In this document: piece by piece, positions 1-64,000 of the stretch
Layout: each line of letters begins with the position of its first letter
Numbering within the stretch: the stretch's first letter is position 1
DNA from: Macrostomum lignano
Lineage: Eukaryota
DNA: 64,000 nt
Direction: 5' to 3'
NCBI GenBank assembly: GCA_002269645.1
Contig: NIVC01001380.1
Coordinates: forward strand, 186,001 to 250,000
Position numbers and translations under genes: made by a program
The notes under the pieces: model-generated
The model's input: only the letters and a program-made list of their open reading frames with translations
The model's database searches: none
What the model was told of the DNA's origin: nothing

Positions 1-1892
1 AATTTTTAGGCATTCTTAGTATACACCTAAACTTTAGTCTAAAAAACCTCTTTGTATACAATACACTAGATACCTTTTTGATGATGGAGTAGTAGGCTAG
101 TAGCTCTAAATATTTAGTCAAAATTATTTGATTTCATAAAATTTCAGAATGACCCTTATCATAATTTTGAATCTCTAGGAAATTTTGGTATCCAATGGAA
201 TTTACTTTAATCAATAATCAAAGTACTAAATTTAAGTTAAACATTAAAACAATAAAAGAGGAACCTAAACTAAACCTAGCTTAATAATTATTAGGGCAAA
301 GATAAAATTTGACAGCAGCAATAAATTTATACTTACTTAGCCTGATTAGAAATATTGCGAACATACAAAACACGATAATTTGTTTTCGACATGTCTTTTA
401 TTTTTGTTTGTAAAAGACTAAAAGCAAATTCAGATTGGATATAGGGATATTATGTAAGACACAGGCTTTGGTTGGGCGATTTAATTGTCAGCTGTATTTG
501 ATATTTTTATTGAATTAATTATTATTATTTAGAATAGTATAGTCTCAAGGAAGTCGCTAAGCCTACACTTTACACCGAGGCTTAAGTGCAGCGTACAGTC
601 GTACAGATTGGCTTGCTGCTACAAAAAATAAAAAGGTTATTAGGTAAAAGTGTAGACCTATCTTAAAATAGCAGATTGGATGAATAGCAATTTTTATAAT
701 AGCCTTAGGAAAGAAAATCACATTAGTGGTTAAATTTGGGTAAATTTTTATCAATTCGGTCAACTAAGGCTGAAGTCCAAGACGACCTAAATATCATTTC
801 ATTGTAAATAGAGTGTTCTCAATAAGCATATGTTTCTCTGAAAGCACGAAAGTCGAAACTAGACAATTTTAAAATATGTTAACAAAGTTTAAAAGTTACT
901 TTTTAAATAATCTAAAAAAAGTTAGTAAATTGTCGCTTTTAAACCAAAAATGTTTCAACAATGTAAAAAATAAATAATGCTGATTTTGTGCAAACCAAAT
1001 TTTTAATATTTTTTTTCCAAGACATTACACGCAAAGAGCACTATCACTTATTAACCTCCTTGACTAATTTATTGGCATCTTGAATAATGAATGAGTGAAG
1101 TGAATCCTATTTAATTAGCGATTTATTCTGAGATAAGCCTAGATGTCATTACAGTACTTTTATACAATTCATACAAGTACTTCCATTCCATGAATATAAC
1201 GATTTCCATTGTAATTTTGAGTGGTAAATCTAAAACTAAAAGCTATGCTAAAATTAAACATGATAAATGAATAAATCGTATTACTCAAATCATTGAGTGT
1301 GCTGTGTGCTATGTGCTAAAGATTGATAAATAAGTAAATGCATTAATATAGAAAGGTCCTCACATGTATTAGGCTTTAATCAAAGTAAACACTTATCTGT
1401 TTTCATTAAAGCAAACTTACATTTTATTGTATACTGTAGTATTCAATTTCCAAGTACAAAAATAACAATTGCAGTCAAATTCTAAAAATGCTATTAACAT
1501 TTCTATTTAGCAATTTTCATTATTAAGAAAAGACTAATTTTTCTTAATAACACATGTTATAATATGTGGAAGTGCTATTTCAATTGATATAAATTAATAG
1601 CATATTTATTTCTTTTTAAAAAATCTGTTGTGCTTTCTATTATTTGAAAAGGTTTCTGTTAGTTTTTAAATATTTTTTGCCTATTTTATTAAGTTGTATC
1701 AAGTAAATAGTTTTTTTCTTTTATTTTTAGCAATAGCATGTTTCTAATATATTGTCATGGATCCAATTATCAAAATGTTCAGTTAGTAGCCACTTAAAAT
1801 CAATTTTTAAATAATGAAATTTAATGTTTTAGCTTTACTTTAAAAAACAAATAAAGTATTTAATTTCTAGATTATTTTATAATATATTATTA

Positions 1893-3498
1893 TACTTTGG
1901 GTGTGTCATAAGTAATGTCACTGATGTGAAAACAGACAAACTTGCAATCGCAGATGAACAAAACCCCTATTGGAATAAGTTTCAAAAACCCACGGACGTG
2001 CAACATGGGTGCCAAAATTGTGCCCTCAAAAGTGCGACACAACACTAAATTTTGTTGACTGGGGGGCGGTGACGCGCGATGCAACACCGATATCTGTTGA
2101 CCGAATGACCAGGGGGGGGAGGACGCCACAGCAGCCACGTTGCAATTGACAATTCCCATTCTGCCATTCACTCCCAACACCGAGACCATGGGGTGAGGGA
2201 CAAGAGTATTCCTTTCAATTTCGCGGAAAAATAAAAGAAATTTAAAAACAATAAACAGTAAAACAACAAAGGTACAACACTTAGAAAAATAGCGCACACA
2301 TTGTAACTAACAAGTAACATTTCTAAAAATTATATTTGAAGTATTAGTTACTTTACCTTCAAAATAATAAAGAACAATTCAAGAACTAGTTATTATCAAA
2401 CATGTTTGAAACATTTAAATACCAAGAAACAACAGTGAACATATTACAATGAAACACAGTTTGCAAGGTTTTGGCTACAGGTCTAGGCCGCGATGCGACG
2501 CAACATACCACTTGACACCACTGTCGCGTGACGCGACACCAGGAGAATCCAAAAATGCGACGGACAGTCGTCCGCATTTTGTCAACTTATTCCAATAGGG
2601 AACAAAACTGTACAAATCAGCAACATAGAGTCCCCCAACATCAATCACCCTCTGGAAATGCTCATACAGCTTGTCCACCTCAGCCTGCAGGTGTTTTTCC
2701 TCCAACTGCCATAACCAGTGCAACGCAGCCTGTTTGACCCCTTCATAGTTTGCAAAACTCTTCTTGGAAAAGTCAGCCTTCAGCCATTTGAACAGGAATC
2801 TCTTGCAAAAGTTGAAGTCCGGGCTGTAGGGACTGTCAGAGCAGATTCACTCGCCATGCAGGCAGAAAATTCGCAACAGCCTTTAGGTGTGCAGCCGTGC
2901 GGTGTCCATCTGCCACAGAACCTTGCCCAGGTGACATAGATTTGACCAGAGAGTGCGCCAGAGGTCCCCAGTGTGCCAGACAAAGTCTATAAAATACTGG
3001 CCATCAACCTTGGTGTTCGGTGGAGTTGTGCAGATAGAGACTCGTTTGTTTGGCATGAAGGCTACCAGCAGCATGGTCTTCTTGTCCGAGATGGACTTCC
3101 TAGTCACCATTGGCCTGAAGTCCCCAGCTCCCAACCAGCAGCAATTATCTGCCTTGCTGCCCTTGCCATCCAGGTGGAGCCAGCTTTCATCCTCAGCAAC
3201 CAGGCAGTTTAGGATGTCATTCAAGCCCAGGCTGCTAAACACCTTGCAGATCTGCTTGGTGCAGGCGTCATGTCGAGATTCATGGTGATTTTTGTTCGCT
3301 GCATAGACAATTTTTCATCGCGTTGCACTTGCTTAATCTGCTTGGCATATTCTTGCGACAGCTTGGGCCATAAACAACCTATGCACTGGTATTGCTTCAC
3401 TAAGTATCTCCTTTGCAGCTACACTACCCACAAGTCCATGTGCCTACATATTTTAGACAGAGGCCTGCAGTGACATTACTTATGACATACCCGAAGTA
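1893..3498 (-). mobile_element. Tc1/mariner DNA transposon, decayed (frameshifted transposase)
   Basis: 31-bp TIRs with 2 mismatches (TACTTTGGGTGTGTCATAAGTAATGTCACTG at 1893-1923; reverse complement at 3468-3498), with TA at both outer ends. Minus-strand transposase fragments: VAEDESWLH, WQMDTARLH, and SPYSPDFNFC (YSPD at 2817-2828) in different frames. Confidence 0.9.
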
Positions 3499-4873
3499 TT
3501 ATAGCTGCTTGGTCTCACTGGGGCGTCCCTAATGGTGGCAAATATTATATTATTAAAAAATATTATTACCAAAGCTAACTAGTACTAATACTAGTAGTAG
3601 TTACTAGTGGTACAACTAAAACTTTGTTGAGGGGGGCTAATTCTAGAAGGTAAAAATTCAAAGTAGAATTGAAGGGGTGGCTTTGTATTTTAGCTAAAAT
3701 ATATTTGGGCCTCCCCCTTTGTTTTTTGTCTCAACCTAAGATGGAGGGGGCAACTGCTCTTTCTGCCCTTACCCCCATTGTCCCATTAGTAGTTATTTGA
3801 TCTGTAAAAGCTTTTTTTGCTAAAAATTTAAATATAATTTGATAAATTAAATTCTTTTTCTAATTTTTTTCATTGAGTTATCTCTAATCAGTTTTAATGC
3901 TATGACTTTTTCAGTTGTATTTATTTTATTTTCAACTGTTGAACATGTCCTATCCTAGTTTATAACTATTATATAATTTTTTATCAAATTTGAGGTAAAA
4001 AATACTTAGACTACTACTAAAATAAGTAGTGTGTTTGTTTCCAAACGCAATCTTTTAAGCTTTGTAGAAAATCAACTTAATTAGATTTTATAAATACATC
4101 TATCATATTAATGATACCTAAGTTAAATTGAAGTTTAAGCTTATTGATAAAAATTGAGACTTTTAATTGCAAGATGTTGATAAACTGAAATCAAGTTGTA
4201 ATTGTTAGGCAATCAACTAGCACATGCTCCTTTAGTTCAGACTTGCCAGTAGAGTGTGATGTTACATGTGTGATAGATGTGTAATATAGATATGTAATAT
4301 AGATGTTACTCTTGTCCTCTCTTAACTATCCTATTGAATGTTGAAGACATTCTTCAAAAGTTCTGAGTATGACTTTTTATTGGCATCCACTCCTAGCCTC
4401 TCTACCCCAGCTCCAAATTTCAGTGCCACAGCAGAGATATAGAGGTATCCACGATTTTTTAGGAACCTCCATATCCCAGAGTGTCTGTCAAATTAAATTA
4501 TAATATAGCATCTATTCATAAATGTATTGTGGATACAGGTCTAGTGCTTAGTGCAACAAACCTTTTAAATCGAGTGGCCTGATTTGATATATCTTGATAT
4601 ATACAGCTATAGTCAATTTTTCAGCTCCTTCCATGTTTCGCCTCGGAGAGAGCCAATGAGGGCCCTGACTGACCCAGTTTTTGATGCCAACCATGCTTAT
4701 TCATGAACAGAACAGGTTACTTAACATAAGTACTTAAAGCACTTAAATCTAGTTATTAAGTCCATATGGAGCGTAGCATATTATTTGTAGTACAATTTCG
4801 CATCTTGTCCTTCGTAGGGACTTCTATTGTTACTCATGAATAATTAATTAGCTGGGATCATTTTCCGTTGCAG

Positions 4874-5944
4874 CCAGGCAGCAAAGAATTGGCAACCAAT
4901 CGGGCTTGTGAAGGCAGCGATGATGGAGACTTTCTCGATGAAGTGCTGATGCTGGAGCAGACTCGGTACAGAGAATCGGTCCAGCTTGGCTCTCAGCATC
5001 AGCAATTTGATTCGAATAGCGAGTTGCAGTCGATTCGAGCTCGGGGTCTGGCTGAGGGCGCGAAAATTGGCTATCGCTTTGGATATTGCCGGGAAATTGC
5101 TCGGATCCTGCTGCAAGAACTGGAGCAGCAGGAACAGCAGCACCTGGAGCAGAAGCAGCAAGACCCGCAAAACCTGGAGCAGAAGCAGCAAGGTCCTGAA
5201 CACCTGGAGCAGAAACAGCAAGACCCGCAACACCTGGAGCAGAAGCAGCAAGGCCCGCAACACCTGGAGCAGAAGCAGCAAGACCCGCAACACCTGGAGC
5301 AGAAGCAGCAAGACCCGCAACACCTGGAGCAGAAGCAGCAAGGTCCTGAACACCTGGAGCGAAAGCAGCAAGGTCCTGAACACCTGGAGCAGAAGCAGCA
5401 AGGTCCTGAACACCTGGAGCGAAAGCAGCAAGGTCCTGAACACCTGGAGCGAAAGCAGCAAGGTCCTGAACACCTGGAGCAGAAGCAGCAAGGTCCTGAA
5501 CACCTGGAGCAGAAGCAGCAAGGTCCTGAACACCTGGAGCAGAAGCAGCAAGGTCCTGAACACCTGGAGCGAAAGCAGCAAGGTCCTGAACACCTGGAGC
5601 AGAAGCAGCAAGGTCCTGAACACCTGGAGCGAAAGCAGCAAGGTCCTGAACACCTGGAGCAGAAGCAGCAAGGTCCTGAACACCTGGAGCGAAAGCAGCA
5701 AGACCCGCAACACCTGGAGCAGAAGCAGCAACACAGAATTAAGCCAAAAGCAGGCCAACTGATCAGGGAACTGGCGCATGCCGTGGACTGCTTTGACCCG
5801 CTAGCCATAGACAGCGGCAACTATCACGATGAGTTGTCAAAAATTGATTTGCTGCTAAAGAAAGTTTGTGTCGCAGTGCCTAATGCGAGACACCTGCTGA
5901 CTTCGGCACCGCAGTTCAGCTCTGCTGTCTCGATGTCGTTTTGA
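4874..5944 (+). CDS. LTO1: LTO1/ORAOV1-like (Yae1_N family) protein with internal 10-aa tandem repeat; N-terminus uncertain
   Basis: DFLDEVLMLEQ..GLAEGAKIGYRFGY..YHDELSKIDLLLKKVC..SMSF parallels the human LTO1 layout as I recall it (DIFDAIVM..HGAKIGSEIG..LHEDLDKI..GLSF). An acceptor-like TTTTCCGTTGCAG ends at 4873; the upstream ATG exon was not found. Confidence 0.72.
   Translation, partial: PGSKELATNRACEGSDDGDFLDEVLMLEQTRYRESVQLGSQHQQFDSNSELQSIRARGLAEGAKIGYRFGYCREIARILLQELEQQEQQHLEQKQQDPQNLEQKQQGPEHLEQKQQDPQHLEQKQQGPQHLEQKQQDPQHLEQKQQDPQHLEQKQQGPEHLERKQQGPEHLEQKQQGPEHLERKQQGPEHLERKQQGPEHLEQKQQGPEHLEQKQQGPEHLEQKQQGPEHLERKQQGPEHLEQKQQGPEHLERKQQGPEHLEQKQQGPEHLERKQQDPQHLEQKQQHRIKPKAGQLIRELAHAVDCFDPLAIDSGNYHDELSKIDLLLKKVCVAVPNARHLLTSAPQFSSAVSMSF
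5141..5730 (+). repeat. 30-bp minisatellite (~20 copies), in frame in the LTO1-like ORF (HLEQKQQGPE)
   Basis: Unit CACCTGGAGCAGAAGCAGCAAGGTCCTGAA and variants recur every 30 bp. Confidence 0.95.
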
Positions 5945-6259
5945 AGCATTCGTTCATTTGTGGTTATGTAATTTAAATCTTTTGTGTCCAATGAAATAGA
6001 TATTTTTTCTATGCTTTCTCTGATCTGGTATTGCAGAATTGTTGTACAGTAAATATACTGAATTTGGAATTTCAATCAATATGTTACCATGGTTGTCAAG
6101 ATGTTAAACAGATGAATATATACTTTAGCTAAACTTTTTATACTTCAACTACATTTACATTTTTATTAAATAGGTTATGAAGTATGATGTGGGCAACTTG
6201 CAACTTCAGGTATTGAAAAGCTTTGAACTTGCCGCCTCAGATGTGGAGAAGTTGTAGCA

Positions 6260-7312
6260 AAACGGTAGCTTCAGGCGTGAGAGATTTCAGAGAAACGGTA
6301 GCTTCAGGCGTGAGAGATTTCAGAGAAACGGTAGCTACAGGCGTGAGAGATTTCAAAGAAACGGTAGCTTCAGGTGTGAGAGATTTCAGAGAAACGGTAG
6401 CTTCAGGTGTGAGAGATTTCAGAGAAACGGTAGCTTCAGGCGTGAGAGATTTCAAAGAAACGGTAGCTTCAGGTGTGAGAGATTTCAGAGAAACGGTAGC
6501 TTCGGGTGTGAGAGATTTCAGAGAAACGGTAGCTTCAGGTGTGAGAGATTTCATAGAAACGGTAGCTTCAGGTGTGAGAGATTTCATAGAAACGGTAGCT
6601 TCGGGTGTGAGAGATTTCATAGAAACGGTAGCTTCGGGTGTGAGAGATTTCATAGAAACGGTAGCTTCAGGTGTGAGAGATTTCATAGAAACGGTAGCTT
6701 CAGGTATGAGAGATTTCAGAGAAACGGTAGCTTCGGGTGTGAGAGATTTCAGAGAAACGGTAGCTTCAGGTGTGAGAGATTTCATAGAAACGGTAGCTTC
6801 AGGTGTGAGAGATTTCATAGAAACGGTAGCTTCAGGTATGAGAGATTTCAAAGAAACGGTAGCTTCAGGTGTGAGAGATTTCAGAGAAACGGTAGCTTCA
6901 GGCGTGAGAGATTTCAAAGAAACGGTAGCTTCAGGTGTGAGAGATTTCAGAGAAACGGTAGCTTCAAGTGTGAGAAATTTCAGAGAAACGGTAGCTTCAG
7001 GTGTGAGAGATTTCATAGAAACGGTAGCTTCAGGTATGAGAGATTTCAGAGAAACGGTAGCTTCAGGTGTGAGAGATTTCATAGAAACGGTAGCTTCAGG
7101 TGTGAGAGATTTCATAGAAACGGTAGCTTCAGGTGTGAGAGATTTCAGAGAAACGGTAGCTTCAGGTGTGAGAGATTTCATAGAAACGGTAGCTTCAGGC
7201 GTGAAACATTTCAGAGAAACGGTAGCTTCGGGTGTGAGAGATTTCATAGAAACGGTAGCTTCAGGTGTGAGAGATTTCATAGAAACGGTAGCTTCAGGTG
7301 TGAGAGATTTGA
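6260..7312. repeat. 33-bp minisatellite (~32 copies)
   Basis: Unit GAAACGGTAGCTTCAGGTGTGAGAGATTTCA(GA/TA). Confidence 0.95.
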
Positions 7313-8117
7313 TATAAATGGCAGCTTCAATCGTGATATTTTGTAAATCTAAGAAATTCTGATTTGGATAAAATTTTATAACATGCTCTTCTGCAGCAAA
7401 TGCCATTACTAGCAAAAATTTATAATTGCATCTATTTCCGATTGAGTTCTGAAAACTATTAAAAAGGCCTCTAAAAGCACTCTAAAACGATGCCTCAGTT
7501 GTCCATGAAATTACTAGCTAACTTCACCATGCACTAAGTGCTAATGGAAAATGTCACTCGAAAACTTTTTATAGTGATGAAGTTTTAATATGCAAGTATT
7601 GTAAGTATACAATTTTATTTTATACTGGAAATTCTTCGCTGCAGTTTCTAGGGCTACAGAAATGTTTTCATATGTATAATAAATGAATTTTTTCGTCTAA
7701 CATCCTACATGTACATGTACGAGTATGTGGCTTAAGACTGACCGGCATGAAATGAAAGCTCTAATTAAAGTTTCAGCACGCCTAAACACACCTATAAAGT
7801 TTTCGTAATCACCCTAAAATGTACGTAGATCGTAGAACAGAATTACGAGTGTAAAACCAAAAATTTCATTGCCATAAGCCTAAATGTACATCATGGAAGG
7901 GGGGGGGTCAGTAGCCCAGTGGTCAGTCTACATGCCTTATGATAAATCAAAGTGAGGGCTGCTGTACACTCCTGTGTGAGTGTGTGCCTTTGTGTATGAC
8001 TGCGTACGTATCTTGCGCGCTTGTGTGCCTGCTCAGGAGAGTCGGCGGAATGGGCAGCAATGCCTCTCGCCTGTTGTTTGACAATGGCGCTTAAAGTGCG
8101 CCAGGGTGCACACTGCC

Positions 8118-8355
8118 CCCTGGTGCTGGCGCCCCTGGTGCTGGCGCCTCTGGTGCTGGCGCCTCTGGTGCTGGCGCCTCTGGTGCTGGCGCCTCGATCT
8201 GGTGCTGGCGCCTCTGGTGCTGGCGCCCCTGGTGCTGGCGCCTCTAGTGCTGGCGCCTCTGGTGCCCCTGGTGCTGGTGCCCCTGGTGCTGGCTCCCCTG
8301 GTGCTGGCTCCCCTGGTGCTGGCGCCCCTGCTTCTGGCGCCCCTGGTTCTGGCGC
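8118..8355 (-). repeat. 15-bp GC-rich minisatellite (CTGGTGCTGGCGCCT), inverted relative to 9279-10742
   Basis: Reverse complement of the AGGCGCCAGCACCAG arrays downstream. Confidence 0.95.
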
Positions 8356-8449
8356 ACACATACACGTACAATTAAAGGTGTACTGCATGTATAGCTATGA
8401 GAGTAAAAATCAGGGGATCGGGCACACATGCAGGGTCAATTCATTTTAT

Positions 8450-8505
8450 ATTGGCTGTAACAGTTACAGCCAATGCCTGCGCACCACCGCAGATGCTTTA
8501 TATAG
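8450..8505 (+). promoter_or_regulatory. Candidate core promoter of the prepropeptide gene (CCAAT boxes + TATA)
   Basis: ATTGG 8450-8454, CCAAT 8470-8474 and TATATA 8499-8504, ~100 bp upstream of ATG 8600. Confidence 0.45.
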
Positions 8506-8599
8506 AACCGATTCAGAGGGCGCTCTTAGCAGCAACAGCTCATCGACAATTTAACAATCAGTAGGTTTGACGTAGAAAAAAATAATTAGCAACAAGACA

Positions 8600-8881
8600 A
8601 TGAGCAAATACACTGGACTTGTCATCATCCTTCTGGCGGCCGTGCTCTGCTCGATCTGTTTGGCTGAGCCGGCCAACAAACATCATCGGCTCGACCGTCT
8701 CTATAGGCGTCTAGTCCGGAATCCCGGCGCCCAGGACTACAACAGCTTTGCCATGGATCCTTTTCTAGGCGGGGACCGGCGCTATAAAAGACGCGGAGCC
8801 GGAGCTGGAGACCAGCAGCTGAACTCGATTGAGGATCGCATATTCTATGGCCATCCGGGACGCAGGTTCAGGCGCTCCTGA
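8600..8881 (+). CDS. Small secreted prepropeptide (neuropeptide/peptide-hormone-like precursor), 93 aa, intronless
   Basis: Signal-like MSKYTGLVIILLAAVLCSICLA; several RR/KRR sites; C-terminal G-RR amidation signal (..IFYGHPG-RR); tandem AATAAA at 8966-8971 and 8974-8979. Confidence 0.85.
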   Translation: MSKYTGLVIILLAAVLCSICLAEPANKHHRLDRLYRRLVRNPGAQDYNSFAMDPFLGGDRRYKRRGAGAGDQQLNSIEDRIFYGHPGRRFRRS

Positions 8882-8965
8882 ACTGCTGGACTGAACATCC
8901 TGAGCCGAGTTATAACAACCGAAAAACACCCTGTTTAGGAGAAGCACTGAATACGAAACAATTCA

Positions 8966-8979
8966 AATAAACTAATAAA
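8966..8979 (+). terminator. Tandem polyadenylation signals of the prepropeptide gene
   Basis: AATAAA twice, ~85-95 nt after the stop codon, followed by a T-rich tract. Confidence 0.6.
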
Positions 8980-9278
8980 TACCTTTTTGTCACATTATTG
9001 GACATTGCAACAGCAAATACGAGCAACCTGAAATTATTTTGCTAATTTTCAACTTTTTTTTATTTCCATGAAAATTCCACGCGGTGGAAACTCCATAGAC
9101 GGTTCTGGTAAAAAACTACACAATAGAGTTATTGTTTAGTTCTTCAGTTGGATGAAATTAGATCTCGCGGAATCTTTGAAATATTATTGTAAAGTTACCT
9201 GCAATCAGTGCCGAAAATTAGGAAGTAGAAGTACAATTTATACAAGCAATTACTTATTGATCTTATACTGTATTTACA

Positions 9279-10183
9279 GCACCAGAGGCGCCAGCACCAG
9301 GGGCGCCAGCACCAGAGGCGCCAGCACCAGAGGCGCCAGCACCAGAGGCGCCAGCACCAGAGGCGCCAGCACCAGAGGCGCCAGCACCAGAGGCGCCAGC
9401 ACCAGAGGCGCCAGCACCAGAGGCGCCAGCACCAGAGGCGCCAGCACCAGTGGCGCCAGCACCAGAGGCGCCAGCACCAGAGGCGCCAGCACCAGAGGCG
9501 CCAGCACCAGAGGCGCCAGCACCAGAGGCGCCAGCACCAGAGGCGCCAGCACCAGAGGCGCCAGCACCAGGGGCGCCAGCACCAGTGGCGCCAGCACCAG
9601 AGGCGCCAGCAACAGGGGCGCCAGCACCAGGGGCGCCAGCACCAGTGGCGCCAGCACCAGAGGCGCCAGCAACAGGGGCGCCAGCACCAGGGGCCCAGCA
9701 CCAGGGGCGCCAGCACCAGGGGCGCAAGGACCAGGGGCGCCAGCACCAGAGGCGCCAGCACCAGAGGCGCCAGCACCAGAGGCGCCAGCACCAGAGGCGC
9801 CAGCACCAGAGGCGCCAGCACCAGAGGCGCCAGCACCAGAGGCGCCAGCACCAGAGGCGCCAGCACCAGAGGCGCCAGCACCAGAGGCGCCAGCACCAGA
9901 GGCGCCAGCACCAGAGGCGCCAGCACCAGAGGCGCCAGCACCAGGGGCGCCAGCACCAGAGGCGCCAGCACCAGAGGCGCCAGCACCAGAGGCGCCAGCA
10001 CCAGAGGCGCCAGCACCAGGGGCGCCAGCACCAGGGGCACCAGCACCAGAGGCGCCAGCACCAGGGGCGCCAGCACCAGTGGCGCCAGCACCAGAGGCGC
10101 CAGCAACAGGGGCGCCAGCACCAGGGGCCCAGCACCAGGGGCGCCAGCACCAGGGGCGCAAGGACCAGGGGCGCCAGCACCAA
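9279..10183 (+). repeat. 15-bp GC-rich minisatellite (AGGCGCCAGCACCAG, ~60 copies)
   Basis: Near-perfect tandem array; its ORFs in all frames (RGAST, PEAPA, LVLAP) are repeat artefacts. Confidence 0.95.
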
Positions 10184-10276
10184 CTGCATGTTTGTCGTTT
10201 TACTTTACAGGTAAGCCAGTCGTCCTTTAAGCGGCACTGAATCGTCGAAAGCGAGAAAAAAAGAGATAAATTTTCA

Positions 10277-10348
10277 TCACAATTTAATTCCAGGCAAGCT
10301 TCCAAATTGAAGCGCAGTTTGCCGTCTGCCGTCGTCAATAAGCAGGTG
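10277..10348 (-). CDS. Possible terminal exon of the Kirrel-like gene (HLLIDDGRRQTALQFGSLPGIKL*)
   Basis: TTTTTAG acceptor and phase-0 compatible with the donor at 12044; no homology support. Confidence 0.25.
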   Translation of the reverse strand, partial: HLLIDDGRRQTALQFGSLPGIKL

Positions 10349-10549
10349 CTAAAAATAGCTGTCATCAACCGTCTGTATGCCTATCTGCCTGCTAACATTA
10401 TTAATCAATTAGCACTGGAAAGCTTCCAGCTCATTCCGAGAAAGCTTTTATAGTCTCAGCCATATGGCCGGGATTAAGTCGCACAGTCAGACAGACTGGC
10501 AGGCGCAGGGGGATCAGAATGGCAGCGGGATTTTTTTATTTGAGCGGTC

Positions 10550-10742
10550 CGGGGCGCCAGCACCAGGGGCGCCAGCACCAGGGGCGCCAGCACCAGGGGC
10601 GCCAGCACCAGGGGCGCCAGCACCAGGGGCGCCAGCACCAGGGGCGCCAGCCCAGGGGCGCCAGCACCAGGGGCGCCAGCACCAGGGGCGCCAGCAACAG
10701 GGGCGCCAGCACCAGGGGCGCCAGCACCAGAGGCGCCAGCAC
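10550..10742 (+). repeat. 15-bp minisatellite, same family as 9279-10183
   Basis: GGGGCGCCAGCACCA units. Confidence 0.9.
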
Positions 10743-11399
10743 TTCCCTCTTGCCCCTCAGGCCACCAGGCTGAAACATCCACAATATTTTTTTCGAAAAA
10801 TAATTTGAACTGTTCAAAAAACGATTTTAGTAGTTTGTGTTTTTAATGAGCAATTTAATTGTTATAACTTTTTTCGTTAAACAATGCCGCCTGTGCATTC
10901 GACAATGGATGACAGAAATGCTTGTTTTTTAGTGAAAAAAACAGAACTCAAAATCGAGTGCAGTTCCAATTAATTAAACAAATTGATTTCTTTCAGGCGC
11001 AATTCCGCGCAAACTGATTAAAAAACAGGCCAGAAAGTCAATTTTTTACAGATACAGCTTTTTTACAGCTATTTATCAATTTCATTTAGTCTAACATTTT
11101 CGCGCAAGGTTAACCAGTAGCTGTGTACAAAAATTAGTCAGGTTAAATTAAGTTAACAAAATCTTAGAAACCAATGAGCGCAAAATGAGATCCTAGACCT
11201 GAATTGACAAAACGATGAAGCAAATCCTTAGAAATGTGGAGTAGATTATAACAAAACAAAAAAATTATCCAACAAATATTCTTGTTGCACTTCAGTTTTT
11301 AATTCGCGAGTTTATTCTTTTAGAAATTTTGTTTTAAACATGCAGTTTTACGATCTTGAACATTTTCCCTGGTAGGAAAATCCCGAATGCTTCAAGAAA

Positions 11400-12037
11400 C
11401 TGCCAAAATCTGCTATGGAAACTGCCGAAATCTACTGTGGAAACTACCCGAATTCGATTTTAGAATTTGCCAAAATGTACTACAGAAACTGCCTAAATAT
11501 ACTATAGAAGCTTCCAATATCTGCTATGGAAACTGCCAAAACGTTCTATAGAAACTGCCAATATCTACTATGGAAACTGCCGGAATCTAGCATGGAAACT
11601 GCCAAACTGCCAAAATCTGCCCTAGAAACTGCCAAAATCTGCTCTATAAACTGCCAAAATCTGCTCTAGAAACTGCCAAAATCTGCCCTAGAAACTGCCA
11701 AAATCTGCTCTAGAAACTGCCAAAATCTGCTATAGAAACTGCCAAGATCTGCTCTAGAAACCGCCAAAATCTGCTATAGAAACTGCCCGAATTCGATTAT
11801 AGAAACTGCCAAAATCTCTGCTATAGAAACTGCCCGAATTCGATTATAGAAACTGCCAAAATCTGCTCTAGAAACTGCCAAAATCTGCTCTAGAAACTGC
11901 CAAAATCTGCTCTAGAAATTGCCAAAATCTGCTCTAGAAACTGCCAAAATCTGCTCTAGATAATACCAAAATCTGCTCTAGAAACTGCCCGAATTCGATT
12001 ATAGAAACTGCCAAAATCTACCACAGAAACTGCCAAA
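11400..12037. repeat. 22-bp minisatellite (TAGAAACTGCCAAAATCTGCTC)
   Basis: 22-bp periodicity; abuts the donor at 12044. Confidence 0.9.
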
Positions 12038-12043
12038 CTAAAC

Positions 12044-12380
12044 CTCAGTAACCGCAAAGTCTTCATCTATGGTGGCGGGCTGCAGCGGCCTTCGACGCCT
12101 CCTTCGACTGCCGGCTCGATGGCTGACAGCTCCAGCGATGGCGGGCAGGATCGCAGACTCGCTGCCAGCAACAGGCGCCAGTTGCTGCAGCCCGTGAACT
12201 GGGCAGGTTGGATCTGGAGGTGACAGACTGCTGATCCCGGCTGCCACGGGAGGCGGGGTGCCGCTGCTGGACGCGGTCGAACCCGCGGAGCCGCCAAGCG
12301 TTGGTTGCACCTGGAATCTCACCACACTGGCCGGCACTGCCGCCATCGCCGCGTAGCCGGAGTCGCAACTTTTTAAACTG
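12044..12380 (-). CDS. Kirrel/Neph-like gene, cytoplasmic-tail exon
   Basis: NAGNAG acceptor (12380 or 12377), phase 2 matching the donor at 14613. Reads SLKSCDSGYAAMAAV..PTCPVHG..EDFAVTE; donor GAG|GTTTAG. Confidence 0.65.
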
Positions 12381-12559
12381 CTTGAAATTAGTAAAACAAA
12401 GCAATTATGTTTTATTGATTTCTTATATTTCTTGTGAACCCAGATTTCGATTAGTAATGTTAAGTTTTTACATTTGATACTGTTAGACATGAGATTTGAT
12501 CTCGATCATCAGAGAGATTTAATACCTTATCAGATGAAGTTTCAAATCTGGGTTGTGAG

Positions 12560-12905
12560 AGTTGACCTGCGAGGTGTGAGATTTGACCTGTGAGGTGTGA
12601 GATTTGACCTGTAAGGGGTGAAATTTGAAATGCGAGGTGTGCGATTTGACGTGCAGGTGTGAGATTTGATCTGTGAGGTGTGAGATTTGACCTTTGAGGT
12701 GTGAGATTTGAACTGTGAGGGGTGAAATTTGAATTGCGAGGTGTGAGATTTGACTTGTAGGGTTTGAGATTTGACCTGTGAGGTGTGAGATTTGACCTTT
12801 GAGGTGTGAGATTTGATCTCCGAGGTGTGAGATTTGACCTGCGAGGTGTGAGATTTGACCTGCGAGGTGTGAGATTTGATATGTGAGGTGAGATGTGAGA
12901 TTTGA
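12560..12905. repeat. 21-bp minisatellite (GTGAGATTTGACCTGTGAGGT)
   Basis: Tandem units; the SQVKSHT ORF is an artefact. Confidence 0.9.
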
Positions 12906-13375
12906 TGTATGTGATTTGGAATTCGATCCTTAGACTTAGATTTGATTTTCAAGACACAAGCTGGAGTTTTGTATTTTTTGTATTAGTTTTTTAGTTTTTT
13001 GTATTTAGTTTTTGTATTTTTGTAGTTTTTTGGAGTCACTGGCTGCTGCTTCAGCCAGTGATGAATGGTATTCTGCTCTTTTAAAAAAATTGAGACTGCA
13101 AAATTTGCTCGTAAACCAACGTATGCTCTCGTTGGGAATTTACAGAAGTCAAATATAGCAGCTGAAGCAAAGAGCTTTTCCAGGAAATGTACGAACTCTT
13201 AATTTCCCGAATGCTCTTTTTGAATAAAAATGACTTTTCTTCTGCACAGTTGAATCTGCATGGAGAGCAGCTTCAGCTTCGGGACTTTGATGTTGGACTC
13301 CTCATCCCAAGCTTGAGAGGCTCCTTTAATCCCATTTTAGCTAAATCAAAAAGATAGACACTTAACTAACTACAT

Positions 13376-14594
<1,219 letters not shown>

Positions 14595-14612
14595 ATTTAA
14601 TTAACCACTCAC

Positions 14613-15050
14613 TCATCTCTCCCAGTCTCCTCAGCAGTGGGCTGCATCAGCGGTGATGGCGGAGGCGGCGGTGTGGAAGGCGGCGGCAAGGTGAGGCTGC
14701 CGCTGCTACCCCGTCGCCCCTGGGTGCCAAGAAAAGTCTGCAGCAGGGCGCCAGATTTCCTTGGCTGACAGCCGCCATTCAGAAGCAGCCGCCGTTGCAG
14801 ACTCTCGTCATCAAACTGGCCTCCATCGTCCAGCCTCACCAGTTTGAGTTTATTCTCAGACTCGTCGCAGCTGCAGCCGCTGCCGCTGGATTCCGACCGG
14901 CTGTCGCGGCGTCTCTCGCCCGGCTTCAATCGATTCCTTTGATGTTGCCGCCGCTCGTCCGGCTGGTTGGCCCGGGAGCTCAGATCTTGCTGGCGTCGTC
15001 GCCGGTTTAGCAGAAGCAGAAGACCGAGGAACAGCAGCAGCAGCAGCAAC
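14613..15050 (-). CDS. Kirrel/Neph-like gene, 3' half of TM/juxtamembrane exon (split by LINE)
   Basis: LLLLLLFLGLLLLLNRRRRQQD.. (end of TM plus basic stop-transfer); donor GA|GTGAGT at 14613/14612. Confidence 0.85.
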
Positions 15051-18000
15051 CGATCAGCCCCATAGGGTTGGTGCACCTTCTGGTGCGGTCAAAGGAGCTG
15101 CCTCATCGCGGCGACCCGGTTTTAACACCAAAGCTCCTAAGTCGTGGTCTTCAACCCATCTGCCCTCGCGTGCCTTCGGCACGGCTGGCAGGGAGACCGG
15201 TTGTTTTGCTGCTGTCTATCTGTCCCGCCTCGTCCTCTTTGCGCTCGCCCTCACTACGCTCGCCGGGGACATCGAAACTAATCCCGGCCCAGCCTGCAAC
15301 TCATGCAACGGCCCAATCCGCACGGGCATGCACAGCCTGCCATGTGAGGTCCCAGAATGTTCCGAGCGCTGTCACTGTCAGAAGAAATGCAGCGGTATGC
15401 ACCGCGCCGAGATTGTCCGATCTCCGTGGCGCTGCTCTGTGCACCGCCCCCTTGAATTGGACTCGGCATCCGCTGCGCACCTGCGTGACCTCCCGGCACC
15501 CGAGCCCCGCATGTCTCAGCCAACGCGCTGTCACAGCTGCTCAGGGCCCATCCGCACTGGCACTACTCCGCTCACTTGCGCTGCCAAAGGTTGCGCTCTG
15601 GCCTGCCACCGCTCCAGCAACTGCAGCCACATCTCGCGGTATCGTGGCGCCCCCAGCTGGCTCTGCCCTCTGCATCGGCAGCAGGCGGTCCAACTTCCAG
15701 GCGCACACTCCATCTTCCGCCGCCCTGCTCTTACCCGCAGACAAGCTGATCCCACTACCGACAGAGATCTGAACGATCCAAGCGACGCCCAGCGCCGCTA
15801 TTGTGCTAAATGCTCGACCGCCATTCGCCGCGGCGTCGCGTTTGTCAAGTGCAACTCCTGCAGCGCCGCTTACCACAAGTGCTGCACCGGCCTTAATCGC
15901 AACGCCGCGGATGCCGCGGCTCGCAGCCCTTGGGACTGCCCAGTTTGCACAGCGCGCACCCAAGGAGCTCCCGCCCCTTCGGCAGCTACGTCGCGCGTCC
16001 CCCTGCAGGACAAGGTCGCCCGCGACACTAAATTTGCCGACAGCCTCCGTCTTCTCCAGTGGAACGCCGACGGAATCGCCTCCAAACTGCCCGAGCTGGC
16101 CGAACGCCTCTCCGACAGCGATATCGACATTGCAGCTGTCCAAGAAACGAAGCTCTCCAACCGCACGCAGCTGCCAAAGATCAACGGGTACATCGCCGTG
16201 CGCAAAGACCGCGGCGACGGCAGCGGTGGAGGTCTGCTGCTTCTCATCAGAGACAAGCTGGCCTTCCGCTCGTCCCCGCAACCCACGGCCACAGCGGACA
16301 TGGAAATCCAGACGGTCGACATCCAGATATCTACCGCTAACTGGATTACCATCACCAACGTCTATGCTCCACCTGTCCGCACCTGCGTCGAGGATCGACA
16401 GCTTCCGGACTGGAATCACCTGGGCACTCCGTCTCAGGGCATCATCCTAGGAGACTTCAACAGCCACTCTCCGGCCTGGGACCCTATACAGCCCCAGGAC
16501 GAACGAGGCTCCACGCTCCTGGACTGGTCCATCGACACGCAACTGGAAATCCTTAACGACGGCTCGCCCACCAGAGTCAATAAAGCCACAGGTGGCGAAA
16601 GCTCACCGGATGTGTCCTTCGCCTCCTCAAAGCTGGCTAGCAAATGCACCTGGCAAGTCTCCGATGACCTCGGCAGTGATCACACGCCGATTGTGATCCG
16701 CCTTGACCTCAAGGTTAGGACCTTGCCTAAGGCCCAAAGCCGTCTCATATGGCGCAAACAAGGGGTCGACTGGAATGCTTTCCAAACGGTCGTCGAGGAC
16801 AAATTTAAAGCCCTTCACAAAGAGCATCTTACCTTTGACGCCAGAGCCAAACGCTTTAATGATATAGTCATGCAAGCGGCAAACCTTTGCATCGGCAAAG
16901 TCCGTACCTCGCACAGACCGCGTCCCTGGCTCACCCCTGAACTCAAAGCGGCGATTAAGCTCCGTAACCGCCTCAGGCGCTCCGTTGGCGAGAATAGAGA
17001 AGATTGGCTCAGCGCCTGCGCCAACGTTCACAAAATTGCCAGGGCAACGAAAGAGGCTGCTTGGCGTGACACGATAACCGATCTTGAGAAAGAGCCCAAC
17101 TCGAACAAGGCGTGGAAGTTCATCCGCAGCCTTAACGGCACTCCGGACTCCAACTGCCCTAATGAGGCCCTCCAGGTCGGCAACAAAGTGTTAACAGACC
17201 CTAGAGACAAAGCCAACGCCTTTGCCAAGCAGTACGCCTCTGTCAGCAGGTACCACATTTCCCATTCGGATCGCGCTACTATCCGAGAAGCCAAAGCCAT
17301 CCTTCGGCTTCCCCTTCCGCTCCCAGGTTCGACCCACGACGGTTACGCCGCCATCACCGAGCAGGAACTGGACTCCGCCATCCAACACCAGCGTGCTAAC
17401 GGCGCTGCTGGCGCCGACGAGGTCACGCCTCGGTTCATTAAGGCCCTTGGCCCGCTCGCCCGCGCAGAGCTGCTTAGTCTCTTCAACTGGTCCTTCCAGC
17501 ACGCGGCCGTCGCTCAATCCTGGCGCACCGCGATTATTATTCCCCTGCTCAAGGCTGGAAAGTCAGCTCGGGACATCGCGGCCTTTCGCCCCATCAGCCT
17601 CACATCCTGTATTGTCAAGCTGCTCGAGCGCATCCTGGTCACTAGATTGCACCACCTGGCTGAGCGCCACGGCTGGATCTCCCCGAACCAGGCGGGGTTT
17701 CGGGCCAACTACTCCTGCGAGGATCAGCTCCTGAGAGTCACCCAAGACATCAGCGACGGGATGAACCTCAAACCATCTGAACGCACGATCATTGCTCTGC
17801 TTGATTTTTGTAAAGCCTTTGACAAAGTGTGGCGTGAGCGCCTCATCACCGTTATGGCACGCAAACGCGTCCCTCTTGTCTTTATCAAATGGACTGCGGC
17901 CTTTTTGCGCCATCGCATTGCCCGCGTGCAACTCCACGGTGCTCGCAGCTCACCGGTTATCATGCGCCAGGGCCTCCCGCAAGGATCGGTCATCGCTCCG

Positions 18001-19756
18001 TTTCTCTTCCTTATTTTCATTGACACGGTCAATGACGTGGTCAACCCGCCGGCAGAGATCTCCATGTATGCCGACGACATCGCCCTCCGCGCCCGCCACC
18101 GCAACAAGCTCGAGGCTCAACGCGCTGTGCAAAGAGCACTCGACAACGTGGCCCGCTGGAGCAATGAGCACAAAATGGTCCTAAACCCAGACAAAAGCGA
18201 GGCCGCCTTTTTCTCCACGGACACCAGCGAAGCCGCCTGGTCCCCGGCTATCTCTATCGAAGGCCGGAACCTGCGGCACAATCCAACGCCTCGGCTGCTG
18301 GGCCTCACACTGGACCGCACTCTGAGTTTCCGCAGTCATCTGGAGCACGTGTGCAATCGGACCACTTCCCGATGCCGTCTCCTCGCTTGCCTGGCCTCCA
18401 AGGAATGGGGATGGTCCAAAAAACTCCTGCTCCGCATTTACCGTGCCATGCAACTTAGCATCATTAACTTCGCTGCGCCGGCCTGGCACCCTTGGCTCTC
18501 TGAATCCGCGTTTCAACAGCTGGAGAGAGCGCAGAACGCAGCCCTTCGTATTGTCACAGGACAACACCGCACGACTCCGGTTGAGGCCCTTAGGCTGGAA
18601 GCTGGCATCTGCTCCGTCCGCACTGGTAGCAATGTTATATGCCTGACGGCCTTCGAAAGAGCTCAGCGCCTCCCGGATTCTCACCCGTGCCGCATTGCCG
18701 CCACTGGAAACACAGCACACAGGCTACGCAGGAACAGTTGGCGGAACCACGTCACCGACCTGCTGCCACTCATTGCTAGCTCGGTCACGCCGCGCGCCAT
18801 GATCTGCACTGCTCGTCCGCCGCCTTGGGACCCTTTCTCTACCGACGTGCGTGTCGACATGGCGTTGCCGGAACCCGGTCCCGCGCGCACAGCCACGGCC
18901 ATCGACACTATCCGCCACCTCCCAGGCCTGATCACCATCTACTGCGACGGCTCGGCATCAGGCGGCACGACCAATGGCGGCGCCTCAGCCATCGTCACGA
19001 CCGGTGACCCAGCCCACCCTATCATCCTGGCGACTCTTCAACAGCGCGGCGCGCCCTCCACATCCTCGTTCGAAGAGGAGCTTCGCGCCGCCTCTCTCGC
19101 CATCGGCTGGATCAACCAAGCTGCTCTCACCGCGGCTACCAACATCTGCTCAGACAGCCAATCTATGCTCCGCGCTCTGGCCAGCGGCAACCCCAGAATC
19201 AGATCTGCACTACCTACTGCATCTGCCGAAATCACCTGGCAGTGGGTTCCGGGCCACCAGAATATTCCTGGCAACGAGCTGGCCGACCAAGCAGCCAAAG
19301 AGGCCACCACGCTCGTGTCTCCCGCTAGTCAGATCAGCATCCACAGCGCCAAAAACGTCATCAGAAGATCCGTCCTCGATCCCCCGATCCGCCACGAGCG
19401 CACCCGGCACGCGTACCGGCTTCTCAACCGTCAATTGGAAGAGGACTCCATCACCAACCGTGCCGATGCGGTGCTTCTTGCGCGCTTACGCTCAGGTCAC
19501 TGCACTCTTTTCAACGCGTATCGCAGCATTGTCGACCCGGCCGTCGACCCAGCATGTCACCGCTGCGGCCATCCCTGCGATGACCTGGAACACTGGCTTG
19601 ACTGCCCAGCTCTCGCCGGCACCAGGCTCCGCCTTCTTGGAGGACCCACGACAGACATCAGCAGCATTTCCGCCGACCCCCTCGGGTTGATAGCGCTGGC
19701 CAGACACTGCCCTTAGCTCTGCCTGGGCGCGTACCACCAAAACAACAACAACAACA
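15051..19756 (+). mobile_element. Intact non-LTR retrotransposon, Ingi/I-group-like (2A - PHD x3 - APE - RT - RNase H - zinc knuckle)
   Basis: 12-bp TSD AGCAGCAGCAAC (15039-15050 and 19757-19768); (AAC)n tail at 19738-19756; one uninterrupted ORF. Confidence 0.95.
15052..19716 (+). CDS. LINE polyprotein: 2A-like peptide, PHD fingers, AP endonuclease, reverse transcriptase, RNase H
   Basis: Frame is open from 15052 (first in-frame ATG 15328). Motifs: GDIETNPGP; APE LQWNADG..VQETK..GDFNSH..SDHTPI; RT QAGFR..LDFCKAFD..GLPQGSVIAP..YADD; RNase H YCDGS..EEEL..SDSQS..WVPGHQNIPGNELAD; C-terminal CHRC..H..C. Confidence 0.95.
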   Translation, partial: DQPHRVGAPSGAVKGAASSRRPGFNTKAPKSWSSTHLPSRAFGTAGRETGCFAAVYLSRLVLFALALTTLAGDIETNPGPACNSCNGPIRTGMHSLPCEVPECSERCHCQKKCSGMHRAEIVRSPWRCSVHRPLELDSASAAHLRDLPAPEPRMSQPTRCHSCSGPIRTGTTPLTCAAKGCALACHRSSNCSHISRYRGAPSWLCPLHRQQAVQLPGAHSIFRRPALTRRQADPTTDRDLNDPSDAQRRYCAKCSTAIRRGVAFVKCNSCSAAYHKCCTGLNRNAADAAARSPWDCPVCTARTQGAPAPSAATSRVPLQDKVARDTKFADSLRLLQWNADGIASKLPELAERLSDSDIDIAAVQETKLSNRTQLPKINGYIAVRKDRGDGSGGGLLLLIRDKLAFRSSPQPTATADMEIQTVDIQISTANWITITNVYAPPVRTCVEDRQLPDWNHLGTPSQGIILGDFNSHSPAWDPIQPQDERGSTLLDWSIDTQLEILNDGSPTRVNKATGGESSPDVSFASSKLASKCTWQVSDDLGSDHTPIVIRLDLKVRTLPKAQSRLIWRKQGVDWNAFQTVVEDKFKALHKEHLTFDARAKRFNDIVMQAANLCIGKVRTSHRPRPWLTPELKAAIKLRNRLRRSVGENREDWLSACANVHKIARATKEAAWRDTITDLEKEPNSNKAWKFIRSLNGTPDSNCPNEALQVGNKVLTDPRDKANAFAKQYASVSRYHISHSDRATIREAKAILRLPLPLPGSTHDGYAAITEQELDSAIQHQRANGAAGADEVTPRFIKALGPLARAELLSLFNWSFQHAAVAQSWRTAIIIPLLKAGKSARDIAAFRPISLTSCIVKLLERILVTRLHHLAERHGWISPNQAGFRANYSCEDQLLRVTQDISDGMNLKPSERTIIALLDFCKAFDKVWRERLITVMARKRVPLVFIKWTAAFLRHRIARVQLHGARSSPVIMRQGLPQGSVIAPFLFLIFIDTVNDVVNPPAEISMYADDIALRARHRNKLEAQRAVQRALDNVARWSNEHKMVLNPDKSEAAFFSTDTSEAAWSPAISIEGRNLRHNPTPRLLGLTLDRTLSFRSHLEHVCNRTTSRCRLLACLASKEWGWSKKLLLRIYRAMQLSIINFAAPAWHPWLSESAFQQLERAQNAALRIVTGQHRTTPVEALRLEAGICSVRTGSNVICLTAFERAQRLPDSHPCRIAATGNTAHRLRRNSWRNHVTDLLPLIASSVTPRAMICTARPPPWDPFSTDVRVDMALPEPGPARTATAIDTIRHLPGLITIYCDGSASGGTTNGGASAIVTTGDPAHPIILATLQQRGAPSTSSFEEELRAASLAIGWINQAALTAATNICSDSQSMLRALASGNPRIRSALPTASAEITWQWVPGHQNIPGNELADQAAKEATTLVSPASQISIHSAKNVIRRSVLDPPIRHERTRHAYRLLNRQLEEDSITNRADAVLLARLRSGHCTLFNAYRSIVDPAVDPACHRCGHPCDDLEHWLDCPALAGTRLRLLGGPTTDISSISADPLGLIALARHCP

Positions 19757-19826
19757 AGCAGCAGCAACAGCAGAGCCGCCCCGGCTGCGGCCCCGGCGGC
19801 GGCTACGGCTACCGACGGCAGATCGG
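19757..19826 (-). CDS. Kirrel/Neph-like gene, 5' half of TM exon (split by LINE)
   Basis: Acceptor GTCTCCCTTCTTCAG|, phase 1 matching the donor at 20442. Reads PDLPSVAVAAAGAAAGAALLLLL. An alternative same-phase acceptor lies ~30 nt upstream. Confidence 0.8.
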
Positions 19827-19882
19827 CTGAAGAAGGGAGACGTTCGTTGCGTTCAACTGTTGATGATTTATTGCCGTGCGAG

Positions 19883-20321
19883 GGTGTACATGCCTGACCT
19901 GAGGTGTACATGCCTGACCTGAGGTTTACATGCCTGACCTGAGGTTTACATGCCTGACCTGAGGTGTACATGCCTGACCTGAGGTGTACATGCCTGACCT
20001 GAGGTGTACATGCCTGACCTGAGGTGTACATGCCTGACCTGAGGTGTACATGCCTGACCTGAGGTGTACATGCCTGACCTGAGGTGTACATGCCTGACCT
20101 GAGGTGTACATGCCTGACCTGAGGTGTACATGCCTGACCTGAGGTGTACATGCCTGACCTGAGGTGTACATGCCTGACCTGAGGTGTACATGCCTGACCT
20201 GAGGTGTACATGCCTGACCTGAGGTGTACATGCCTGACCTGAGGTGTACATGCCTGACCTGAGGTGTACATGCCTGACCTGAGGTGTACATGCCTGACCT
20301 GAGGTGTACATGCCTGACCTG
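19883..20321. repeat. 20-bp minisatellite (GTGTACATGCCTGACCTGAG, ~22 copies)
   Basis: Near-perfect tandem units inside a Kirrel-like intron. Confidence 0.97.
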
Positions 20322-20441
20322 ATTAGAAAGTATAATAACTACTAAGTAAGTTATTATGTTATGATTTTCTTCGGGAATTGCAACAAAATAAGTTCCGCGA
20401 AATTAAAAGTGCAAAAAAATGACTTGTATTTTTGTACTCAC

Positions 20442-20593
20442 GCTCAACGTTGAGGCTGATTGTGGCCGAATCGCTGCCCAGAGGGTTCACAGCAGTGCAG
20501 GTGTACTTTCCCGAGTCCTTCGGTGTGGGTCGGTCGATTTGCAGGTAGGCAGACACCGTGGTTAAGTCCAGGTCTTCTCGGTAGATTCGGATC
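20442..20593 (-). CDS. Kirrel/Neph-like gene exon, Ig5 C-terminal half
   Basis: CATTTCAG|G acceptor; AYLQIDRPTPKDSGKYTCTAVNPLGSDSATISLNVE (Ig D-x-G-x-Y-x-C motif); donor C|GTGAGT. Confidence 0.9.
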
Positions 20594-20625
20594 CTGAAAT
20601 GGAAAGATTTACTGAACATTTTCGC

Positions 20626-20950
20626 CTTGACCTTGTTTGACCCTAGATACTTGACCTTATTTGACCCCAGATACTTGACCTTGTTTGACCCTAGATACTT
20701 GACCTTATTTGACCCCAGATACTTGACCTTGTTTGACCCTAGATACTTGACCTTGGTTGACCCTAAATATTTGACCTTGTTTGACCCTAGATACTTGACT
20801 TTGTTTAACCCTAGATACTTGACCTCGTGTAACCCTAGATATTTGACCTTGGTTGACCCTAGATACTTGACCTTGTTTAACCCTAGATACTTGACCTCGT
20901 GTAACCCTAGATACTTGACCTTGGTTGACCCTAGATATTTGACCTTGGAA
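20626..20950. repeat. 24-bp minisatellite (TTGACCTTGTTTGACCCTAGATAC)
   Basis: Tandem units. Confidence 0.9.
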
Positions 20951-21033
20951 TCGTGACCCCATCTGACCTTAAAATAGTACCTGATCTGATTCTGGCTTTT
21001 TCACGTGACCTTCAATTAAAGCAACTCTCTCAC

Positions 21034-21663
21034 CTGGCAGTCTCCGTCACTCGACTGCCATCCTGCCGCCTCCATGTCACCCCGGGCTCGATTCCCACCG
21101 TCTCCGGCAAGGGCACCGCTTCGATTCGACACTCCAGACGAGCCGGCGCTGCCGAACCGCCTTCGCCGCCTTCAACTTCGACGCCCCTGATGACAACGCC
21201 GGCAGCTCTGGCGGCTACCCGCGGCACCGCCGACACCCTTGGCGGCCGGGTTCGCGCCACCAGAATTCTCCGACGAGCGGGTGCGAACCCCGGCGCCGCA
21301 GCGGTGCAAGTGTACTCGCCGAAGTCGCTAGGCCGAAGTCCGGTCAGTCGCAGAGTCGGCGAGCGCGAGACCCAGTCCAAACTGCTGCCGCGCCGCCAGA
21401 TGTAGTCAGGTCGCGGGTTCGAGTCCGCTTGGCAGGACGCTTCAACGGAGCCTCCAGGCGGGGCAGGGTAGAGCGGCCCACCCTGACCCGAGACGAACTT
21501 TGGCGGGTAGCGAACTCGGAGGCGGACTGGAGTGGCGTCGCCTCTGGCGAGGCTGTTCACGGCTGAGCAGCCCAGCAACTTGCCGTTGTGCCGGCGGCTC
21601 AGGATGAGGCGGAGACTGGACTGTTGGTGCACGGAGCTGGGGTCCAGGTCTTCCAGGTACCAG
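21034..21663 (-). CDS. Kirrel/Neph-like gene exon, Ig3 end - Ig4 - Ig5 start
   Basis: CCACCAG|C acceptor, phase 2; SWYL..HNGKLLGCSAVNSL..YPPKF..CQADSNPRPDYIW..SDFGEYTC..LECRIEAVP; donor AG|GTGAGA. Confidence 0.92.
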
Positions 21664-21682
21664 CTGGTGGTGGGTGGGGAGT

Positions 21683-21980
21683 GTTGAACTGAGTGTCCGA
21701 GAAGTGCTAAACAGAGTGTCCGAGAAGTGCTGAACTGAGTGTCCGAGAAGTGCTGAACTGAGCGTCCGAGAAGTGTTAAACTGAGTGTCTGAAAATAACT
21801 AAATTGGGTGTCCGAGAAGTGCTGAACTGAGTGGCCGAGATGTGTTGAACTGAGTGTCCGAGAAGTGCTAAACAGAGTGTCTGAAAATAACTAAATTGGG
21901 TGTCCGAGAAGTGCTGAACTGAGTGGCCGAGATGTGTTGAACTGAGTGTCCGAGAAGTGCTGAGCTGAGTGTCCGAGAAT
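21683..21980. repeat. ~23-bp minisatellite (TGCTGAACTGAGTGTCCGAGAAG)
   Basis: Tandem units starting ~20 nt from the acceptor at 21663. Confidence 0.85.
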
Positions 21981-22299
21981 TTCTATACTATGGGGTATAG
22001 TGTGTAAAATGTTGATAAAGTTACTGGTAAAAAAGCATAAAAAAGACTGTCTTTAGTTGAAAATTGAGCCGTCAACCATCATATTCATAAATATTTGCCC
22101 AAAAAATCTACCGCAAAATGTCTTAGTCAGAAATTGCCTTTATTTCTAAGAATTTATAGTAAATCAAAGCCATATCTCGTCAGCAGGCTACCAATGAAGC
22201 GGTAAAAATCGATTACTGAAATAATAGTCTAATTTATGACTACGTAGGCAAACTGCAGATGGATGGATGCAGAGAGTCAGTGTGTGGCTAACTTTAGTC

Positions 22300-23345
22300 T
22301 AACAAACTCTCTGTCTAACAGGTGACACTATCCACTGTCTAACAGGTGACACTATCCTCTGTCTAACAGGTCACACTAATCCTGTCTAACAGGTGACACT
22401 ATCCTCTGTCTAACAGGTGACACTATCCTCTGTCTAACAGGTGACACTATCCTCTGTCTAACAGGTGACACTATCCTCTGTCTAACAGGTGACACTCCTG
22501 TCTAACACGTGACACTATCCTCTGTCTAACAGGTGACACTATCCACTGTCTAACAGGTGACACTGTCCTCTGTCTAACAGGTGACACTATCCTTTCTAAT
22601 AGGTGACACTATCCTGTCTAATAGGTGACACTATCCTGTCTAATAGGTGACACTGTCCTCTGTCTAACAGGTGACACTATCCTTTCTAATAGGTGACACT
22701 ATCCTGTCTAACAGGTGACACTCCTGTCTAACACGTGACACTATCCTCTGTCTAACAGGTGACACTATCCACTGTCTAACAGGTGACACTATCCTCTGTC
22801 TAACAGGTGACACTATCCTGTCTAACAGGTGACACTATCCTCTGTCTAACAGGTGGCACTATGCTGTCTAACAGGTGACACTATCCTGTCTAATAGGTGA
22901 CACTATCCTGTCTAATAGGTGACACTGTCCTCTGTCTAACAGGTGACACTATCCTTTCTAATAGGTGACACTATCCTGTCTAACAGGTGACACTCCTGTC
23001 TAACACGTGACACTATCCTCTGTCTAACAGGTGACACTATCCACTGTCTAACAGGTGACACTATCCTCTGTCTAACAGGTGACACTGTCCTCTGTCTAAC
23101 AGGTGACACTATCCTTTCTAATAGGTGACACTATCCTGTCTAATAGGTGACACTATCCTGTCTAATAGGTGACACTATCCTGTCTAATAGGTGACACTGT
23201 CCTCTGTCTAACAGGTGACACTATCCTTTCTAATAGGTGACACTATCCTGTCTAACAGGTGACACTATCCTCTGTCTAACAGGTGACACTATCCTGTCTA
23301 ACAGGTGACACTATCCTCTGTCTAACAGGTGGCACTATGCTGTCA
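22300..23345 (+). repeat. 22-24-bp minisatellite (CTGTCTAACAGGTGACACTATCCT), inverted copy of 34943-37393
   Basis: Exact reverse complement of the AGGATAGTGTCACCTGTTAGACAG unit. Confidence 0.95.
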
Positions 23346-23824
23346 CATTTTCTGAATCAATTAATACTAAATACTACTTACCTAACATACCCGAACATAA
23401 AGTGCTACTGTATAATATGGTGGCGTATTTTTTGAATCGATTGATAAAATATTGCAATAGTGTGCCTTGTGCCTTAAGAAATTAATGAAAATCTCAATTC
23501 AATCGCACATTTTTTCGGCTTAGCAAATCGGGGTGGGTTGTTAAGCGCTCTCGCGTGACCCACTGGATGAAGCAATGAGAGGCTTCAAGGATTAATGAAT
23601 CTTGAGACATCACAGCTTTGACATATCCTCAATTCAATCCTGGCAATCGAGGTTCGGGATGGCGGTTTTTAATCTGAAGATTGACTGCTTCTGACTGGTT
23701 CTGTCCCAGATTTCACGGCTCTTCATCCTTTGTCGGTGGTGATAATTCAGAATTTTATTACAGAACTTGGATCTTTTTTGCCAGGCCGGGTTTTTTGCTT
23801 TGTTCTTCATCTGAGTTTATCTCT

Positions 23825-24945
23825 ATCAGTCTCTCCCTCTCAGTCTCTCCTTCTCAGTCTCTCCTTCTCAGTCTCTCCTTCTCAGTCTCTCCTTCTCAGT
23901 CTCTCCTTCTCAGTCTCTCCTTCTCAGTCTCCTTCTCAGTCTCTCCTTCTCAGTCTCTCCTTCTCAGTCTCTCCTTCTCAGTCTCTCCTTCTCAGTCTCT
24001 CCTTCTCAGTCTCCTTCTCAGTCTCTCCTTCTTAGTCTCTCCTTCTCAGTCTCTCCTTCTCAGTCTCCTTCTCAGTCTCTCCTTCTCAGTCTCTCCCTCT
24101 CAGTCTCTCCCTCTCAGTCTCTTCCTCTCAGTCTCTCCATCTCAGCCTCTCCCTCTCAGTCTCTCCCTCTCAGTCTCTTCCTCTCAGTCTCTCCATCTCA
24201 GTCTGTCCCTCTCTGTCTCTCCCTCTCAGTGTCCCCTCTCCGTCTCTCCCTCTCAGTCTCTCCCTCTCAGTCTCTTCCTCTCAGTCTCTCCATCTCAGTC
24301 TCTCCTTCTCAGTCTCTCCCTCTCAGTCTCTCCCTCTCAGTCTCTTCCTCTCAGTCTCTCCATCTCAGTCTCTCCCTCTCAGTCTCTCCCTCTCAGTCTC
24401 TTCCTCTCAGTCTCTTCCTCTCAGTCTCTCCATCTCAGCCTCTCCCTCTCAGTCTCTCCCTCTCAGTCTCTTCCTCTCAGTCACTCCATCTCAGTCTGTC
24501 CCTCTCTGTCTCTCCCTCTCAGTGTCCCCTCTTAGTCTCTCCCTCTCAGTGTCCCCTCTCCGTCTCTCCCTCTCAGTCTCTCCCTCTCAGTCTCTTCCTC
24601 TCAGTCTCTCCATCTCAGTCTCTCCTTCTCAGTCTCTCCCTCTCAGTCTCTCCCTCTCAGTCTCTTCCTCTCAGTCTCTCCATCTCAGTCTCTCCCTCTC
24701 AGTCTCTCCCTCTCAGTCTCTTCCTCTCAGTCTCTTCCTCTCAGTCTCTCCATCTCAGCCTCTCCCTCTCAGTCTCTCCCTCTCAGTCTCTTCCTCTCAG
24801 TCTCTTCCTCTCAGTCTGTCCCTCTCTGTCTCTCCCTCTCAGTGTCCCCTCTTAGTCTCTCCCTCTCAGTGTCCCCTCTCCGTCTCTCCCTCTTGGTCTC
24901 TCCCTCTCAGTGTCCCTCCTCTCAGTCTCTTCCTCTCAGTCTGCC
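23825..24945. repeat. Pyrimidine-rich ~14-bp minisatellite (TCTCTCCCTCTCAG)
   Basis: Tandem units with internal higher-order duplication. Confidence 0.92.
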
Positions 24946-25083
24946 CTCTAGGAGAAAGGGCGTTCTAAATCATTAAATGGCCTTCCTTTAAAAGTCACAG
25001 TTTTACACTGAAAAAAATTCACATCATACTACTTTCCGAGAAATTAAGTAGCAATCTAAGCAAATTCAAGGTTAAATCCGTAC

Positions 25084-25395
25084 CTGTAAGTGAAATTTTC
25101 CGGCCTTCCAGTGGCCAAGCACTCGGCCTCGATACGATCCTGCTCTTTGAACTCCTTCTCACCAGCATCCTGACCTTCAACCGACTGCGCTGTCGTTGCT
25201 AGGGACGCCCCTGGCAATGGTAGCCGACGCAGGCGCAGTCGAACAACCGGCGGTGAGCGAACGTACAGCCGAGTTGATGCGGTCAGCCCGCCATCTTCAA
25301 AGCCTTCAACGCGGGCATCGCAGGCGATCGGCAGGCCATGGTGCGACTCTGTGATGGCTCCGGCTGCCAGCTGCAGGTGGGCCCGCGCTGTCAGG
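25084..25395 (-). CDS. Kirrel/Neph-like gene exon, Ig2 end - Ig3 start
   Basis: CCTGCAG|C acceptor, phase 2; HHGLPIACDARV..LYVRSPPVVRL..IEAECLATGRPENFTY; donor AG|GTACGG. Confidence 0.9.
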
Positions 25396-25444
25396 CTGCA
25401 GGTGGGCATTGGAGCTGCTTATTGACTGCCGCTCTCAGTTCCAC

Positions 25445-26412
25445 GCCCTCCCGCTCTCTCCTGCTCTCTCCCGCTCTCTCCCGCTCTCTCCCGCTCTCTC
25501 CTGCTCGCTCCCGCTCTCTCCTGCTCTCTCCCACTCTCTCCCGCTCCCTCCCGCTCTCTTTAGCTCTCTCCCGCTCTCTCCCGCTCCCTCCCACTCTCTC
25601 CCGCTCCCTCCCGCTCTCTCCCGCTCTCTCCCGCTCTCTCCCGCTCTCTCCCGCTCTCTCCCGCTCTCTCCCGCTCCCTCCCGCTCCCTCCCGCTCTCTC
25701 CCGCTCCCTCCTGCTCTCTCCCGCTCCCTCCCGCTCTCTCCCGCTCTCTCCCGCTCTCTCCAGCTCTCTCCCGCTCCCTCCCGCTGTCTCCCGCTCCCTC
25801 CCGCTCTCTCCCGCTCTCTCCCGCTCTCTCCCGCTCTCTCCCGCTCTCTCCCGCTCTCTCCCACTCCCTCCTGCTCTCTCCCGCTCCCTCCTGCTCTCTC
25901 CCGCTCCCTCCCGCTCTCTCCCGCTCTCTCCCGCTCTCTCCAGCTCTCTCCCGCTCCCTCCCGCTGTCTCCCGCTCCCTCCCGCTCTCTCCCGCTCCCTC
26001 CCGCTCCCTCCCGCTCTCTCCCGCTCCCTCCTGCTCTCTCCCGCTCCCTCCCGCTCTCTCCCGCTCTCTCCCGCTCTCTCCAGCTCTCTCCCGCTCCCTC
26101 CCGCTGTCTCCCGCTCCCTCCCGCTCTCTCCCGCTCTCTCCCGCTCTCTCCCGCTCTCTCCCGCTCTCTCCCGCTCTCTCCCACTCCCTCCTGCTCTCTC
26201 CCGCTCCCTCCCGCTCTCTCCCGCTCTCTCCCGCTCTCTCCCGCTCTCTCCCACTCCCTCCCGCTCTCTCCCGCTCCCTTCCGCTCTCTCCCGCTCTCTC
26301 CCGCTCTCTCCCGCTCTCTCCCGCTCTCTCCCGCTCCCTCCCGCTCTCTCCCGCTCTCTCCCGCTCTCTCCCGCTCTCTCCCGCTCTCTCCCGCTCTCTC
26401 CCGCTCTCTCCC
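25445..26412. repeat. 10-bp minisatellite (CTCTCCCGCT)
   Basis: Fills the intron between exons 25395 and 26447. Confidence 0.95.
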
Positions 26413-26446
26413 TCTCCCATTGTCTCGATCAGCCGGCGGGACTCAC

Positions 26447-26855
26447 AGGTGGTCTGGCTCATTCTCACTGAGCTGGTCCATCACAGCCCACCCGTGCATG
26501 GGCTGGTCAAACACGGTCCGCACCTGAGGCACCTGGTACAACGGCACCCTGACTCGTTTATTAGAATCCACCGTCCAGAAAACTGTCGGAGCGGGATTCG
26601 AACCTCTGACCTCGCAGACTAGCAGCAGCCGCTCGCCAACGGAAGCCACCGCCCAGTCTGCCACAGGCTGCAACAGCAAATCCGCTTGAGTCGCCGTCCA
26701 GTTTCCTACAAACAGCCGGAGACTGTCGGCATTTTTCAATACGCGCAGATAAGCGATGCTGGACTTTACTGGCCGGTCCGATCCGGCAACCACTTGGCAA
26801 CCGTAGGAGCCTCTGTCGGACAGCTGTAGCTGAGAGATTGTCAGGTCGTGAATTC
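26447..26855 (-). CDS. Kirrel/Neph-like gene exon, Ig1 end - Ig2 start
   Basis: TTCGCAG|GA acceptor, phase 1; IHDLTISQLQLSDRGSYGCQV..LVCEVRGSNPAPTVFW; donor CT|GTGAGT. Confidence 0.92.
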
Positions 26856-26949
26856 CTGCGAATTAAGGGGTGAATACAACTGCAGGTCTATGCCTACTTG
26901 GGTGTCAAATTTGACGCCAGCAGCAAACATTTTATAAAATTTTGCGCCA

Positions 26950-27748
26950 TAAAAAATCGGCGCTACTTCAGAGAATCGGCGCCACCACAGAAAATCAGCG
27001 CCAACCCAGTAGATCGGCACCACCCGAGAAAATCAGGGCTCCCCTGAAAAATTGGCGCCACCCCAGAAGGTCGCCGCAACCCCAGAGTATTGGCGCCACC
27101 CTAGAAAATCTACGTCACCCCAGAGTATCGGCGCCACCCCAGAGAATCGGCGTCAACAACTTAGAAGATCGGCGCCACCCCAGAAAAACTGCGCCACCCC
27201 AGAATATCGGCGCCATCCCAGAGGATCGGCGCCACAACAGAGAATCGGCGCCACCTCAGAGAATCGGCGCCACAACAGAGAATCGGCGCCACCTCAGAGA
27301 ATCGGCGCCACAACAGAGAATCGGCGCCACAACAGAGAATCGGCGAAACAAAAGAGAATCGGCGCCACAACAGAGAATCGGCGCCACCTCAGAGAATCGG
27401 CGCCACAACAGAGAATCGGCGCCACCTCAGAGAATCGGCGCCACAACAGAGAATCGGCGCCACAACAGAGAATCGGCGCCACAACAGAGAATCGGCGAAA
27501 CAAAAGAGAATCGGCGCCAAAACAGAGAATCGGCGCCACAAAAGAGAATCGGCGCCACAACAGAGAATCGGCGCCACCCCATAGAATCGGCGCCACCCCA
27601 TAGAATCAGCGCTACCCCATAGAATCGGCGCCACCCCATAGAATCAGCGCTACCCCATAGAATCAGCGCTACCCCATAGAATCGGCGCCACCCCATAGAA
27701 TCAGCGCTACCCCAGAGAATCAGCGCTACCCCAGAGAATCGGCGCCCT
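26950..27748. repeat. 19-20-bp minisatellite (AGAGAATCGGCGCCACAAC)
   Basis: Tandem units with a GGCGCC core. Confidence 0.92.
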
Positions 27749-28497
27749 CCGAAACATAAACTTAATAAAAAAATTCACAGTTCAGCTGGTACGGCTCAAA
27801 CCCGTGACCTCGGCACAAGAGTACACCTCTTCGGTTAGCGAATAGCTATTCCCTATAATAAACATAGATAATCTTCTAAAATGGATTTTTTGTTGTCTCG
27901 CACTTTTTATAATCGATGTTATTTTGAAGGCTTCGAGCAAGAATGAAAATGTCTTAGAAGCAAGCGATTTCAAATCCGCGCCAAAAATAGATTGCAATTA
28001 CACACACTATATATCCTTGAGCTTTAGTAAAAGGCGAATGGGAAAGTGGAATGAATTTTTTTGTCCCGGTAAACCGAGACCGAAACTCTGACTGGAGTGC
28101 AGACGGACAGACTGTCTTTTTTGCGTCCCAACAGCTCCCCCCTCGAAGTTTTCGATTAGCTATCAATTTTTTCCCGCATTTTTCCCCCATAGCTATGCCT
28201 GCCTTCTGAACATTTTTTCTTTTTTTAAGCCGAGGAAGAGAAGCAGACAGAGAGCACCTGGGAATCGCCCCACCTGACAAGAAAATGCTGGAAAATTATT
28301 CGCTTGTTAACAGCTCAGGTAAAGATGACGGCAGCTGACAGAATCACGGTCGAATTGCTCGAAGTTCGTGTCTTGTAAATAATTTTATTCAAGCCAAAAC
28401 TTTGACACGAAACTGTCAGGGTATCAAGGTGATGCAGGTAAATCAAGGTGATGAAATTTTGAGTTGCAGTCTGAAAAATATGATGTCTGTGGTTTGA

Positions 28498-29205
28498 GTA
28501 AGGCGCCATTTGCTCTAGTGAGGCGCCATTTGTACTAGTGAGGCGCCAACTACTCTAGTAAGGCGCCATTTGCTCTAGTGAGGCGCCATTTGCTCTATTG
28601 AGGCGCCATTTGCTCTAGTGAGGCGCCATTTGTACTAGTGAGGCGCCAACTACTCTAGTAAGGCGCCATTTGCTCTAGTGAGGCGCCATTTGCTCTAGTG
28701 AGGCGCCATTTGTACTAGTGAGGCGCCAACTACTCTAGTAAGGCGCCATTTGCTCTAGTGAGGCGCCATTTGCTCTAGTGAGATGCCAATCCCTCTAGCG
28801 AGAGGGTGCCAACTACTCTAGTGAGGTGCCAACTACTCTAGTGAGGCGCCAACTACTCTAGTGAGGTGCCAACTACTCTAGTGAGGCGCCAACTACTCTA
28901 GTGAGGCGCCAACTACTCTAGTGAGGCGCCAACTACTCTAGTGAGGCGCCAACTACTCTAGTGAGGCGCCAACTACTCTAGTGAGGCGCCAACTACTCTA
29001 GTGAGGCGCCAACTACTCTGGTGAGGCGCCAACTACTCTAGTGAGGCGCCAACTACTCTAGTAAGGCGCCATTTGCTCTAGTGAGGCGCCATTTGCTCTA
29101 GTGAGATGCCAATCCCTCTAGTGAGGCGCCATTTGCTCTAGTGAGATGCCAATCCCTCTAGCGAGAGGGTGCCAACTACTCTAGTGAGGCGCCAACTGCT
29201 CCAGT
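28498..29205. repeat. 20-21-bp minisatellite (AGTGAGGCGCCATTTGCTCT / AACTACTCT)
   Basis: Tandem units with a GGCGCC core. Confidence 0.92.
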
Positions 29206-29237
29206 GAAGCGGCACCCGGTCTCTATCCAGTGCTCAC

Positions 29238-29457
29238 CTGAATGTGTCAGACTGGCAATGCTGAACCGGGGATCTCTAACAGTGTCGGACATGGAACTAG
29301 CGGCAATCATGAGGTTATCCCTGTGCCAATAAACCCGGACTGGCAATGCGGTTTGTCTCCAACCAGTCCGGCACGCTAACGTGACGGAGTCGCCAACTTT
29401 TCGGCTGACATCGGCGGGACCGCGCACAATCCGCATTGGGCCTCTGTGGCGGCGCAG
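29238..29457 (-). CDS. Kirrel/Neph/SYG-1-like gene exon, Ig1 N-terminal half (5' boundary approximate; signal-peptide exon not found)
   Basis: IVRGPADVSRKVGDSVTLACR..VYWHRDN..RFSI; donor CAG|GTGAGC joins in frame to 26855. Five Ig domains plus a TM and a cytoplasmic tail match the Kirrel/Neph/Roughest architecture. Confidence 0.85.
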
Positions 29458-29699
29458 CTATCAGGCCAGGATCGGGCGTAGTTAACCTGCGGCTGGGTGG
29501 TATTGGGTGAAGGAAATATGCAAACAATTCCAATATTGTACGAGCCTTAGATGTAGTTGCTGCTTTCAAGATACATTGGAGACAGTCAAATAGACTAATA
29601 GATCTAGAGATTGAGAGAGAATGGGGAGAAAAAAGAGAGCCGGAAGTGAGAGAAGACGGAAAGTGAGATTAGAGAGATTTGGAAAAACTTCTGGAGAGA

Positions 29700-30560
29700 G
29701 ACTAGAGATTAGAGATTCTGGAGGGAAGAACAAAGATTCTGGAAGGAGATTAGAGATTCTGGAGAGAGAGATTAGAGATTCTGGAGAGAGAGATTAGAGA
29801 TTCTGGAAAAATATTAGACATTCTGAATAGAGATTAGAGATTCGGGAGGAGAAGAGAGATTCTGAATGGAGATTAGAGATTCTGGGGGGAGAAGAGAGAT
29901 TCTGAATGGAGATTAGAGATTCTGGGGGGAGAAGAGAGATTCTGAATAAAGATTAGAGATTCTAGGGGATTAGAGATTCTAGGGGATTAGAGATTCTGAA
30001 TAGAGATTGGAGATTCGGGAGGAGAAGAGAGATTCTGAATGGAGATTAGAGATTCTGGGGGGAGAAGAGAGATTCTGAATGGAGATTAGAGATTCTGGGG
30101 GGAGAAGAGAGATTCTGAATAAAGAATAGAGATTCTAGGGGATTAGAGATTCTGAATAGAGATTAGAGATTCGGGAGGAGAAGAGAGATTCTGAATGGAG
30201 ATTAGAGATTCTGCGGGGAGAAGAGAGATTCTGAATAAAGATTAGAGATTCTAGGGGATTAGAGATTCTGAATAGAGATTGGAGATTTGGGAGGAGAAGA
30301 GAGATTCTGAATAAGTATTAGAGATTCTGGGGGGGGGAGAAGAGAGATTCTAGAAGAAGATTAGACATTCTGGAGAGAGGGGGTTTGAGAGACTTTAGAG
30401 ATTTTGGAGCGATCGGAGATTCAGGAGAGAGACACTAGATATATTGAAGGAAGATTAAATAAGAGCTAGAAAGAAGGTTAGATTAGATAGAACGGCTAGA
30501 AAGAAGGTTAGATTAGATAGAACGGCTAGAAAGAAGGTTAGATTAGATAGAACGGATAGA
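29700..30560. repeat. GA-rich composite minisatellite (GATTAGAGATTCTG..) plus a short 30-bp array
   Basis: Tandem units. Confidence 0.85.
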
Positions 30561-31129
30561 AGGAAGAGAAATAGCTCGAGATTTAGACCAAAAGCAACAC
30601 AGTGAAGTTTTCCTCACCCTATAGGCACTGCATCTGACAAAACAAATATGAGAGCTAACATTGCACTGGCATTGAATGGGCAATTAATTGCAGCTTAAGC
30701 TTAGAGCTAAAAGTGCAAAACTCCTGCGAAACCGTCAGTCAGTCTCTCTCTCACTCTCAGTGCTGCAACTTGGGTGTTTGTTAAACAAACCGCCACACCC
30801 GAAGCTGATGCACTCTTTGCAACTGTAAGCCCCACCCCTGACAGTAACCAGCAAGATGATTAATGATGGTTGTAAAATCCAAATACTGAGATGGGAGATT
30901 TTAATGGAGCATTTTTATAGCGAAGTCGCAGATTTGTTTGTAAGACCTGGTTGGGTAAAGAATTTATCTTAAACGTTTTTGATACTTAGTTGAATGATTG
31001 CAGTGACATTTAATGTCAGTTAGCCATCAATCTATCTGTTCTTATTTAGTTCTTGCATGTATAAGCCTACCAGTAATTATGTCTCAATAAAAATATTAGA
31101 TTCTAAATTAGTTCCTTGAGTGCCAGCCT

Positions 31130-31650
31130 AGATTTAGGTCTCTATCCAATCCTTAGATTCTATTGTAGTTTCTAATGTAGTTGTAACAACCTAAATTTAG
31201 GTCTCTATCCAATCCTTAGATTCTGTTGTAGTTCTGTGTAACAACCTAAATTTAGGTCTCTATCCAATCCTTAGACTCTATTGTAGTTCTGTGTAACAAC
31301 CTAAATTTAGGTCTCTATCCAATCCTTTGATTCTATTGTAGTTCTGTGTAACAACCTAAATTTAGGTCTCTATCCAATCCTTAGATTCTATTGTAGTTCT
31401 GTGTAACAACCTAAATTTAGGTCTCTATCCAATCCTTAGATTCAATTGTAGTTTTGTGTAACAACCTAAATTTAGGTCTCTATCCAATCCTTAGATTCAG
31501 TTGTAGTTCTGTGTAACAACCTAAATTTAGGTCTCTATCCAATCCTTAGATTCTATTGTAGTTTTTTGTGCCAACCTAACTTTAGATATCAATCGAATTC
31601 TTAAATTCTATTGTAGTTTTGTGTGCCAGCCTAAATTTAGGTCTCTAATA
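31130..31650. repeat. ~55-bp minisatellite containing the palindrome ACCTAAATTTAGGT
   Basis: About 9 units of ACAACCTAAATTTAGGTCTCTATCCAATCCTTAGATTCTATTGTAGTTCTGTGTA. Confidence 0.9.
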
Positions 31651-32299
31651 CCCTGTCCTTAGATATTCTCGAATAATATCAGCAAGAGTTTCAATTCCCC
31701 TGCCAGCATAACCTGCAGCCGCAATGAAAGGAATCGAAATTGGAAAAAAGAAAACTTAAAGAAAAGAAAGTGCGGATTAAATTAATTGTCTGGAGAAACG
31801 TGTTGCAGACACACGGGAAGAAATGAATAAGTAAATTCGGAACCGAGAATCTGTTTTGGCAACAGACGCAGCAGCGGCTGACATTTCTTAGAATATTTCA
31901 CTCTCCTCTCTCCCGCCACACACACTGTTGATTAATTGAAGCATAGTCACTGCCCACCGAAAGAAATTCAATACTTCTTCTTCTTCTTCTTCTTGCCATT
32001 TGTTGCGTTGAAGATATTTCCTAATAGTTATTATGCGTACAGTATGTACTTTCTAACTAAACATAATCCAATCCAAAAATACAAATTCCGGTTGTTGTCA
32101 ATCGTTTCTACCGCCAGGTTTGGAGGACAACTTAAAAGGATTAACACCCCTAGTATGGCTGGCATATTTTTGGGGATAATTACTCGATTTTTTTATTTGG
32201 AGACTGCTGTGCGTTTTTGTTCGTTCGAAGTTAATTTTGACTGTATCTGGTGGTTTAACACCTGCTTTGCCGGAGTTACCCTCTCTTTTGTTTCTCATT

Positions 32300-33025
32300 T
32301 ACCCTCCTCTCCCCGCCTCTCCTCTCCTCTCTTCTCCTCTCCTCTCTCTCCTCTCCTCTCTCTCCTCTCTCTTCCCCTCCTCTCTCTCGTCTCCTCTCCT
32401 CTCTCTCCTCTCTCTCCTCTCCTCTCCTCTCTCTCCTCCCCCTCCCCCTCCTCTCTCTCCTCTCTCTCCTCTCCTCTCCTCTCTCTCCTCCCCCTCCCCC
32501 CTCCTTTCTCTCCTCTCTCTCCTCTCCTCTCCTCTCTCTCCTCCCCTCCCCCTCCTCTCTCACCTCTCTTCCCCTCCTCTCTCTCCTCTCCTCTCTCTCC
32601 TCTCCTCTCTCTCCCCCCTCCCCCTCCTTTCTCTCCTCTCTCTCCTCTCCTCTCTCTCCTCCCCCTCCCCCTCCTCTCTCACCTCTCTTCTCCTCTCCTC
32701 TCCTCTCTCTCCTCTCCTCTCTCTCCTCCCCCTCCCCCTCCTTTCTCTCCTCTCTCTCCTCTCTCTCCTCTCTCTCCTCCCCCTCCCCCTCCTCTCTCAC
32801 CTCTCTTCTCCTCTCCTCTCCTCTCTCTCTTCTCCTCTCTCTTCCCCCTCCTCTCCTCTCCTCTCCTCTTCTCTCCTCTCCTCTCTTACCTCTCCTCTCC
32901 TCTTCTCTCCTCTCCTCTCCCCTACTCTCATCTATTTTCATCTTATCTCTTATCTAATCTCTCATCTCCCTCTCCTCTCTCCCCTCCCCCTCATTTCCCC
33001 TCCTATCCTCTCCCCTTATCTCCCT
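32300..33025. repeat. CT-rich low-complexity tract
   Basis: Almost pure C/T on the + strand. Confidence 0.95.
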
Positions 33026-33487
33026 AATCAGTAGATTTAAGACTTAATCCTTATCTTTATCACCTTGTCAAAAATGATTTTCTTCACCTCCTAGTAAAAC
33101 TCCTGCTTAAAAAATTTCTAATCAAGACCTCACACCTTGAAAATTTCAACTTCTCGTTTGTAAGGAGGCCTTCAGTTAACATTGTTCTATACTAGTAATG
33201 CTACCTCAGAACTGCGTGTAACCTTTGGGGGAAGAGATAGACCAGTGAGAAGAGAAGGCCTCACCGCTGCCTTACCTTTGAAGCGTTCCGCCATTGGCTT
33301 CATCAACAGCTCTGAGGCTTGAAGCATTGTGACAGACTCTTAAGGCGCTGCTCTGAACTTCGTGTCGGCAAACTTCTTAATAATTGAGACTGGATTTCTA
33401 AGAGATGTGTGAACTGGCTTTAGTCCCGCCTCCTGTGTCCCAGGTTCTCCCTCTCAGTCAATAGCTAACCTGTGACCCCGCGTGTGT

Positions 33488-34410
33488 CACTCTTGTCTCT
33501 CTTGTCACTCTGTCTCTCTTGTCACCCTGTCTCTCTTGTCACTCTGTCTCTCTTGTCACCCTGTCTCTCTTGTCACTCTGTCTCTCTTGTCACTCTGTCT
33601 CTCTTGTCACTCTGTCTCTCTTGTCACCCTGTCTCTCTTGTCACTCTGTCTCTCTTGTCACTCTTGTCTCTCTTGTCACTCTGTCTCTCTTGTCACCCTG
33701 TCTCTCTTGTCACTCTGTCTCTCTTGTCACTCTTGTCTCTCTTGTCACTCTGTCTCTCTTGTAACTCTGTCTCTCTAGTCACTCTTGTCTCTCTTGTCAC
33801 TCTGTCTCTCTTGTCACTCTGTCTCTCTTGTCACTCTTGTCACTCTGTCTCTCTTGTAACTCTGTCTCTCTAGTCACTCTTGTCTCTCTTGTCACTCTGT
33901 TTCTCTTGTAACTCTGTCTCTCTAGTCACTCTGTCTCTCTTGTCACTCTGTCTCTCTTGTAACTCTGTCTCTCTAGTCACTCTTGTCTCTCTTGTCACTC
34001 TTGTCTCTCTTGTCACTCTGTCTCTCTTGTCACTCTTGTCTCTCTTTTCACTCTCTATTGCTCTGCCACTCTACTGTTTTGTCTATTTGCCACTCTCTAA
34101 TACTGTCACTTTCTACTGACTCGGTCACTCTCTACTATCTTGACACCCTCTAATACTCTGTCACTCTAATACTCTGTCACTCTCTACTGCTGTGTCACTC
34201 TCTACTGACCTGTCACTCTCTACTGCTCTGTCACTCCCTACCGCTCTGTCACTCTCAACATCTGTCACTCTCTACTGCTCTGTCACTCTCTACTTCTCTG
34301 TCACTCTCTACTGATCTGTCACTCTCTATTGACCTGTCACTCTCTACTGCTCTGTCACTCTCTACTGCTCTGTCACTCTCTACTGCTCTGTCACTCTTTA
34401 CTGCACTGTC
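33488..34410. repeat. 17-bp (TCTCTCTTGTCACTCTG) and 18-bp (CTCTACTGCTCTGTCACT) minisatellites
   Basis: Two adjacent, related tandem arrays. Confidence 0.9.
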
Positions 34411-34942
34411 ATTTTCTTCTTCTCAGTCACTCTCCTTTATCCACTCTCGTCAGTACGTTTTTATCTAAACTGCAGTTAATTCCCTCTGGTCTTCTTCCAT
34501 CTTAACGCAGAAAACTTATTCAGTACCTTCAACTATTTCTTTTCCTTGCCAGAAGTCAATGCCGACTTACCGCATGTGCCTACAGTACAAGGCTAAGCAA
34601 CGGAGCCATGTTTATTATTGCACTTCATTCCAATGACCGGCACAAGAAAAGCATTTATAGAATTATTGTAAACTACGGAAGTCGATTTGTAAATGGCTTG
34701 GGTCCAAATATAGACTAGTATGGCCGGGAGGCTGTCTAGATTAGCCAAATGGATTTTAGATTTACAGCCGTAACCGCTTGCCAATCGATTGAGGCCTTTT
34801 AAGAAAGGAGGGCTGCCAAGATCCTAGCGGTATTTTTATAGAGTGCAGCCAGCCAATGCTGTTCACTTAAGGGTTGTCTGATAGCAAAGAGGTACACGGA
34901 AGTTGTGTGAAAAGGCAGCTGGTTGGAAAGAGCGTTTCTTCT

Positions 34943-37393
34943 GTTAGACAGGATAGTGTCACGTTAGATAGGATAGTGTCACCTGTTAGACAGGATAGTG
35001 TCACCTGTTAGACAGGATAGTGTCACCTGTTAGACAGAGGATAGTGTCACCTGTTAGATAGAGGATAGTGTCACCTGTTAGACAGAGGATAGTGTCACCT
35101 GTTAGACAGAGGATAGTGTCACCTGTTAGACAGAGGATAGTGTCACCTGTTAGACAGAGGATAGTGTCACCTGTTAGACAGAGGATAGTGTCACGTTAGA
35201 TAGGATAGTGTCACCTGTTAGACAGGATAGTGTCACCTGTTAGACAGGATAGTGTCACCTGTTAGACAGAGGATAGTGTCACCTGTTAGATAGAGGATAG
35301 TGTCACCTGTTAGACAGAGGATAGTGTCACCTGTTAGACAGAGGATAGTGTCACCTGTTAGACAGAGGATAGTGTCACCTGTTAGACAGGATAGTTTCAC
35401 CTGTTAGACAGAGGATAGTGTCACCTGTTAGACAGGATAGTGTCACCTGTTAGACAGATGATAGTGTCACCTGTTAGACAGAGGATAGTGTCACCTGTTA
35501 GACAGAGGATAGTGTCACCTGTTAGATAGAGGATAGTGTCACCTGTTAGACAGAGGATAGTGTCACCTGTTAGACAGAGGATAGTGTCACCTGTTAGACA
35601 GAGGATAGTGTCACCTGTTAGATAGAGGGTAGTGTCACCTGTTAGACAGAGGATAGTGTCACCTGTTAGACAGAGGATAGTGTCACCTGTTAGACAGAGG
35701 ATAGTGTCACCTGTTAGACAGAGGATAGTGTCACCTGTTAGACAGAGGATAGTGTCACCTGTTAGATAGAGGATAGTGTCACCTGTTAGATAGAGGATAG
35801 TGTCACCTGTTAGACAGAGGATAGTGTCACCTGTTAGACAGAGGATAGTGTCACCTGTTAGACAGAGGATAGTGTCACCTGTTAGACAGAGGATAGTGTC
35901 ACCTGTTAGACAGAGGATAGTGTCACCTGTTAGACAGAGGATAGTGTCACCTGTTAGACAGGATAGTTTCACCTGTTAGACAGAGGATAGTGTCACCTGT
36001 TAGACAGGATAGTGTCACCTGTTAGACAGATGATAGTGTCACCTGTTAGACAGAGGATAGTGTCACCTGTTAGACAGAGGATAGTGTCACCTGTTAGATA
36101 GAGGATAGTGTCACCTGTTAGACAGAGGATAGTGTCACCTGTTAGACAGAGGATAGTGTCACCTGTTAGACAGAGGATAGTGTCACCTGTTAGATAGAGG
36201 GTAGTGTCACCTGTTAGACAGAGGATAGTGTCACCTGTTAGACAGAGGATAGTGTCACCTGTTAGACAGAGGATAGTGTCACCTGTTAGACAGAGGATAG
36301 TGTCACCTGTTAGACAGAGGATAGTGTCACCTGTTAGATAGAGGATAGTGTCACCTGTTAGATAGAGGATAGTGTCACCTGTTAGACAGAGGATAGTGTC
36401 ACCTGTTAGACAGAGGATAGTGTCACCTGTTAGACAGAGGATAGTGTCACCTGTTAGACAGAGGATAGTGTCACCTCTTAGACACCTGTTAGACAGGAGT
36501 GTCACCTGTTGGACAGGATAGTGTCACCTGTTGGACAGGAGTGTTACCTGTTAGACAGAGGATAGTGTCACCTGTTGGACAGGATAGTGTAACCTGTTAG
36601 ACAGGATAGTGTCACCTGTTGGACAGAATAGTGTCACCTGTTGGACAGGAGTGTCACCTGTTGGACAGGAGTGTCACTTGTTGGACAGGAGTGTCACCTG
36701 TTAGACAGGAGTGTCACCTGTTAGACAGGAGTGTCACCTGTTAGACAGGAGTGTCACCTGTTGGACAGGATAGTGTCACCTGTTGGACAGGATAGTGTCA
36801 CCTGTTAGACAGAGGATAGTGTCACCTGTTGGACAGGATAGTGTCACCTGTTGGACAGGATAGTGTCACCTGTTAGACAGAGGATAGTGTCACCTGTTAG
36901 ACAGAGGATAGTGTCACCTGTTAGACACCTGTTAGACAGGAGTGTCACCTGTTGGACAGGATAGTGTCACCTGTTAGACAGAGGATAGTGTCACCTGTTA
37001 GACAGAGGATAGTGTCACCTGTTAGACAGAGGATAGTGTCACCTGTTAGACACCTGTTAGACAGGAGTGTCACCTGTTGGACAGGATAGTGTCACCTGTT
37101 GGACAGGAGTGTTACCTGTTAGACAGAGGATAGTGTCACCTGTTAGACACCTGTTAGACAGAGGATAGTGTCACCTGTTAGACACCTGTTAGACAGGAGT
37201 GTCACCTGTTGGACAGGAGTGTTACCTGTTAGACAGAGGATAGTGTCACCTGTTGGACAGGAGTGTCACCTGTTAGACAGGACAGTGTCATCTGATAGAC
37301 GGGACAGTGTCACCTGTTAGATAGAGTATAGTGTCACCTGTTAGATAGAGGATAGTGTCACCTGTTAGACAGGAGTGTCACCTGTTAGACAGT
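34943..37393 (-). repeat. 22-24-bp minisatellite (GGATAGTGTCACCTGTTAGACAGA), ~2.4 kb
   Basis: About 100 units, with a 572-bp higher-order duplication. Confidence 0.97.
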
Positions 37394-37784
37394 GTTCAGT
37401 ATAGCTGGGATCTAGTTAAAGAATATATGTAACAAATATAATTACGAGCGTATGATAGATGGCGTAGCTGGGCGCAGAGTTGCGAGTGTTGGCAAGTAGA
37501 GGCAAATAAATTAAACTCTCAGAGCTTGGGAAACCGGGGGCCCTGGCAGAGTGAGTTCACTCAAGAATCGCGCATAAAATGTTGGAGTTCAAGTGGCAAC
37601 CGCGAGTCAGCCGGCTGCATGGGATCACTCCACAGCTGGCGGCACCCTCCCATGCCTTCCCAGCATCACAAATTATAGTTTTCTCCTCAGCCAGTTTCAG
37701 GTCCTCACGGGCGGTTCTATCGAATGAAGAAGTTCACTTTGGGTGAGGTGAATTGGCTGCATAGTGAGTACTGCTGCGGGATCC

Positions 37785-37800
37785 AGTTGCCATGGCAACT
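37785..37800. promoter_or_regulatory. Perfect palindromic RFX X-box (AGTTGCCATGGCAACT)
   Basis: GTTGCCATGGCAAC at 37786-37799 matches the X-box consensus exactly and lies in unique sequence. Target gene unknown. Confidence 0.55.
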
Positions 37801-38534
37801 ATGAGAATGTGAAGAAAGAATTCAGTGCACCTGGATAGTAGTTTAGAATAAAGTTTTATTATATTAATGCTTTTGGCTTAGAGGCATGCTTTAAAATAGT
37901 ATAGTGAATAGACTAGCAATCCATATAGTATAGTGAATAGACTAGCAATCCATTACTTAGCAAAGAAATTAACGCATCCCAGAGGGCGCTGTCGCCACAA
38001 GCTCAGCAGGGAATCCTTTGCTCCTTTATTCTCCATCCGGGGAATCTCTGGGCCTCCTACTGCCGCCTTTGTCTCCCAGAAGCCATCGCAATGTCAACAG
38101 AACAAAATTGCTAGAAAACTGTACAAAGGAAACTCAGCTGGGAGAAAATAGCAAAAGAGGGATGCTGAAGCTTCATGCCACATCTCTCCTACCCATTCTG
38201 AATTTTTCAAAGAATCCCAACTTCTAGAAAACCTTTTAAAAGACAAAGGAAAGGAATGGAAGTAAAGATTTTTAGGCAGCTATAACAGCCCATTCTTTTC
38301 TTCTCTATACTTTATACCTGCAAGGAAAAGTGTAAACGTGAAAAAGCACATAAAAGAAGCAATTAAGTTTGCGTGCAGAGGGACAGCCAATTACAAACGG
38401 ATCTACATTGACTGAGAAAGTCTTGTTGAAGCAGAAATTTCATCTCTTCTTATAGGATTTTTAAATTGTCAAAATTGATTTGATTGCGTGCAAAAGTTCG
38501 GTTAGAACTTTAAATTTAAATAGTCATTTCTCAA

Positions 38535-38852
38535 GTTAGACAGCAGTTTTCCCAGTTAGATAGTAGCTTCCTCAGTTAGATAGTAGCTTTCCCAGTTAGA
38601 TAGTAGCTTCCCCAGTTAGACAACAGCTTCCCCAGTTAGATAGTAGCTTCCCCAGTTAGACAACAGCTTCCCCAGTTAGATAGTAGCTTCCCCAGTTAGA
38701 TAGTAGCTTCCCCAGTTAGACAACAGCTTCCCCAGTTAGATAGTAGCTTCCCCAGTTAGATAGTAGCTTCCCCAGTTAGACAACAGCTTCCCCAGTTAGA
38801 TAGCAGCTTCCCCAGTTAGATAGCAGCTTCCCAGTTAGACAGCAGCTTCCAA
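38535..38852. repeat. 21-bp minisatellite (CCCAGTTAGATAGTAGCTTCC)
   Basis: Tandem units. Confidence 0.9.
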
Positions 38853-39074
38853 AGCTGGATTAAAAGAGCCCAAAGTGTCCAACCGCAGTTTAAAAAAGTA
38901 CAGCCAAGAATCTCAGCAGCTCATTAGCGGTGTTTCGTGCTGTCGAAAAGCAACCCCAATTAAGTTGCGTGGCCCACCTTGAGACAGTTTCGAAGTTGGC
39001 ACTCGAATTGAATTTCAAGTTTCAAGTTTCAAAATCCGTGTCACGCAAAAAAGACTGACCTGAAAATAACGCAC

Positions 39075-39620
39075 TGCAACACAGTTCAAAATGGCAATCC
39101 ACGCAAACAGTTCGAAATGGCACTTCACACACACAGTTCAAAATGGCACTCAACACACACAGTTCAAAATGGCACTCTACACACACATTTCAAAATGGCA
39201 CTCTACACACACATTTCAAAATGGCACTCCACACACATTTCAAAATGGGACACCACACACACATTTCAAAATGGCACTCCACACACACATTTCAAAATGG
39301 CACTTCACACACACATTTCAAAATGGCACTCCACACACATTTCAAAATGGCACTCCACACACACATTTCAAAATGGCACTCCACACACATTTCAAAATGG
39401 CACTCCACACACATTTCAAAATGGCACTCCACACACACATTTCAAAATGGCACTCCACACACATTTCAAAATGGCACTCCACACACACAGTTCAAAATGG
39501 CAATCCACACACACAGTTCAAAATGGCAATCCACGCACACAGTTCAAAATGGCACTCCACACACACACGCAGTTCAAAATGGCACTCCACACACACACGC
39601 AGTTCAAAATGGCACACACA
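39075..39620. repeat. 23-27-bp minisatellite (CACACATTTCAAAATGGCACTC)
   Basis: Tandem units with a variable CA run. Confidence 0.9.
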
Positions 39621-40989
39621 GGTCGATCAAATGAAAGTACTTTTATGCTGATGAACAATGTTTCTAAGAAAGTGAGAATTCCATATCAAAACTTCTACCA
39701 GAATTAAAAATGTCAATCAAGCAGACAAAATATTCAATTCGAAAAGAACGCTTTGAACTCTGAATTTCAGAGAGATGAGATGAAGAGATATGAGCCACTA
39801 TTACAGCTGATTCTTGCAATTGGATAAACAAGAGTAGCAATGGGCTAGAGGGGAATTTTTGCTGCATGAGCTGCAGCATTGCATATACTATAGTAGTGAT
39901 TGACAGTTTTTCAAATTCAACAATACCCTGGAAACGCTAAGCGTATTATGTGAGCCTCATATACACCGTATAACAATTGAGACTATGCAGCGCACACGTT
40001 TGCCAATATTTTTTCAAGTGGGATAGGAAGAGACCCCCAGCTATATAGGGGATATGGAGGAGACGTACCGGCAGTTGCGGAGACTGCACGTGCCCTTCAC
40101 CCTTAATTCTGTGCGAGATGCGCTGCGCGGGCAACTGCAAATTGAGTTCTGAGCAGCTCTGAAGAGTGTTGAGACAGACAGGCAAAGTGAAGGATTGCTG
40201 CGATGCCTGACCTGTGGAAGCAAGGGAGACACTCCAGTTTTATGCAGGAGCAGATGATGCTGCCCTCAGCCAACCGCGATGGCAACCAATCAGATGTTTT
40301 GAGTCGAAAAAGTTGTTTAAAACACTTTCGACGATAAAATAACATGTATCTCTAGCACCTGTTGCTTAGTACTAATAGTAGTTAAAATGAACATGAATAA
40401 TATTAGCGAGTAAAAGCGACTTTTGTCTGCCTGTCTTTCTTAATGTCTGCTTGATATTTTGTGCTGTCTGTTTTCAGTGTCTGCCTGTCGCCCTTAGTGT
40501 CTATTAATCTTTCTAGTCTGTCTGTCGTCCTTATAGTGTCGGTCCGTCGCCCTTAGTGTCTGCCTGTCTTTCTTGTGTTTGCATGTCTGTTTGTCTGTCT
40601 TTATTAGCGTCTATCGTTTTTTCTGTCTATCTTTCTATTCAATATATCTTAGCAGTCTGTCCTAGTCGTGTTTCTCTATCTTACGTACATGTATGTCTTT
40701 CCCCAGCTTCTCTCGCAGATCCGCGGACACTTCTGCTCCATTTTTTATTCAATGTTTACCGCTGAGCTGAGGACAGAAAAGACAGGACCGATTTCCAGTT
40801 TACCACATGTGATGTTGATAATGGCAGATGGCCGAAATTTCCATTTATTAGCTCGTTTTATTAATGTATGTACTAATATAGCGCAAGAAATATGCGAACT
40901 TAATTAAATTATAAATTTAATTAAACGGGCAATCAGCAAAGCATTATTTTCATTTTCTAACCAATGCTTTGCTTGTCTGGGAGTTCTGC

Positions 40990-41385
40990 TCTGTCTCAGT
41001 GTCTGCAAGTCTGTCGGTCTGTCTCAGTGTCTGCAAGTCTGTCGGTCTGTCTCAGTGTCTGCAAGTCTGTCGGTCTGTCTCAGTGTCTGCAAGTCTGTCG
41101 GTCTGTCTCAGTGTCTGCAAGTCTGTCAGTCTGTCTCAGTGTCTGCAAGTCTGTCGGTCTGTCTCAGTGTCTGCAAGTCTGTCGGTCTGTCTCAGTGTCT
41201 GCAAGTCTGTCGGTCTGTCTCAGTGTCTGCAAGTCTGTCAGTCTGTCTCAGTGTCTGCAAGTCTGTCGGTCTGTCTCAGTGTCTGCAAGTCTGTCGGTCT
41301 GTCTCAGTGTCTGCAAGTCTGTCGGTCTGTCTCAGTGTCTGCAAGTCTGTCGGTCTGTCTCAGTGTCTGCAAGTCTGTCGGTCTG
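40990..41385. repeat. 28-bp minisatellite (GTCTGTCGGTCTGTCTCAGTGTCTGCAA)
   Basis: About 14 tandem units. Confidence 0.93.
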
Positions 41386-42081
41386 TTCTGTCTCTCTGTC
41401 TGTCTGTCTGTCTGTCTGTCAATCAGGCTAGTTTATCTCACAGACGGCAAGCAACACAAGAAAAGAAGGTGTAAACAACAGACTCACACTAGATTAGACA
41501 CATTTTGCATTTAAAATTTAAAAGAAAGATGTCAAATTCTACTCGCTAGAAATATTTTAACCTATTTAATCATCAAATTTATTTACCAGCATCCATTCGT
41601 TATAATTAATTTGTCTAATAATACACAAAATATAATTAGTTTGTACCGTTTGCTAAACTAAAAACTAAAAACATAGGGACGAGAATAGCTGGAGACCAGT
41701 GTCTGATAGCCAAACTGTTTTTCTATTTTAGAGCCAAAAAGTAGTTTACGAGCCACTCAGATAGTAAAACACACACGGATTTTGCTAATCTAACAAAATA
41801 TAAGACTGGTGCGCGCAAGCAAATTACTAACAGTAGTAAATAGTTAGTATTAGAATTTAGCAATCCAACAGTGAGCAGAAAATAAGGGAGATGCACAGAT
41901 TCGACTCATTTTCATTCGGTATGCTCTAGCGCTGTTATTTAAATTCGTTAAATAATTTAGCTAACTTTATTAATTTTTTAATAACGACACGTGACCACGG
42001 CAAGCTTTTTTAAGAGTGTGTCGTATTACTTACAGTAGTCATAAATTTTTAAAGCACGTAAAGTACTCAGTTTCACCACGG

Positions 42082-43075
42082 GCCCAGGTAAGACAATATT
42101 ATAACAGAATTCCTACCTGTTACACCTGGGCCCAGGTAAGACAATAATCTAACAGAAGACCTATCTGTTACACCTGGCCCAGGTAAGATAGTAATCTAAC
42201 AGAAGTCACATCTGTTACGCCTGGGCCAGGTAAGATATTAATCTAACAGAAGTCCTATCTGTTACACATGGCCCAGGTAAGATAGTAATCTAACAGAAGT
42301 CACACCTGTTACACCTGGCCCAGGTAAGATAGTAATCTAACAGAAGTCCTATCTGTTACACATGGCCCAGGTAAGATAATAATCTAACAGAAGTCACACC
42401 TGTTACACCTGGGCCCAGGTAAGATAATAATCTAACAGAAGTCCTATCTGTTACACCTGGGCCCAGGTAAGATAATAATCTAACAGAAGTCCTATCTGTT
42501 ACACCTGGGCCCAGGTAAGATAATAATCTAACAGAAGTCCTATCTGTTACACATGGCCCAGGTAAGATAATAATCTAGCAGAAGTCACACCTGTTACACC
42601 TGGGCCCAGGTAAGATAATAATCTAACAGAAGTCCTATCTGTTACACATGGCCCAGGTAAGATAATAGTCTAACAGAAGTCCTATCTGTTACACATGGCC
42701 CAGGTAAGATAATAATCTAACAGAAGTCCTATCTGTTACACATGGCCCAGGTAAGATAATAATCTAACAGAAGTCCTATCTGTTACACATGGCCCAGGTA
42801 AGATAATAATCTAACAGAAGTCCTATCTGTTACACATGGCCCAGGTAAGATAATAATCTAACAGAAGTCCTATCTGTTACACATGGCCCAGGTAAGATAA
42901 TAATCTAACAGAAGTCCTATCTGTTACACATGGCCCAGGTAAGATAATAATCTAACAGAAGTCCTATCTGTTACACATGGCCCAGGTAAGATAATAATCT
43001 AACAGAAGTCCTATCTGTTACACCTGGGCCCAGGTAAGATAATAATCTAGCAGAAGTCACACATGTTACACCTGG
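42082..43075 (+). repeat. 47-48-bp minisatellite (~21 copies), each unit carrying splice-signal motifs
   Basis: Unit GTAAGATAATAATCTAACAG + AAGTCCTATCTGTTACACATGGCCCAG. Confidence 0.95.
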
Positions 43076-43222
43076 CGGCTACACCTGTGCACAGTCTGGA
43101 GAAAGATCTAAGAATTAATCTACCTTTTTTAGAGTGAAAGCTACTATGAACAACGCTTATATACGTGGAAAAAGTTGATAAATCTATAAGTTTATGGTAA
43201 CTATAAATATATATATAGTAGA

Positions 43223-43352
43223 CTACAGCAACATGTTGTACGGGTCCTCCAGACAGGCCTTGAATTCGGCCAGCCATTTGGCTCCAACCGCGCCGTCAAC
43301 CACGCGATGATCGCTGCATAGGGTGGCCCGCATCACTGTGCTGGTGGCGTAG
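43223..43352 (-). CDS. DLAT: DLAT (pyruvate dehydrogenase E2), last exon
   Basis: ATTCCAG|C acceptor; VMRATLCSDHRVVDGAVGAKWLAEFKACLEDPYNMLL* contains the catalytic DHRxxDG motif. Confidence 0.95.
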
Positions 43353-43464
43353 CTGGAATCAATTAAATAAGCCAAATCTGGTGATGAGCTGCATTTATTG
43401 AGTAAACCAGAGTTATTCACGAGATCACGAGATCAGCTTTCTCAAAGTTTCAGATGTTTGAGTA

Positions 43465-44305
43465 AGCGTAAGCGCTACTTAAAATCTGCATATCATTCAG
43501 TAAGCGCTACTTAAAATCTGCATATCATTCAGTAAGCGCTACTTAAAATCTGCATATCATTCAGTAAGCGCTACTTAAAATCTGCATATCATTCAGTAAG
43601 CGCTACTTTTAGGCTTCATGCCATTCAGTAAGCGCTACTTTTAGGCTTCATGCCATTCAGTAAGCGCTACTTTTAGGCTTCATGCCATTCAGTAAGCGCT
43701 ACTTTTAGGCCTCATGTCATTCAGTAAGCGCTACTTTTAGGCTTCATGCCATTCAGTAAGCGCTACTTTTAGGCTTCATGCCATTCAGTAAGCGCTACTT
43801 TTAGGCCTCATGTCATTCAGTAAGCGCTACTTTTAGGCTTCATGCCATTCAGTAAGCGCTACTTTTAGGCCTCATGTCATTCAGTAAGCGCTACTTTTAG
43901 GCCTCATGTCATTCAGTAAGCGCTACTTTTAGGCTTCATGTCATTCAGTAAGCGCTACTTTTAGGCCTCATGTCATTCAGTAAGCGCTACTTTTAGGCTT
44001 CATGCCATTCAGTAAGCGCTACTTTTAGGCCTCATGTCATTCAGTAAGCGCTACTTTTAGGCTTCATGTCATTCAGTAAGCGCTACTTTTAGGCTTCATG
44101 TCATTCAGTAAGCGCTACTTTTAGGCTTCATGTCATTCAGTAAGCGCTACTTTTAGGCTTCATGCCATTCAGTAAGCGCTACTTTTAGGCCTCATGTCAT
44201 TCAGTAAGCGCTACTTTTAGGCTTCATGCCATTCAGTAAGCGCTACTTTTAGGCCTCATGTCATTCAGTAAGCGCTACTTTTAGGCTTCATGTCATTCAG
44301 TAAGC
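43465..44305. repeat. 32-bp minisatellite (TCAGTAAGCGCTACTTTTAGGCTTCATGTCAT)
   Basis: Fills a DLAT intron. Confidence 0.95.
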
Positions 44306-44340
44306 ACCTCGATTCCTCAGTATCAGTGAAGGTTACTCAC

Positions 44341-44573
44341 CCCTCTTTTTCGCCCTCCTTGGCAGCAGGCGCTGGCACAAGAATCTTCTGAGCGCCACCT
44401 ACAGCCAGGATGCAGGCCTGCGGCGGGTTAATGATGGCTGAGAATGACTCAATGCCGAACATTCCCAAGTTGGAGATGGTGAATGTGCCGCCTTGGAACT
44501 CCTGCGGTTTCAGCTTGTTGGCGCGGGCCTTTTCGGCCAGACGAACAACATCGGAGTTGATGCCGACGAGGCC
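44341..44573 (-). CDS. DLAT: DLAT exon, catalytic domain
   Basis: TCCTCAG| acceptor; [45 protein letters not shown]; donor GG|GTGAGT. Confidence 0.96.
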
Positions 44574-44657
44574 CTGAGGATTAGGATGGTCAGCGGGTAT
44601 GACTTCGTTAATATCAGACATCTCACCTTCACCTGGTAACTGCAATATAGAAAAGTG

Positions 44658-45623
44658 GATCTGTGACAGAAATGCTTCAGATCTGTGACAGAAATCTTTC
44701 AGATCTGTGACAGAAATGCTTCAAATCTGTGACAGAAATCCTTCAAAATCTGTGACAGAAATCATTCAGATCTGTGACACATCCTTCAAGATCTGTGACA
44801 GAAATCTTTCAGATCTGTGACAGAAATCTTTCAGATCTGTGACAGAAATCTTTCAGATCTGTGACAGAAATCTTTCAGATCTGTGACAGAAATCTTTCAG
44901 ATCTGTGACAGAAATGCTTCAAATCTGTGACAGAAATCCTTCAAGATCTGGGACAGAAATCATTCAGATCTGTGACACATCCTTCAAGATCTGTGACAGA
45001 AATCTTTCAGATCTGTGACAGAAATCTTTCAGATCTGTGACAGAAATCTTTCAGATCTGTGACAGAAATGCTTCAAATCTGTGACAGAAATCCTTCAAAT
45101 CTGTGACAGAAATCTTTCAGTTCTGTGACAGAAATCTTTCAGATCTGTGACAGAAATGCTTCAGATCTGTGACAGAAATCCTTCAAATCTGTGACAGAAA
45201 TCATTCAGATCTGTGACAGAAATCCCTCAAGATCTGTGACAGAAATCATTCAGATCTGTGACAGAAACCCTTCAGATCTGTGACAGAAATCTTTCAGATC
45301 TGTGACAGAAATCCTTCAGATCTGTGACACATCCTTCAAGATCTGTGACAGAAATCTTTTAGATCTGACAGAAATCCTTTAAGATCTGTGACAGAAATCC
45401 TTCAAGATCTGTGACAGAAATCCTTCAAGATCTGTGACAGAAATCCTTCAAGATCTGTGACAGAAATCCTTCAAGATCTGTGACAGAAATCCTTCAAGAT
45501 CTGTGACAGAAATCCTTCAGAACTGTGACAGAAATCCTTCAAGATCTGTGACAGAAATCCTTCAGATCTGTGACAGAAATCATTCAGAACTGTGACAGAA
45601 ATCTTTCAGATCTGTGACAGAAA
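44658..45623. repeat. 22-bp minisatellite (TCAGATCTGTGACAGAAATCTT)
   Basis: Fills a DLAT intron. Confidence 0.95.
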
Positions 45624-45776
45624 GCCTGTTATAACTTTGACAGAAAACCCTGTTGAACTGTGGCAAAGCCGCAAAAAGCATGGATGAAAAAAGACACACA
45701 AAATGAGGTAAATCATACTACTACTGTAAGCAGTATTATTTGGATATACACATAAATAAGTTAAAACATTTCCCAC

Positions 45777-46022
45777 CTTAGCATCTGCGCTAAACACGAT
45801 AGGCGTAATCAAGCCATTGTCGGTAGCCACAGCCACCGAGATGTCGGCCCTGCTGTACTGCCTAATATAAGTATCATACCAAGCGCTGTTACACTCCGGC
45901 ACCCGGCCCAGGGCTACAGCTGTGGCTTTGATTACGAAATCGTTCACGGACAGTTTCACGCCACGACCAGCCAGCTGTTTGTTGAGCTCCGAACGTACGC
46001 GAAGTACTTTGTCCATTGATAT
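45777..46022 (-). CDS. DLAT: DLAT exon, catalytic domain
   Basis: CTCGCAG| acceptor; [41 protein letters not shown]; donor AAG|GTGGGA; 246 nt. Confidence 0.96.
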
Positions 46023-46104
46023 CTGCGAGTAAGGTAAGCGACAGTTTGGTATGCAGAAGAACACGGGATTCGAACTCAGGACCTTTGTTAAGAGGATTCT
46101 CAAG

Positions 46105-46555
46105 AGTGACAGGGCGATTCTCAAAGGAGTGACAGGGCGATTCTTAAAGGAGTGACGGGACGATTCTCAAAGGAGTGACGGGACGATTCGCAAAGGAGTG
46201 ACGGGGCGATTCTCAAAGGAGTGACAGGGCGATTCTTAAAGGAGTGACAGGGCAATTCTTAAAGGAGTGACGGGGCGATTCTTAAAAGAGTGACAGGGCG
46301 ATTCTTAAAGGAGTGACAGGGCAATTCTTAAAGGAGTGACAGGGCGATTCTTAAAGGAGTGACAGGGCAATTCTTAAAGGAGTGACGGGGCGATTCTTAA
46401 AAGAGTGACGGGGTGATTCTTAAAGGAGTGACGGGGCGATTCTTAAGAGTGACAGGGCGATTCTTAAAGGAGTGACAGGGCAATTCTTAAAGGAGTGACG
46501 GGGCGATTCTTAAAAGAGTGACAGGGCGATTCTTAAAAGAGTGACAGGGCGATTT
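46105..46555. repeat. 23-bp minisatellite (GGCGATTCTTAAAGGAGTGACAG)
   Basis: DLAT intron; same family as 47512-48478. Confidence 0.93.
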
Positions 46556-46714
46556 CCATGGATTGTTCATAGTATATAATTTTAAAGGAGAAACATTAGA
46601 ACAGAATTATTTCCTTATAAGTAGATAAACGAATAAAAATAATATCTATAATTTAGCTACTTGCATTTCTACTATCAGTAGTATTATAAGTTTGCAAAAA
46701 TCACACTGGCTCAC

Positions 46715-47409
46715 CTGTACAGTCAGATAATAGTGAGGAATAGACTGCTTAGACTGGGTTAGTCTCTTAGCAATGGTGGATCGCATGCTAGACAGAGGCA
46801 GGTCAACATAGTCAGCACCTGGTGGCACAGTAGCAGCCTTGCCCGGAGCAGCATCAGCAGCCTTACTGACGCCAGTAGCGGCAGCATTGAGCACATCAGC
46901 TGATACAATCCTGCCATCAGCACCCGAAGCTGTGCCAACGCTAGCCAAATCAACACTTTTCTCTTTGGCTATTAATTTAGCATATGGCGAGGCTTTGATA
47001 CGATCCGAGCTACTGACTGGAACAGCGGCGGCGGGAGCGGATGCTGGGGCGGAAGAAGCCGCCGGGGCGGATTGAGCAGGTGCTGGCGGCGGAGTTGACG
47101 CCGGAGCAGCTCCGCCAAGTTCGGCAGCCGTAACCGAGGCAAACTTAGACGCGTCAGATTCATTTTCGGCAAGAACGCAGAGCACTGAGCCTAGAGGTAT
47201 GTTTTTAGCTCCGCCAGGTACAAATATCTTAGCTAGGTAGCCTTCCTCGCTAGCCTCAAAACCCATTGTGGCTTTGTCTGTCTCAATTTCTGCTAATAAA
47301 TCGCCTTCCTTAACGTAATCGCCTTCTTTCTTCTCCCAGGAGACAATTGTGCCCATTTCCATGGTTGGCGACAGAGCTGGCAGGGTGATGGCCTTGTGAG
47401 GCGGCAGGT
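46715..47409 (-). CDS. DLAT: DLAT exon: lipoyl domain 2, linker, E3/E1-binding domain, start of catalytic domain
   Basis: CCCGCAG|AC acceptor; LPALSPTMEMGTI..EIETDKATMGFE..KASPYAK..IPHYYLTVQ; donor CAG|GTGAGC. Confidence 0.96.
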
Positions 47410-47511
47410 CTGCGGGAAGAGGGGGCCGAGAGTCCCAATGCTAAATAGTATGAGTACATTCAAATCAAAGGTTATTTTTAAACACAACATTAAGCATTTA
47501 AATATATGATA

Positions 47512-48478
47512 GAGCGATTCTCAAAGGAGTGACAGGGCGATTTTCAAAGGAGTGAGGGCGATTCTCAAAGGAGTGACAGGGCGATTCTCAAAGGAGTGGC
47601 GGGGCGATTCTCAAAGGAGTGACAGGGCGATTCTTCAAGGAGTGACAGGGCGATTCTCAAAGGAGTGACAGGGCGATTCTCAAAGGAGTGGCGGGGCGAT
47701 TCTCAAAGGAGTGACGGGGCGATTCTCAAAGGAGTGACGGGGCGATTCTCAAAGGAGTGACAGGGCGATTCTCAAAGGAGTGGCGGGGCGATTCTCAAAG
47801 GAGTGACGGGGCGATTCTCAAAGGAGTGACAGGGCGATTCTCAAAGGAGTGGCGGGGCGATTCTCAAAGGAGTGACGGGGCGATTCTCAAAGGAGTGGCG
47901 GGGCGATTCTCAAAGGAGTGACAGGGCGATTCTCAAAGGAGTGACAGGGCGATTCTCAAAGGAGTGACAGGGCGATTCTCAAAGGAGTGACAGGGCGATT
48001 CTCAAAGGAGTGACAGGGCGAAGGAGTGGCGGGGCGATTCTCAAAGGAGTGACAGGGCGATTCTCAAAGGAGTGACAGGGCGATTCTCAAAGGAGTGACA
48101 GGGCGATTCTCAAAGGAGTGACAGGGCGATTCTCAAAGGAGTGACAGGGTGATTCTCAAAGGAGTGACAGGGCGATTCTCAAAGGAGTGGCGGGGCGATT
48201 CTCAAAGGAGTAGCGGGGCGATTCTCAAAGGAGTGACAGGGCGATTCTCAAAGGAGTGAGGGCGATTCTCAAAGGATCAGGGCGATTCTCAAAGGAGTGA
48301 CGGGGCGATTCTCAAAGGAGTGACGGGTCGATTCTCAAAGGAGTGACAGGGCTATTCTACAAGGAGTGACAGGGCGATTCTCAAAGGAGTGACGGGGCGA
48401 TTCTCAAAGGAGTGACAGGGCTATTCTACAAGGAGTGACAGGGCGATTCTCAAAGGAGTGGCGGGGCGATTCTTAAGA
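47512..48478. repeat. 23-bp minisatellite (GGCGATTCTCAAAGGAGTGACAG)
   Basis: Fills a DLAT intron. Confidence 0.95.
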
Positions 48479-48886
48479 GTAACTCATCATGCACGATGAT
48501 GAGAAGCGGGTTGGGAATAAATATTGGAACACAAGCACACAATTAACAAAAAACTGTTGACTCAAAACTACTAAAGAACACACAGGAGGGTAGCACTAAA
48601 TACTGATTAAGACATTATTTAAAAACCGTTCCTTTTATGCCATTTTTACGTGCAAGCATTGCAAAATTAATCGAATTGGTTAAATAGGTTTAAAATTCAA
48701 TTCAAAAGTGCAAGACGTTAGAAAAACACAGATTAGATAGACGTTAATGATTCAGGTTCTAGTCGAGAGATGTTTGTCAGCTTGCTAATAGATTGCTGAC
48801 TTTTTACACTTAATATCCATCGCTTGCTACTCATAAGTAGGCTAATAGCACAGCATAACACAAAATCTTTTATCGTATAAACCCAC

Positions 48887-49267
48887 TACTTTTAGCAGCA
48901 CCAGCGGCAGGAGAAGGAGATGACTGTTGCTGCTGCTGCTGCTGCTGAGAGTCAGCCGGAGCCTTCGCAGCGCCCCCAGCAGGGGGAGTGTAGTTCTCAA
49001 ACGCGGCCACCTCATCTTTGCTGGCAACCACAACACACAGAGGCGAGCCAAGTGGCAGGCCTTTAGTACCGGCTGGGACAATAATTTTAGCTAGAAATCC
49101 CGGCTCGGTCGCTTCAAATCCCATTGTGGCTTTGTCTGTTTCAACTTCGCACAGGACGTCGCCTTCGGCAATTTCGTCGCCAACAGATTTGTCCCAGGAG
49201 ACAATGGAGCCGGACTCCATTGTTGGGGACAGGGCTGGCAGGGCTACGAGCTGGTGCGGTGGCAGGT
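48887..49267 (-). CDS. DLAT: DLAT exon, lipoyl domain 1
   Basis: CTTTTAG|AC acceptor; LPPHQLVALPALSPTMESG..EVETDKATMGFE; phase-1 donor A|GTGGGT (alternative at 48890). Confidence 0.93.
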
Positions 49268-50127
49268 CTAAAAGCAAATATGACAATTTAATTAACGCCT
49301 GGAACGTATGCAAACGAACTGCGACAATTGAGTCGAACAATAAAGCTTAGCCCAGTAATTAAGATGATTATAAATTTGCAAATTGTCTCTATTTATTATT
49401 TAGTATTGTTAGGAACAGCCACAGATACTAGAATAACTAGAATGGCCACTTAACACATTTGCGTGCAAGCTACTTTCAGTTCAGTAGTAAGTAGAACAGA
49501 AGGATTTTAATGTACTTTTTGGCTAATTTATTGGCTCTTACTCAGCTTAAACCCTCCAACCGCGCCATTCCACACTACCCCCCCCCAGCTTCCGCCCCAA
49601 TTTTTATTGCCTTTCTCGGAATTCCACAGCCTAAATCTGCCATGTACATTTTAGTTGAATGGCTAATGTACATTGTTGCTGAACCAATTAGCAAGTCGCC
49701 TGCAAGCTTGGGGCGTTGGGCTTCTAAAGTCATTTCAGCTGCCTTTATTTTTATAAAATAGCTTATGTATTCTTCTTTGCTACTGAACTGAAAGTAGAAA
49801 GCAGTTTTGCTAAGTATATGTGCCTGAGTGGCCCATCTAGTCATTCTAGGATCTGTGAGAAAACCTATAAAATGACTGCAAATGTGCAAAGTCCCCGGTG
49901 AAAACGGTTAGTTAGACCAAGAAGTGTCCCAGAGTATTTGCAGATAACAGGTAAAATAGGAAAGAAGTGACTCTAGATGCATCTAGAACAAGATGTCACA
50001 GTACAAGTTGCCAAAAATTCTGAGGCATGCCAGAGTCGCTGTAGAATCACTCTGAGTTGCGTCTAAAGTACATCTGCATCACTTTATGAATTTTTGAATC
50101 ACATTTTGCATTTATAACTTATTCTGA

Positions 50128-50515
50128 GGGAGTTCAGGGCGATTTTGAGGGAGCTCAGGGCGATTCTGAGGGAGCTCAGGGCGATTCTGAGGGAGTTCAG
50201 GGTGATTCTGAGGGAGTTCAGGGTGATTCTGAGGGAGTTCAGGGTGATTCTGAGGTATTTCAGGGCGATTCTGAGGGAGCTCAGGGCGATTCTGAGGGAG
50301 CTCAGGGTGATTCTGAGGGACTTCAGGGTGATTCTGGGGTATTTCAGGGCGATTCTGAGGGAGTTCAGGGTGATTCTGGGGTATTTCAGGGCGATTCTGA
50401 GGGAGTTCAGGGCGATTCTGAGGGTGATCAGGGCGATTCTGAGGGAGCTCAGGGCGATTCTGAGGGAGCTCAGGGCGATTCTGTGGGAGCTCAGGGCGAT
50501 TCTGAGGGAGTTCAA
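50128..50515. repeat. 21-bp minisatellite (TCAGGGCGATTCTGAGGGAGC)
   Basis: DLAT intron; shares the GGCGATTCT core with the 23-bp family. Confidence 0.93.
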
Positions 50516-51098
50516 GGCACTCTATTTAGTCTACTTGAGTTAGTAGAAAGTTAAGCGCCAACACATCTCTTGGACGAATTTTTTCCCCGACTCAACAGTC
50601 GCCTCTCTGTAGCAATACAGTCATTTGAGTCGTTAGAAAGTCACAAGAGTTGCATCAGAGTTGCTAGACTGACTTTCTAGTGAGTTGTTTGCTATGACTC
50701 CTTAGCATTTCTTGTCATAGTAACATTTTCAACAATCAACAGTGTCAGTTAGTTACTGAAGGTGCCTTGGGCCATCAACACAAATTGAAGCAACAGTTGA
50801 CTCATAGCCAGTGAGGAGCCAAATAGTCATACCCATTCTGCTACCTCCTGAGCACTGAGCACATACAATGACACCAAAACTGTACGCAGGCTTACACTAA
50901 TACACACACTCACAAGATGTACAGAAGCCTTGATTTTCTAATTTTTAGGCACTTACACTCTCAGAGCATTATTGGTTTACTTTATTTGAAAACTATTGAA
51001 TTTTTTTTGATAAAAAAACAAAAAGTGCTTATATACTAAATCAATGAAAATTGCTATTATTACAAGTAAATTATGTTTAGTTAGTTGATATTTAATAC

Positions 51099-51229
51099 CT
51101 GAATAATGCCTGACAGGCTGTCTAAATAGCACTGCAGATTTTGTATGATATGGCAGAGCTGGTATCCTTGATTGTCCAATAAGGGATGTAGCCAAATGTT
51201 GTGGCCATTTTTGCTGACTTGCAATAGGC
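51099..51229 (-). CDS. DLAT: DLAT exon, mitochondrial presequence (..LFRQPVRHYS)
   Basis: CATTTTAG|G acceptor; the phase-1 donor G|GTATTA joins to give RHYSDLPPHQ, a typical presequence/lipoyl junction. Confidence 0.8.
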
Positions 51230-51877
51230 CTAAAATGGTTTTGGTTATCATTTGTCTTTTTACAATCACAAATAATCATAAATCAAAGAACAAAACAAAG
51301 TAAAACCTATCATTATGTTAGAACTAGCATATTTATATTTATATATGAAGAAAAGTATGAAGTGGGGCTTACTTCTGTCCTTATAAATAATTCCACCGCT
51401 TAGCCACCAGGCTGTGCTAGGGCTATTAGCTCTGTCTTTCTAGAATCCTAACTGTTGGCCTTTGCCTAGTCACTTTTCTTATGAGCTGCCACCAAAATTG
51501 TACTGATGCTTAACTTCTATCTACCTAATTTTCTTATTGATATACTTTTGCATAAAACCTGTACTCTTATTATTTGTAGCATATCTACTTCTTTATCTAT
51601 TTCTACTGGTAGCATCTATTTATCTAATGGTAGCAATTGTATATATACCGTACTTTTAGCCTGAGTGGTCTAATGGAACTGTATAACCTTACTATCTCTC
51701 AGTCCTAGGCGTTCCCTAGATCAGAGAGTCACAGCCTTAGCAATTTCCTTGCCCTGAGGCGATTTCTCCTGCCCTAAGGTGACTATACAATTTGTAAGAT
51801 TACTATCCTAAGGCAATCTCTTTTTGCCCTGAGGCACTTTCTCACTGATTAGTAGGCTTTTCAACACTACTCCCAAT

Positions 51878-52176
51878 CATACATGCGCAACAGTCGGCCG
51901 AGTCGGCCGATCCGGCCGACCGATTTGGCGGCCAACCAAGGAAGTCGCAAAAATGCCCACCCGAAAAAACACCCAAGTAGTAGTACTAAGTAGCTGACGA
52001 GGCATTTTGGCTTAATAAGACAGTCATAGTTACTCCTGCCGTTTACCCAAAATTGCGTTAATTTTGCTTTAGGGTTTTTTTTACATGTAAGTCGCAATTT
52101 TGGCCAAAAACTACGTCGCATTTTTGTTAAAACTAAGTCGCACGGCCGACCAAATTTTGGAGGTTTCGCATGTATG
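51878..52176. mobile_element. hAT-type MITE (299 bp)
   Basis: 14-bp TIR CATACATGCG(C/A)AAC with one mismatch; 8-bp TSD CTCCCAAT at 51870-51877 and 52177-52184; internal GGCCGA subterminal repeats. Confidence 0.85.
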
Positions 52177-52903
52177 CTCCCAATTTGGGGCTTTACTCTA
52201 GGAAATGAATAAGTCTGAAAGTTTTGCAAATAAGATTTTTATAGAACTAGATTGGCTATTATTCTCACAATTTGTGGTGAACGAAGAAGTTCTAAGTTAA
52301 CTTCTCTTGGCCCATTCTATGCTCCTATTTATACTACTTGTACAGTATATATAAAACAAAAAGTTATTTTGCAAAATATTATTTGATTTCACAACATTAA
52401 AACAAAAAAGAATAATCTCTTTTTTGCGTAAATTCAAATATGGTAATTCCTAGGAAATGTTTCACGAACGTGTTTACTACTTATACTGGAAGGCCCTATA
52501 CTACAAACAAAGCATATTGCGTCAAGTATACATATAGAACTTTTCAACAGTGATTATAATTAAATATTTGTAAAAAGATCATGCATAGGCCTAAATCATA
52601 ACTAACTTAGTCTCAATTCTTAGTTAAAAAATCTATAAGCAAAGCTGAACTATTAATAAACTTAAATAAGATAATGATATATATTTTATAATTGTACCAA
52701 CATTACTAGACAATCTAATTTAAAGTTTGATCAATGTACAGTTGATATGGATAAAAAATCTGGAGTATTCTTGCCAGTTTTAAACCCCAATCAAACTCAA
52801 ACAAATATGATAGAGAAGTAAGCTATGAGCTTAAAAATTGGAATAGAAGGCATAAATCTAAAAACTAGCAGCCGAATTAAGTATTCGTGATATTTTTTGT
52901 TAC

Positions 52904-53034
52904 CTCTGTGATCGTCCAAAAGTCAAATCCGACTGCTTGCAACTGCTCAAGCATCTGCTTATCAAACGAAATTTATGGCAAACTTTAAGATACTCCACGC
53001 CATCCAAAGAAACAAGCTTAGTTATATGCGACAT
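52904..53034 (-). CDS. DLAT: Probable first coding exon of DLAT (MSHITK..RLISRCLSS..GRSQ)
   Basis: ATG at 53034; phase-2 donor AG|GTAACA is compatible with the acceptor at 51229; no homology support. Confidence 0.45.
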
Positions 53035-53849
53035 AATGAATGCAATGAAAGTTTGCTTTCCGAGTAGAAACCTTTCTGGCTGTCCCGCCCGCACAAAGTG
53101 ACACTCTGCTCAAAACAGGACAATGTACAGTTTAGTTTAAAATGTGTTCTAATAAAAAGAACCCTGTTTTTCATAAATCGTATTTTGCGGTGTTGCGTCA
53201 TGTAGTAAAACAGAATTACTGCTACTTTCTTAATGGTAAAATTCTTGAATGTAAAAGCAGAAAAACATTTGCGCTTGTTTATTGCTATGTTTAATTTAGC
53301 AATTTAGCAATTTAGCAAACGATTTAATTTACTTTTAATCGTTAGATTCGTGCTTAAAAGTGTCACTATAAGATTCCTGAATGACTTCGATGTATTAATT
53401 AGCATCACATCAAAGAACGACTTGGGCTGGGGAAATAAGTAATAACCGACAGATATGTTAAATAAAATTGCACCAAAAAAAAAATTCAGACTGCAAGGCT
53501 ACGTTCTTTAAGGTCATAAACAAGCTAAATAAGATTCCATAGAACAAGATAAGAGATCGTGATAGGAATCCCCACGCCAAGCCTGACGGATCGAGAGAAC
53601 AAGAGAACGGAGGTGTGGCAGGTTACAAGGGTGAGTCGTCAGACGAGCACAACGTCAGCGGTCCAGGAACCACCATGAAGGGGAACAAAGGTTCTGAATG
53701 ACAAAATAGAGATGGTCTACTAGCGGCCAGCATGCAGCAGGCCGTAAGAAATATGCATGTATGCTGGATGTTGTAAAGTAGCTCGGCGTCATGAAACTAC
53801 AATTCATAAATTAATAATTATGTGATGCGAATTGTCTACTTTACACTAG

Positions 53850-56800
53850 GCCTGCTCCACGGACGTGGGCCTCAGTGTAAAGTGTGTTAACCCCCCCCCC
53901 GCCATTCCTCTCCCCCGGCCCTTCGCCCTCCTCTCCTCCGTCTCAACCCTCCGCCGCGTGCCGGGGGTTTTAAACCCATGCAGTATTTTCAGACTGCAGG
54001 CCTTTGTGCAACTGCTCGATCTGATTTTTTTATTTGTCAGCAACTATGGAAAGTGCACGCGCACTGCAACAGCCAGAGCAGAGCCAATAGACAAGCGTGG
54101 TCTCCCAAAAACAGGCTGCAAACATTGCCAACAACAGCTCTACGAACGGCTATGCCATCACTAATTGCAGTCTGAAGCTCCCGCAGCCGACTCTGACAGC
54201 TCCGGTGCGACTGTTGATGCAGGAATCATCGAAGACAAGTCAACAGGTGGGCACGAGCCGACGTCAGAGGGTGCAGCTGGCGACCTGGCGGAAATCAAGG
54301 CGCTGACACGGTGCCTGCAGCGCGAGCTCGAGGGGAATCAGACTGCTGACTCCCTACTTCAATTGGTGAGCCCTCAGCTTTTCCTACTGTGTGCATGAGG
54401 CCTTTTTTATCTTGTTCAGGTGTAGAGAGCGGTCAGTCAGCCAGAAAGCGCAGCCGCGGGCCTACCTGATGCGCGACTTTGTCAAGTCCAACGCCAATCA
54501 GTCAAGCGATAGAGTGTGACTGCCTGGGAGAACGGCAACGTTGGTATTCAAGAAGCAGCCGCCAAGCCTAAGCAAGATCTCCACCGGCCAATGGATCCCT
54601 AGCAATGCTCAAATCCTACAGACAGCGCCTGCAGATTGACGACGGAGCTCGCTCATCTACGTGAGGGTGCGAGCAACCGCAGCTGTCCCATCGCCACCTG
54701 AAGGCTCCACGCAATCTTGAAGGTCACTTTGAACCGACCCGGTATCTCCTAGCCGCAGGCGTCCGTTTGCCTGAGCTTCAACTCACCAGGGGGCTGTCAA
54801 CGGTCTAGCTGCTGGTACCGGGACGTCTGCAAGCTGCCGGCTGCAGCAAGCCGCATCCCGCCCAACTGCATAGCTTGAGCAGCAATACGGCTGATGGGTC
54901 AAAAAACTAGATTAGCCACCCTTATTTCTATCTCCCACCCGCCCTTATTCCATTGTTTGAATCCCCTCGCCCCTGCCCGGTACCCCGACCCGCCTGGCGC
55001 CGCATAGGGTGCTGACGTCTTCCAACATGAACATGCCTTCTTGGAATCTTCTGCTCCACAACGACCCAGACGAGATATTCCAGCTCCGAAAGGCCTTCAT
55101 AACGGCTCAACAAGCCTCCGCCTGCCTTCACGCACTCTACAAACTACCGTTCCGCTACTGACCATGCCGAGCAGGTTGACAAGTAACTTTCTGAAGAGCT
55201 CCGCCTTGGCCGCTTTCAACCCACTAGCGGACGCGTCATAGTGAATGCTATCGGCGCGATCCCTAAGTCTGACGGCAGCGTTTGGCTCATTCACGATCTC
55301 TCCAGTCCTTCCGGCTCTTCGGTCAACGTCTGAGATTCTCCTCCGTGCAGGATCCGCTGCGTCACATCCGGCCCTGTCTGCTTGCAGCAGGCCTACCGCT
55401 CTTTCGGCATCCACCCGAACGATCAGACGCTGACGGACTTCAGCTGACACTGAATCCTCCGTGATCACCGGCTGCCCTTTAGTGCCCGGGCCTCTCGCGA
55501 GATCTTTCACCGTCTCTCAGCCGCCATTCATCGTCACATAATTAGGCAAGGCTTCGAAGCTACTGTCAACTACCTGGATGACTGGGCAGTTGCCGGCGAC
55601 TCACGGGAAGCCGCTGAATGCGCTTACGACTAGCTGGTGCACCTCCTGCAAGTCCTGGGCTTCACAATCAACTGGAGCGAGTCCATGGCCCCAACTTAGC
55701 GGCTGGTCTCCTTGGTGTTCAAATTGAAAAAAATTGACGGAACGCTGTCGCTACCCATGAACAAGGCCGCCAGCACCAGGGATTTGCTCAAGGACTGCCT
55801 CTCCCGCAACGTCTTCAAGCTCAAGCAGCTGGAGAGACTGACCGGGAAGCTGTGCTGGTTGGGCCAGGTCAACAAGCTGCTGCGTCCGTTCCTTCGCCCG
55901 CTTTTGACCTCATCAGCGACGGTCGAGATCTCCGGCTGTCTCAAGGAGCTCGTGATCTGTTGCAACGGTGGCTGCAGGCAGTGGACTCGCTCCGACCTAC
56001 GCCGCTGCGCCCGCGCTTTCATCAATTGGTAGCCATCGAGTCTCACAGAAATCCGAAGGCGCCACTTGTATTGTAAGCGGCACCCGCTTCAGTGACTGGG
56101 TGTACGACTTCGAGTCAGAGTTCAAAGACCTTCACATCTGCGCCTCCTACTCAAATCAGCCTCAGCAAAATGTCCTTCATCCACAGAGCACCGGACCCTA
56201 TCAAGGACAACGCCCGACTGGCTCACGTCTGCCTCGGAGCCCGACGCCTACTAAGCAGACAGCCACGCAGGGCAGAGCCGCTGCAGCCGCGTCATCTCCG
56301 CCTGCTCTGCAAAAGCTCTCTGCTTCAGCAATTGCCCCCCCCCACCCGGCGCCTCTTCGTGGCTTTAAAGCTGCTCTGCTGATCGCCTGGTGGGGCGTCC
56401 TTCGTCTGGGCGAACTGCTTCCATCTACCGCTGGGGATGCTCGACCTGCCCCGGCGGCCTTTGCCTGACCATTTGCAAGTCCAAGACCAACCAGTTCAAA
56501 AAGGAGCATCAGCTGCTGGTCTTCCTTCCGCAATGCTCCGACTTCCCACAGATCTGCGTGAGGGCCAGGTTGTCGAGCCACAGCAGTCTCTCTTCTCTGC
56601 AGAGTCCCGTTGGCTGCCTCGACCTTCATCCTGTTGTGATTCGAAGTATTGGCCCGTACTGTACGCTAGCTCTCTACCTCGCGCTTTCCGTCTACCGCTG
56701 CCCTTTTCGCTTCGTTTCTCTTCTGCCTAGAGCACCAGCGTGAAGAATCACTGCCGTAAGTGTCGTCCTGCCTTCTTACTTTGGTGTTCAGTGCAATTAG

Positions 56801-57340
56801 GACATTGTCCCCAGGGCCTGTTCCTTTGCTGCGACCCTGGTTGCCGGCCTACTGCCTGCGCGTTAGTGCGACAGCGGGTTGGCAAGCAGCAGGTGCTGAG
56901 TTTCCCTGCTCGTACAGAGCGGGGGACAAAGCCGGCTGGTCCGTTTTAGGACACAATAATCCAAGGGGGACACTTCTCAGGCTACAGTCCTTTTATTCCG
57001 ATAACTAGTTTAAGCGCTGATTCACCATTCTGTGTATATTCTGTGGTCTGGGCAGTGGAGGAGCCAGCGCCGCCTTCCGTGGTAGCCTCTTCCTGGCCGA
57101 CATCTGCTGCCTTAGAGACTGGCGCTCCGACTCCGTCTTCCGCTATTTCTCGGACGATGCAGCTTTTGCCCACAGGCGCTCTGCCGTCCAGCGGATCGCT
57201 GCTACCACTGACTAACCTTAATTCCTTCCCCCGCTTTTTATTTTTGAGGTTGCGGTCGCCCTCCCCACCTTGTTGCTGCTTCGTGCTCGCTGCCATCTCA
57301 CCGCTTTTGCCTTCTTTCGCTGCTGGTAGGCTTGCGGGTT
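53850..57340 (+). mobile_element. Decayed tyrosine-recombinase retrotransposon (Ngaro/DIRS-like); ends approximate
   Basis: RT remnants NAIGAIPKSDGSVWLIHDLSSPSGSSVN (~55240-55330), AYRSFGIHPND, DHRLPF, NYLDDW (~55570), VLGFTINW; YR remnants FKAALLIAWWGVLRLGELL and KSKTNQFK (56360-56500); many stops and frameshifts. Confidence 0.85.
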
Positions 57341-58073
57341 AATAGTGATTATATGAAAAATTGCAGATAACGTTGACATACGTTTAACCGGTCGATCACT
57401 TCTTTTTACGCTGCTGACTGAGGTCTGAGGTCACCCAAAGCCACTCAAAAGGCCGACGTTCGCCAGCATATCCGACGTACGTCGCTGTACGTCGCTGTAC
57501 GTTGCTGGACGTCGCTGCATGGCAAACGGGTATTTTTCCATTACACCAACGAATCACGACGTCATACGTCTACGCCTGTTTAAAAGTTGTAAAACTCTTT
57601 CAGGACGTTAGTTTGTTGCGACTGCGGGGCTCTCTCCGAAAGGAGTATTGTATTATTAAATTAGAATGGAATCATAATTTCTAATTAACTTGCCCACAGA
57701 AGGAAACAAAGAAGACTTAATTAATCGAACGGAACAAGCCTTGCAGATTTATTGACCCGATGCTAAAATCCTACTCAATAGACTGTTTGCCTACGCTGTT
57801 TACCTATGATTTGGCGATCTCCAAATATGGAAGAATTAGATTTAGCTCGCTGGCAGGACGAGAGAGCAAGCAAATACACAGAAAAAATCCCTTCCGACTT
57901 GGATTAGATGGATCTGAGACTATTCTGTATACTCGAGTGATCTAGAGGTCCCAATACTATCTCGAGAGCCGTGCTTTGATTGGGCAAACATGAATAACCC
58001 GAAGACTATATAGCTATATATTCTTTATCATTCGAGCTAATGGTCATTCCCTTTCTTTGAGCAAGCATTCAAT

Positions 58074-59906
58074 ATGTTTCTGATCCAACTCAAGAATCGA
58101 GGCCAGGTTCTGTCGGCAGTCTCAATTGTACTGGTGCACTGCATCTGTTTCTATGGCAACGGAACTAGCGCTGAACCTGAACACTATCAATATCTTCGGG
58201 ACAGGACTATCTGCACGAACGTAGTGTCCAATCGAGGTGTAAGTGGCGGCAGCACCTCTGGTGTTCTCGCTGTAGCTAAATGTCCTCCAGATGCGCTCGC
58301 ATCAACTGCTGATAAATGCCACCAGAGTAACTCGGAGAAGTACATTGAACCCGATAAAGTACCCGTGCTAGATAGGCATGGTCAACTTTATTTAAACCAA
58401 TACTGCCTAATCTGCAATAACCCAGCCGAACACACACCAGTGCATGTCCCTCTCAACTTTGTAAATATTTCCTGCACCAGAAATGTAACCAGCTCTGAGA
58501 GGGAACGAATGCGGTTGCATCGTCAGGGTGGTCCGATTGTTCTGCCAGACGATTGTCGAGGCACTTTCTATGGTAGCGCGGATATCCAACTGGACGACTG
58601 TTGCCTCATCAGCAATTCATCGCCCTGCCTATCAAAGGCGAGCACCGCGTGGGCTAATTCCGTTGATATTGTATTTAACTTTCGAGTTGACTTTTTCAAC
58701 CTCTCTGGTAGATCGAAACTTACCGACCGGGATGATATCAAAGATTCTGATGGTAACTCTACAATATCGGTGGCGTCTACAGCGGAATCTTACTGCAAAA
58801 CTTTTGCGCGAACTGTTCTGCTGATAATTTCGATGCTCAGCCTCTTGTGCCTCATCGCAGTGTACTGCTGCTGCTGCTTGCCAGGACTCCGAAACCGACC
58901 CGCGTACCTGCTGGTTTCGCACAGCTTCGCACTTCTGCTTGTCTATGCCATCGACTTGATTGACCTAATGGGACTTCCGAGCTTCTCTCGACAGCATCAG
59001 CTGTGGCTGTACTCTGTAACCGTGTTCGCGGCTGATGCAGCATTCTGCTGGGCTCTGCTCTTTGGTTGCGATCTGCTAAGAGCGCTCAGCGGTCTAGGCG
59101 TCAACAACACCGGTGGGGGTAACGTCCGTCAAGCGTCCGATAGGCGATCCAAAATCTCTGCTGCCATCCGTTTTTCCCTTATCGGTTGGGGCATTCCGCT
59201 TCTGTTTAGTGCCGCTCCGATTGTTACGCAGCACATGATATTGAACCAGCAGCAGCAACGGCAGCAACAACTTGGCAATTCTACCGAAGAAGGATTCACG
59301 AACTGGCGTCTACTACAGCTCGGAATCGTATTCGGGCCGTGGGCTGCAACGTTAGCACTGAATTGCGTCGCTCTAGCCGCTATTTGGCGTCGAATTTTTC
59401 TGGCCGCTCAAAATGCTCGTCAACGACCAGGCTGCGTAGGAGGAGGTGTTGGAAGCGGAGGTCACACAACTCGAGGGTTTTCCAAAGCTAAGCAACTAGC
59501 TGCGACAGCTTTGAAAGTGTCGGCGCTGTTAGGCGTCTGTTGGCTGCCGTTTTGTCTGGCCATCGCGCTGGGCTGGCCAAATCAGTCGATTGGCTTCTTT
59601 CTCAGCCAGCTGTGTCGCAGCTGTCAGGGCGCTCTGCTTCTGGCCGCGTTCGGCAGCAGCGCTCGAGTCCGAAGACAGCTGGCAGCCCGGCTAGCTAGCA
59701 GAAGGTCCACCACTGCTACTGGAGGCTCTTCCGGCAGCAACAGTCGGGGTCGACGCAACACCGGCGCGACAACGTGCGGCGGCAGTGGAGGCGCAACTGT
59801 GGCAGTTAGCCGACCACTTCAGCAGGACGTGGGGACCGGTAAAAGTTCAGCTCCTCTACTGCGTCGCAGCGAAGAATGTGGCGATGCTATTGGATCGGCT
59901 CATTGA
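58074..59906 (+). CDS. Intronless class-B/adhesion (Methuselah-like) 7TM GPCR with Cys-rich N-terminus, 610 aa
   Basis: N-terminal hydrophobic segment; YLNQYCLICN; seven TM segments with secretin/adhesion hallmarks FCW...CD (TM3), GWGIP (TM4), P......N (TM5), LLGVCW (TM6) and CQG (TM7). Confidence 0.88.
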   Translation: MFLIQLKNRGQVLSAVSIVLVHCICFYGNGTSAEPEHYQYLRDRTICTNVVSNRGVSGGSTSGVLAVAKCPPDALASTADKCHQSNSEKYIEPDKVPVLDRHGQLYLNQYCLICNNPAEHTPVHVPLNFVNISCTRNVTSSERERMRLHRQGGPIVLPDDCRGTFYGSADIQLDDCCLISNSSPCLSKASTAWANSVDIVFNFRVDFFNLSGRSKLTDRDDIKDSDGNSTISVASTAESYCKTFARTVLLIISMLSLLCLIAVYCCCCLPGLRNRPAYLLVSHSFALLLVYAIDLIDLMGLPSFSRQHQLWLYSVTVFAADAAFCWALLFGCDLLRALSGLGVNNTGGGNVRQASDRRSKISAAIRFSLIGWGIPLLFSAAPIVTQHMILNQQQQRQQQLGNSTEEGFTNWRLLQLGIVFGPWAATLALNCVALAAIWRRIFLAAQNARQRPGCVGGGVGSGGHTTRGFSKAKQLAATALKVSALLGVCWLPFCLAIALGWPNQSIGFFLSQLCRSCQGALLLAAFGSSARVRRQLAARLASRRSTTATGGSSGSNSRGRRNTGATTCGGSGGATVAVSRPLQQDVGTGKSSAPLLRRSEECGDAIGSAH

Positions 59907-61010
59907 CAGAACACTTGTTAACAGTTAAACATTTACATGTGGCTACGAGGTTCGATATTACACGTATTTAATTCATGCAGTTGACAAAATCAAGGCACCA
60001 AAAGACTGATGCAGCTATAAAACCTTGCATGCAATGCTGCTGCGGTTATGTAGTTACAGTTTTATCACGTCGAAAAGCGTTTTATTTTGTACTCGTTGCT
60101 ATACATGTAACTGCATAGTATACTCAACAACAAAAAAGTCGCCACCTTTGAGAGTGCGCAGTAAATTCCAGCTCAGTATTGACTTTTGGGTGACGCAACT
60201 TGCGCCACGCGACGCAGAGTTGGGCTGGGTGAGGAGGGATTGGGAAGAGCGGAGGGCGAAGATTGAAGCTTCCACCCGGTTTTCATTGTTGTTTTCAAGC
60301 GTTAATATTAAAATTGGAAAAGACACTATACTCACTGGGGCAAAGGGTGGGCCGGGACTTTTCAATGTTGCTGAGTCTATATTTCAACGATGAAATTGCC
60401 ATCAAATGATGCCTAGTGTGTGATCGTGCAGTGAGAATGATACCCCACCTCGTTAATGTGTTTATGAATACAACAGTCCAACTTGTATGGCATAAGTCAC
60501 GTTTGATATATCGATCGATAGACGTACTGCAGTATCCAGGGGTGTGACGTTGCAGTCCCAAACAATCCTGCTTTTAAATTGCTGAAACCTGGACGCTGAT
60601 CGCGGCTGATGGACTCGTTCGAACAGCAAAATTATAGATGAGACCAGTTGATAGACTATTTAAAACGGGCAGTGACTGGTGGTGAGCAAAAAATTAAGTA
60701 ATACACAGGGACTACTCAAACAGTGTTTGATCGTAGTCCCTGGTAGTACACACACACATGTATTCATTCGACAGGAGGCATGCATCCAGGGCTAGGGTCA
60801 AACTTCCTGCGGATAAAATTGTGGTTATACATGTATCGTAATTACTGCCTATCAAATACATGTATACTGTATACATGTACAGCTAAATGAGTTGCTAAAT
60901 GTATGCTTCAGAATTTCATTTTACAATTACATGAACACCCCTCACACGTGTAATCCTAGCCCTGTAAGTGTATGTATGCGGAAAATTAAATTGACTAAAC
61001 GTATACATAC

Positions 61011-64000
61011 AAAACAACAACAACAGCAACAGAGTACGCTGTCAGTTCGCGAAAGCAGCGTCAGATGGCGCGCTTCGAAGCTTGGGCGCGAACAAAGGCC
61101 GCACCACCGGCAGAGTCCGGGGCGCCGGCGTCAGCCAGCAGACAGTCGACGTAGCGCCGAGTCCTCGCCTGTCCCCGCCGATAGGGTGCCTGCAACGTAA
61201 GTAGCAGCACCTCCTGCACCGGCTCCGGACAGTAGGCCTCGGCGCGGATGACGTAGCCTGCCAGCTGGAGTCACCGACGGCGCAGCAGATCGCTAGGACA
61301 GGCCAGGCCGGCGCGATGATAGAGCGCCGTGTTGGTGACTCGCTCGTTGCCGATCTTGAAGGCGGCGCGCAGCAGGCCAGCGTGCGCCGCGTCGACTTGA
61401 GCCTCGAGCGAGTCTGTCAGCGTCCAGGTCTCGGCGTTGTATAACAGGACGGTCTCGATCACCGCCTGGAACAGCGCCGCCCTCTGGCGGTCCGGTAGGG
61501 CCTCGGACTGCAGGACTGACCTTATAGAACGAAAGGCAGCCCAGGCAAGTCCTCGGCGACGCCGCAGATCCTCGCGGACGTCGGGAACCAGACCGCCCAG
61601 ATAGACGAACTGCTGACATCTTGGAAGCTCACTCGCCTGTCTGTCAGCGCCTCGGCAGAATATTGCAGCCTCGGTGTCGTCCGGCACGCATAGCACGACG
61701 GTCTTCTGCGTGTTGACCACCAGGCCGACGCTCGCCGCAACGGCAACCAGCCTATCCAGCTGTCGTTGGGCGCCCTCGACGGTCGAGGACAGCAGGGCGA
61801 GGTCATCGGCTTAGCCAAGCACGCTGAGCCGTCTCTCCGGTTGGCGTCGACCCACGCGTCGCCGCAGCAGGAAGCCGTCGTCGTTGGAAGGCAGAGCAGT
61901 CCGTAGCACCCAGTCAAGCACCAGAATAAATAGGAACGGCGCTAGCGTATCTCCCTGGAGCACCCCGGAGGATGTCTCGAAGAAATCCGATAGGCCGTCC
62001 GGTGTTGAGACAGCAGCCGTCGTGCCGTGGTACAGCGCCATGACAGCAGAAATCAGCAGCTCTGGCACGCTGTACGCACGGAGCACCTTCGGGAGCGCGT
62101 CCCTCACGACCGAGTCGAAGGCCTTCCTGAAATCGACGAAGATCAGGATCAGGGTCAACTGGCGGATGCGCGCCTCCTCGATGACTCGGCGAAGAGCCAG
62201 GATCTGCGTCACTGTGCCGCGATGGGGCCGGAATCCGTTCTGCTCAGGCCGCAGGTACGGGTCCAGCACAGGCTGTAACCGCGATAGCAGCATGCGGTTG
62301 AACAGCTTCGCGGCGCAGGACTGTAGGCAGATGCCTCGATGCTCCTCGAGCTTGGTGGTGCCCGGCTTCTTTGGAATGGCGACGATGTGCGCCGTGGTCC
62401 ATTCGTTTGGCGCCACCTCACCGGAAAGCACGCGGTTCATCACTCTGGCGACCTCAGTGGCCACACAGTGGATCCGCAGCGCCTCGATGGGCACCTCGTC
62501 CGGACCAAGCGCTTTGCCGCCCGGCGACTGCCGAGCGAACTTCACAACGTCGGCTGTGCTGACTGGGGCAACGTTGAAGCTCTCCTCCGCCGGCACGGCG
62601 TCTCCGGCGGCAGACTCAGATTTCTGGAAGCGGAGGGGGCGGCGCGTTGACAATGGCGGCGAAGAACTCGCGCAGCTCGTTCCTGCGTTCATCCGGAGTG
62701 TCGCCTGCCAGGTTGAGCGCGATGCGCCGCTTTCGCCCCGTCAGAGTGTTGATGATGGACCAGGCCACGCGCCCTCTGGCATCGGGCCCTGCGGCAGAGA
62801 CGGCTTGGATGGCGTCATCGACAGCGGACTGCTGCCGCTGCAGGTAGACAGCCGCCAGAGCCTCCTCCGCCTCGCGAGTTTGCCGCCCACTCTGACGGAG
62901 CCTCTCCAGATCTTCCCTCGCTTCGTCGATCGCGGCGTCGTCCTGCCAGACCGGCTGCCCGCGCTGGGCCGGTCGCATCAGCGGGACTGCTTGCTCCGCA
63001 GCGGCTCGAACTGCAGCGCTCACCTCCGCGTACTCGGCTCCTCCACGCTTGTCACCCAGCGCAGTGACAAAGGCACCGGCAAAGCGACGTCGCGTCTCGG
63101 CGTCTCTGAGCGCGCGGTAGTAGCGCCGCGGTGGCCGCTTTGGCGGACGGTAGAGCGGGTCCCGAAGCCGAAGGTCGCAGATGAGCAGCCGATGGTCGGA
63201 CCGCAGAGCCAGCGGCGTAATGGTGCGGCAGTTGGTGACGCGGCGGCGCTCACGAAAGCGCACAAGCACGTGGTCGAGCTGTGCCAGCCTCCGCGTAGCG
63301 TTCCGGCCGCGCGCGTTCCGCCGCCTCCGCTTGCAGCCCACGAAGGTCGCGAGCCTGCCCGGTGACTTGCGGAATCTGGTGTTGGCCGACACCATGTCCT
63401 GTCTCTCCAGGAAGTCCTCTAGCGCTCCGGTGTTGCCGTTCTCGCGCGCTGTCACGAACAGCGATCGCTCGGACCTACGCAGAACTGCGTTCAGGTCTCC
63501 GAGAATGACCACTGTGTCACGTTGCGCCATCTCCTCCACCCGCACCGAGAGTTGCTCGAAGATGGCCTGAGCCTCATCGGAGCGGGTAGCAGGCGGCGCG
63601 TACGCGCAGAACAGGCGGGCGTTCCGGCCGCGAAGCCGGACGTCGACCCGAAGCAGCCGAGAAGACAGGGAGACGCAGCGACAGCTCTGCTGCAGCCTCG
63701 GTCCGATCAGCGCTCCAACTCCTCCACGGCCTCGCTTATCCGCTGAGGTGTACCAGAGTGTCCAACCGGCGCCCAGGTCCTCACAGTGAAGTCCGGGGTC
63801 GGCTCTGATAGACACCTCCTGTAGTGCGATGACATCACAGCTGAGGTCGAGCGCTAGCCTCGCCAGCAGCCATCTCCGCCATGTGGCCTTGAGAGTGCGG
63901 CAGTTCAGCGTCCCGACTCGAAGCGTGCCCTCTGGTACGGCTGGGGCTCGGTGCTGGTGAGCCTCATGGTCCCCGGCGCCACCCGGAAGATCCAATTGGG
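61011..64000 (-). mobile_element. RTE-like non-LTR retrotransposon, decayed; 5' end beyond the window
   Basis: APE GTLNCRTL..ALQEV..GDLNA..QLDHVL..SDHRLL (62616-63995); RT EQNGFR..VDFRKAFDS..GVLQGDTLAPFLF (61811-62692); frameshift near 62620; YADD changed to *ADD at 61811; stop at 61271; short (GTT)n tail at 61011-61030. Confidence 0.92.

Follow-up and report, generated by a model that had tools for sequence, protein, structure and literature searches.

A LINE in the transmembrane exon of an immunoglobulin-domain gene

We conclude, with a probability of about 0.85, that target-primed reverse transcription placed a young, low-copy, APE-type LINE in a (CAG)n tract, whose opposite strand codes for the core of the transmembrane helix of a Kirrel/IrreC-like gene in Macrostomum lignano. 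The insertion lies in a stretch of 64,000 nucleotides (hereafter the window), in which it is the sole copy of this LINE. The features of the element and of its target-site duplications are listed below in window coordinates.

15039..15049, plus strand: left target-site duplication AGCAGCAGCAA, an exact repeat of 19757-19767, with the boundary taken from the 5' junctions of five copies
15050..19756, plus strand: full-length single-ORF non-LTR retrotransposon of 4,707 bp, with the same termini in four other copies
15052..19716, plus strand: single long ORF, 1,554 codons followed by the stop at 19714-19716, with the frame open from base 2 of the element
15259..15291, plus strand: putative 2A-like ribosome-skipping motif LAGDIETNPGP, codons 70-80 (from sequence and relatives)
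15295..15948, plus strand: three Cys/His-rich, PHD-like motifs (15295-15444, 15529-15675, 15802-15948), read from the sequence
16054..16683, plus strand: apurinic/apyrimidinic-type endonuclease domain, residues 335-547 (Pfam Exo_endo_phos, 8.7e-13; Exo_endo_phos_2, 9.2e-18)
17578..18240, plus strand: reverse transcriptase domain (Pfam RVT_1, E 7.5e-31), with YADD at 18067-18078
18931..19305, plus strand: RNase H domain downstream of the reverse transcriptase, residues 1294-1418 (Pfam RNase_H, E 3.2e-12)
19555..19605, plus strand: C-terminal CCHC motif CHRCGHPCDDLEHWLDC, from the sequence
19757..19767, plus strand: right target-site duplication AGCAGCAGCAA

The element is an APE-type non-LTR retrotransposon of the RNase H-bearing "I group". 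It lacks long terminal repeats, and the five copies compared in this study carry simple-repeat tails of (CAA)4-5 and are flanked by duplications of 9-14 bp. The nearest database proteins were unnamed metagenome sequences of at most 40% identity. The window copy begins with CCGATCAG and ends in ACCACC-A4(CAA)4CA, and since the reading frame is open from the second base of the element to position 19716, there is no room for a second ORF or an ORF1. This ORF matches the M. lignano protein PAA62320.1, for which the search listing gave 100% identity, yet two residues differ. The motif D[VI]ExNPGP, of which LAGDIETNPGP is an example, is present at the N-terminus in six of seven relatives (29-40% identity). 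No Pfam match to a PHD domain was obtained for the window copy at E<=0.01, and weak PHD matches were found in the product of one relative. Likewise, no ribozyme, HDV-like or other, was recovered from Rfam for the 5' end of the element (window at gathering thresholds, 5' end at E<=10), and the first 281 nucleotides folded no better than shuffled sequences (z = -0.69).

The sequence-only reading had described the LINE as intact. This holds for its length and for its protein, which is identical to the five-copy consensus, but not for the start of translation: the first in-frame ATG is located at 15328, so that none precedes codon 93 and none lies upstream of the 2A motif. The window copy is probably still competent for retrotransposition.

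Insertion site and target-site duplication

The antisense orientation of the LINE in the transmembrane exon and the genuineness of its target-site duplication, both proposed from the sequence-only reading, are borne out by an exact duplication and by the restoration of the helix upon excision. The sequence AGCAGCAGCAAC is present exactly at both 15039-15050 and 19757-19768, and after deletion of 15051-19768 the minus strand reads ...PDLPSVAVAAAGAAAGAALLLLLLLLFLGLLLLLNRRRRQQD... In agreement with the earlier expectation, removal of the LINE and one copy of the duplication in silico yields an in-frame transmembrane exon with an RRRR stop-transfer sequence, to which the paralogs align. The claim of a perfect 12-bp duplication stands as regards an exact repeat, but only 11 bp of it are unambiguous, as the C at 15050 may belong either to the duplication or to the element. 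A comparison with four other copies places the 5' end of the element at CCGATCAG, and the element thus spans 15050-19756. The duplication lies within a (CAG)n run, and low complexity accounts for part of its perfection. No empty-site allele was recovered: neither the ORF of the last exon, looked up exactly with two choices of start, nor the window LINE ORF had a record, and the empty-site sequence had no match in a metagenome scan, as expected for a flatworm.

A family of copies in CAG repeats

We compared the window copy to four others (L001-L004), all of which were found through annotated full-length ORFs rather than in a genome-wide census. These are 99.66-99.79% identical to the window copy over 4.7 kb, with unrelated flanks. 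All five copies reside in CAG-containing sites, with CAG always on the sense strand of the element; four are located in (CAG)>=3, and L004 in a site with just two CAG units. The 5' flanks end in ...CAGCAGC, GCAA or CAGT, followed by CCGATCAG, and behind the (CAA)n tail there is always (A/G)CAGCAG... or CTCAGCAGT. By comparison, (CAG/CTG)>=3 tracts account for 0.135% of background M. lignano sequence (137 kb). The LINE family thus targets (CAG)n, and the insertion site in the window is not random. The sequence-only reading was right about a young antisense LINE in an exon but missed the CAG/CTG specificity of the target. Its claim of a very recent insertion is supported by the identity of the copies and by the window protein being equal to the five-copy consensus; the four private substitutions in the window copy are all synonymous, and the changes across the five copies comprise 14 synonymous and 9 non-synonymous ones.

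Two of the five copies are found in coding exons, one in the host gene of the window and one, L004, in a Src-type kinase, where it interrupts the C-terminal coding exon in antisense orientation at ...FPSTDSGYRATAE; the deposited model of this kinase gene runs 264 bp into the LINE. No CAG target was evident in more distant relatives, of which L005 ends in (CAA)n/(CAC)n and L006 has a poly(A) tail inside another LINE, and we therefore limit the CAG specificity to the M. lignano family. We found no report of a (CAG)n-specific LINE in the open-access subset of the literature, which is not proof of novelty.

An ordinary, untargeted insertion, whose duplication looks perfect only because low-complexity CAG is present on both sides, would fit a repeat run in which short exact repeats are expected, and the sample consists of five copies. 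All five are nevertheless independent insertions into CAG-containing sites in one orientation, as set against the 0.135% background, and the duplicated unit in the window includes a CAA(C) interruption, while the 9-bp duplication at L004, CTCAGCAGT, is not a repeat sequence. Because of these two features we consider the target-site duplications real, and of all accounts weighed here we regard an untargeted insertion as the least probable. Hardly more credible is the explanation that the junctions are an assembly artefact, with a LINE copy joined wrongly, or collapsed, into this locus through shared CAG repeats. The extremely repeat-rich genome, the minisatellite-filled introns and the fact that this is an assembly of a polyploid make such an error conceivable. 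Yet both junctions have the structure that is standard for the family (duplication, CCGATCAG ... (CAA)n, duplication), the flanks together make up a single exon, coherent and in frame, to which paralogs align, and a mis-join would be unable to make a matching duplication that carries the CAA(C) variant.

Under the favored explanation, target-primed insertion into (CAG)n, a member of the LINE family would have entered the tract after its endonuclease and/or its N-terminal fingers recognized the CAG/CTG sequence and nicked the CTG strand. On the opposite strand, the tract that was hit is the CTG-encoded poly-leucine core of the host transmembrane helix. The LINE may have landed in this exon because the family inserts into CAG/CTG repeats, often in coding exons, and the concentration of CAG/CTG triplet runs in coding sequence may make the family prone to exon insertions.

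The host gene

The exons of the host gene are listed in the order of transcription.

29238..29443, minus strand: host exon with the first half of Ig1 (V-set), acceptor at 29443 provisional
26447..26855, minus strand: host exon with the second half of Ig1 and the first half of Ig2
25084..25395, minus strand: host exon with the end of Ig2 and the start of Ig3
21034..21663, minus strand: host exon with the end of Ig3, Ig4 and the first half of Ig5 (tblastn with tapeworm P0040, E 1.8e-13)
20442..20593, minus strand: host exon with the second half of Ig5
14613..19826, minus strand: LINE-interrupted transmembrane/cytoplasmic host exon, with acceptor ...ttcttcag/CC at 19826 and donor GA/GTGAGT after 14613
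12038..12380, minus strand: putative last host exon, ...SLKSCDSGY...TCPVH...ATIDEDFAVTEV plus stop (from the phase with the 14613 donor and the paralog tail)

The last exon (12380-12038, ending in ...FAVTEV) is one beyond those given in the sequence-only reading. The assertion that the exon phases join cleanly proved correct, in that all six junctions checked on the minus strand (29238 to 26855, 26447 to 25395, 25084 to 21663, 21034 to 20593, 20442 to 19826, and 14613 to 12380) are GT-AG and phase-compatible. When the seven exons are spliced with the empty site, the coding sequence comprises 848 codons with no stop. The junction EETGRD/DSLKSCDSGY matches EEAGQEDSVRSCDSGY in the paralog P0061, and the motifs TCPVH and QPA..ED..AV..TE are common to both proteins. 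The signal-peptide exon was not located, and exact look-ups of the window ORFs identified no called gene.

Pfam domains in the host protein include V-set, C2-set_2, Ig_3 (three stretches) and I-set, and in tblastn its exons line up in order along P0040, a tapeworm protein with five Ig domains. The restored transmembrane segment AAGAAAGAALLLLLLLLFLGLLLLLNRRRR aligns with the transmembrane segment and CRR(R/S/K) of four relatives only after in-silico excision of the LINE; the relatives aligned to the restored helix and basic anchor are M. lignano paralogs and parasitic-flatworm proteins. The putative last exon, which was assigned by phase and by homology to the paralog tail, ends in FAVTEV followed by the stop, a T-x-V PDZ-type ligand, while the tapeworm protein P0040 ends in QVTHV. 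Neph proteins have THV as their C-terminus.

The reconstructed window protein is 44-48% identical to three M. lignano paralogs, named Nephrin, KIRREL1 or Dscam2 in the sources, and 26% identical to the tapeworm protein ending in THV. No database protein with at least 50% identity to the reconstructed product was found among 1.84 billion representatives. The full reconstructed protein gave no homologs as a query, since low-complexity words swamp the candidates, and a query with the Ig domains only returned one tapeworm protein. The ectodomain matches Robo2 (5e-13) ahead of SYG-2 and SYG-1 (about 2-4e-7), to which its specific similarity is weak; taken by itself, it fits Robo and SYG-1/SYG-2 about equally well. 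In the fluke relative P0173, a single stretch matches Drosophila Rst D1-D2 (4e-11), and there is also a match to human Kirrel3 Ig5. The label Kirrel/Neph-like, as proposed from the sequence-only reading, is thus supported by the five-Ig architecture, the transmembrane helix and the T-E-V tail, but not by strong specific similarity. On the basis of its architecture, we refer to the host as a putative divergent five-Ig Kirrel/IrreC-like gene.

It has five Ig domains (V-set, then C2-set_2), one transmembrane helix, a basic anchor and a T-x-V end in common with Kirrel/Neph, IrreC-Rst, Kirre and SYG-1. In contrast to Kirrel/Neph/SYG-1, the host is a fast-evolving paralog with a poly-Ala/poly-Leu transmembrane segment and Arg/Ser/Pro-rich low-complexity segments in the tail.

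Consequences for the disrupted allele

19492..19494, minus strand: TGA, the first stop in frame in the disrupted allele, 89 codons into the LINE (antisense), following ...AALLLLLLVVVVVLVV

The disrupted exon structure reads Ig1-5, AAGAAAGAALLLLLLVVVVVLVV, 89 foreign residues and a stop, and the hydrophobic anchor L6V5LVV is still encoded. The view that the insertion disrupts the gene therefore applies to the cytoplasmic tail, which is replaced by foreign residues, but membrane anchoring is probably kept. The effect of the insertion is thus probably a replacement of the tail and not a loss of anchoring. The product would stay in the membrane without its native tail of about 280 residues and without the C-terminal TEV PDZ-type ligand; alternatively, the disrupted transcript may be degraded.

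It is possible, though we consider it doubtful, that the Kirrel-like paralog at this locus was in decay or unexpressed before the LINE arrived, so that the insertion was effectively neutral and left no working gene disrupted. Consistent with this, no protein of at least 50% identity exists among the 1.84 billion representatives, although the three M. lignano paralogs of 44-48% identity are present there, and neither a called gene nor the signal-peptide exon was located. Redundancy of the host gene is also likely, because M. lignano is described as a hidden polyploid (PMC10468722). A decaying gene is, however, difficult to reconcile with seven exons and 848 codons without a stop, joined by junctions that are all canonical and in phase, and with the Ig hallmark residues, SCDSGY, TCPVH and the C-terminal TEV, which have been kept relative to the paralog P0061.

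A possible source of the start codon

In M. lignano, the last three bases of the spliced leader are ATG (PMC8629364). Joined to the CAG at bases 6-8 of the element, the leader would put this ATG exactly in frame (ATG/CCC CAT AGG...), and in L001-L003 all CAGs of the upstream target repeat share that frame. We speculate that the element borrows its start codon from the trans-spliced leader, that CAG targeting supplies the acceptor and the frame, and that the 2A motif discards the borrowed leader peptide, but we consider this scenario unlikely. If true, it would describe a LINE with coding triplet repeats as its preferred targets, for which the insertion site is part of the expression strategy. 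Translation of the LINE ORF as an in-frame fusion to a host exon does not hold as a general rule. The window copy runs in the opposite direction to its host gene, and in L001 the frame is closed by a stop 11 codons ahead of the junction, beyond which there is no ATG. L003 alone has a long open frame upstream that includes a Met.

Comparison with other LINEs and implications

In 2004, Kojima and Fujiwara reportedly described the R1-clade elements Waldo, Mino, Kibi and Koshi, as well as Dong on (TAA)n, as microsatellite-targeting LINEs. Microsatellites are also the target of Togen, which inserts into (TG)n, and of some HERO families (PMC4640811). As in these, the copies in M. lignano are flanked by one simple repeat in a fixed orientation and have constant ends, low copy number and high identity; unlike these, the target is (CAG)n and the (CAA)n tail is not identical to it. 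In addition, 2A motifs are known for single-ORF LINEs, including metazoan families of Odon/Luke/Ryan (PMC3894237). Like L1Tc/Ingi of trypanosomes and the metazoan 2A-LINEs, the M. lignano element has no ORF1 and carries D(V/I)ExNPGP near the N-terminus of a multifunctional protein, and APE, RT and RNase H are shared with Ingi-type elements. It differs from L1Tc/Ingi and the metazoan 2A-LINEs by three added Cys-rich fingers after the 2A motif, and it has no in-frame ATG upstream of this motif, whereas the relatives P0003-P0006 have one.

The position of the M. lignano copies also differs from the "safe haven" targets of other LINEs, in that CAG/CTG runs are often coding and two of the five copies are in coding exons. 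The common view is that target-specific LINEs persist because they go for multicopy sequences in which they do no harm. A family directed at CAG/CTG runs would instead favor coding exons, such as those for poly-Gln, poly-Leu, poly-Ala and poly-Ser, and in one genome this family has probably truncated the tails of two signaling proteins. An insertion of such youth probably varies between lines or between homeologs, and the locus may thus serve as a marker. The family would also provide a natural system for the reading of a triplet repeat by an APE-type LINE and bears on the translation start of 2A-LINEs. It is a candidate for causing gene disruption or C-terminal remodeling, recurrently and predictably, in a model organism for regeneration.

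Structure and age of the inserted LINE

The insertion is a LINE without LTRs, and its single open frame encodes the domains listed below. The sequence-only reading had described the ORF as intact, and this holds in that all 1,554 codons are open.

Features of the LINE in the window
15050-19756, plus strand: LINE insertion without LTRs, 4,707 bp (sequence reading)
15052 to stop at 19714-19716, plus strand: single open frame, 1,554 codons (ORF reading)
Residues 335-547 of the ORF: APE-type endonuclease (Pfam)
Residues 843-1063 of the ORF: reverse transcriptase (Pfam)
Residues 1294-1418 of the ORF: RNase H (Pfam)

Direct reading also identified YADD, a C-terminal CCHC motif and three PHD-like Cys/His-rich motifs of ~50 residues each, the latter located between the ORF N-terminus and the endonuclease. 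The 3' terminus reads ...ACCACC-A4(CAA)4CA, and AGCAGCAGCAAC is present as an exact match at both 15039-15050 and 19757-19768. In the homolog search, the ORF product fell into one cluster with M. lignano PAA62320.1 and three other M. lignano proteins; the identity to PAA62320.1 is listed as 100%, yet two residues differ. Beyond this cluster, the nearest relatives were metagenome proteins with at most 40% identity.

Looking up the cluster-member proteins led to four further loci (L001 to L004) in GCA_002269645.1, each with a full-length copy that is 99.66-99.79% identical to the window copy and has unrelated flanks. The full ORF is kept in four of the five copies, with a 1-bp deletion in L004. 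Relative to the majority sequence of the five copies, the window copy has changes at four positions; because each of them is synonymous, it encodes the consensus protein. Private changes across the five copies (14 synonymous versus 9 non-synonymous) point weakly to an origin of these differences in lineages that were replicating. The LINE family is young.

A second LINE, degenerate and unrelated to the studied element (27% identity between the reverse transcriptases), is located at 61270-64000 on the minus strand and continues past the window end, with APE (62619-63998) and RT (61814-62740) in different frames.

Target specificity for CAG repeats

Target sites of the five LINE copies
Window copy: duplication AGCAGCAGCAA(C), 11-12 bp; antisense, host transmembrane exon
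L001 copy: duplication ~14 bp of GCAGCAG...; within a CCHC gag-like ORF of another element
L002 copy: duplication ~13 bp; site without a called gene
L003 copy: duplication ~11 bp; the open frame upstream is long
L004 copy (L004:8753-13456, NIVC01000001.1): duplication CTCAGCAGT, 9 bp; antisense, coding exon (last coding part) of a Src-type (Src-family) kinase gene

All five copies begin with CCGATCAG, directly 3' of a target ending in ...CAGCAGC, ...GCAA or ...CAGT. Each has (CAA)4-5 as its 3' tail, after which comes (A/G)CAGCAG... or CTCAGCAGT, with CAG on the element sense strand in every case. Since (CAG)>=3 or (CTG)>=3 accounts for only 0.135% of positions in the M. lignano background sequence (137 kb), five CAG sites out of five are not due to chance, and the family is target-specific, targeting (CAG)n. 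The flanking repeats derive from the target rather than from the element, because their lengths vary by copy and the L004 duplication is a non-repeat sequence.

At L001:9270-9720, the copy is located inside the CCHC zinc-knuckle (gag/ORF1-like) frame of the other retroelement, at a GCA-coded poly-Ala stretch. No CAG target was evident among more distant relatives, the ends of which are (CAA)n/(CAC)n or poly(A). Two such relatives (~39% identity) are arranged head to tail at L005:1-7400 (ENA ERZ27293226, k119_1288419), one with a (CAA)n tail and the other with a (CAC)n end, both containing a 2A motif with a preceding ATG.

A putative 2A motif and the start of translation

The sequence LAGDIETNPGP at codons 70-80 of the ORF matches the canonical 2A ribosome-skipping motif and may act as such, and D[VI]ExNPGP is found at the equivalent position in six of seven relatives (29-40% identity). 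The 2A feature has been reported in ORF1-less, single-ORF APE-type LINEs, including Ingi and L1Tc (Luke et al., PMC3894237). The first in-frame ATG of the M. lignano element is codon 93, 3' of the 2A motif and within the first Cys motif. No consistent in-frame ATG was provided by the upstream host frames in the flanks of the copies, and the search of the 5' end gave neither a ribozyme nor any unusual folding, so that none of these features accounts for initiation.

The M. lignano spliced leader is 35 nt long with an ATG at its end, and its acceptors end in CAG (PMC8629364). Speculatively, if the leader were trans-spliced onto the CAG within CCGATCAG, this ATG would come into frame with the ORF. 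We consider this route improbable, as the splice-acceptor context is poor and the leader sequence was not seen at new copies, where a trans-spliced template should leave some.

The interrupted host gene

The host gene is encoded on the minus strand. Its Ig segments align collinearly with a tapeworm protein of 778 residues, in which five Ig domains are combined with a transmembrane helix and a tail whose last residues are QVTHV.

Features of the host gene (minus strand)
29443-29238, 26855-26447, 25395-25084, 21663-21034, 20593-20442: Ig-coding open segments (Pfam V-set, C2-set_2, Ig_3, I-set)
19826 (acceptor side) to 14613, followed by a perfect donor GA|GTGAGT: LINE-bearing exon
Intron minisatellite arrays: 19883-20322, 20626-20947, 21680-21980, 22308-23338, 23826-24942, 25448-26419, 26953-27746, 28497-29211

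The earlier placement of the LINE in an exon at 14613-19826 is accurate, 19826 being the exon start and 14613 the last base before the donor. With 15051-19768 excised, the exon reads PDLPSVAVAAAGAAAGAALLLLLLLLFLGLLLLLNRRRRQQD... and then, as far as this donor, a tail of low complexity. The phase of the donor fits an acceptor at 12380, and the inferred last exon ends in ...ATIDEDFAVTEV*. The claims that excision restores an in-frame transmembrane exon and that exon phases join cleanly were both confirmed: the helix and basic anchor align at the same position as in the paralogs, all junctions are GT...AG with compatible phases, and the spliced empty-site CDS (that is, after excision of the LINE and one duplication copy) has 848 codons without internal stops. 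The first exon, for the signal peptide, was not found.

The introns of this gene are all crowded by minisatellite arrays with 10-24-bp units, some of which yield long spurious ORFs; the array at 19883-20322 has a 20-bp unit and is 99% homogeneous. A 1.2 kb (TAAC)n microsatellite of ~307 units (13363-14595) begins 18 bp past the donor of the interrupted exon and occupies much of the last intron. Elsewhere in the window, long GC-rich short-repeat arrays lie at 8000-10850, all six frames of which read as (PGA/APE/STRGA)n, and between them is a short isolated ORF (8576-8878) with a signal-peptide-like start and no Pfam match. A multi-exon gene of the dihydrolipoamide acetyltransferase type (E2 of a 2-oxoacid dehydrogenase complex) at 43000-49400, minus strand, has two lipoyl domains, an E3-binding domain and a catalytic domain.

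An exhaustive search of representative proteins identified three M. lignano paralogs with 44-48% identity, named Ig-like, Nephrin, KIRREL1 or Dscam2-like in their sources. The paralog P0061 matches the splice junction (host EETGRD|DSLKSCDSGY versus EEAGQEDSVRSCDSGY) and has TCPVH and the C-terminal motifs in common with the host protein. For a fluke relative, matches were obtained to Drosophila Roughest D1-D2 in one stretch (E 4e-11) and also to human Kirrel3 Ig5. The label Kirrel-like is thus reasonable by architecture and through this relative, but the window protein itself is highly diverged and has no preference for SYG-1/SYG-2 over Robo.

Consequences of the insertion

Translated across the junction, the interrupted exon continues from AAGAAAGAALLLLLL into VVVVVLVV, which the (CAA)n tail encodes in antisense, so that a hydrophobic anchor survives; this is followed by RAQAELR... 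for 89 residues until a TGA at 19494-19492. The proposed disruption therefore probably applies to the native tail and TEV end, which are lost, but not to the anchor. The mRNA may also be unstable, since the stop is far upstream of the last intron. The pattern is the same in L004: an SH3-SH2-kinase gene there carries the copy, in antisense, in the part for its C-terminal tail, directly after ...FPSTDSGYRATAE. The deposited gene model ends at the equivalent stop, 264 bp inside the LINE, and its last 88 codons are antisense LINE. By analogy with c-Src, the tail tyrosine of ...FPSTDSGYRATAE may be regulatory.

An assembly artefact at the junctions is unlikely, given that they follow the standard structure of the family and that the target-site duplication includes the CAA(C) variant. 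It is conceivable, though we think it the less probable case, that the host locus is a redundant or unexpressed paralog in which the insertion is effectively neutral; the same exhaustive search of representative proteins found none that is at least 50% identical to the host product, as would fit such a locus.

The sequence-only reading was thus right in outline. More fully, the insertion is one of several made by a young family of single-ORF LINEs that carry a 2A motif and target (CAG)n. LINEs specific for microsatellites have been described before, as have LINEs with 2A motifs; what appears to be new, relative to the searched literature, is the CAG target, its coding-sequence bias and the absence of a start codon. 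The CTG codons of the poly-Leu helix core are the antisense of the target (CAG)n, and it is this targeting that accounts for the presence of an intact element where a transmembrane exon encodes poly-Leu.

Follow-up and report, generated by a model that had tools for sequence, protein, structure and literature searches.

Can a retrotransposon that lands antisense in the membrane-spanning exon of a receptor gene leave behind a membrane-anchored protein with a new tail instead of a null allele, and, if so, is that tail an exon in the making? The question is raised by the window, a stretch of 64,000 nucleotides of the Macrostomum lignano genome, where the terminal exon of the insertion allele (19826..19492, − strand) is chimeric: it opens with 69 nt of a Kirre/nephrin-like gene with five immunoglobulin (Ig) domains and closes with ~266 nt from the 3′ end of a LINE, read in antisense. 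An earlier note on this DNA had suggested that the allele could encode a receptor with a swapped tail, a decoy or dominant negative, as a possible snapshot of transposable element (TE) exonisation. The analysis described here indicates that a recent, CAGCAG-targeted antisense insertion has probably generated a tail-loss allele that is neutral or mildly harmful, and not a selected exon. The locus offers a clean, datable case in which a coding exon hit by a LINE is predicted to yield, in place of an obvious truncation, a membrane protein with an exchanged tail.

The host gene lies on the − strand. A heuristic scan gave a weak, tentative signal-peptide exon at 30618..30661 (MLALIFVLSDAVPI; phase-2 donor AGG/gtgagg), followed by exons for the first half of Ig1 (29238..29443), the end of Ig1 (V-set, ...LSDRGSYGCQV) with Ig2 (26447..26855), the end of Ig2 with the start of Ig3 (25084..25395), the end of Ig3, Ig4 and the first half of Ig5 (21034..21663), and the second half of Ig5 (20442..20593; ...KDSGKYTCTAVNPLGSDSATISLNVE). 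The introns are packed with minisatellites. Beyond the LINE, the displaced rest of the native terminal exon (14609..15050, − strand; LLFLGLLLLLNRRRR..., then ...LLLLLFLGLLLLLNRRRRQQDLSS...TGRDE) is intact and encodes the second half of the transmembrane (TM) segment and a 132-aa cytoplasmic domain, ending in a native TGA stop at 14611..14609. An ATTAAA directly after this stop (14596..14601, − strand) is a candidate for the native poly(A) signal as judged from its letters, and if it serves as such, the TM exon is the last exon of the gene.

Translated together, the six host exons give a protein that aligns colinearly with paralogs from M. lignano across five Ig domains and the TM segment, with Pfam matches to Ig_3, I-set, ig and C2-set_2. 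It is 39–40% identical to the M. lignano proteins P0079, P0108 and P0127, which UniProt names Nephrin, KIRREL1 or Ig-like, and in the alignment of its reconstructed TM segment and basic anchor with theirs the F, L and R columns are invariant. The sole match outside Macrostomum in a word-index search was a tapeworm hypothetical protein (26% identical). These features point to a Kirre/nephrin-like receptor of the Ig superfamily, with five extracellular Ig domains, a TM segment and a tail in colinear order, and bear out the five-Ig receptor of the earlier note. Like Kirre, IrreC-roughest and Kirrel-nephrin, it has five Ig domains, a single TM segment and a cytoplasmic tail; unlike them, its native tail is of low complexity, without a Pfam match or recognised domain, and its likeness is to M. 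lignano paralogs. No annotated product of the gene, with or without the LINE tail, was found in the protein collection searched, and for this reason the gene may be unexpressed or already decaying. That it is a dead or unexpressed duplicate, whose chimeric open reading frame (ORF) would have no biological consequence, is nonetheless unlikely. The missing product, the minisatellites in the introns and the richness of the DV1 assembly in duplicated blocks (180 Mb, non-repetitive; PMC5730564) would suit such a duplicate, but the reading frame is open through all six exons, whose splice sites are canonical GT–AG, the conserved Cys/Trp of the Ig domains and the conserved TM residues line up with those of the paralogs, and absence from the annotation is weak evidence, since transcripts overlapping repeats were deliberately excluded from the M. 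lignano GenBank annotation (PMC5730564). No second copy of the gene without the insertion was found, and buffering of the insertion by gene redundancy is therefore only assumed.

The interrupting element is a full-length, young LINE of 4705–4707 bp and 60% GC on the + strand (15051..19757, each boundary uncertain by 1 nt); the antisense orientation relative to the TM-coding exon claimed earlier is thus upheld. Its reading frame is open from the first base, and the ORF counted from the first ATG (15328..19716, + strand; 1462 aa) comprises, in order, a Cys-rich/PHD-like region, an APE endonuclease (residues 243–455), a reverse transcriptase (751–971), an RNase H (1202–1326) and a C-terminal CCHC motif, with Pfam matches to Exo_endo_phos_2 (8e-18), RVT_1 (7e-31) and RNase_H (3e-12). 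Two residues separate it from GenBank PAA62320.1; by exact look-up, the window's own ORF had no entry in the protein collection searched. The element ends in a fixed 3′ sequence, ...CCACCAAA(AAC)5AA, whose (AAC)5AA tail (19741..19757, + strand) is the same in all five copies and reads in antisense as five Val codons. With an endonuclease and a reverse transcriptase encoded by a single ORF, target site duplications (TSDs), no LTRs, a simple-repeat tail and dispersed copies, it is an APE-type non-LTR retrotransposon. About 70 codons from its 5′ end lies a canonical 2A ‘ribosome-skipping’ motif, LAGDIETNPGP (15259..15291, + strand; context FALALTTLAGDIETNPGP, hydrophobic upstream), with no in-frame ATG between the 5′ end and the motif. 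The same motif occurs in the relatives P0003, P0005 and P0007 (~36–41% identity). By this GD(V/I)ExNPGP signature in its N-terminal part the element belongs with the 2A-bearing LINEs, the skipping activity being putative. The relatives found in the searches are unnamed metagenome ORFs, and a scan of the start of the element for an HDV-like ribozyme or any other Rfam family, which could account for the precise 5′ ends through co-transcript processing, gave no credible match.

The copies allow the insertion to be dated. Five of them, with TSDs of 9–16 bp and flanks unrelated between loci, are 99.7–99.9% identical (0.13–0.28% apart); each has two to eight private changes and none shares a variant with another, a star phylogeny. 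The window copy differs by only 4 private changes over its 4705 bp; it is apparently autonomous and, on this count, very young. The family is at least partly transcribed, judging by annotated LINE ORFs and one sense fusion model.

The site of insertion is equally well defined. A 12-bp TSD, AGCAGCAGCAAC, flanks the element at 15039..15050 and 19757..19768, the first A of the 3′ copy being ambiguous with the LINE tail. Removal of the LINE and one copy of the TSD restores one continuous frame of 331 codons with AALLLLLLLLFLGLLLLLNRRRR. The insertion point lies in a leucine run of the TM exon, (CTG)8. Misassembly at the junctions was rejected on the perfect 12-bp TSD and the frame-preserving empty site. 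In all five copies the TSD contains CAGCAG on the LINE-sense strand, against a background of 0.46% of 12-bp windows (chance ~2e-12). Within this sample of five copies the LINE is target-specific for CAGCAG, (CTG)n being the same target on the other strand, and since every copy sits at CAGCAG, the landing in the (CTG)8 run was targeted, not random. The (CAG)n flanks were also considered as part of the element itself; this was rejected, since their length and interruptions vary by locus and both flanks in the window are colinear with the host exon.

How the host frame continues into the element can be followed base by base. The Ig5 exon ends ...AACGTTGAGC/gtgagt at 20442 and is in phase 1 with the chimeric exon, whose acceptor (...cttcttcag) ends at 19827. 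The host part of that exon (19826..19758) encodes PDLPSVAVAAAGAAAGAALLLLL and supplies the first base of a CTT codon (19758..19756) that joins host to element; the LINE-antisense part (19757..19495) encodes VVVVVLVVRAQAELR...SAVT and is closed by a TGA at 19494..19492. Across the junction the frame reads ...AAGAAAGAALLLLLL/VVVVVLVVRAQAELR..., and the whole exon translates as (P)DLPSVAVAAAGAAAGAALLLLLLVVVVVLVVRAQAELRAVSGQ...SAVT, with the stop 110 codons past the first full codon. The GTT codons said earlier to lie in frame with the host Leu run are five in number (19755..19741), the antisense of (AAC)5, and the ~80 LINE-antisense codons said to follow amount to 79 residues after LVV, unrelated to the native tail; in all, the host frame stays open through 88 LINE-derived codons. 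The predicted tail is antisense to the region downstream of the RNase H and has no Pfam match. By exact look-up, the predicted 678-aa chimeric protein (ATG at 29436) was absent from the protein collection searched.

Assessed on simple hydropathy scales only, the hybrid segment AAGAALLLLLLVVVVVLVV is as hydrophobic as the helix it replaces (KD19 3.31; native helix 3.09, paralog 3.24), with a summed Hessa dG of −4.8 against −6.3 for the native one. The 15 residues that follow have a net charge of +2, compared with +4 in the native flank. A hydrophobic span of at least 19 residues with a net-positive cytoplasmic flank is what a single-pass type I anchor calls for, and the hybrid is predicted to serve as one. 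The new TM helix proposed in the earlier note scores as such on these scales.

Neither the length of the extension nor its hydrophobic start is remarkable. The host frame passes into the antisense frame that is in codon register with a 60%-GC ORF; stops are few there because they require the sense codons TTA, CTA or TCA, rare here (15 of 1463 codons). This frame holds 18 stops in 1569 codons, and the open run of 87 codons is average for it, its mean being 82; the other two antisense frames would yield 14 and 32 codons. The antisense of (AAC)5 reads as Val, Leu or Cys, a hydrophobic extension in two of three frames. The open frame and the hydrophobic start are consequences of GC-rich codon usage and a fixed element tail.

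Whether such a frame is ever transcribed is illuminated by a sister locus, L007, which BLAST shows to be a separate, fifth copy of the LINE; that L007 (P0022) might be the window itself was rejected on this result and on the lack of kinase motifs in the window. A seven-exon reconstruction of L007 (668 aa) matches exactly the Src-like kinase model PAA94767.1 (A0A267HB99), whose C-terminus, ...DSGYRATAE/VVVVVLVVRAQAELR...SAVT, is the same 88-aa LINE-antisense peptide, and the antisense stop equivalent to that of the five-Ig exon marks the exact end of the CDS range in GenBank. Stranded RNA-seq and a de novo transcriptome underlie the M. lignano annotation, with STAR mapping that permitted up to 1000 multimaps (PMC5730564). 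The L007 model could have been inflated by multi-mapping reads inside the LINE, yet its extension needs coverage over the unique junction. Because a transcript-based model carries the same peptide, read-through is not merely hypothetical, and by analogy read-through into the LINE in the antisense frame is plausible at the five-Ig locus. For users of the M. lignano annotation, the peptide is already in a public protein record and such C-termini are TE-derived.

The preferred explanation joins these observations as follows. By target-primed reverse transcription the LINE entered the last exon at its (CTG)8 run and duplicated 12 bp. This split the code for the TM segment and left the basic stop-transfer signal, together with the 132-aa cytoplasmic domain, 4.7 kb further downstream. 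Because the tail encodes Val in antisense and the codon-register antisense frame is poor in stops, the ORF runs on for 88 codons, rebuilding the hydrophobic span and adding a foreign tail of 79 aa. If the host gene is transcribed, polymerase would enter the LINE, and the resulting mRNA would encode an intact ectodomain on a membrane-anchored receptor that lacks the native cytoplasmic domain. Such a tail-loss allele would be a by-product of recent transposition into a genome with many known duplicated blocks.

Antisense LINEs and SINEs break genes in mammals, as in antisense Alu exons and L1-truncated transcripts. As there, antisense TE sequence here forms the 3′ end of a host CDS and replaces the native C-terminus; the differences are that the insertion in the five-Ig gene lies directly in a coding exon, recruits no splice site and is very young, and that transcript support for the Macrostomum tail comes from the sister locus L007 only. 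It is very doubtful that the product is a stable surface receptor, decoy or dominant negative, in an early phase of adaptive TE exonisation, and the decoy or dominant-negative role itself is speculation. Such a receptor could draw on the hybrid helix with its positive inside flank, the intact ectodomain exons and the precedent of PAA94767.1. Against it, the insertion is essentially new, which leaves no possibility of conservation, the tail matches no Pfam family, and the open frame is expected from composition. The antisense segment shows no retention or conservation under selection, given the star phylogeny and the few private changes of the window copy, and selection cannot have shaped the chimeric tail because the insertion is too young. 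Of the exonisation snapshot, the continuation of the frame into the LINE therefore stands, but nothing shows an evolved exon.

The allele might also be a functional null, its mRNA destroyed or silenced (through long-3′UTR nonsense-mediated decay (NMD), dsRNA formed with sense LINE transcripts, or piRNAs) or its locus heterochromatinised, with no chimeric protein accumulating; this is possible, although less probable than a tail-loss allele. Polyadenylation within the LINE, which the earlier note had wished to see checked, was sought by a signal scan, and no AATAAA occurs on the − strand between 19826 and 14854 (4.9 kb). With polyadenylation at the native site, the 3′ UTR after the stop at 19492 would measure ~4.9 kb, and its 4.7 kb of antisense to an active, at least partly transcribed LINE family is a plausible trigger of mRNA decay or small-RNA silencing. 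M. lignano has, as indicated in PMC4604429, a PIWI/piRNA transposon-silencing pathway, and the host gene is absent from the public protein sets searched. However, the chimeric CDS at L007 survived into a transcript-based annotation, which implies that such RNAs are not fully eliminated, and the chimeric stop would lie in the last exon. Last-exon stops escape exon junction complex (EJC)-dependent NMD, although flatworm rules may differ.

A further outcome, the removal of the LINE as a new intron, is very improbable. Splicing from a cryptic donor GTG/GTACGC (exon end 19735) to a cryptic acceptor ...caccag/AAG (exon start 15079), both phase 0, would keep the native frame and restore the native tail with an in-frame insertion (...VVVVVLV-KVHQPYGADR-LLLLLFLG...), and one of the host gene's own donors, at 25083, reads GTACGG. 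Both cryptic sites are weak, however, the same donor is unused in the L007 model, where the CDS continues to the antisense stop, and the product would have a charged loop within its TM region.

Target-specific LINEs are thought to persist by means of harmless multicopy targets. Microsatellite-targeting APE-type LINEs are represented by Waldo in (ACAY)n, Mino in (AC)n, Kibi in (TC)n and Koshi in (TTC)n, and (TAA)n is the target of Dong (PMC3812793). The Macrostomum LINE resembles them in using one simple-repeat target in one orientation, in its short simple-repeat 3′ end in place of poly(A) and in TSDs that consist of the target repeat. It differs in its target, CAGCAG/(CAG)n, which is outside that list, in the location of its targets, which in this genome sample lie in ORFs and not in non-coding ‘safe’ repeats, and in having an RNase H and a 2A leader. 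Single-ORF LINEs bearing 2A include L1Tc/Ingi and some CR1, Crack, L2 and Rex1 elements (Odon et al., 2013, PMC3708506). They share with the Macrostomum LINE the order of an N-terminal GD(V/I)ExNPGP, a Cys-rich/PHD-like region and APE in a single ORF with no separate ORF1, whereas the Macrostomum LINE lacks its own ATG before the putative 2A. No CAG-targeting LINE was described in the literature searched, a non-exhaustive search without Repbase.

It is conceivable, if rather improbable, that these elements form an undescribed LINE lineage that homes to CAG/CTG runs, that is, to coding exons, and is built to live there. A sense insertion in a polyQ exon would be read into by host transcription and translation, and the putative 2A would shed the host-encoded N-terminus; such read-in translation is suggested because the LINE ORF is open from nt 1, shares its frame with the neighbouring CAG (Gln) codons in four of the five copies and has no ATG ahead of the 2A. 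For antisense insertions, the triplet tail and the stop-poor frame would give in-frame hydrophobic C-terminal extensions, as in the five-Ig gene and the Src-like kinase. If this holds, insertions of a CAG-homing LINE would tend toward fusion proteins and not simple nulls. A young, active family with CAGCAG as its target is expected to strike preferentially coding tracts of polyQ, polyL, polyA and polyS. CAGCAG homing combined with a 2A leader that has no upstream start codon suggests a testable borrowing of host transcription and translation, and M. lignano is tractable to transgenesis. The GenBank fusion model PAA57949.1 (...QQQQQQLQQQ/PDQPHRVG...) fits the read-in of a sense insertion.

The Ig gene on the - strand, which encodes a Kirre/nephrin-like receptor, has five upstream exons (29443..29238, 26855..26447, 25395..25084, 21663..21034 and 20593..20442) with GT-AG borders throughout and compatible phases, and Pfam recognises five Ig domains in their product. 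When one of the exons served as query in an exhaustive HMMER search, three M. lignano proteins matched it colinearly over long stretches (47-53% identity); their UniProt names are Nephrin, KIRREL1, Ig-like or Dscam2. The full host reconstruction is 39-40% identical to these paralogs across Ig1-Ig5 and the transmembrane (TM) segment. The LINE in the terminal exon is bordered by a 12-bp duplication, AGCAGCAGCAAC, at 15039..15050 and 19757..19768. Deletion in silico of the LINE together with a single duplication copy yielded one continuous frame, ...AAGAALLLLLLLLFLGLLLLLNRRRRQQDLSS...TGRDE, with its stop at 14611..14609 and a TM segment and basic anchor that align with the paralogs' AGASIALLMVLIFVLVLVCVCRRSRW. 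The restoration of this frame places the LINE, in antisense orientation relative to the host gene, within the Leu run of the TM segment; the remainder of the native exon is intact 4.7 kb downstream. Because ATTAAA immediately follows the native stop, the TM-coding exon is probably, on sequence grounds, the last exon of the gene.

In the insertion allele, the terminal exon starts at 19826 (- strand), after a splice acceptor (...cttcttcag) ending at 19827, and is in phase 1 relative to the preceding exon, which ends with ...CTCAACGTTGAGC followed by gtgagt at 20442. The chimeric frame reads (P)DLPSVAVAAAGAAAGAALLLLLLVVVVVLVVRAQAELRAVSGQRYQPEG...VEKSAVT up to a TGA stop at 19494..19492 (- strand); the peptide, frame and stop coordinate proposed in the earlier note turned out to be exact on re-reading this strand. 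The host frame enters the LINE antisense frame in register with the LINE codons, where stops are few because they require TTA, CTA or TCA sense codons, which account for 15 of the 1463 codons of the 60%-GC LINE ORF. This register frame contains 18 stops in 1569 codons (mean open run 82, maximum 301), and its first run from the tail is 87 codons long; the first runs of the second and third antisense frames are 14 and 32 codons. The open chimeric frame is no more than chance, the 87-codon run being average for the register frame. Read antisense, the (AAC)5 tail gives Val, Leu or Cys according to register, so two of the three registers would be expected to continue the Leu run with hydrophobic residues. 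The helix that had been predicted for the chimera is TM-like by simple scales, with a maximal 19-residue Kyte-Doolittle mean of 3.31 (3.09 for the native helix and 3.24 for a paralog), a C-terminal flank charge of +2 (native, +4) and favourable summed Hessa energies. No second hydrophobic segment reached threshold in the chimeric tail, whose 79 aa gave no Pfam match.

A counterpart was found at the sister locus, L007 (contig NIVC01000001.1, 13193-23379, - strand), where the gene index lists a 668-aa CDS with SH3, SH2 and tyrosine-kinase domains that ends at the equivalent LINE-antisense stop. At this locus the exon's GAG/GTGAGT donor, which stood shortly after the C-terminal ...DSGY tail, was duplicated and displaced by the insertion, and the last exon reads ...ERPTFAHLAQYFEDFFPSTDSGYRATAE joined to VVVVVLVVRAQAELR...SAVT and a stop. 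The gene rebuilt from seven exons encodes exactly 668 aa and corresponds, by exact look-up, to PAA94767.1 (BOX15_Mlig028567g2; UniProt A0A267HB99, 'Tyrosine-protein kinase'). Since the final 88 residues of this Src-family-like kinase model are the antisense of the LINE, the public record carries a TE-derived C-terminus. The M. lignano GenBank annotation was based on stranded RNA-seq (StringTie --rf), a de novo transcriptome and TransDecoder (PMC5730564), and L007 therefore provides indirect transcript support for read-through of a host exon into the LINE in this frame, with the caveat that LINE-internal reads multi-map.

The limits of the element (15051..19757, +) were set by BLAST and alignment against the four other copies in GCA_002269645.1 (L001, L002, L003 and L007), which were found by way of annotated LINE proteins. 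The five copies share 99.7-99.9% identity over ~4705 bp in unrelated flanks, and all end in ...CCACCAAA(AAC)5(AA), so the (AAC)n 'tail' belongs to the element itself, being fixed and templated. Each copy has 2-8 private changes (4 in the window copy) and shares no variant with another; this star phylogeny points to a very recent burst. The ORF (15328..19716, +; 1462 aa) encodes APE endonuclease, reverse transcriptase (RT) and RNase H domains and differs by two residues from PAA62320.1 of the free-living flatworm M. lignano; no exact match to the window ORF was found in the protein collection searched. A separate RT-like segment (61658-62455, -; 27% identity to the LINE RT domain, tblastn 1.7e-15), in a region of 66% GC, belongs to a different, older retroelement. 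On the sense strand of the LINE, all five copies are bordered by CAG repeats, the target-site duplications being AGCAGCAGCAAC in the window, (CAG)5C in L001, (CAG)5 in L002, GCAGCAGCAGC in L003 and CTCAGCAGT in L007. As CAGCAG occurs in 0.46% of 12-bp windows per strand in the surrounding ~110 kb, its presence in 5/5 by chance has a probability of ~2e-12. The (CTG)8 of the TM Leu run presents this target on the opposite strand, which set the antisense orientation of the LINE. The L001 copy (9724-14430) lies in the (CAG)5 run of an open frame that encodes CCHC zinc knuckles (CHKCQRFGH..., CANCGEAH...) and probably represents the gag-like ORF of a further retroelement.

The LINE frame is open from nucleotide 1, and its 5' region (15051-15327) contains a canonical 2A motif, LAGDIETNPGP (15259..15291, +), with no in-frame ATG upstream of it in the LINE. 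The motif is conserved in three distant relatives (P0003, P0005 and P0007), and the element matches an established class of single-ORF LINEs that carry a 2A peptide (PMC3708506). The ORF shares its reading frame with the flanking CAG codons in 4/5 copies; in the window copy, the 5' junction is shorter by 1 nt. At L003 (3001-7944), the annotated GenBank protein PAA57949.1 (1647 aa, partial) joins the LINE ORF in frame to an upstream frame that contains polyQ (...QQQQQQLQQQ), and is the sense-orientation counterpart to the antisense chimeras. The open frame, the lack of an ATG before 2A, the in-frame CAG codons and this fusion suggest that the LINE may be translated through read-in from host polyQ exons, with 2A release. 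No HDV-like ribozyme was detected at its 5' end. In contrast to the microsatellite-targeting APE LINEs reviewed in 2013, whose targets are ACAY, AC, TC, TTC and TAA, with CAG absent (PMC3812793), the target here is CAG, and a non-exhaustive search of later literature added no CAG-targeting APE LINE. This CAGCAG-targeting, 2A-led family is apparently new, and is a more interesting outcome than the chimera. Distant relatives (~36-41% identity) on metagenome contigs have (AC)n or (AC)n(AAC)n 3' ends. Three ~5-kb ENA metagenome contigs (L004, L005 and L006), including one from a beach-sand metagenome, carry full-length relatives (~37-41% identity) with a 2A + Cys-rich + APE + RT + RNase H architecture; with such 3' ends, these contigs are eukaryotic DNA in 'metagenomes', probably meiofaunal.

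Word-index searches and exact look-up in the protein collection gave no annotated protein for the host Ig gene, which is weak evidence because transcripts overlapping repeats were deliberately dropped from the annotation (PMC5730564). The - strand has no AATAAA from 19826 to 14854, and antisense LINE sequence would give any read-through mRNA a very long 3' UTR, plausibly making the transcript a substrate for decay or small-RNA silencing. Removal of the LINE by a hypothetical in-frame cryptic intron (donor GTG/GTACGC, 19735/19734; acceptor cag/AAG, 15080/15079) would be another outcome, but the L007 model does not use the equivalent donor. The interpretation in the earlier note is partly supported: a membrane-anchored receptor with a swapped tail can fairly be predicted, and L007 offers a precedent. 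A TE exonisation shaped by selection is unlikely, the chimeric frame being what a very recent insertion directed to its target would be expected to leave behind. Most likely the insertion allele has lost its native tail, with an effect that is neutral or mildly harmful. Many duplicated blocks are known in the M. lignano genome (PMC5730564); no second copy of the host gene was found, so buffering by redundancy is only assumed.

A 1.2-kb (TAAC)n microsatellite (13363-14595; ~307 units, 93% matches) begins no more than 15 bp from the native stop of the Ig gene, with the candidate poly(A) signal ATTAAA at its edge. A candidate signal-peptide exon (MLALIFVLSDAVPI; 30618-30661, -), a heuristic pick only, precedes the Ig1 exon by 1.2 kb and has a phase-compatible donor. 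The Ig2/Ig3 linker (exon 25084-25395, -) has a 17-residue insertion relative to the paralogs, ASLATTAQSVEGQDAGE, which may be real or a small unrecognised intron. Each intron of the Ig gene is packed with its own minisatellite (20-, 24-, 23/92- and 24/68-bp units and longer CT-rich arrays; 19883-20322, 20626-20947, 21680-21980, 22311-22994, 23681-24968, 25338-26527 and 26942-27696), some with strong strand skew (GC skew down to -0.56).
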